Made by a program: the position numbers and the translations under genes. Below, in pieces: positions 1-39,257 of a DNA stretch of 39,257 nt. Position 1 is the stretch's first letter; each line of letters starts with the position of its first letter. Origin of the DNA: Asterionella formosa (lineage: Eukaryota); NCBI GenBank assembly GCA_002256025.1, contig NKIB01014967.1, positions 1 through 39,257 of the forward strand. The letters run 5' to 3'. The notes under the pieces were generated by a model, which was not told where the DNA came from, did not search any database, and saw nothing but the letters and a program-made list of their open reading frames with translations.

Positions 1-592
1 TGTCTCTGCTTCTAGCCTTCCTGCTAGATAGACTAATTGACCTTCCTGTCAATTAACACACTGTTTCCTCGGTTGATAATCTAAATCTCAAATTAAATTA
101 TAAGCTAAACTAAATGTTTCCTTTCCATGCATCTTTGCTTCCTGCAAAGTCATTCTAAGACTCTCTTCGAGTTTCCACTTAACATTTCCATAGAAATCTT
201 CAATCTCTGATCTCGTTAGACAGCTGATTGACGTGGCAATGCAATATTCGACTCGTTCGATTACAATCGAGTCCACAATCCTTGTGACTCGGGCTAATAT
301 TCTTGACATACATAGACCTGTATCAAAGTACAATATAACGGTAAGATATAGCTAGCGGGGTAGTCTGTGATTGTGTCCTCTTATATTATATTAGTCTACA
401 ATCACTAAGAGTACTTTTGTGCTTTGATGAGCGTCCACTACCAGTATACTACAACAATAGGTACCTAGTACCAGGTACCCTGGTACCTGATGGTCAACAG
501 TCACCACACAATGATATAAGGACATCGATGATCATGAGAAAAATGGTAGACGACCAACAGCACGTATACAATACCGGTACTGGCAGTATCAA

Positions 593-682
593 GCAACTTG
601 CGGTAATTGTGATCAAACTAAACACTTAGCTATCTTTATCCCATATTAAATTGTTTATTTAAACAAAGTGACCGCAACTCGC
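593..682. mobile_element. ~90-bp MITE-like element, copy A
   Basis: Imperfect terminal inverted repeats gcaacttgcggt (593-604) / accgcaactcgc (671-682) around an AT-rich core; aligns end to end with the reverse complement of 22262-22358. Confidence 0.75.
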
Positions 683-727
683 ACTGGTACCAGGTACCAG
701 TAACTGGTACAAGATACCGTATCAACC

Positions 728-2476
728 ATGAAGGGCAGCAGCCATCAATCGTGTTGTCTTGACCAGGCATCCGCAGAAATCAAGGCCCTACTGTATAGTA
801 CTTCATCGCGACTCCGATCATTCAGCCAGCAGTCGCAGCTGCTGCAAATATCGGCGACTGCATCATTGTCAAAAGCTGTCGAGACGACAGCGAAGATGTC
901 TGGAATTATGTTTCAATCGTTTCGTCGGCGATTGCAATGGGCCGTCACCAGAGGTATTGGTAGCCTCTCCAACGACAATCACAACCAGCAACGCGTCGTT
1001 TCGGTCGTGGCTTCAGAGTACACTGATGCTTCTTCGAAGGGGGCACAATGGGTAGCAGCTGCAGCTGTAGCCGGTGCAGTAGCGGGTGCAGCGGCAATTG
1101 CAAGCGCATCGCGCACAAACTGCGAAGAGCTTCCTTCGTTTGGCAGTTCCAGCGATTCCATGTTGTATCCAGGAAAGGACGCACAAGGAGAAGAGTCTCT
1201 TGAAGACATTTTTCTTACCACGCTTCAGTTTGACAAGAACGATGCCGGTAAGGAGAGTCAGATTAGCCGGGGCATTGAAGCCCTGGAAACAGTCATGCAT
1301 CCCTCCAAGATATTGGCACACTCGTCTTACCTCCTTCACACTGACGAGAACCCAAAGGTAACCACTCGCCAGATGTATTTTTACCGAACACCTGGTATCG
1401 AATCCAAGGTGGCTGGCAAATTTGTCCTCTTGGCTGGGCCCTCTAGTAAGGAACTGGGCTGTGATGTCGCGCATCTGCTAGGAACTGACGTCAGCGTTAT
1501 GCAAGTTGGCAAGTTTGCAGACGGCGAGACTCAAGTTCAGGTTGTTGATTCTGTCCGAGGCAAGCACGTATACATCATCAATTCAACGACATCTTCGGAT
1601 GCTTTGATGGAACTTTTGTTGATCATTTCGACTTTGCGTCGTGCCGGGGCCAGAAAGATCACAGCGGTCATTCCTTACTACGGATATTCTCGTCAAGACC
1701 GCAAGGTCAAACGTGAACCCATCGCAGCTGCAGACGTGGCACTAATGTTGGGACAAATGGGTGTAGATCAAGTCATTTGTATGGCCTTACACGCTGATAC
1801 AACCAGAGGCTTTTTCCCTCCCAAGATTCCGGTCGAACACTTAATGCCAGGGCCAGTGGCCGCAGCCTACTTTCACGAAGAATTGGTCAGTATGCCACAT
1901 CCACCACTGGATACCATGGACAGTCCTGATAGCCCCTACTATCCCAATGTAACTGTGGTGGCGGCACATGAGGGACAAGTCGCTAGAGCCGCGGAGTTCC
2001 GGTCTGTATTACAGCGTCTGAGTGGAGCCGACATTGGGTTGGCCTGTGTGGCAAAGACCAGACAGCAACCTGGCCAAACGTCGTATGAACCACTTTTGGT
2101 TGGCGATGTCAAAGGCCGCAAATGCATCATCGTCGATGACATTGTGAATACAGGAAACACTTTACGGACGAGTATCCAACAATTGAAGGAATGCGGCGCA
2201 GAATCGATTCACGCTTGGGTCACTCACGGTGTTTTTGCCGCTCCTGAAAATACTGCTCCCGAAATGTTGCAAGCGATGGAGGAGTTGGAGTACTTGTTGA
2301 TATCCAACTCTGTGGGAATTTCACGTCGATTGCCCCCCAAGATTAGACAACTTAATTTGGCACCTTTGTTGGCAGAAGCCATTGCTCGGGCGTTGAACAA
2401 TCAGTCTGTGTCAGGTATTTTGAATCTCGATGAAACTACTTCAGCTGACCGCTACGATGATGATAGCTCGGATTAA
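728..2476 (+). CDS. Ribose-phosphate pyrophosphokinase (PRPP synthetase) family protein, divergent, probably mitochondrial; likely true start ATG 896
   Basis: Motifs [90 protein letters not shown]. From 896 the N-terminus is an Arg-rich presequence-like segment ([15 protein letters not shown]). Confidence 0.92.
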
Positions 2477-3137
2477 TTGAAACAATGATGCAGATGCTCC
2501 CTCAACCTGGGCATTAACAATATTTATAGCCAATGTGGCAAATTCTTGACCAAGTACTGTAGTATGCATATCCATATGCGTGTGGGGCGGGGTGTTCAGC
2601 ACCCCTTGTCGCTCGTACTTGAAACTTGACCACCGTCGAATCCTCAATTAGACTTGCTAGCTATTCATATCGAGAATAAATCTCAATGAGTTCCACTACC
2701 GGCATCCTGTCAAAGGCCGGATGATTGTATGTCGATCACATACCGGGAATTGGAATCGTGGTTGGAAACGCTGATAATAGCTACACGATACATACTGACA
2801 CGGAAAAATGCGTCGTAGTCGAGGCTATGTATTAATCCCATGCGAAAGGAAACGACCAGACCAGTTTATCTGTCTGCTCTGATGACCTCGCCGTGGGTAA
2901 CTACATTTTTATTTATTGAAAACACCTTGAAGTTTATGTACGCAAGATGGCGGAGTGATTGATAATGTGTGATTTTCCACGACGGAATTTCCATCATGAG
3001 GAATGAAACGGTCGAAATCACACTTTCTAATAGAGACGAGAGTTATCGGCTCATTGTTCAATTGATCATTTTTAATTCCCACTTCCCATTAATCTTCAAC
3101 CGCCCATTGCTATATCAGCTCAGCGCAAGATTGCAAA

Positions 3138-6100
3138 ATGACAAGGCTTGCCGTCTTTTTCTTCGCTTTTTCCTACCATGTCAGGTCCACACACTCTACT
3201 AGTAGGTGGAATCTACGACGTGATCTAATAGGAACGACATTAACGGAGATGTTTGAAATTCCCCTTATAATCGTCCTCCACAACCTAGATGAGGCGGCTG
3301 CCAGTGCCTTGGAAACTCTGGACTTGACTTTACCTACGGTCCTCGATTTTTGCGAGGCAGTGAGAGATCAGGTATGTTACATTTTAATTTCGTCATTTCT
3401 CTGCCTATGTAGTACACACCGGTGCCATACCAGGAACTCCCTGGAAGAAGCAATTGACATGCAAGGATGGTCGTGCGACCGTATTGCTGACGGGTAAATC
3501 ACGGGTAAAATTTGGCGCGAAAAATGTAAAGCGACTACCGGCAATGGACACCATATATCAATGACAACTGTCATCTTATGAAAGATACGAGTTACCATCA
3601 CATAGTGCCGTCATGATCGAGCTTTTTGAGTGCTTTGAATGTTGCTGTTTGATGCGCTACGACTTGACGTATAATCCATCCCCATGCATGTATTGGGTCT
3701 CTCACGCTATGCATTCTTCTGCGCTCTTTATAGGCCGGCGGTGAGGAGGTGACTGGCGCTGCTAGTGCGGCTGGGGTATCCATCGCAACGGCTCCGAATT
3801 CGACGCTGGAATGCGCGATCATTGGGACTATTCTGTACCCAGCAGTTATCGGGTCTGGACATGTTACGCTTGAGCTGTCTGTGATTCAACTCGTCTATGC
3901 CGCTGCGATAAATACTTCTGATTCTCTGACGCAGGAAATTGTTCGCAATCTGGTGGAATATGGTTTCAATCAGAGCCACGGAGGGAGTGCTAAATTTCGA
4001 ATGCTGCTAAGTGAGAAGAACGCAGTGTTTGAGTCCTTGCAGGATATTGATGTCCAGCTCGGTTTGATTCCAATCTCGGACCAACCATCTTCCTCGCTCG
4101 TACCATCTTCCTCGCCCGTCAGCGCTCTTGACTTTTCTGTGTCAGAGATACCCACCTCGACGTCGACATTTGAACCTTCTATCACTCCATCGTCCGATCC
4201 AGTTTCTATCAATCCGACACCTCCTCCAACAGGAAGTCCGACACTTTTGCCAACTATCATTCCATCCTACGCACCTAGCGCTGCGTTGCCCACTCGCCCT
4301 CCAACATCTATCCCTACAATTCTTCTGACGAAAATACCAACTCCTGCCCCTACTTTGCTTCCTACTACACTTGTCCCGACGGACACACCATCACAAGCAC
4401 CCACTGCTAGACCGAGCATTACGATGACTTTTTCTCCATTATTGTTGACTTTGGCACCCACGACTTCTCCTACGGTCGGTATATCGACAAATCAGCCTAC
4501 TGCGCTAGCTGAGCAAGAGAAACCCGTGGCCACAGGACCTTCCACTGCTCCCGTTCCAACTATTCTGTCGAACAATTCCCCGGCATCTAGCACGAAGATG
4601 GAGCCAAGTATTGTTGCCGCAATTGCTTGTGGGGCCCTGGTGGCTATAGTGGCTTTTTGTTCCTTTTTATTTTTTTGCTTGAAAAGGCGTAACACAAAGG
4701 AAGACGACCAGGATTCAAATGGATTTGGGACACTGAGACCGACTCACTTCGATACTCGTGCTCCTCGATCGGACGGATCCAAGTCGCATCATTTTGGTTC
4801 TCGTGCTAGCAGTAGTAAGTCGAATCGAACAGAAACAAAAGTTCTTCCATTCATTCCAACGGAAGTAAATTTGGACGACGACGGGCAATCATTGGCAGAT
4901 ACAACGCTGGGAGACCAGACTGCTGGACGTAGACCTCTAAAGAAGAAGAAGCGTTTGATTAGTGCGAAAGCCGCATATGCCTCGTTTGATGAAGAGTCTC
5001 TATATACATCAACTGAAAAGAACTCTGAGAGAAAGATGTACGGCATTCAGCACTCCTCGGAAATTGAAGACGATGACAGCGTCGGCAACAGTCGAAACAA
5101 CACAAACGACAACATTGATTATAACAACTTTTTCATGTCCAATGATGCCTTGACGGGACATTCGGACAGTGTAAAGAATTTTAAACTAGCGAGCGAAGTT
5201 TCCCCAAGATCTCCCATTGCTGGCAAGATTGCTGCTTTGCTCGATGCCGAGTTGAACGGAAGTGACTCTGATTCTTTCCATTCGGGTCTTTATATGAACA
5301 ATACTGATTCTCCAATATCTGTGGCGCTGTCCAATTGCGAGCAAAACAAGAAGATGAATGTTTTTGATCGGGTCAACTTTGACAAGGCCTCCTTTGCTGA
5401 CATTGCCAATCCACTAGAGGGCAATACGGTAACTGTTCCTATGGAAAGAGAGTCGGTTGCGGATCTGCAATCGAACGGCCACGATCACAAGCTGCTATCA
5501 GGGAGAATTTCTCGTGAAAGTGACGATCAATCCTCCGACAGTGACTCCTCCAAGTCGATCCCCTTTTCGCGTTCAGACTCAAGATCATCAACGACAAAGA
5601 AAGTCGACAATCTAGCTGGTTCTATGGCTATCGACTCCAGTTCTTCACTAAAGCAGATCGAATCAATGTCTCAAGAGGTCGAAAACAATCTCGACCCCTT
5701 TTCTCTAGGGCTGGCGATGGACTCCAATTCTTCGCCTCTGCGTAGCCGAAAAGATTCCCGTCCGCTCAAGCGCCCTACAGTTCGACCTTGGGCTCCCACG
5801 ACCCTGCAATATCGCACTCGGCCTCTAGAAGGCGGAGCTCATTCTAAGCTGAGACGTTTCACACCGGTTGCATCGTCCAAAAACGGGATCCATCGTGTCA
5901 AACAGCCTAGGCTAGACTCCGAAACTCTTGGAGTTAAGTTACCGCATGACTCAAAGGACTCTGATTGGTTTTGTTCGGATGATGAGAAGGATAAGGATGA
6001 TTTATCTGAACCTTTTGGCGGAACGTTTGGTCATCAATCGGGGTCGAATGATTTCGAATCCTTGGGTTCTACAATTTTGAATAAGTCAATTCCTTCGATA

Positions 6101-6607
6101 CGTCCCCGTGCAAGTGCCAGTGTTGGAAGCCATGGATTGAGACGAAATTCGTCAGAGGAGAAAAACACGAATTATATGGTACCTAGATCCTTGGATCAGC
6201 AACTATCATCCCTCGACAAAGCGAACTCGAAGAGTGACCGCTCAACGTCTTCTTCCACTATTTCTGGTGGACGAGTCGCCAAGAGTGTAATTAGCCAATC
6301 ATCGTCAACTGAACGCCCTAGTACTAATCACCGTGTTATCGTGGTTATTGTTCCAACAGGAAAATTGGGTATCACTTTGGCTAATTGCCGTGATGGAAAG
6401 GGAACAGTTATTTCCGAAGTTCGACAATCCAGTGTGTTGAGTGGATCTCTGGTAGCTGGTGACAAGTTGGTAGCGATTGATGGCCTTGATGTTCGTGGTA
6501 TGGCTGTCTCGCAAATTTCATCCATTTTGGCATCCAGATCACAGCATGAACGACAATTGACTGTAATGACAACAACAGAGTTGCGATCACTTGTTCAAGA
6601 ACCATAG
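3138..6607 (+). CDS. Spliced type I membrane protein: signal peptide, Pro/Thr/Ser-rich stalk, one TM helix, disordered cytosolic tail, C-terminal PDZ domain (exons 3138-3371 and 3734-6607)
   Basis: Exon 1 MTRLAVFFFAFSYHVRS ends CAG|GTATGT at 3371/3372. Acceptor tctttatag|GCC at 3733/3734 has ctcac upstream and is in phase 0 with the 3749-6607 ORF. TM IVAAIACGALVAIVAFCSFLFFCL-KRR; PDZ VIVPTGKLGITL...GTVISEV...GSLVAGDKLVAIDG. Confidence 0.8.
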
Positions 6608-6811
6608 AGTGACGCTACTAGTGAAATCTATACGTATATATACATATGAAAGTCGAATACAATACTAAACGATAAATGGACCTTTTTACATCCATATCGT
6701 ATACACATGTGGCGTGAAAAATGTTCCGGGTGCAGGTAAATAATAGTGTTGCAGGAATCAATCATGTAATGCACTCAAAAACCTCAATTTCTCAAGTATG
6801 ACGGTTCTCTG

Positions 6812-8080
6812 TTAAATAGTTTGTCCCGAGTAGCTAGAATATACAGTGCTATTGTCTGTTGAATAAACTGAAAGATTGTCTGCAGAGTACACAGTACTTG
6901 TCTCCCTTAGAGCAGCTTCGTCCTCTGAATGAAAATCAATTGGCAATGAAACACCTACTCCACGACTCGGGATGTACCGATGCTTTGAGTGCACACTGGG
7001 TTTCCGTGTCTGATGTAGCGGTGTTGTGTATTCTAAATCAAAGTTATCCTCGTTGCACTGATACCTTTTCAATGAGCCTGGCGGTCGTGCCATTTGTACA
7101 GGTGCTGAGTTCAGCGTACCACCACTGGATCCCGGAGGAGTACGACCCGAAAGTCGCTTGACAAGAGACCGGGACCTGGCAGTTCGTTTCATGGATTGAC
7201 AAAGTTTTTCCATTCCTTCGCTGTAAAACTGGAGGTTGTTTCTGGAAAATTGCTGCAAGGATTGAGCATGAGGCTCTTGCACATAAGCAGGGTGAAAGGA
7301 GCCAGAAGATGCGCTGATGGCTGCGACGTGGATATTCTGTTGCTGCTGAGCTAGTACTGTGTATGGATCACATGAATTCTGCATTACAGAATGCAATGGC
7401 ATAGATGGTGCGGCTCCAGGGAATGAACGAACACGATCTAGCACCATAGGTGGAGATATCATGATACCATGAGCTGATTGGGAAGTGAGCGACATCGATT
7501 CTGGCGGGAGCCCCGTGGGAGGCATGGGTGCAATAGGGACGGGTGCTGAAGGAGAAACGGGAACTGGCTTCCGACGTTGCTTCGCCTTTTTTGAAGAAGT
7601 TGGTGGTTTCTTGCAGTAACCAGGGAACCTTTGGCTATCAATCACCATTCTCTTGTCCTTCTCTGCTTGGGGCTCTGGTTTCGAACGCATAGGCGTTGGT
7701 TCAAAGAGCTGGTCTGTCGATTTCAGATTGGCGAATTTGAATTGTTGCTCCATTTGCTCTAGCTGTTGTTGTTGCTGCTGATGTTGCTGATGTATATGCA
7801 GTTGAAGTGGAATTGGCAGCAGCTGCTGATGTCGCTGATACGCAGAACCGCACGAGGACGGCGCCATGGGAGTAGGCTCCATATCCTCGAGCTGCATTTC
7901 GAATGAATTGCTGCTGCCAGCCGAGTCTTGGAACAACGGCGAATTCAACAAATCAGAGGGATTGAATTCAGCAAATTCGGGATCTTCGGGCTTGCCGTCT
8001 TGCAAAAGGCTCTCAAGATCTCTATGGGACGTGTCTTCTATTGGATCCATTCTGCCGCCACGGAATGAAATCATGGCCAA
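6812..8080 (-). CDS. Q/P-rich hypothetical protein with a short helical motif (MEKLCQSMKRTARSRSLVKRL), possibly regulatory
   Basis: 422-aa open frame with polyQ tracts, acidic N-terminus with FEPTPM/MEPTPM repeats, and basic KKAKQRRK; no recognisable folded domain. Confidence 0.75.
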   Translation of the reverse strand: MAMISFRGGRMDPIEDTSHRDLESLLQDGKPEDPEFAEFNPSDLLNSPLFQDSAGSSNSFEMQLEDMEPTPMAPSSCGSAYQRHQQLLPIPLQLHIHQQHQQQQQQLEQMEQQFKFANLKSTDQLFEPTPMRSKPEPQAEKDKRMVIDSQRFPGYCKKPPTSSKKAKQRRKPVPVSPSAPVPIAPMPPTGLPPESMSLTSQSAHGIMISPPMVLDRVRSFPGAAPSMPLHSVMQNSCDPYTVLAQQQQNIHVAAISASSGSFHPAYVQEPHAQSLQQFSRNNLQFYSEGMEKLCQSMKRTARSRSLVKRLSGRTPPGSSGGTLNSAPVQMARPPGSLKRYQCNEDNFDLEYTTPLHQTRKPSVHSKHRYIPSRGVGVSLPIDFHSEDEAALRETSTVYSADNLSVYSTDNSTVYSSYSGQTI

Positions 8081-9069
8081 TTAAATAAAAGTGATGGGAT
8101 TCGCTGTGCTGTTGACTGGCTGTTTCACCATTGTTTGGTGCGATGACAAATCGTCTTCGTGCGGCTTCGCGTTGTGTAATTCGAATCACGACAATCATGC
8201 TGTCGTGCACGAACTCAGTACCTGGTACCTGGTACCGTATTCACAACATTGTGGTACAGCTGCATATAGCATTTTGGAGGGCTATATTCTGTGCATCCCA
8301 GTCATAGGTTTTCAAATGGAGTGCCGGTACCTGGTACCAGGTACGTGGTGACTACTCGATGTTAAATCGTTCAAGTCGGCCGGGAGATCAATTACTTTAA
8401 CGGTTTGTTCTTGATAAATAAAAAACGTGGTGCTGCAGAATACTTGAAGTAAAGTTCTGCAATTATGCGTTTGCTGCCTCGTCACTACCAGGTACCGTAT
8501 GTACATGAGAATAAATAACCTAAAATATGACTATTTCAAGAATAGATGGCCGCTCCGTGATAACATTCCAATCTGGTTTGACAAGTTGCATCGGAGGCCC
8601 AAGCAGCTACAATAACAAGGAACACCGGTAGCTGAGAGAGGTTAACGGTAGCCACTATGGAGTACCAGGTCCTGTAACCGGTACCAGCACCAGGTACCAG
8701 CAGAAACGTATTTTCTACCTGGTACCAGTTACCAGTACTGGTACCAAGTACATGGTACCAGTTAGCAAACGGTTCATACCGATAGCTGCAGGAAATCCAC
8801 GACTTGAGGAATTACGCCCAGTCGGGACTACTATTGGGTTAATACATTGAAGGAACCTGAGTACCATATAATTCATTTTTCTGGCCCCACTGTGCATTTT
8901 TTTCGAGGTTGCAACAGACACCCAATAATTTTCTAGACATAAACAAAGTAATGTACTAGCTATTATTCGGATTTTTCTGGAGGAAATTGAGTGATGCTAC
9001 CGTTATAAGATAACAGTGCTACCAGCACATAAAATATGAATCATGTTGTCAACAACAATCAACAGTCAA

Positions 9070-9365
9070 CATGATGGAGAGTTGGCTGCTTGGTCTGAAG
9101 AATGCTCCCAACAATGGGCACTCATGTGAGCAACATGAATGCTGTGGAAAGGTGTGCCTTGAAGTCAGATGATGTGATCAGGTTCAAGCTGGCTGTTGTT
9201 GAGGATTTTTGGGCAAGCCATTGGAGACAATCAAGACCATCATGATCATCAAGGATCATGCTGGCACAGAACTTTGCACTGTTGGATTTCTGGGCAGAGA
9301 AGTTGCTGCATTGCCATCACAAAGAATCAAGTACATCAACAAGTTTTTGCAGGTGCTACATCTAA
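9070..9365 (+). pseudogene. Frameshifted remnant of a small Cys/His protein of a type I recall from diatom repeat regions (NGHSCEQHECCG...CTVGFL)
   Basis: Pieces in different frames read DGE..GLKNAPNNGHSCEQHECCGK / DDVIRFKLAVVE / ETIKTIMIIKDHAGTELCTVGFLGREV...KYINKFLQVLHL, then run into a repeat array at ~9366. Confidence 0.5.
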
Positions 9366-9740
9366 GCCGCATATTACGTGAAGTGACCATCACGTAAATA
9401 AGCCTAGTTGATTTTGAATGGATCGTTCAAATGACTTAGTTGAACACATCAAAATGCTTTCTTGAATATATCTATGAATTATCTGAATACATCACATTAA
9501 TTATTTGATCAGAGTATCATGCATGCATTCCTGATCATCACTATATTACGTGATCACCTTCATGTAATTATTTGAAATACTTCAATTAATTCTGTAATTT
9601 AGTTCACATTGCCTTATAATTTTGTTCACGTAATTCTATAATATAGCTAGTTCACGTAATGTATTAAATATGTTGACGTAATTTAAAAGTACTATCAAAT
9701 AATGTTGATTCCTAATTCAACTACTGATATTTCACATTAC
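9366..9740. repeat. Cluster of TTCACGTAAT-like motifs in both orientations (subterminal-repeat-like)
   Basis: attacgtgaa (~9374), tcacgtaaat (~9390), attacgtgatc (~9545), ttcacgtaatt (~9625), ttcacgtaatg (~9651), ttgacgtaatt (~9673), plus degenerate copies in an AT-rich tract. Confidence 0.65.
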
Positions 9741-10575
9741 ATGGGAAACAAATCTCGTCATGCAATCAAACAAAGCTGTTCTATCAGAATGGAATCTTCA
9801 GTCTTGAGAAGGCATGCATTATGAGACATCGGTAAGGACATTGCAAGACAAAGAGAAGCCATTCATTCAGAAGGGGAAAATTATTCACTCTTGAACAGGC
9901 ATCATTGTAGGAAGTTGCCACATGAATGCATCACACACTGGCTTCCTTCTTGTCCTTGAAATGACTTCTTCATTGACCTCCAAAGATTTACATAACAACA
10001 GTGGCTGTGTCGGTAATTCATATGATAGAACTAGCAACAGCAGAAAGCAACTCACACATGTAGTAGTATTCAACTGTTCCTCAGGGCGGTCGAATTGAAA
10101 CAACAAAACGGCAACAACCAGGCAGTCCCACAACTCACTGATGCGTTCAAAAGAATGCTCCTGTTGTGAAATGGACGGCTAAAATGTAAAATAAATGTAG
10201 ACAACAATAACAAAACCATGTGATTTATCGCTCGCTTTGCTGATATAATGACAAAAGCTGACGATTGAGCTTACCTTAAAGGCCTCCATTGCGGGTCTCC
10301 ATTTTGGATCATTTCACCCTCTATCACTCATGCTTTCCAAAGAACACTCCTTTGCTGAAAAGGCCTGTTCAAATGTCAAAAGCCATGACTTCATCTTTGT
10401 ACCAACAGAACCTACAGAACCTACAATCTACACGAAAAAACCTGGCGCAGTCTTGTTACTTTGTCGGGACAAATTCTGATGCTACAAGTGTGACCTAAAA
10501 CAAATATGACAAGAAGTAGAGGAGGACACAACAGCCAATGGTTACTCTTAATATATTCACAGTAAGAACGCCATA

Positions 10576-10744
10576 TTCTATTGTAACAAGGGGAATACAG
10601 GAATGCTGGTAGGGTAAAGCAACCTACAGTTCCACAGCACGCACGTAGAAATGAGTACAGTTTCACAGTACAAACGGCATAATTCCTATTGTAACAAGAA
10701 GGGGAAGACGGAAATACTGGTAGGGCAAACCTACAGTCTCACAC
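10576..10744. repeat. Imperfect direct repeat, two ~60-bp units ~108 bp apart
   Basis: ctattgtaacaaggggaatacaggaatgctggtagggtaaagcaacctacagt versus ctattgtaacaagaaggggaagacggaaatactggtagggcaaacctacagt. Confidence 0.75.
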
Positions 10745-10928
10745 TTGTAACGACGACCTGGTTCCTCCTAGTACTACCAGTCAGGAGTACCTGGTGGTAC
10801 AATACAGTATAGCTAATTGTTAGTATGTCTGAGTGCAGGGTCAAAAGACTCAAGGTACCTGGTACTGGTAGTATGTATCATAGCCCTGTGTAGGCCTTCT
10901 ATACCGGTACCTGGTACCATAAGATATC

Positions 10929-13900
10929 ACCAGAGCATGCATTTGCAACAACCCGTCTATTTCAATGGTGGAAGCCATTTTGTAAGAATGTCTGCTAGGT
11001 TGGTGGCTCCTGGTTCATGCAAAACCCGCATTGCAGTTGACGCCACACTCTCACGCATTTTATGATAAGCAATTGAATTATGTTTCTTTTGTAAAACTGA
11101 TTCAGGCCGTGTCACATTTTGAACAACACTGTTATTGTCGCAGAGAGTATTTGTTGGCCCATCAATAGCTATGCCAAACATTCGAAGTTTATATTGTATA
11201 GCCTCATTCAGTTCTGCAGCAATTTTAAGGGCGACAAATTCTGAACCAAAAGTTGAAGACTCAATTGTATTTTGTGCCCTGGAATACCAATGGATCGGAC
11301 TGCCATAAAGGAAAATGACAGTCCCCGTAGTAGAACGTCGTGTGATCAAATCTGTTCCATGAGCTGCATAAAAGAAGCAACATATTGACTTAAACTGGAA
11401 GGCCTCGTGGGGGGGGGGGTCCATGTTTGGCAGTATTGCCTCATTTACATCGGGATAGAATTCACTCCAATCTCAGGAAGTCCATGAATAAGTCGACCAA
11501 TCACGTATCTGATAATCAAACACTATATGCGAACGCAAATGTTTGTTGACATATGCAAAAATCTTTACCAGTGTTCCCAAGTGACCCTGTCGAGGCGCTG
11601 CCATGAACTTTGACATAACAGCCCCTGAATGCGCTAGGTCAATCCGACCAAGTTCAATCGCCCAGCATGAGATTCCGATATAACTCTGATATAAATGTAT
11701 AACTCTCAGCAGAAATATACCATGTATTTAGTCTACTCCTGATTCTGGAAGGGTATAACATCCAACTTTGGCACCCAGGTACCACGTTGGTGGACCGATA
11801 TCTTTCAATCGGTAGTTAATAGGGTCGGATTTAAGTAGATTTATAATTTGTCCTGGGTTTTCAGAGATACAGAGAATATCATCCACATACACCAGTATGC
11901 ATTTGTAATAAGGGTCCCCTGAATGTTTGGTTGCGGGTCTAAACCACACATCTGGATCAGCATATGTAGAGGTGAAGTGTAGATCCCTCAACGTGGTATG
12001 TGCAAAGTGCGAACGCCATGCAGCTCGCTCCAGAGCTTTTGAGTCCATATAGGGCTCGTACAATTATGATAGTTTTACCCTCATCTGCACCAAATTCTGG
12101 ACCTGCGGTGGTGTAGACTTTTTCGTTAGTGGATGAATTGAGGTAAGCATTACCCTTGTCTGCAGATTGTATTTCAAGACTGTTAAGTGCTGCTATCAGA
12201 AACGCAATACGGAAACTTTCTCTGGATACTGCAGATGAGTAAGTCATATCACTTGGTGGATCCGTCATGTGGCCACTGGCAACTAGCCTTGCCTTCCGTG
12301 TAAAATCCATATTTATATCAAAAATGAGGCGAAATGGGATCCATTTATAACCTGGAGGAGCCTTTTCATTTTTACATCAAATATCGAAGGGAACTCGGAC
12401 ATTAGTCTTTTCTTTCATGATTGTATCATCCCAGAGTGTGTTCTTATTCATTTCATTGATCTCTAAGGCTTCCTTCACAGTGCTTGGTACACGAAGTCCA
12501 AATTTGTAACCAGGCTTGATATGTTCTTTAACCCACCTGTCGAAAGCAGATTCGGTGTCGATATGACTGTTCACGGCGTATTGAGCAACTTCCCAAGAAT
12601 TTGATTCCTTAAGGTCCTTGAGGGATACCCATGACGTGGAACCATCAACCCATTCTACTTCCAGATCCCAACCAGTAGTTGTTTTCTTTTTTATGTTTGT
12701 CCCACCATGTTTGCGATACTGGTCTGCCTTATCTATGGCTTGTTTACTCCTGTGGTGATTGACAATACCCTTATAAAGCTAGTGCTGCTTTCTGTCTTTG
12801 TCCATTTCAGAATAAATTTGTTCAGCCAATGTGTTATAAGAGATATCCTGCTGTTCACCATCAGGTAATTCCACCATAAAAATTCTTGAATCTAGGATTG
12901 GATTTGTATGGTTCCGGCCTATGTAGTTGCCATGATCAATATTCCTTTTTCTACCAATAACATTTGCGATTTCATTTCTATCACCATGAGGACGAAGCAT
13001 GAGTTGAACATTGACCAAGTCATCAGGACCCTGAACTTCATCATGCTGCTGCTCTGTGTCATCTAAGTCATCTATCTCGTATTTATGTGGGTTTTCTTCC
13101 AATTCCTCATTAGCAGCTTCATGTATTAAGGTGTCATCAAATGCTCCATACATTGTTTTGATTCATGTATCGAATTCCAAACGGAGTGCTTTTTCGGACT
13201 TGTCAAGCCATTCTTCTTTCAATAGTGGCCGAACAGTTGAATGTACAAGAACACGTCCATTTGGTTGTAAGACATGATAGTAGCACATGGCTTGTTCAAC
13301 ATTTTCAGCAACCCCTAGCCAACGTCCAAGGTCGTTCTCGGTACCTCCGGAGTTTCGACCATGATATTTGAAAACACCATAGAATTCAAAATCCAATAAT
13401 TCGGAAATGTCAGGTGTTTCACCTGTCGTTGATTCAAGTGGTGTGCGGCCATCAAGGCTTTGCTGTGATACGTGATCGCAAAGTTTTGAGGTATACTCCA
13501 TACCATAATCCCAAAGGAGTTCTGGGCAACGGTTACAATGCATGACTCGTCGAAAGTGTTTCTTAAGTTCTTGAATTTCACGTTCTGCTTTATTCTGCCA
13601 TGGTGAATATGGCTCTGTTGTGCGTTGCTGGATTAAGAACTTCTTCTGCACCGAGTTCCACATGCCACTTGCTTCTTCTCCTGCATTGTCAGTAATTAAG
13701 ACATTTGGTATGCCAGTACTTAAGCAATAGAGGTCTAGTTTGTCATAGGCATCTGCCTTACTGTTCATGGGATAGACCCGAGCATGTCCCATATTAGTTA
13801 CAAAGATTTGGGCGCATTTATTTCCTCAGGTGCTCGAGGAGTTATTGAACAAGGTATCTGAGTATACGGCTGTACAGAGGTAGTTGTCCCACTCTGCATC

Positions 13901-15870
13901 AGACGGAAGTTCGATATAATCACATTGTTGTAGTTTGCGCTCTGTAGGCAAGCGTATAGCTAGGTATTTATGAAATGCATCCATGTAATGCAAAGGTTAT
14001 TGTGGTATTGGAGATTGGGTTGTAGAGGCCATGGAAGGAACCTGAATTATACTGTTTCGGTGTTGTGTCACATTGTATTCCATGGTCCATCAATTGTTGA
14101 GGTGAAATAAGCGACTGTTCAGAATCACTTCCAAAGTATAGAGCCTCATTAACAGCTAAGATGTAGGTAGTACCATCAGACGCATCATATGCTGTAGCAA
14201 AACGAGCAATGGGGACTCCAGTCAATGTGCCAAGGTCAGAATGAAAACCACCCACATCAACCAAACAGCCACTTAAGTGTAAGACTTGAAATGCTTTTCC
14301 AGCACATTCTGTGTCAGCTCTTGTGTCTATTTCAGCACGATAGCAACTCTCATAGTCATCTGGTTGTTGGGACCGGATTGCTTTAGCAATATAGCGTGTT
14401 CCAGTAGTAATAGTATTTTGTTGACAGGATTGGCCAAATCATAACAAAGTGGGTGGTTGTCCCTCAGGACGCGGTACAGGCGTTGATGGTGTAAGGGGTG
14501 GGAGAAGTGAAACCACTGTTCCATCATCATGTCCATTGATGGCAGCTACTTGTCGGGGAATATTGCCATTTGAGGTATTGTTGTTAGCACCTAGGGAGTT
14601 GTTATTACCTGCTTCGTTCATGACTCGCTGTTATTTGGGAGTTAATTGACTCCAAATATCAGGGCTAACATATAAGCCATCATCTCATTCCCACAACCAC
14701 CACGGCCACAGACAGATGAGCGGCCTCGACCACGTTGTCCATAGGTGTTGCCGCGACCTGACCGAAGTGTAGATCCTATGTTTCTATCAGCTTGACGGCC
14801 ATGACCACTTTGTTGGTTCAACAAGAATGATTGAGAAGGTTTCAGAACATTCCATAAGTTCTGTAGTTTTATTGTTGCTGCTTGTAAATCTGTATTACAT
14901 GTGTCATCATTGACAACAATTGCGGACATTGAATGAATTTGATCTGACTTTAAACCAGCCATAAGGGCGCATACTTGACTGGCCCCATCACATACAATTC
15001 CAATGATATCAAGTTCGGCTTGTGCAATGGTGAGGTGCATGGTGCAGTAGTCAGATAAGGTCCAGTTGTGACGGTCACTGTCCCAATAGGCCTTAGTTAT
15101 ATCTGATTCTGCTTTTTGGATACGTGCATTTCTTGAATTTGTTCCTTCATTAGCAAGGACAAGATTAATCCAAGCAGCTCAACCATTAGTTGTGGATGCA
15201 AACCTGTCAACAAAGGCCTCAGCGGAGCCCCCAGATGTCCGTGAGACAAGGATTTGGTAAAGAGTATAGTTGTCATCATTGAATATATCACCTTCCAAGG
15301 GTGAATGTCTAATGATTGCGTGAGTGTCACCTTCACTATTGTAATCAGTAATGGCATTATCCTGGAGAAGGTATGATAGGGGAACACCATTCCGATTCTT
15401 TGGCATGGCAATAAATGCCATGAACTCATGTTTCTTCTTTCTCCAGGTATCTGGTTTGCCATTCCAACAAGGATCAGGGGCCCTGATATCCTTATTATTA
15501 GATGAGATGTCAGAGTTAGGGTATTTGATATCACCTGCCTTCTTAAGCATGAGTTCCAGTTGCATTAAAGTGAATTAAGAAGAGGAGACATTTCCATATC
15601 CGACTACCAGCTGGCGCTGGCGGATCCAATCCCTAAATGCATATAGCCATGACTGTTTGCCTGCTGATAACTTTGTGGCTGGTGTAAAGCATGACAAAAT
15701 GGTGTTATCATCCAATGGTCCTAGGCTCATAGCTGTATCAATGTCTTCTCCAACCAGGCGGTTCACCTGTTGTTGTGTCAGCTGTAGTATGCCAGTAAGT
15801 GCAGCTTGAAAAGCTTCATGTTCAGGAGGAAAATATCCATCCTATTCCAGTTCTTCAATCGCAATCATGA
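10929..15870 (-). mobile_element. Decayed Ty1/Copia LTR retrotransposon internal region (diatom CoDi-type gag-pol)
   Basis: Order on minus strand: gag (~15870-14640, RNGVPLSYLL), protease RAEIDTRADTECAG (~14340-14300), integrase LITDNAGEE..TEPYSPWQNKAE (13792-13163), RT RKARLVASGH..TYSS..RALYGLKSSG..ILVYVDDIL (12310-11730), RNase H ESSTFGSEFVA..NLADILTK (11424-10929). Many stops and frameshifts. PR-INT-RT-RH order defines Copia. Confidence 0.95.
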
Positions 15871-16549
15871 TGGTGGTGAAGTCTGGTATAGACCAAGCGT
15901 CTTTTCGGTATTGTCTCCTTTAACAAAGAAGGTGCCAGGCGTCCCCGGTCCAAATTCCCCTATTGTTAACTGGCTGCAGTAAATGTTGGTAACGATACCA
16001 ATCTGTGCGTTCAAACCTTAATGGAGTACTATATGACTCTCACGTGACAAATATGATGTTTAATGTCGTTGTTTCAAGAGAACCATTCGGTTGAATGAAA
16101 GAGAGGTGATACGATTAAACAAGGTGTAGAGGGCCAAGTCGAATCAAACAAACAAGTGTATGGGTCTGATAAACGATTTAAATCTCGCAATGAAATGATC
16201 GATGTTACAATTAAACAATCGATAAAACGAAATAGATAACAAATGATTAACAAAAGAAAGAGCGCATAAAAGAAAAATTATGAAGTAAATTATCAGTATT
16301 CGTTAGTTTCCGTTGGGTCATCTGTATTTGTATATATATATATGAGAATATATACTTTTGGTGCATAGGGGCATAGTCATCATGGCATTGCACATAACGG
16401 CTCGTGATATCTCTAATCAAGAATAAAACATCAACTATTCCTGCTTTGGAAATAACTGTGTGATTGTGAACCATCACATGAAACCGCGACAAGTAATCTT
16501 GTTGAGTATAATAGTAAATATTATTTACGTGAATTGCACAACCATAAAG

Positions 16550-16593
16550 TGTAGCTGAATTAAGACACCAATGTAGCATGAATTAAGACACCA
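16550..16593. repeat. 21-22-bp tandem duplication
   Basis: tgtagctgaattaagacacca followed by tgtagcatgaattaagacacca. Confidence 0.8.
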
Positions 16594-16949
16594 CAAATAT
16601 CCTTACTATTTCACAAAGGAAGATGCATGTCGTAAAATGAATTAGCCTCAAGAGCAGGACTTAGTTGAACTTTGAAATGAATTATTTGAAGCATCAACTA
16701 ATTTAGTCTCGAGTTCAAAGTTTATGGCTGTCAGTACACATTGAAATGATGTGTCTCAAAGTTGAATCAAGGTTGACGATTTCATTTGCATCTTGCTGTC
16801 CAGTTAAAGTAGTGGTATAGCTACTAGTAAGAAGGTAATTTTTGCCATCAATCAACTCTCTTCACCACAAGACTTGCATTAGTACTCACTTCGTCTTGCC
16901 TTCCCAGTCTTCCTTGAATTATATTCCTTGTCTTGTAGTTTCGATTTCA

Positions 16950-18526
16950 TACTATGAATGTTTTCAGAAGCTCGCTTTTTTGACCTTTTGTGTTTGCACC
17001 TCTTGAAGCAAGCAGGTCAGCAATTAATTCCGATCTGGAAACGTGGACAACCTCCCAAGGATACAAAGAAAAAAAGCAGCGAATTAGTGAGCTGGATGAA
17101 AGGATATTTCCCCATAAAGCAGTTTGGGGCAAATTATTGGACACCTACTACATGGACACAGATGATGATAGATTGGATCCATGGCCTTCAAACACAACCA
17201 GGTTTCAATGCCACAGAATTGATGATAGCTAAATATCCCCTCACTTTTGATATGTTTATAGCAAACAATTGTAAGAGATTATGGACTTTCTAAATGCGCA
17301 TCACAAGATTCGCTGTTTCAAAAAGCAACAGCAAAGTTTCTGGTCGACAAGACAGTTTTGTTCAACAGTGTAAAAATTTATACATTTCCAATTTTTATAA
17401 GTTTATACATGGCTTGAACATTTGAAATCATGTTTAAACATTTCAAATGTCATGCATGCCGGTACACATCCTGAAAGGAAAGATCAAATCAGGCACATAT
17501 GCCGGTACACATCCTGAAAGGAAAGATCAAATCAGGCACATGACAGGAGACACTCCTGAAGTGACGCTACAACACAATCATGATAAAGCTTGCGGCTTAG
17601 AAGGAATGAAAATATGAAGGTGAATTTTATTTCTAGGGCACATGCTAGGATGATCTATTGTTACTCTGACAAAGGCTAAATCATGATTGCTTCCATCTCT
17701 GGCGATTCAATAGATCATTTTGCATTTGGTGGGAAACCATCAATGTCGACAAAATCAAATTGGCAAGTGCTCTTGTTGGATCAATGCACAACTGTTAAAA
17801 CATCATTTACACATGCTTTTTTTAATCTTTCAGGATAATTTATAAACAAAGAGTTTTGTTGTAATTTATAAATGACATTAGTGAAAAGATTTATTGATTT
17901 GTACTTATGCTATATTTGACTGAAACATTATTTTACAGAGTTATACGAAAAGTTCATCGATTTCTGGTAAGTGAAGCATGATAAAAAGGGACTGTAGTGT
18001 TGAGGTTTAAACAAAACATGGCTAACGGGCAATTCTTTCTCATTGTCAGCGTGATTAGTAGGAAATCAAAATGGATTACAAAACAACAGAATAGCGCATG
18101 AGAATCCAAAATCGGATCAAAAGAAAAGGGTTTTCGCAGCAAGCAGCAGTCAGACAAGTTTCAGACTCAGAGTGAAAGCATTGAGACAACAGAAAGGGGA
18201 ACATTTGCCGTTTAACCGCAAAGAAAATAGAACATTAAATTGAAATCCATTTCAACCTAATTTCAACAGTGATTTCTTCGATTAGAATTACAATGATGTT
18301 GAGATATGTATATGATGAAAGAATGTACATAACAGGATAATGTTTTGATAATGACATGGTGTGGTGTTGTTTATTTTAAGTATGCTTAACATGATCATAC
18401 TTATAGTATGAATTTATCATACATAAAACATAAAACGAGAAAAGTATCATGTGGAGAGAAAAATTCTGTGCCAGTTAGCGTTCAATACCTGTGATCTTAT
18501 AAATATCATACTTTTTGTTTGCAGAC
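16950..18526 (+). mobile_element. Unclassified TIR DNA element, copy 1 (one terminus visible; left boundary unresolved)
   Basis: Colinear with the reverse complement of ~26058-27900 at several anchors (17405-17435 vs 27377-27410; 17770-17870 vs 26800-26900; 18460-18526 vs 26058-26125). Similarity stops at tttgcagac (18526). Confidence 0.8.
17456..17541. repeat. Perfect 43-bp tandem duplication
   Basis: atgccggtacacatcctgaaaggaaagatcaaatcaggcacat at 17456-17498 and 17499-17541. Confidence 0.95.
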
Positions 18527-19902
18527 GTGGGTTTAAAGAAGAATAAAACATCTAGGCATACTGCTACCACCACTTGAGAGCAAAAGTTGATTCCTGAAGA
18601 TGGTAGCTTTATTGTTGTAGAGTTGGCATGTACCTTTACTTTGACCAAACAGTATACCAGTATCTAATATAAATATGCAAATTGGTAGAAATGGTGAAGG
18701 CTCCATTTAACAAGCAATTACTTTTTATTGGGTACAAAGTATATTGTATTGAATCTGTATTTTTGCAATATTCTTGGTGGTCTTCCATGTTTGCTTTGAA
18801 CCATTTGCTACAACAACACTGTCGCTTACTTCTTGCTTCCATACATTCTCCTACTGTGTCAATTGGTTCTAAGAAATCCCTGTGAGTTAGATTTCTCTCT
18901 GTGGCATCATGGTCAGGGATTGGGCAGCTCTTTGTTTCCATTGAAAGAGGCAACCTTCAGAGCGTTTCTGGACAAAAGAAAAAGAGAATTTATATATTTT
19001 TGAACTATTGTTGCGGTCCATTGCAGATTGAGACAATCTAAATTCTACTGGGTAGGACGTTTGAGGACGTGTTGAATGGCTGATTTCCTGGCAAGTGGCA
19101 AGCAAGAAGTCATTTTCCACTTTAAATTTGAAAATCCATTGTTGGCTCCTCCTGTTCAAATGTACTTTCACACTGCTGGTCACCAACATTTCGAATGCTG
19201 ATAATCTGAGTGGTGACGTTGAGAGTTATTATTGCTGTAGTAGGTAGTGGTGTCCTGCGGCCCCAATGGCAAGATTTAAAGGTGAGAGCATCAATTTTGG
19301 CTTAGGTGTTCAAAGCTTGTCAACAAGGTATAACTGATAAAATAGTTGGTTTGAAGATTGAATTGGGTTTTGACTTTGACTTGCTTATGTGGTGTTAAGA
19401 ACTTCTTGTTCATTATGTAATTGGTTCTCAATGATATGTGCTGCCCATTCAACATCACTGGTGAATTCAACCCGTTAACACGTTTGTAATTTTTGGTCTG
19501 ATTGGGATAACAGAAAATGTTGGCTGACAAAAAGACAGGTCCTGTTGTACTGTATGGACAAATAAAACCGGAAAAAATTGTGTCCATTTATTTGGGCATG
19601 AGTCCAATTTCAGGATATAGCTTTCATTAACTATTAAATTTAATTGACCATTTTTTGTTTTGGATTGTGGAGAGCTGCAACCTGTTCGGCATCATAAACT
19701 AGATTGTACATTAATGCAATACAGATAGATAACTACGAAGAGCATCAAACAAACCTGATTCATTTTGTAGCTCACCGAAGGGTATTACTTTATTTCGAAT
19801 ATGTTTTTTTATTTGTTCAAAGCATGATCTGCAAAAGGGTCGCCATTGAGCCATCAGAAGTTCATACCAACGCCGTGATTTTTTCTTTCATGGATGGATA
19901 AA

Positions 19903-21435
19903 TTACCTTCCACCACGTCCGCCTGCACGAGCAGATCCTCTAGGATCACTGCCACTGCCACTACTACGTCCATCACGTCCTACTCCTCGACGTGTACCGC
20001 TCCCACGTGCCCCTCCACGCAGAGTTCCATTCTCGCCACTGCTGCGATTGTTGTTGCTGGTATTGTTGGAATTGTTTGTTGAAAAGTTCCGTCCAGCACT
20101 GCCATTACCACCTCCACCACCTCGTGCAGCACGTCTTTGCACATCCATGGTCTTTTGTTCCATATCTAGCACACGACCGTACAATGAAAAGGGTCGTTCT
20201 GAAGATTCCAGGGCTGCCACAACTGGTGCAGATGAATCATAATCCACAAAGGCCAAGCCACGATGGGCCGATACGGTAATGCCCACAACCTTAGTGTAAG
20301 TAGCAGATGCAAACGGTTCAAAGAGATCCCGAATGTCTGCTTCTTTTGCGTTGTCTGGAACATTCTTGATGACCAGGGTGTGGTCAGGGTCTCGTCGATG
20401 ACGGCGCACATGCTCGGTGGCAGACTTGCTGGGAATGGGGTCCATAGCAAGGATCGATGCTTCGGTTTCTTCGAGTACTACAAGAGGAGTGGAAGTTGGT
20501 TCAGCAGGAGGAGCGGGAGGAGTAACAATGACGGGAGGAGCAGGTGCTGGAGCTTGAACTGGTTTGTCGGCAGTACTAGCGACCAAACTAGCCCAAGATC
20601 CAAGCGGAGGCTTTGGGTGTGTAAGAAATTGTTCTGACTTTCCATTTTTCTTTCCTTTGTTTTTTTTCTGCTTGTTTGTGTCTGTCTCCTTTGAATCATC
20701 AATGACCACAACTTCCTCCTTTGTCTCTTCCACAGCTTCTTCAACAAGTGCGTCGTCCTTGGATTCCTCAACTGGTTCTTCGAGTGCTTCTTTGACTGCC
20801 AGTGTTTCGTCTTCTTTTGATTCCTCGATAGCTTCCTCTCCCTTTTGCTCTGATTGATCAACAGCAACGTCGGGTTGGTCAGTTCTCTGATCATCTCCTT
20901 CCGACGTCGTCGTCGCTTCAATAACATGAGCATTGGCATCCAGCACAGCTTCATCGGCACGAACAGGGCTACCAATAGCGGTGTTGACTTGCAAAAACCT
21001 CAAGACGTCATTGTGGACATAATATGATCTTTTTGTACTGTTGGGAGGTGAAAATGGATGGAGGAAAAAGGTATGACAGAAAGGTCGGCAGGTGTGCTCC
21101 CCTAAATACATGTGACCGGTCACAACCAACAAGACGCCGCCATTGATCGACTCCTGTGCGTCAATCGCTCCATTCTCTAATTCGAACCTGACTGGGTCTT
21201 CTGGATTGGTTGCCCACGAAAAGAATCGGTCCTTCAAGTCCTTTGGGTCCTTCAGTGACTCAATCGTGGTGGGCGTGGTAGGGTTGGACCCTTCCCCGTG
21301 CGATAGAACCGACGAGTTGTTGTAGAACTTGTAAATCATGTCTGGAGTGGTCGAAACGACGTGGTAGAAGGCCTTGATGAAGCTCCTTCCAATGGTCAGG
21401 GGAGAGGGGGTGGCAGAAGGAGTGGGCGAGCTCAT
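19903..21435 (-). CDS. G3BP/Rasputin-like RNA-binding protein (NTF2 - acidic - Pro-rich - RRM - RGG)
   Basis: NTF2-like IGRSFIKAFY...IDAQESINGGVLLVVTG...FCHTFFL...YYVHNDVLRF; Glu-rich linker; SWASLV; RRM TLVIKNVP...RGLAFVDY; C-terminal RGG repeats. Confidence 0.92.
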   Translation of the reverse strand: MSSPTPSATPSPLTIGRSFIKAFYHVVSTTPDMIYKFYNNSSVLSHGEGSNPTTPTTIESLKDPKDLKDRFFSWATNPEDPVRFELENGAIDAQESINGGVLLVVTGHMYLGEHTCRPFCHTFFLHPFSPPNSTKRSYYVHNDVLRFLQVNTAIGSPVRADEAVLDANAHVIEATTTSEGDDQRTDQPDVAVDQSEQKGEEAIEESKEDETLAVKEALEEPVEESKDDALVEEAVEETKEEVVVIDDSKETDTNKQKKNKGKKNGKSEQFLTHPKPPLGSWASLVASTADKPVQAPAPAPPVIVTPPAPPAEPTSTPLVVLEETEASILAMDPIPSKSATEHVRRHRRDPDHTLVIKNVPDNAKEADIRDLFEPFASATYTKVVGITVSAHRGLAFVDYDSSAPVVAALESSERPFSLYGRVLDMEQKTMDVQRRAARGGGGGNGSAGRNFSTNNSNNTSNNNRSSGENGTLRGGARGSGTRRGVGRDGRSSGSGSDPRGSARAGGRGGR

Positions 21436-22261
21436 ATTGTCGGAAAAAGGAAGAGAATGGAATAGATTTGCTCTGCTCTGCTCTGTTCTGTTCTGGTTGC
21501 TTTCTCGTTCTTATTGCTCTTTTCCCAGGATGCTTTGTGGTTCAGGTTGTTGCTCGCGCCGTCCGTGAATACCTTAGAGTTTCTGCTAACTACAGCTGTA
21601 CTCGTTCAGCAACTCTACCAAACCACAACCAAAACAAGGGACGGCGCCAAGGCCAATGATCATTGTCAGGTTGGCGTCAACCTTCATGCATTACGTACAC
21701 TTTTACTAGCATGCTACTCGAGTACTCCTACCAGGGACTTGGTACCCTGGTACCTGGTACCGCCTACGAGTATGCACCGGCACCCCGCCAACTATAAGCA
21801 ACCATTCATAGTATATCATACCGGTACCAGTACTGTACCTGGTACTGGAGTGGAGTGCCTGGTAGTACCTGGTAGTATCGTAGAGGCACAAGAGTGGGCA
21901 AGGGAAGGGGACAGACGAACAGAGCACTTTGCTGGCTGTGGTCATGATGTCCACATGTCACATCGTGTTTTGGAATTTAATGCACAGCCATCATGTAGTA
22001 TGATTCTGCCACTTTAGGATTCCAGATTCGACTCGTGATCGATCAATTCATTTGCGACCGGCACTGCTACCACGTACACGCTTCCTGGTACCAGTATAAC
22101 CAACCGCATGCAGTCATTCTATGTATTCCGAGTGCTGGTAACTGGCACTTACAATTTACGTTTGTTTTTATATAGCAAAGCAAACATGTTATTCTGCGTT
22201 CAAGGGGTGCGTCACGGCATTTCCAAAATATTCAAATATTCTCAAAAGGTCATCGCAGTTT

Positions 22262-22358
22262 CAAGTTGCGGTCATTTTGCTTAAACTAACATTTTAATCT
22301 GAGATAAAAATAGCTAAATCTTTAGAGTTTCAGCAAAATTACCGGTACCGCAACTTGC
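22262..22358. mobile_element. ~97-bp MITE-like element, copy B
   Basis: TIRs caagttgcggtcattttgcttaaact / agtttcagcaaaatt[accggt]accgcaacttg; inverted homolog of 593-682. Confidence 0.75.
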
Positions 22359-22991
22359 AGGTATCTAAATATTTAGGTACTGGCACCTGGTGCACCCACC
22401 CCGGTACCATGGTACGGGTCTTTGTTTCTATGTACTGGTCCGTACCAGGAACTGCCTACGTAGTTGAGGATGACCGAGCGATGTTCGCTCGCACGACCAT
22501 TTGATGACCAGCCTTCTTCTGTTGCCGTTGGGAATCAAGAAGGTCAAAAAAGAACAAATTATTATCCACCGTCCCCGTGCGTGGGCTTGTGTGATTTGAT
22601 TTCAAGACTGCGGCAGTTTGCCTTTGATTTCATATATAAACCGGAGTGGTACGTTGGAGTGTAACGGTTACCATAGTAAAAAAATAGTATAAAATAAAAT
22701 CTAGCAAAAATACCGTCTTTCTGGCAGCTAATAGTATTGATACAAAGTGAAATAAAAATAATTATTCTGATTCTTTTATGCAAGGAGGAATACAGGATAC
22801 CGGTACGATGACGACACGTTTCAATACATAAACATCCTGATGTGTTCTACGCCGCCGGCCTACATAAATGCCTGTATGTATTCTAGCAAAAGCAATCCCA
22901 AGAAAACACGACATCACCCCCAAACGCAAACAAGAATTTGATTCTCTCATTTTCACGCTCGCTGCACCCTCCGCCTCAGTTTCTCCATACC

Positions 22992-23579
22992 ATGGAGATT
23001 CTTGGTGAAGAGGCAAACTCCCACAGCACGTCTCCTCGCACACACTCCTGGCTGTTGATCCTTGCGTTGTCCCTTGTCAGTCTCCACTTGTTCTACCTCT
23101 TAACTGTTGTCCTCTATTCTGGTTTACAATTCCTGTTGGTCTGGAATGAGATTTTCCGGATGCAGCGGCCGAAGGCCCTGCAAACGGAGTTGGTGACTCA
23201 GATCTATCATCATACGCTGTCTGTGGAACTTCCATCATGTCCCATTTGTCTTTTGGACTACAGTACGTATAACAGTGACGACCTCAATAAGCTGTCAACA
23301 AGACGAACAATGTACGTCCCACACTCACGCATTCCCGCTCACACAGATCAAGGTGATGTCATTAGCCACGGCAGACACTGCCATCATATATTTCATAATG
23401 AATGTCTGACACTATGGCTTCAAAAACAACCATCGTGTCCGTGTTGTCGACTTGCCATTTCGGAGCCTCCTCCAGGTTGTACAGAAGAAGAAATGCAGGA
23501 AGATGATTATGTCCCTGACCCGGCAGAAAGGATTTGGGTGTACATTAAGTGGTCCATGGCACTATGTGGCATGAGCTAA
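22992..23579 (+). CDS. TM-anchored RING-H2 (ATL-like) E3 ubiquitin ligase; predicted intron 23263-23346
   Basis: Hydrophobic segment WLLILALSLVSLHLFYLLTVVLYSGL; CPICLLDY...CHHIFHNECL..WL....SCPCCR. Removing GTACGT...ctcac...acacAG restores normal RING spacing (LDYNQGDVISHGRHCHH). Confidence 0.85.
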   Translation: MEILGEEANSHSTSPRTHSWLLILALSLVSLHLFYLLTVVLYSGLQFLLVWNEIFRMQRPKALQTELVTQIYHHTLSVELPSCPICLLDYSTYNSDDLNKLSTRRTMYVPHSRIPAHTDQGDVISHGRHCHHIFHNECLTLWLQKQPSCPCCRLAISEPPPGCTEEEMQEDDYVPDPAERIWVYIKWSMALCGMS

Positions 23580-24803
23580 CATTTTGATATCTAGCTATCC
23601 AGGTGCTATTACGCAAGCAAACGCATGCTGCACACACATTCGACGGTTTCTTCTCCATATTGTTTACAATGCATTTCATTTACATGAACTCATTCTCAAT
23701 CCAAACGCATTACACACATTCAAACCTCCACCCACCTGCAACATTTCATATATACTACAAATACTGTATAAGATAATAATTAACAGGCCCTTGTTTAAGG
23801 TTGTGGCCCTGGCTTAACCCTAGTTTGGAGAACACCTTTGCTAGGGTTGTTAAAATGGCATTGGAACAAGGAGTTTGCTACTATGAATTCCCATGATTCA
23901 AGTGTCCATTTGAATATATGAGTTTAATAGGAATCAGTGCCAGATTGATAGAGTTCCATTTTAAACAAACAAAAATGATTTTTAAACATCTTTTTTATAT
24001 CTATGTAATACTCCGCTGATTGACATTTTTACATGCACTACTATGCCAAGGCAATGACTAAAGGATTTGCATGGCTGTGTGGGGGTGTCCAGTATATGTT
24101 ATTTTGGAACCTAGCTACACTCAACAAAATGGAAAGAAAATTCCTAGGTGGAAACTTCGATCTTGCCAAGCTGTCTTCTTGCTTGGGTTGTCCCCTAAAT
24201 GCACGTCTACAGTCCATTTGGTGCTAAATCCTGCAACCAGTCATCACATTTTGCCTCAATTTTACGTCATCTTTGACAATCCCTTCTCAACCAAACAAGT
24301 TCGATGCATAATATGCTGGAAAGTTTGGATCTATGTCAGCAATTTAGTGCTTGTAGTATTCCACTCTACCTGATCTTCTCAATGATCAAGATGGATGAAG
24401 CAAAGGAATCCAATCTCAATTCTTTGGCATTTGCACTTCGCGATAAACATCTGATTTATCCTCTCCCATAATCAACTTCTTGCTTTATTGCATCCAAGTC
24501 GGATCTAGATACATTGATGTATCATGAGGCAATAAAGGCAATGATGGCAGAAGATAAGGAAGCATTCATTGAAGCAATGCAAATCGAAATTATTGGGGGG
24601 CTTGAGGAACATAAAACGTGGACACTGGTACCACCTCATACAACTGCAACCTCTTCCAATAGAAAGTATTACCAACTACATAGACCTTCAAGTGCAAGCG
24701 GTAACCCAATGGGTGTACACGAAAATATAAGACACGTGTCTGTGTGCGTGGTGATAAGCAAGTAATGGGAATTGACATATAAAAGACATATGCTCCCATG
24801 GTA

Positions 24804-25053
24804 GGGAATGGCTTAGTGGCTAGCACACATGCCTGTTGTGGTGGTGGCAGGTTTGATTCTTGCATTCTCCACCTTTCTTTTTCATTTAGTCCCTAGTGTT
24901 CCAGGGGGTGCAGCTCATGAAAAGACAGGTCATGTTGTACAGTACAGACGAATAAAACCCGTACTAATTATGTCCATTCATTCATCTATTTGGGCACGAG
25001 TGCGATCATTGGATAGCTTTAATGTACTGTAAGATTTGATTGACAATTTTTCG
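24804..25053 (+). mobile_element. tRNA-derived SINE-like insertion (250 bp) with a 15-bp target-site duplication
   Basis: Flanked by tatgctcccatggta (24789-24803) and tatgctctcgtggta (25054-25068). The 5' 70 nt are tRNA-like with Pol III A and B boxes. Excision restores the Copia RT reading frame. Confidence 0.8.
24809..24860 (+). promoter_or_regulatory. RNA polymerase III type-2 internal promoter (A and B boxes) of the tRNA-like head
   Basis: A box TGGCTTAGTGG (24809-24819; consensus TRGCNNARYGG). B box GGTTTGATTCT (24850-24860; two transitions from GGTTCGATTCC) within the T stem gcagg/cttgc. Confidence 0.7.
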
Positions 25054-26057
25054 TATGCTCTCGTGGTACAGTGATTGTCTGTCTGCATCTGCTGTACTCT
25101 TTCAACTATGCTGAAGCTCACGTCCCAACAATTTGACTATGTAAACGCTTTTGTTCAAGCTTAAGTCAAGCAACCAACTTTTGTTGAACTACCGCCCCAC
25201 TAGTAAGGGATTCGAAACATCCAACTCCAATTCTGTGCTTCAGCTGAATAAGAATTTATATGGAAGTAGGGACGCCCCCCCCCTGCATAGTTTGAGGTAC
25301 TCATGGCTTCTCTATTTTTTCGTGGTTTTATTGCAAGTCAAATCGACCCATACCTCTTCATTCATCCTGAAATTATTTTCCTCGTTCTCGTTGATGATTC
25401 AATCTAGCTGGAAAAAGATATCTCGAAAATAGATTCAATGATTGCTAATTTGGGCAAGGAGTTTGAGCTAACAATGGAAGAAGACATTACCATTTTTCTT
25501 CTTGGTATTCTAATTGATGAGTCAGAGTATGGATCCCTGTTCCAAACTTGAACAGGATTGATTGATCGAATCCTTAGGACTTGCTCTACGCAGGATTGAA
25601 ATGCAAGGGATACTCCCCAGCAAGCTCAATTGCTCTTGGAATGACCTACTTGGCGAAACCTTTGTTCAAGATTTCAGCTACCCATCTGCTGTTGGAATTC
25701 TTCTCTATCTCTTTCACTGTACATTAGTGCCCACATTTCACAAACTCGCCTAAAGTGTCCCATGATGGTGAAGCCATCTGGAGAATCTGCCGTTACCTAA
25801 AGCAAGAAGACAAGGGGACTTCTACACAAGGACCAATATTGTGACCTACCAAGAAACTCAATCTGGATACATATGTTGATGAGGACTATGCTGGTTTGTG
25901 GAGAGGCAAAGATGACGACCAAGACCCACCAATAGTATGTGTTAAGTCGCATAGAGGTTTTGTCATTTCTTTATCAAACTGCGGAAAACTTTCCCCTCAT
26001 CATATCATAATGACAATCCAAACTACAGGTATCATATAATAAGAATGACAATACAAT

Positions 26058-29000
26058 GACTGCAAATAAAAACTATCATGCATATAGGATTAAGGGTATT
26101 GTACGCTAAGTGGCACAGGATTTTTATGTTTATGATAGTTTTTGGATCAAAAATATGATCAGTGTATCATATAATAATGATCATGCTTTACCGAGCTTGA
26201 AGTATGATGATACTATCATAGTTATGATACCATTGCATCATATAATAAGTTAAACATGGGCCTATGATGTGTATACTCTTGTCATACAACTATCTTAACA
26301 TGATCGTAATTCTCATCGATATCACTGTCTAAAATAGGATGAAATGGATCGAAATTTAGAACTATATTTAAGAATGGTTCTATGTTTCTATATCTTGAGT
26401 GGCTACAGAATGTTCAACAATGCTCTCATCGCAATGATTGGTGCTTCAGCTTTCACTTCCACCTTCCCCCCGCCCAATCCAATTCTGAAGGTTGTTGTAG
26501 TAGTACTGGTTGTCTTGCCCTTGTTCCCCTGCTTTCCTTTTACTCCTGAAGGATCTGAGTTTGCATTCACGCATTTTTCCACTACTATTTAATCCGTTTC
26601 GTTGTACCAATCAGCCATACTAACAAAGAGAAGCAATTCATTGTTAGCTGTTCATGTTTTGCTACACAACAGCATGCATATCATTTCTATCTTCACTTAC
26701 CACAAATTGATGAAGTAACTGATGCATATTTCTGTAAAATAATGTGTCAGTTGAAGATTGCATAAGAAAGTACTATCAATCAATAAATGGGCCCCAACGC
26801 TGCTGTTTATAACTTATAAATACTGTTTGTTTACCATTATCCTGAAAGAAGCAACACACATGTGTCAGTTATTCTAAAAGTTGTGGATTAATCCAAAGAT
26901 GATACCATTTACCGATTTCTTTTGTCCACAATGATGATTGGCCAGCCACCAAATCGAAAAGGAGCTATTGAATCACTGAAAGGGGACGAGTCATTCCGTA
27001 TTTGTAATCCCAACAAGCAATTGATCATCCTGGCATGATTTGCTCTTGACATGCCATAACACAAAGCACAGCTTGTTGATTCCGCCCTTCTCCATAATAT
27101 TCAATCCGTCTTAGCCACATGGTGTATCATTGTGTTGTATTGTCACTTCAGTTTTTCGCATCTTGTGTTCTTGCTTGAGATCCTTAATTTCAGGAAGTGT
27201 ATGCATGACAAGAAACATGACAGGCATTTGCTCTTGACTTACCATCAATTAAATCCACCCTTCTCTTCTAAGCCGCAAGTATCATTGTGTTGCATTATCA
27301 ATTTCGTTTTCCACGTCATCATGTGTGATAATCCTTCATTTCAGGAGCAAAGTGTATGCATGACAAGGAACATGAAAACATGATTTCAAATGTTTCAGCC
27401 ATGAATACATATATATAAAGATTTGTAAGTCCAAATGTATATGTATTTGAACATTTGCATAGTTTTAAACACGCTCATAATACGGCACATCCTGTGTATG
27501 CAAACATCAATTTTGATTATACATAATTCAAATATACACAATGCATGATGAGTTCATAGTTTTCCACGACCTGTTGAATTTTTTCAATTTGTTTTGTGTC
27601 AATTCTTGTACCTACAAGTCAGTGGCTGATTTCATTAAGCCCATTAATAATCGGGAGTCATCACCAATTTTTCAAATAATCTAAATCATACATTTATGAA
27701 TATAGACATATTGACCATATACATTCGAAAACTTCATATGGCCTACCGGTAGTAGTACTGTATATTTGCTGGGTATAACTTCTATCATGGGAGTACCACA
27801 ATAGTCCAGCGGAAAACTGAATATGCTCATGTGTTCAGGATCATTTGATCATATTTCTAAGATCAATTAATCTTAATTCCTGAAAATAAATTTTGATCTT
27901 TCATTGTCTCATCAGACACCGTTTATCATATGATCAAAGCTATAGGATAAAAGAATCAAACTTTATTGATTAAAGATCATACTTTATACCGAAATAGTTG
28001 CTCATGCATGCAACCCATTCCCCCGTACTATATATGGTATGGAAGAAAACCTCAACCCCGATTTTGCTCACATGCTCCACCCATCAACTTCTTCATTGAT
28101 GAAATCAAGGTAGCTATATTGACGTCAGGTGGTGCAGGCTTGTGTATAGATTGATGATACCAAAAGCATTGCTTCCTTTTCCCATTGGTACCTATTTGTC
28201 AATAGCAGCAATTTTCCCTTTACCTATCCTTCCAAGAAGAACCTTTATTTCTCTTTCACAATTGTCCTGATGTTTGCAGAGCATTTTTACTTCTCTTTCG
28301 ATTTTTCCACTGGTTTCAATTCCTTTGGCATTCAAGTCAAGAGACAAGCAACTCATTGAGATTTCTACNNNNNNNNNNNNNNNNNNNNNNNNNNNNNNNN
28401 NNNNNNNNNNNNNNNNNNNNNNNNNNNNNNNNNNNNNNNNNNNNNNNNNNNNNNNNNNNNNNNNNNNNNNNNNNNNNNNNNNNNNNNNNNNNNNNNNNNN
28501 NNNNNNNNNNNNNNNNNNNNNNNNNNNNNNNNNNNNNNNNNNNNNNNNNNNNNNNNNNNNNNNNNNNNNNNNNNNNNNNNNNNNNNNNNNNNNNNNNNNN
28601 NNNNNNNNNNNNNNNNNNNNNNNNNNNNNNNNNNNNNNNNNNNNNNNNNNNNNNNNNNNNNNNNNNNNNNNNNNNNNNNNNNNNNNNNNNNNNNNNNNNN
28701 NNNNNNNNNNNNNNNNNNNNNNNNNNNNNNNNNNNNNNNNNNNNNNNNNNNNNNNNNNNNNNNNNNNNNNNNNNNNNNNNNNNNNNNNNNNNNNNNNNNN
28801 NNNNNNNNNNNNNNNNNNNNNNNNNNNNNNNNNNNNNNNNNNNNNNNNNNNNNNNNNNNNNNNNNNNNNNNNNNNNNNNNNNNNNNNNNNNNNNNNNNNN
28901 NNNNNNNNNNNNNNNNNNNNNNNNNNNNNNNNNNNNNNNNNNNNNNNNNNNNNNNNNNNNNNNNNNNNNNNNNNNNNNNNNNNNNNNNNNNNNNNNNNNN

Positions 29001-29685
29001 NNNNNNNNNNNNNNNNNNNNNNNNNNNNNNNNNNNNNNNNNNNNNNNNNNNNNNNNNNNNNNNNNNNNNNNNNNNNNNNNNNNNNNCTGCATTTCAATTC
29101 TAGATGTATCATGTTCTCGTTAGAGAGACGATGTAACATAGAAGTAGATTGTGCTGTTCTATAATGGATGTTGTTTAGCTAGCGATGATTGAGGATGTAA
29201 CTCTGATTGAAACTCCGGTGACAGACTGGAAATATTCGTCTTGTGTGATGATCCAAGTCGTTTTCATTGGATTTCCTTTAAGCTCTTAACGGATTGCATC
29301 CAAACATCAAACATACTGTGCACTGTAGATGATTATTCATCGAAGACATATGATGACTTGAACGACAAATGAAGATTTCATCACAAACACTCTTTCCTCT
29401 CAACATGGCTGCTTTGTTGTTGTTGCAAGAATCAGAGTGAGGACTGGCAAGGATGATGAGCCAAACCACACTACTTTAACTGGTACATTATCCTTTCAAG
29501 AAACTTAAATAAAGGAACCTAAAAGAAACAATACATATAATAATTAAATATACATAGTCAAAAGGGTTACTATTTAAATTACAATGGCATTTCTAAAAAT
29601 AATTAGATGATATAACGAAAAATTATGATCAGATGATCATAATCCTATGATGCATCATAGGAATATGATGGATTTTTTTGCAGAC
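26058..29685 (-). mobile_element. Unclassified TIR DNA element, copy 2 (~3.6 kb including a gap), inserted in the Copia RNase H
   Basis: Ends gactgcaaataaaaactatcatgcatataggatta and taatcctatgatgcatcatag...tttttttgcagac are imperfect inverted repeats. TATCAT/ATGATC-rich subterminal tracts. Copia coding resumes immediately to the right. Confidence 0.8.
28369..29086. other. Assembly gap (N run)
   Basis: Run of n. Confidence 1.
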
Positions 29686-30117
29686 AACAATGACAATCCA
29701 TTAAGCTACAGGGACAAGTCTTTCTACTATGGAAGCTGAATATATTGAACTCAGTGCAAGTATTTGTAGTCGTTTATCACTAGCTAAGTCATTGATCGAA
29801 GGAGTTACGTCATTGTTGATGTCTGATCTTACTTTTTTTACATTATACCTAGTTTTAATCTGTGTTTGAGTATAACAAGCAAGAATGGGGCTTTAATTAT
29901 AGCCACCAGCACCACCTCACCAAGAATGACTCCTCGCTCTAAACACATCGCTGTCCCATGTTGCAAACGGTATAATCAAAATATTTAAGGTTAAATGTAA
30001 CCTGAATACTGCAGATATCTTTACTAAAGGAATTGTTTGTGTCAAGTATCAAGCCCTCCTCCTTCGGAAATTCTTAATGGGCTGGTAAATCACTTGTAAG
30101 TGCTGTCTCACTTCCTT

Positions 30118-30128
30118 GAGAGGGAGAA
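30118..30128 (+). other. Polypurine tract of the second Copia
   Basis: gagagggagaa about 30 bp after the RNase H stop and immediately before TG. Confidence 0.75.
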
Positions 30129-30129
30129 T

Positions 30130-30691
30130 TGTGACCCAACAATTATGCCATAGTGCCAGTTAGGAACAGAGAGCACTAGTACCGAAATGGCTATTGATCC
30201 CATACATTTCCTAGCTAATACAAAATCTACATGCCCACTACTCTTCCCTCATTTACACACTCACCAGTGTGAATTCCTTTGCTTGACCTGGCTGGTTCAT
30301 TTAGGTCGCATTCTTGTTCTACGAGGATGGATATGGAGAGCTAGAACAGCAACTGAATTCCTGTTATTTAGACTCTACTCTCCCAAATCAAGTCACAAGT
30401 ACTACCCTACTCTCTTTCTACCTTTTCAGAGGAGTCCTTTACAGTACCAGCCACCAAGGGTAACTCTTTGTCTCAACTTAGTTTTAAACTGAAATTATGG
30501 CATAATTTCAGTTTATTCGACTTGTTATTGCTACTTCATAATTTTTCTCTCAAGATCATTGATCTTTGCTTTTTCATTCAAGTATTTGTTCTAGCACTTT
30601 TTTCAAGGGATTGAAATCCCAGACTGAACCCAGTCTCTTAGACTGAAATCAGCCTACCCGGAAAGAATCTGGTGGATAAAGTTTTGTGCAC
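30130..30691 (+). repeat. 3' LTR of the second Copia (right boundary approximate)
   Basis: Begins TGTGACC directly after the PPT; non-coding; agactgaacccagtctcttagactgaaatcag near its end; candidate CA end at tgtgcaca. No partner LTR in the window. Confidence 0.6.
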
Positions 30692-31095
30692 AACCCAAAT
30701 TGGCCTGCCGGTAGTACTTGTACCTAAACGTGTAAGTCAACGACTGCATCATGTACCAGCACTACAAGTTTACCGGGTTCTAGTGTCAGCATTGATTTCT
30801 GATGATGTTGTGGTCCCACAGCTCGCGCTTGAATACACCGGCATGTGCTGTTCCTCCTCATATCATCATCATGCAAAGAAATACTGATAATCCTCTGTCA
30901 ACCGAATCAGCCAACGACCTCTTCCTTATATTGTACGCATACCGGTACGGAGTACCTGGTACCAGGTACTGTAGATCAATTCTTTTCACCTCGTTGACCC
31001 ATATTTGTATTTGCTTTGTACATAGCAGCGCCTATACTTCAAGAATTATACTCTTTTCTGTCTAGAACTACACAGTTCTTTAGACTACTACTCGC

Positions 31096-31470
31096 ATGAT
31101 TCGATCCAGCCAAATCCCCGACGTCCTCCGTCGCATCTGCGGCGACGGCATCCATTCCGCCGCACTGGTCACCGGTGACGGCGAACTGTTGGGTACCTCC
31201 TTGCGTCATCCGTCGGAATCTCTTGCCAATCAATCTACTCTCATTGCTGAAATCGCTTCTGATTACGTTCGATTGGCATCCGAATTGCGTCAGCGTTCCT
31301 TGCTATTCGTATGCTTGGAGTTGGATCAAGGCATGGTAGCCATAGCTACGGCAGGCCCTGACTTTGTCATGGCAATTTGTGAATCCGGAACACCATTAGG
31401 ACTATTGCAAGGAAAAGTTATGGCATGTGCATTACATGTACAAGAGGCATTGACACCCATGGTGGTTTGA
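31096..31470 (+). CDS. Roadblock/LC7-domain protein, LAMTOR2-like (Ragulator subunit)
   Basis: 124 aa: MIRSSQIPDVLRRI..GIHSAALVTGDGELLG...STLIAEIASDY...VCLELDQGMVAI...LGLLQGK...LHVQEAL matches the LAMTOR2 pattern. Confidence 0.75.
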   Translation: MIRSSQIPDVLRRICGDGIHSAALVTGDGELLGTSLRHPSESLANQSTLIAEIASDYVRLASELRQRSLLFVCLELDQGMVAIATAGPDFVMAICESGTPLGLLQGKVMACALHVQEALTPMVV

Positions 31471-31769
31471 AATGTGTGTCTGATTTGTTACTACCGGTAG
31501 ACTCGATATGAAATTTCCCGAAACCCCCAAGTGTTTGCCTCTCCCCATTGTCGAGCAGAGAATGCTCTCATGATGGTGCCAGTGACGATTTCTTCAGCAA
31601 AGACCAGAAGGTTCGAATTTCTAGTGAGCTATGTACCGGTAGTCGGAATAGACATGGTAGCTGGTACCAGGAAAGCACCAGGGGGTATGATGTGCCTGGA
31701 CGTTTTCTTCTATAATTATTCTTGTTTACCGGTTCATACATAGTTTCCTGGTTCCGTCAAGTGTGAATA

Positions 31770-32421
31770 NNNNNNNNNNNNNNNNNNNNNNNNNNNNNNN
31801 NNNNNNNNNNNNNNNNNNNNNNNNNNNNNNNNNNNNNNNNNNNNNNNNNNNNNNNNNNNNNNNNNNNNNNNNNNNNNNNNNNNNNNNNNNNNNNNNNNNN
31901 NNNNNNNNNNNNNNNNNNNNNNNNNNNNNNNNNNNNNNNNNNNNNNNNNNNNNNNNNNNNNNNNNNNNNNNNNNNNNNNNNNNNNNNNNNNNNNNNNNNN
32001 NNNNNNNNNNNNNNNNNNNNNNNNNNNNNNNNNNNNNNNNNNNNNNNNNNNNNNNNNNNNNNNNNNNNNNNNNNNNNNNNNNNNNNNNNNNNNNNNNNNN
32101 NNNNNNNNNNNNNNNNNNNNNNNNNNNNNNNNNNNNNNNNNNNNNNNNNNNNNNNNNNNNNNNNNNNNNNNNNNNNNNNNNNNNNNNNNNNNNNNNNNNN
32201 NNNNNNNNNNNNNNNNNNNNNNNNNNNNNNNNNNNNNNNNNNNNNNNNNNNNNNNNNNNNNNNNNNNNNNNNNNNNNNNNNNNNNNNNNNNNNNNNNNNN
32301 NNNNNNNNNNNNNNNNNNNNNNNNNNNNNNNNNNNNNNNNNNNNNNNNNNNNNNNNNNNNNNNNNNNNNNNNNNNNNNNNNNNNNNNNNNNNNNNNNNNN
32401 NNNNNNNNNNNNNNNNNNNNN
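31770..32421. other. Assembly gap (N run)
   Basis: Run of n. Confidence 1.
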
Positions 32422-32433
32422 NGAGTTGGTTGA

Positions 32434-34053
32434 ATGATGAGTGTGAGAGTACCGGTAGTAGCAACAACAAGAACGGCAGCGAAAACAACAAGAAAGTCAC
32501 TAGTGACAGTCTGCTGCTTTCTATTGCTACAGCAGCAACAATCATTAATCCATACGACGTTTGCCTTTGTGCCAACGAGCAGCCGCCCTCGACAAGGCGG
32601 AGCATTCAGAGTACAAGCCAAGAGAAACCAACATGATGAAATCATCATCGCATGGAGCAACAATGGTCAGTTACTATTGAAACAAGCATGCAAAGGCCTG
32701 GCGGTATCTATTGTAATGCTTGGTGCCTTATTACTGATTCATCCAGATGACAGTAATTCACGTCAGCACCAGTTCTCTGCCTTTGCGCAAGACACTGCAC
32801 CTACCGTTTTGGTAGAAACGTCCAAGGAACCTTCTCTACTAGGCAGTACGATGATGTCAAACTCACCAAGTGTCGTTGATGAAGTATGGACACTTGTCAA
32901 CAAGTATTACATCGACAGGACCTTTCATGGACAAGATTGGGACCGTATCCATGACAAGTACGCGGCATTAGAAAAGAGCAGCAGCAGCAACGGCCAATCA
33001 TCATCGCTAGACCTGGTCACTGAAATGGTGAAAACACTCGGTGACAAGTATTCTCGAGTGTTAGACCCATCTCAGTATACGTCAATACAAAAGTATGACT
33101 TGATTGGAGTTGGGGCGACTCTCATGCCCAACGAGCAGAAAGAAATTATTGTTGGGGCGCCACCCATTGCTGGATCTGCATCAGATAAAGCAGGATTGAA
33201 AGCTGGAGATTTCATCGAGGCGATCAATGGAATATCTACAGAAGGACGGACGGCATTTGATATTATTGATCAAATATCAGAACAGCCCAACGCCAAGACA
33301 GTGGCCATGACGGTGCGGAGCAAAGATGGTACTGTCACACAAGAAATGATCATGGAACGACAATTTCTTAAAGTGAGAAATCCGGTGAGTTATCAAATTA
33401 CCGAACGACGCAAGGATGGGACGGTCGTGGGGTTCATTCGGATAGCAGAATTCAATTCATTGGTCAAGGCTCGATTGGAGGATGCGATTACATCGTTGGA
33501 AAAGGAAGGAGCAAATGCATTTGTCTTGGATCTGAGAGGCAATCCAGGAGGAGCTTTTCAAAGTGCTGTGGAGATTTCTAGTCTTTTTGTGGAGGATCGA
33601 GTTGCCACGTACGTGGTGGACAGCAATCAAGTACAACTTCCCTTCAGGACTGCTGGTGGACGTGTGATACTACCAGAAGGAAATCCAATGGCCATTTGGG
33701 TTGATGGAGGGTCAGCGTCGGCATCTGAAGTGCTTACAGGAAGTTTGCATGATAACTGCAGAGCAGTCGTCATGGGAGAAAAGTCATTTGGCAAGGGTCT
33801 CATCCAAGCTGTGTATGGGTTGAAGAATGGTGCTGGGCTGGTATTGACTGTAGCCAAGTACGTGACTCCAAATGGGACGGAAATTCAAGGAATTGGTATC
33901 ACTCCCGACATCAAGGGAGGTGTCCCATTTCAACCAATTATCGGGCTCTTACCAGACACCTCCAAGGTGGACTTTGGAGACATTTCTAAGCGACTAAGTC
34001 CAGCGATGTGCAAGGTTCCTTTCCAACACCCGGAGATGAAAAGTATGAATTAA
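32434..34053 (+). CDS. ctpA: C-terminal processing peptidase (S41A, CtpA-like), plastid/thylakoid-lumen targeted
   Basis: EVWTLVNKYYIDRTFHGQDW, LGDKYSR, PDZ (GVGATL..AGLKAGDFIEAING), VLDLRGNPGG, catalytic Ser in SASASEV and Lys in SFGKGLIQ. N-terminal TFA-FVP (ASAFAP-like) and a second hydrophobic segment ending SAFA-Q. Confidence 0.93.
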   Translation: MMSVRVPVVATTRTAAKTTRKSLVTVCCFLLLQQQQSLIHTTFAFVPTSSRPRQGGAFRVQAKRNQHDEIIIAWSNNGQLLLKQACKGLAVSIVMLGALLLIHPDDSNSRQHQFSAFAQDTAPTVLVETSKEPSLLGSTMMSNSPSVVDEVWTLVNKYYIDRTFHGQDWDRIHDKYAALEKSSSSNGQSSSLDLVTEMVKTLGDKYSRVLDPSQYTSIQKYDLIGVGATLMPNEQKEIIVGAPPIAGSASDKAGLKAGDFIEAINGISTEGRTAFDIIDQISEQPNAKTVAMTVRSKDGTVTQEMIMERQFLKVRNPVSYQITERRKDGTVVGFIRIAEFNSLVKARLEDAITSLEKEGANAFVLDLRGNPGGAFQSAVEISSLFVEDRVATYVVDSNQVQLPFRTAGGRVILPEGNPMAIWVDGGSASASEVLTGSLHDNCRAVVMGEKSFGKGLIQAVYGLKNGAGLVLTVAKYVTPNGTEIQGIGITPDIKGGVPFQPIIGLLPDTSKVDFGDISKRLSPAMCKVPFQHPEMKSMN

Positions 34054-34358
34054 GCACTGCTATTTTCTATATCGCTAAACATAAGCAAGCCATTGAGGTA
34101 CCTTCATATACCCATATTGAATGAACGAAGGAAATACATTATATCTTGTTGTGGAAACGCTGTGGATACAGCCGATACCTAATGAAGTCCTTAGTAGTTT
34201 CGGGATTCATTATTCGGAGTAGCTTCGGGGGAAGCAATTGATAGCATACACAACGATTTTAAATTGGAAGGAGTCAGTCGATTCCCGGTTGTAGCCGTAT
34301 GAACTGGATCGCACAATAACTACTTTTCACTTTTGAAAAGTACATAAAAAATCTACGA

Positions 34359-34940
34359 ATGAACGACATGGTATCGATACTCATGCCGGTTGATACATCG
34401 ATCGAGTCAAGTGATGCCACTCCAATCGACAAACCCTTTGATGAAGTCGATGAGAGTACCAAGCTACAAATAGACTCATCTCAAGAATCAGCAGAGGAGG
34501 AAAGTGAAAGGGTCATTCCTTTTGCAAATATTGATACAATTCTTGATGTTGATGACACCTCCACGCTAGCGTCCACGGAATTTTCTCCGGTTGCTGGCTT
34601 CAAGGCATCCGTTGAAGTGCTTGGGGAATCCGACGCGATAATGGCTCGTCCCATCCTAAAGCGCCAAGTCGGAATTCGACGGCTGCCAAATGCCGGTATT
34701 AATCAGGTGGCTCTAGGATGTGAATCTGCTGACATGAAGATTTTTTGCCGTTCCGACCACGACGACGAAGGTGGTACGTTCTGGACAAGATTAGGCGCGT
34801 TTGGTACCTTGCGCCTTTATAAAAGCAGTAAAGCCAAACGACGCCAAGCTATTTTATCAATTCATGAGGACTTGGATGTGGGCTTTGATTACCCCCTTGA
34901 AGAGGATTTCGCTGCACATTTTGTCGCTCAAGTGAAATGA
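34359..34940 (+). CDS. Hypothetical acidic protein, possibly a decaying gene
   Basis: 193-aa ORF with protein-like composition; the downstream ~300 bp reads as protein-like sequence broken by stops. Confidence 0.4.
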   Translation: MNDMVSILMPVDTSIESSDATPIDKPFDEVDESTKLQIDSSQESAEEESERVIPFANIDTILDVDDTSTLASTEFSPVAGFKASVEVLGESDAIMARPILKRQVGIRRLPNAGINQVALGCESADMKIFCRSDHDDEGGTFWTRLGAFGTLRLYKSSKAKRRQAILSIHEDLDVGFDYPLEEDFAAHFVAQVK

Positions 34941-35432
34941 GCCACATTTTGCTGAATGAATAGAAGGAAATGTTGCCCAGATATGAGATGGTGTTAAATG
35001 AGTCACTAGTTTTGGCTATGATATTGCTAACCAAGAAGATGACCAAGAAGATGGAATCCAACTTTATGTGGAACTCTATAAATTTTAAGGTTAATCCAGC
35101 AAAAATGATTATGAAACGAAGAAAGCAACCGCTATGTATAATCTTTTTAGCCCAAAATGGGATGATGTATATATTATGGGTAACAATACCTGGTGACCTG
35201 GAAAAAGAATGGGAACAAACTAAAATAATCGCTTCTACAAACAACATATGCAAATATACTACATGACGTGTTTGTCATAGGCAACATAAAGGATGAAGGA
35301 AAAATCAAATACCGGTAATATGCACAGCAAACGTGCTCAATGTGAGATAGCCACAAACAAGGCATTGAAATACCGGCACCAGTACCGATACCTAGAAATG
35401 TCACTTATTATTGCTACCTTTGTATTTCCTTT

Positions 35433-36530
35433 ATGCGCACATATAGGAAGCCTGTAACCACTCAAGACCGTCGATTTAACCCCGAATCCACATTGTCATT
35501 TGTTGTTGTAGCTCTAGCATTGACTTTCCTTGCTTGCTCAGGGATGAAGAGAATGCTCATGTCATCATTGACTACTACCTGTACTACGTCCAGCCTTACC
35601 ATGCCGTCGATGGGACTTGGCACGTACTTGATTGGCCGGGACATGATTCAACATGCCATTCCGTCGGCGTTGCAAGCTGGATATCGAAGAATTGACTGTG
35701 CAGCCGTGTATTTCAATGAAGACGCCATTGGAGACATTCTGGCCCAAGAGTTCAACAAACAAACAGGCATAACCCGCCAAGACTTGTACATTGTTTCCAA
35801 GCTTGCAAGTCCATATCACCGGGAGGAACATGTTGAACTTGCACTGAAAAAGACACTGACAGATCTTCGATTAGCATATCTGGACCTGTATCTCATTCAC
35901 TGGCCTGTTGCGTTCAAGTACGTTCCGATTGATTCCAGTGCACGAGGTTTTGAAAATGAAGATATCGATGATTCTGACGGTGGCAAGAATATTGATCCGA
36001 ACGTTAGTGTCAAGGAAACGTGGAAGGCTATGGAACAGCTAGTTCAAAAGGGATTAGTTAGGGAAATCGGTGTTTCAAATTTTCCTGTCTCGTTGCTGCA
36101 TGAGCTGCTATCCGAAGCCAAGATAAAACCAGCCGTCAATCAGGTTGAGCTCCATCCCTATTTGCAACAATCAAAATTGGTAAGATATTGTCAATCTCGA
36201 GGAATCGGAGTACAAGCATATTCTCCACTGGGAACACCGGGATACAAGGAAGGTAACGAACCCAATGTTCTGGAGGACCCAATCCTGCAGCGTATTGCAT
36301 CAGACCACGACTGGACGGTTCCTCAACTTTGTCTGAAATGGGCCCTGGAACGAGGAACGACAGTTGTTGCCAAGAGCGCAACTACGAGTCACCAACAGGA
36401 AAACCTATCTGTTCTTAAGATATCAGGCAACCTCACGGACAAGGAGATGCAAGAAATTGCTTCCTTAGATCGAGGCTATCGGTTCTTTCGACCTGAAGAT
36501 TGGTGGGGTGATATGGCTGTGTTTAACTAA
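35433..36530 (+). CDS. Aldo-keto reductase (AKR1/2-like) with an N-terminal hydrophobic extension
   Basis: MPSMGLGTY, GYRRIDCAAVYFNE, IVSKL, LDLYLIHWP, GLVREIGVSNF, NQVELHPYLQQ, AYSPLG; catalytic D-Y-K-H tetrad present. Confidence 0.95.
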   Translation: MRTYRKPVTTQDRRFNPESTLSFVVVALALTFLACSGMKRMLMSSLTTTCTTSSLTMPSMGLGTYLIGRDMIQHAIPSALQAGYRRIDCAAVYFNEDAIGDILAQEFNKQTGITRQDLYIVSKLASPYHREEHVELALKKTLTDLRLAYLDLYLIHWPVAFKYVPIDSSARGFENEDIDDSDGGKNIDPNVSVKETWKAMEQLVQKGLVREIGVSNFPVSLLHELLSEAKIKPAVNQVELHPYLQQSKLVRYCQSRGIGVQAYSPLGTPGYKEGNEPNVLEDPILQRIASDHDWTVPQLCLKWALERGTTVVAKSATTSHQQENLSVLKISGNLTDKEMQEIASLDRGYRFFRPEDWWGDMAVFN

Positions 36531-36562
36531 GTGGAACTAAATTTCTAGTGCAACATATTAGC

Positions 36563-37558
36563 TTAGCTGCCCTTTTGCTTCGGTGTCGTATTCATAAGCG
36601 AGTCTTTTACTGCCATATACACAAGTCCGGCCGGGAAGAGTAAATATGGCGAATACAATAGAAATGTGTAGAGTCTCCAGGTGCTGGAGGCCTTCTCGTT
36701 GAAACATATCTCCACCATGATGGGTAATAATGTTGTACTTGTGTGTGCCCCATAAACAATACTTGCTGTTCGGAACCATTCTGGCCATTCCTTGGCCCCA
36801 CTCAACATCATTTGGACAGCTGTGATGAAGTATGGAAATTGAAACAAACACTCGCACCATACAAGGGCAACAAACCATGTGTCGAATGGAGCTGTCATGA
36901 GTGCGTCATGAAAGGTTGCGGCATACCAAGACACAAAGTTTTGGAGGGACTTGGGATACATGCTTGCGTGTAATGCGGCTTGACCATCGATGCACAAGGT
37001 GATTGGAATGTGCGAAGCAAAGAATCCAAGGTAGGCGTAGTAGGTACTACCAGTGAAGGGTGTCATAGTTGCATGTACTGGAGCAGCCTTGGCGCAAAGA
37101 TAAATGAGCCAAACAGGAAAGACTAAGTAAGGGAAATATATAGTCGACAGGAATAAGCGTTGAAAGGGCGTAGCATCTGGATTGGTCAATAGTATCTGAA
37201 GTATAGGAACCAACGTGGTCGCCGTATGAGCGCCGTAGATGAGCGAAGCAAGCCGGAACCATTCAGGATAAATATCGGTACCTTTCTTCGATATCAACAT
37301 GTGAATAGCAACAAAAAAATAAGGTAACTGCAGACAGAGCTCTCCCGTTAAAAAGGCGGAGAGCCAAAGCCAAGTTGGCTTCGCGAGAAAGAGAGGATCG
37401 TTCAGCGTCACGGCATACCAATCAACGAAGTCGACTAAAGGTCGCGGATAAGGAATGGGTAGGAAACTTCCCTGCCCATCGAGGAGGACTGTAGCTGGAA
37501 CATGAGAAATAAAGAAAAAAAGAAAACTGATGCGCGTGCTACCTGTGAGTGCATTCAT
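36563..37558 (-). CDS. Tandem EXPERA-domain (TMEM97/sigma-2 receptor-like) ER membrane protein
   Basis: Two homologous halves: FFISHVPATVLLDGQ..GELCLQLPYF..PEWFRLASLIYGAHTATTLVPI..YFPYLVFP and FFASHIPITLCIDGQ..CECLFQFPYF..PEWFRTASIVYGAHTSTTLLPI..YSPYLLFP; C-terminal KQKGS (KxKxx). Confidence 0.88.
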   Translation of the reverse strand: MNALTGSTRISFLFFFISHVPATVLLDGQGSFLPIPYPRPLVDFVDWYAVTLNDPLFLAKPTWLWLSAFLTGELCLQLPYFFVAIHMLISKKGTDIYPEWFRLASLIYGAHTATTLVPILQILLTNPDATPFQRLFLSTIYFPYLVFPVWLIYLCAKAAPVHATMTPFTGSTYYAYLGFFASHIPITLCIDGQAALHASMYPKSLQNFVSWYAATFHDALMTAPFDTWFVALVWCECLFQFPYFITAVQMMLSGAKEWPEWFRTASIVYGAHTSTTLLPIMVEICFNEKASSTWRLYTFLLYSPYLLFPAGLVYMAVKDSLMNTTPKQKGS

Positions 37559-37612
37559 TGAGATGGCACTGGGTGTTCAATACATCTGCTGTTGTGTCGC
37601 AATGATGATATA

Positions 37613-38061
37613 NNNNNNNNNNNNNNNNNNNNNNNNNNNNNNNNNNNNNNNNNNNNNNNNNNNNNNNNNNNNNNNNNNNNNNNNNNNNNNNNNNNNNNNN
37701 NNNNNNNNNNNNNNNNNNNNNNNNNNNNNNNNNNNNNNNNNNNNNNNNNNNNNNNNNNNNNNNNNNNNNNNNNNNNNNNNNNNNNNNNNNNNNNNNNNNN
37801 NNNNNNNNNNNNNNNNNNNNNNNNNNNNNNNNNNNNNNNNNNNNNNNNNNNNNNNNNNNNNNNNNNNNNNNNNNNNNNNNNNNNNNNNNNNNNNNNNNNN
37901 NNNNNNNNNNNNNNNNNNNNNNNNNNNNNNNNNNNNNNNNNNNNNNNNNNNNNNNNNNNNNNNNNNNNNNNNNNNNNNNNNNNNNNNNNNNNNNNNNNNN
38001 NNNNNNNNNNNNNNNNNNNNNNNNNNNNNNNNNNNNNNNNNNNNNNNNNNNNNNNNNNNNN
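37613..38061. other. Assembly gap (N run)
   Basis: Run of n. Confidence 1.
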
Positions 38062-38805
38062 CAGTAACTAACTACCGGTACCCAGAATGTTGGTACAAAC
38101 TGGTATATCCATGTCGGGAAAAATCTTTTACATTATTATGACAAGTCCAAGCTTCCGAGGCCTGTCGGCCTTGCCGAGTTCACGCGATGATACCCCTGAT
38201 GGTGGTATACTGGTAATTAACACAGTAATAGTTGGACTTCGGGGAAACAAAGCAACCCACAGGACCTTCGCTCCAGGGATTTTCTTGTCTACCTCCTAGA
38301 ACCGGCATGCTATATAGTAGGAATGTGGTTGATGCATTTTGTGTGGTTCATTATGATAGTTGTGTCTGTGTGTGTGTGCAGCTACAATGCAATGAGTTAT
38401 GTATAATGTATTCAAATCTGATATCTACTATCAGTACCGGTAGACCATTCAATATATACTGTACAAGTCCTCTCTCCTTATACAAGGGAGAACTATGCTA
38501 AACCTCATATTTCCAACTGGTATAATATGCCATCATTATGTAATAGGATTAGTAAGAACGCGAAGAAGATCGAGGTTCTCAGAATCGTGTCAACCTTAAA
38601 AAAATGCGAACAGCAATCGTGCTTGCTGGGCAAGAATCAAAAATAAATCGAGATTAATTTATGTGGGATTACGAAGAACAGCATCTGTGAAATGTATTTC
38701 CCTTGACTGCTGTGTCGCCTTTCCCAGGAACTTGACATAACAGGCAGGCAGGCTCCAACTCTCCTGATACCACACTAACGAATTCTTTCTGTGTGCGAAA
38801 CATGC

Positions 38806-39249
38806 TTATGCTGCAAGAGTCTTGACCAAATCGTCAAAGAGCTCCAGCTTTTTGTATTTGGAATCAGCAACGGCTTCAGCAGTACTTCCTTCGGCAGAGA
38901 AATGAGATTCAAATGTCATGAAACTAGAGTTGTCTTTCGTCACCGATTGCACGGAAACTGTGTGAACGGCAGCAGAAATCGTGGATGCAGGCTCTGATGA
39001 AATCAACTCGAAAGAAAGGGTCTTCTTGGTGTTACTGATCTCGCAAATAGCAATGTTCCAAACGGTTCCATCGGAAAATGTAAGAATGTGGGTGGCGCCA
39101 AGCGCCATTGGAGTTCCTTCACAGCTGGAGGAGACACAGATACCCCACCAAGAAGAGAAATCCCCTGAGCTAATCAGGCCCCACACCTTCTCGGCTGGAG
39201 AAGGAATTACACAGGACTCGGTGTTGAAGGAAACAGCTGGGATGGACAT
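38806..39249 (-). CDS. SRPBCC / Bet v1-like (polyketide cyclase-type) ligand-binding protein
   Basis: ESCVIPSPAEKVWGLI..DFSSWW..LGATHILTFSDG..LSFELIS..VHTVSVQSVT..SFMTFESHF plus a C-terminal helix; 147 aa. Confidence 0.82.
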   Translation of the reverse strand: MSIPAVSFNTESCVIPSPAEKVWGLISSGDFSSWWGICVSSSCEGTPMALGATHILTFSDGTVWNIAICEISNTKKTLSFELISSEPASTISAAVHTVSVQSVTKDNSSFMTFESHFSAEGSTAEAVADSKYKKLELFDDLVKTLAA

Positions 39250-39257
39250 GCTAAATT

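What the first reader, a model, noticed from the sequence alone, without database searches (positions are those of the whole stretch)
24789..25068. tRNA-headed SINE-like retroposon with a clean 15-bp TSD nested in a Copia RT
Seen: a 250-bp insert (24804-25053) between direct repeats matching at 13/15. Each repeat differs by one transition from tatgctcccgtggta (YAPVV), and removal yields KTYAPMVQ*LSVC..TLSTMLKLTSQQFDYVNAFVQA, a continuous RT motif. The head folds as a degenerate cloverleaf: gggaat/attctc acceptor, A box TGGCTTAGTGG, caca/tgtg anticodon stem, gcagg/cttgc T stem, ending CATTCTCCACC (similar to tRNA-Ala ends). About 180 bp of unrelated body follows, ending gatttgattgacaatttttcg with no poly(A). 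Established: a tRNA head, unrelated body and long TSD define SINEs mobilised by LINE target-primed reverse transcription. Inference: to my knowledge SINEs are barely documented in diatoms, so this may be a new family. Caveat: a T5 run right after the head could terminate Pol III.
Basis: partly seen in the sequence, partly recalled or inferred. Interest (0 to 1): 0.8.

Follow-up and report, generated by a model that had tools for sequence, protein, structure and literature searches.

The report
tRNA-headed SINE family in a diatom
A 248-250 bp mobile element with a tRNA-like front end has jumped into a dead Copia retrotransposon of a freshwater diatom, and it belongs to a family with many copies, so it is a real SINE in a group where such elements are barely described.

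Summary

- **Repeat and host:** A 13/15 direct repeat (24789-24803 / 25054-25068) brackets the insert. It may extend to 17 bp. The two flanks match adjacent residues, 874 and 875, of an intact Copia polyprotein.
- **Head:** 24803-24873 aligns end to end with the Rfam tRNA model but scores only 12.8 bits. ARAGORN calls it only at relaxed thresholds, so it is a decayed tRNA derivative with A and B boxes, not a tRNA gene.
- **Family:** Contigs from three DNA runs and one RNA run were laid on the locus (297, 1674, 115 and 21 contigs). Most are diverged copies confined to the insert. Two begin exactly at 24804, and many stop at 25049-25051 before running into unrelated flanks.
- **Second copy:** A 5'-truncated copy lies at 19523-19655.
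- **Host organism:** A diatom, by protein hits.
- **Not shown:** the partner LINE, Pol III transcription, and TSDs of other copies. No genome was held, and collection scans found nothing.
- **Open point:** A T5 run directly after the head remains unexplained.
- **Literature:** The diatom papers I read report SINEs only as repeat-annotation classes.

Verdict: new member of a known kind; moderate interest.

The parts
24787..24803 (.). 5' copy of the target-site duplication. The core is 15 bp (24789-24803). It may be 17 bp with the two bases before it.
   Evidence: 13/15. (3 of 2000 shuffles reach the score). Extension read. It encodes YAPMV of the host RT, where the sister Copia has YAPVV.
24804..24873 (+). 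tRNA-derived head, a degenerate cloverleaf. The acceptor is 24804-24809 paired with 24864-24869. The T arm is 24847-24863.
   Evidence: Rfam tRNA model positions 1-71 align to 24803-24871 at 12.8 bits. ARAGORN at -ps90 calls 24803-24873. Two diverged contigs begin alignment exactly at 24804 (table 8, records 3 and 9).
24809..24819 (+). A-box-like motif TGGCTTAGTGG, the putative 5' half of an internal Pol III promoter.
   Evidence: Read. It aligns to the D-arm of the Rfam tRNA model. That this motif is the Pol III A box is recalled knowledge.
24850..24860 (+). B-box-like motif GGTTTGATTCT. Most family members have C at 24854, which gives GGTTCGATTCT.
   Evidence: In one search table 3, C at 24854 appears in 28, 68, 15 and 2 contigs of the four runs and carries most of the depth. 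With C there, ARAGORN calls the head at -ps95.
24878..24882 (+). T5 run directly behind the head. It could act as a Pol III terminator, and its role is unexplained.
   Evidence: Read. No variant at these places is among the listed rows table 3, but 62 rows were not shown.
24874..24990 (+). Body with no tRNA likeness. This copy has small insertions or deletions relative to most family members near 24976-24990.
   Evidence: diverged contigs tile head-to-body and body-to-tail (records 4, 10, 13, 14). Loose ends before 24983-24991 have consensus that resembles the body. Eight contigs skip 55-125 nt between 24828-24901 and 24904-25008.
24991..25051 (+). Most conserved 3' tail, ending in a T5 run (25047-25051). 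There is no poly(A).
   Evidence: highest summed depth at 25012-25047. Loose ends behind 25049, 25050 and 25051 have low-agreement consensus (0.43-0.53), which indicates unrelated flanks. The same 3' end is seen in copy 2.
25052..25068 (.). 3' copy of the target-site duplication. The core is 25054-25068.
   Evidence: The right flank resumes at residue 875 of the sister Copia directly after it.
24484..24803 (+). Host: decayed Copia pol, from upstream of RT to RT motif ...TYAPMV. It has stop codons and a frameshift.
   Evidence: RVT_2 positions 13-59. (P0121 residues 773-828 and 842-874).
25069..25617 (+). Host: continuation of the decayed Copia RT.
   Evidence: RVT_2 positions 80-242. (P0121 residues 875-1053, 50% identity, E 1e-41 pairwise).
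19523..19655 (+). Second family copy. It is 5'-truncated, has no head, and matches insert positions about 110-248 at about 74% identity with the same 3' end.
   Evidence: (nhmmer E 3.3e-14). A possible degenerate flanking direct repeat lies at 19490-19531 / 19652-19698 (10 of 2000 shuffles).

Best explanation
The insert (24804 to about 25051) is one old copy of a tRNA-derived SINE family of a diatom. The proposed mechanism has three steps.

1. An RNA is made from the element, most likely by RNA polymerase III. The promoter would be the A and B boxes in the tRNA-like head, and termination would be at the terminal T run. This step is inferred.
2. The RNA is copied into DNA at a nicked chromosomal site by the reverse transcriptase and endonuclease of an autonomous non-LTR (LINE) element, that is, target-primed reverse transcription. 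This is inferred from the 15-17 bp target duplication, the 5'-truncated copy, and the excess of 3' ends.
3. Staggered nicks about 15-17 bp apart are filled in, which gives the flanking duplication. The duplication itself is shown.

This copy landed in the RT region of a Copia element. Both have since decayed. The target duplications differ by 2-3 transitions, and the copy is mostly under 95% alike to other family members.
For: - **Discrete insertion:** A 13/15 (possibly 14/17) direct repeat abuts the insert. The flanks align to residues ...874 and 875... of an intact Copia polyprotein.
- **Family:** With contigs of four runs laid at >=80% likeness, 297, 1674, 115 and 21 contigs were laid. By identity band (>=99 / 95-99 / 90-95 / <90) the counts are 3/17/141/136, 16/168/919/571, 2/4/49/60 and 1/0/8/12. 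At 25007, 74, 112, 44 and 9 distinct contigs carry the majority base. At 24875 the counts are 42, 93, 21 and 4.
- **Depth:** Summed contig depth inside the insert is tens to hundreds of times that of the flanks. The tool warns that this is not a copy number.
- **Ends:** Two diverged contigs start exactly at 24804. Loose ends behind 25049-25051 have unrelated consensus.
- **Same architecture in other copies:** Diverged contigs tile head-body and body-tail. Loose ends before 24843 have a tRNA D-arm-like consensus in all four runs.
- **Head:** The Rfam tRNA model aligns full length at 24803-24871. ARAGORN at -ps90 makes its only call in the window at 24803-24873, within one base of the insert start. 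The family majority restores the canonical C in the B box.
- **5' truncation:** Copy 2 at 19523-19655 lacks the head and shares the 3' end. Tail depth is at least head depth in all three DNA runs.
- **No terminal inverted repeat**.
- **Independent population:** A contig of a different study bridges the whole filled site (X7 record 27, 24670-25280).
Against: - The tRNA likeness is below every standard threshold: ARAGORN default gives nothing, and Rfam gives 12.8 bits against a gathering score of 29. ARAGORN at -ps90 also fires 4 times in 10 shuffled windows, so the head call is convincing only through its position.
- A T5 run (24878-24882) directly follows the head and could stop Pol III before the body.
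- The element has no poly(A) and no simple-repeat tail.
- No LINE was found. Pfam found no non-LTR RT or endonuclease in the window ORFs scanned (15, 28), and the tail could not be compared with any LINE.
- TSDs were seen for this copy only, plus a weak candidate for copy 2.
- The runs are metagenomes, so some laid contigs may come from related organisms.
- Contigs cannot show RNA starts, ends or strand, so transcription is not shown.
- No empty allele was seen in the four runs.
Confidence: 0.8

Rival explanations
1. The repeat is a composite of a tRNA pseudogene with its own T-run terminator plus an unrelated dispersed repeat, for example the 3' end of a LINE or a 3'-UTR repeat. It would be spread by Pol II read-through transcripts or as part of a longer element, not as a Pol III-driven SINE.
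For: - A T5 run sits directly behind the head.
- Depth has two separate peaks, the head plus T5 and the tail, with a lower middle.
- An 849-nt RNA contig of high depth carries only the tail (24987-25051) near its 3' end (X18 record 7).
- Copy 2 has the body and tail but no head.
Against: - Diverged contigs link head to body and body to tail. Eight deletion forms join head-side to tail-side sequence.
- The family's 5' end at 24804 coincides with the start of the tRNA-like fold and with the TSD. This is expected if the transcript starts at the tRNA-like unit.
- The lower middle is partly explained by small insertions or deletions in this copy. The loose-end consensus before 24983-24991 resembles the body.
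Confidence: 0.1
2. [quoted passage not shown] Copia elements are present in this window.
For: - Helenus LTRs carry tRNA-like A and B boxes (PMC10886601, abstract and passages read).
- The window holds two Copia-like elements.
- No LINE was seen in the window.
Against: - Helenus makes 4-5 bp TSDs, whereas the duplication here is 15-17 bp.
- The ends do not read TG...CA.
- There is no second LTR, PBS or PPT next to it.
- The 5'-truncated copy with an intact 3' end does not fit integrase insertion.
- The words diatom and stramenopile do not occur in that paper.
Confidence: 0.03
3. It is a non-autonomous DNA transposon (MITE-like), or filler DNA captured at a double-strand break.
For: It is short, non-coding and has many copies. 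MITEs are reported in a diatom (PMC5859163, passages read).
Against: - No terminal inverted repeat was found between the insert ends.
- A 15-17 bp duplication is longer than transposase TSDs (established knowledge, recalled).
- The many copies with shared ends rule out one-off filler.
Confidence: 0.03

Closest known systems
tRNA-derived SINEs (SINE2/tRNA class) mobilised by LINEs
   Same: - Short and non-coding.
- tRNA-like head with A and B boxes at the 5' end, followed by an unrelated body and a conserved tail.
- Many dispersed, diverged copies with shared ends.
- A long (15-17 bp) target duplication and a 5'-truncated copy.
   Different: - It ends in a T5 run, not poly(A) or a simple repeat.
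- A conserved-looking T5 lies directly behind the head.
- The partner LINE is unknown.
- The host is a diatom. In the papers read, diatom SINEs appear only as repeat-annotation classes, without sequence anatomy.
- Repbase, Dfam and SINEBase could not be searched here.
infSINE families of the oomycete Phytophthora infestans (the nearest stramenopile SINEs found in the literature search)
   Same: Non-autonomous SINEs in a stramenopile, with an internal RNA polymerase III promoter and low to moderate copy number. For example, infSINEm has 32 copies (PMC3429519, passages read).
   Different: No sequence comparison was possible because no infSINE sequence was at hand. The host lineage and habitat differ. 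The number of matching contigs here is much larger.
Putative SINEs annotated in Phaeodactylum tricornutum, Cyclotella cryptica, Skeletonema costatum and Pleurosigma pacificum
   Same: SINE-class repeats reported in diatom genomes: PMC5859163 (13 putative copies, 1,454 bp), PMC7466962, PMC8147415 and PMC12803021. Passages were read.
   Different: The passages read give counts, genome share or GC content and no head, tail or TSD anatomy. The supplementary tables were not opened. Relatedness to this family is untested.
Helenus (TRIMs with tRNA-like sequence in the LTR)
   Same: A tRNA-like A/B-box unit at the start of a short repeated retroelement.
   Different: Helenus has paired LTRs with a PBS and PPT and makes 4-5 bp TSDs. 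Here there is a single unit with a 15-17 bp duplication, no TG...CA ends, and a 5'-truncated copy.

Membership tests
SINE (tRNA-derived, LINE-dependent) | Short, non-autonomous element too small to encode RT or endonuclease | tested here: met
   248-250 bp between the duplications. A 71-codon stop-to-stop frame lies inside it but was not scanned against protein families.
SINE (tRNA-derived, LINE-dependent) | 5' head derived from a Pol III-transcribed small RNA, with A and B boxes | tested here: met
   The Rfam tRNA model aligns at positions 1-71 to 24803-24871, but at only 12.8 bits (gathering score 29). ARAGORN calls it only at -ps90 (-ps95 with the family-majority base). A-box- and B-box-like motifs lie at 24809-24819 and 24850-24860. 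The likeness is weak and convinces mainly by its exact position at the 5' end.
SINE (tRNA-derived, LINE-dependent) | Dispersed family of many copies with shared 5' and 3' ends and unrelated flanks | tested here: met
   297, 1674, 115 and 21 contigs were laid. Up to 112 distinct contigs lie at one tail position in one run. Alignments start at 24804 in two diverged contigs. Loose ends behind 25049-25051 have 0.43-0.53 agreement.
SINE (tRNA-derived, LINE-dependent) | Target-site duplications of variable, LINE-like length around individual copies | tested here: inconclusive
   Met for this copy (15-17 bp). Copy 2 has a weak candidate. Other copies could not be read, because no genome was held and collection scans found nothing.
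SINE (tRNA-derived, LINE-dependent) | 5'-truncated copies and an excess of 3' ends, as expected from target-primed reverse transcription | tested here: met
   Copy 2 lacks the first 110 nt or so and keeps the 3' end. Tail depth is at least head depth in the three DNA runs. Depth of contigs is a rough measure.
SINE (tRNA-derived, LINE-dependent) | 3' tail shared with, or recognised by, a partner LINE (or a poly(A) or simple-repeat tail) | not testable with these tools
   There is no poly(A); the element ends in T5. No LINE sequence of this organism was available. No non-LTR RT or endonuclease was found among the window ORFs scanned.
SINE (tRNA-derived, LINE-dependent) | Transcription by RNA polymerase III from the internal promoter | not testable with these tools
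   RNA-run contigs match the element (21 contigs), but contigs show neither start, end nor strand and may include DNA.
Genuine tRNA gene | Passes standard tRNA detection thresholds | tested here: not met
   ARAGORN at default settings finds 0 genes in the window. The Rfam tRNA score is 12.8 bits against a gathering score of 29.
Helenus / TRIM (LTR-type) | 4-6 bp TSD, TG...CA ends, paired LTRs with PBS and PPT | tested here: not met
   The duplication is 15-17 bp. The ends do not read TG...CA. No second unit lies nearby, because the only other copy is 5 kb away and truncated. Helenus features come from PMC10886601.
MITE (DNA transposon derivative) | Terminal inverted repeats and a short TSD of fixed length | tested here: not met
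   The repeat finder reports no inverted repeat pairing the two ends of the insert. The duplication is 15-17 bp.

The most novel reading that the evidence does not exclude
This may be the first anatomically defined, high-copy tRNA-derived SINE family of diatoms, and absent from curated repeat libraries. Its T-run 3' end, its T5 run directly behind the head, and its 15-17 bp duplications would have three implications. Pennate diatoms would harbour an active or recently active LINE machinery that accepts a non-polyadenylated Pol III transcript. Diatom Pol III would read through a T5 run. The insertions could also serve as presence/absence markers for freshwater diatom lineages.
Probability: 0.45. 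Interest if true: 0.55.

Novelty: new member of a known kind. Interest (0 to 1): 0.45.

Why it matters
Papers on diatom genomes cite the view that SINEs are absent from most unicellular eukaryotes. In the passages I read, diatom SINEs are reported only as repeat-annotation classes.

A family with a defined head, body, tail, target duplication and many copies would give diatom genomics a curated SINE. That would improve repeat masking and gene annotation. It would also point to a LINE partner and to Pol III promoter and terminator rules in diatoms, and would offer insertion markers for population and phylogenetic work on freshwater diatoms.

It does not change what is known about how SINEs work.

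Tried and rejected
- **Whole genome:** none is held for this window, so no genome-wide copy census, TSD statistics or LINE search was possible.
- **Collection scans for further copies, all with 0 hits:**
  - Metagenome contigs with a 22-mer of the tail and a 22-mer of the head junction carrying the family-majority base;
  - Genome contigs with the tail 22-mer, a body motif from the loose-end consensus, and the B-box-to-acceptor 24-mer;
  - Viral contigs with the tail 22-mer.
- **Earlier findings of this scan:** nothing on this genome or sequence. One unrelated hit came up by words.
- **Empty allele:** no contig joins 24803 to 25069 in the four runs laid. Contigs drop rare variants, so this says little.
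- **Expression:** 21 contigs of an RNA run match the element, including an 849-nt high-depth contig that carries only the tail. This does not show transcription of the element, its strand or its ends.
- **Parts without cover:** X3 had no cover of the left flank. I draw no conclusion from this.
- **RNA fold of the whole insert:** not more stable than shuffles (z 0.07), so there is no sign of a structured tail.
- **Copia comparison:** tblastn of the second Copia-like element's ORFs against the window at E<=1e-3 found no match to the host element. The host was identified through Pfam and P0121 instead.
- **Protein Atlas look-up of the aldo-keto reductase, for taxon:** uninformative.
- **Parent tRNA:** ARAGORN's relaxed call places CCT at the anticodon, which I do not take as evidence of an Arg origin.
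Full report
**Observation**

The sequence at 24789-25068 is as described. The repeat finder reports the direct repeat 24789-24803 / 25054-25068 at 13 of 15. In 51-nt windows around the two junctions, 3 of 2000 shuffles reach its local alignment score. Read directly, the repeat can include the two preceding bases, giving 24787-24803 / 25052-25068 at 14 of 17. All three differences are transitions, and two are CG in one copy against CA in the other.

**Host element**

The flanks are a decayed Copia pol gene with stop codons and a frameshift.
- Pfam RVT_2 matches the left flank at profile positions 13-59 (E 0.006, 16.6 bits) and the right flank at 80-242 (E 0.0025, 17.9 bits). Each is below the 31.6-bit cut-off, but the two are colinear.
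- A search of the protein collection with the right flank, stops read as X, found two longer proteins at E 2.2e-37 and 1.3e-36. One is a 1307-aa protein carrying the gag_pre-integrase and RVT_2 domains (P0121).
- Pairwise, the left flank aligns to P0121 residues 842-874, ending ...TYAPVV (64% identity). The right flank begins at residue 875 (50% over 183 residues). The region upstream aligns to 773-828 in another frame.

Removing the insert and one repeat copy therefore restores an uninterrupted RT.

**The head**

- ARAGORN at default settings finds no tRNA in the window. Rfam at E<=10 over 701 nt lists no tRNA hit.
- On 96 nt, the Rfam tRNA model aligns over its full length (1-71) to 24803-24871 at 12.8 bits, E 2.6. 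This is far below the gathering score of 29.
- ARAGORN relaxed to 90% of its thresholds calls a 71-nt cloverleaf at 24803-24873, with CCT at the anticodon position. This is its only call in the whole window at that setting. Ten shuffled windows gave 4 calls in total.
- The call alone is therefore not significant. Its start within one base of the insert's 5' end is what carries weight.
- A-box- and B-box-like motifs lie at 24809-24819 and 24850-24860.

**Is it a family?**

No genome is held for the window. Public runs holding the locus are freshwater, lake and algal metagenomes. I laid contigs of three DNA runs from three studies, and of one RNA run, on 24400-25450 at >=80% likeness.
- 297, 1674, 115 and 21 contigs were laid. 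Only 3, 16, 2 and 1 of them are >=99% alike.
- Flank positions are covered by one or two contigs.
- Inside the insert, single positions are covered by many distinct contigs. The majority base at 25007 is carried by 74, 112, 44 and 9 contigs, and at 24875 by 42, 93, 21 and 4.
- Summed depth in the insert is tens to hundreds of times that of the flanks. In X6 the flanks are at about 1,200-1,650, against 265,000-625,000 in head and tail. In X7 the figures are 5.8 against 312-338. The tool states that this is not a copy number, so I read it only as "many copies".

**Family ends and architecture**

- Two diverged contigs (records 3 and 9) begin their alignment exactly at 24804.
- Loose ends behind 25049, 25050 and 25051 have consensus agreement of only 0.43-0.53, meaning unrelated flanks.
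- The family's ends thus coincide with the repeat-delimited insert. The 3' end is the T5 run 25047-25051, not 25053.
- Most members differ from this copy upstream of 24843. Their consensus there is still D-arm-like (agreement 0.67-0.94), and most have C at 24854, which gives a canonical B-box core. With that base, ARAGORN calls the head at 95% thresholds.
- Diverged contigs tile head-to-body and body-to-tail (records 4, 10, 13, 14).
- Eight contigs join head-side to tail-side sequence while skipping 55-125 nt.
- A contig of an independent study bridges the whole filled site (X7 record 27).
- No contig shows an empty site.

**Second copy**

A second copy lies at 19523-19655. It matches insert positions about 110-248 at about 74% identity, has the same 3' end, and has no head (nhmmer E 3.3e-14). 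It may be flanked by a degenerate direct repeat, 19490-19531 / 19652-19698, which 10 of 2000 shuffles reach. I count this as weak.

**Host organism**

The PRPP synthetase ORF (896-2473) has 4377 hits at E<=1e-20. Every organism name among the 120 listed is a diatom. Raphid pennates such as Seminavis, Cylindrotheca, Fistulifera, Mayamaea and Nitzschia match at about 49-53% identity with high coverage. The best hits are unnamed, at 74-79%. The host is therefore a diatom with no close named genome in that collection.

**Mechanism**

These features together fit a SINE inserted by target-primed reverse transcription:
- a tRNA-like head at the exact 5' end;
- an unrelated body and a conserved tail;
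- many diverged copies with shared ends;
- a 15-17 bp duplication;
- a 5'-truncated copy;
- tail depth at least equal to head depth;
- no terminal inverted repeat.

The duplication, the family and the truncation are shown. Pol III transcription and LINE dependence are inferred from established knowledge of SINEs.

Open points:
- There is no poly(A).
- A T5 run (24878-24882) directly behind the head could terminate Pol III.
- No LINE was seen. Pfam found none among the 15 and 28 window ORFs scanned.
- The whole-insert fold is no more stable than shuffles (z 0.07).

**Rivals**

- *Helenus-type LTR unit.* Passages of PMC10886601 describe a tRNA-like sequence in LTRs and 4-5 bp TSDs. This fails on TSD length, end sequence, and the truncated copy.
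- *MITE.* This fails on the absence of inverted ends.
- *One-off filler.* This fails on copy number.
- *Composite reading.* A tRNA pseudogene with its terminator joined to another repeat and not driven by Pol III cannot be fully excluded. An 849-nt high-depth RNA contig carries only the tail.

**Literature**

- Passages read in PMC5859163 list 13 "putative SINE" copies in P. tricornutum, called the first in a diatom.
- PMC7466962 reports SINEs in C. cryptica by repeat annotation. [quoted passage not shown]
- PMC8147415 says SINEs had been reported only in two further diatoms.
- PMC12803021 gives only the GC content of a SINE class.
- Full-text searches listed no paper describing the anatomy of a diatom SINE family. 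In one search, none of the 15 listed papers holds the word diatom.
- The nearest stramenopile SINEs found are the infSINE families of Phytophthora infestans (PMC3429519, passages read).
- Repbase, Dfam, SINEBase and the papers' supplements were not searched, so prior description there cannot be excluded.

**Searches that found nothing**

Scans of metagenome, prokaryote-genome and viral contig collections for four short motifs of the family all returned 0 loci. The scan's earlier findings held nothing relevant.

**Verdict**

It is a new member of a known kind in a poorly sampled lineage. Interest is moderate.

Noticed in passing
window 10957-15574 (- strand): A second, better preserved Copia-like element with long open frames. 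One ORF (11960-12376) matches RVT_2 at E 8e-10. It shows no tblastn match at E<=1e-3 to the decayed host element at 24.5-25.6 kb.
   Followed up: partly
window 17392-17976 and 26691-27419; 27124-27220 and 27279-27375: Blastn finds diverged (70-77%) inverted matches between about 17.4-18.0 kb and about 26.7-27.4 kb. It also finds a tandem-like pair at 27124-27220 / 27279-27375. These may be LTR or other repeat remnants next to the host Copia.
   Followed up: no
window 19523-19655 relative to ORF 19903-21510 (-): The truncated SINE copy lies about 250-380 nt beyond the stop codon of an NTF2 + RRM (G3BP-like) gene (Pfam), in the opposite orientation. It may therefore sit in or just behind that gene's 3' UTR.
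   Followed up: no
run X18 record 7 (matches window 24987-25051): An 849-nt RNA-run contig of high depth (2115) carries only the SINE tail, at its positions 768-832, with 10 mismatches. It could be the 3' end of the partner LINE or an mRNA with a tail fragment. Its sequence could not be read.
   Followed up: no
window 24787-24803 vs 25052-25068: Two of the three differences between the duplicated target copies are CG versus CA. This would fit deamination of methylated CpG in a silenced transposon, which is an inference only.
   Followed up: no
window 28369-29086, 31770-32422, 37613-38061: Three runs of N (718, 653 and 449 bases) interrupt the window.
   Followed up: no
window 704-2476, 22887-23579, 31084-31467, 32434-34053, 35346-36530, 36563-37576: Long intron-free ORFs typical of a compact algal genome:
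- PRPP synthetase;
- a RING-finger protein;
- a Roadblock/LC7 domain;
- an S41 peptidase with PDZ, and an EXPERA/EBP-family membrane protein;
- an aldo-keto reductase.
   Followed up: partly
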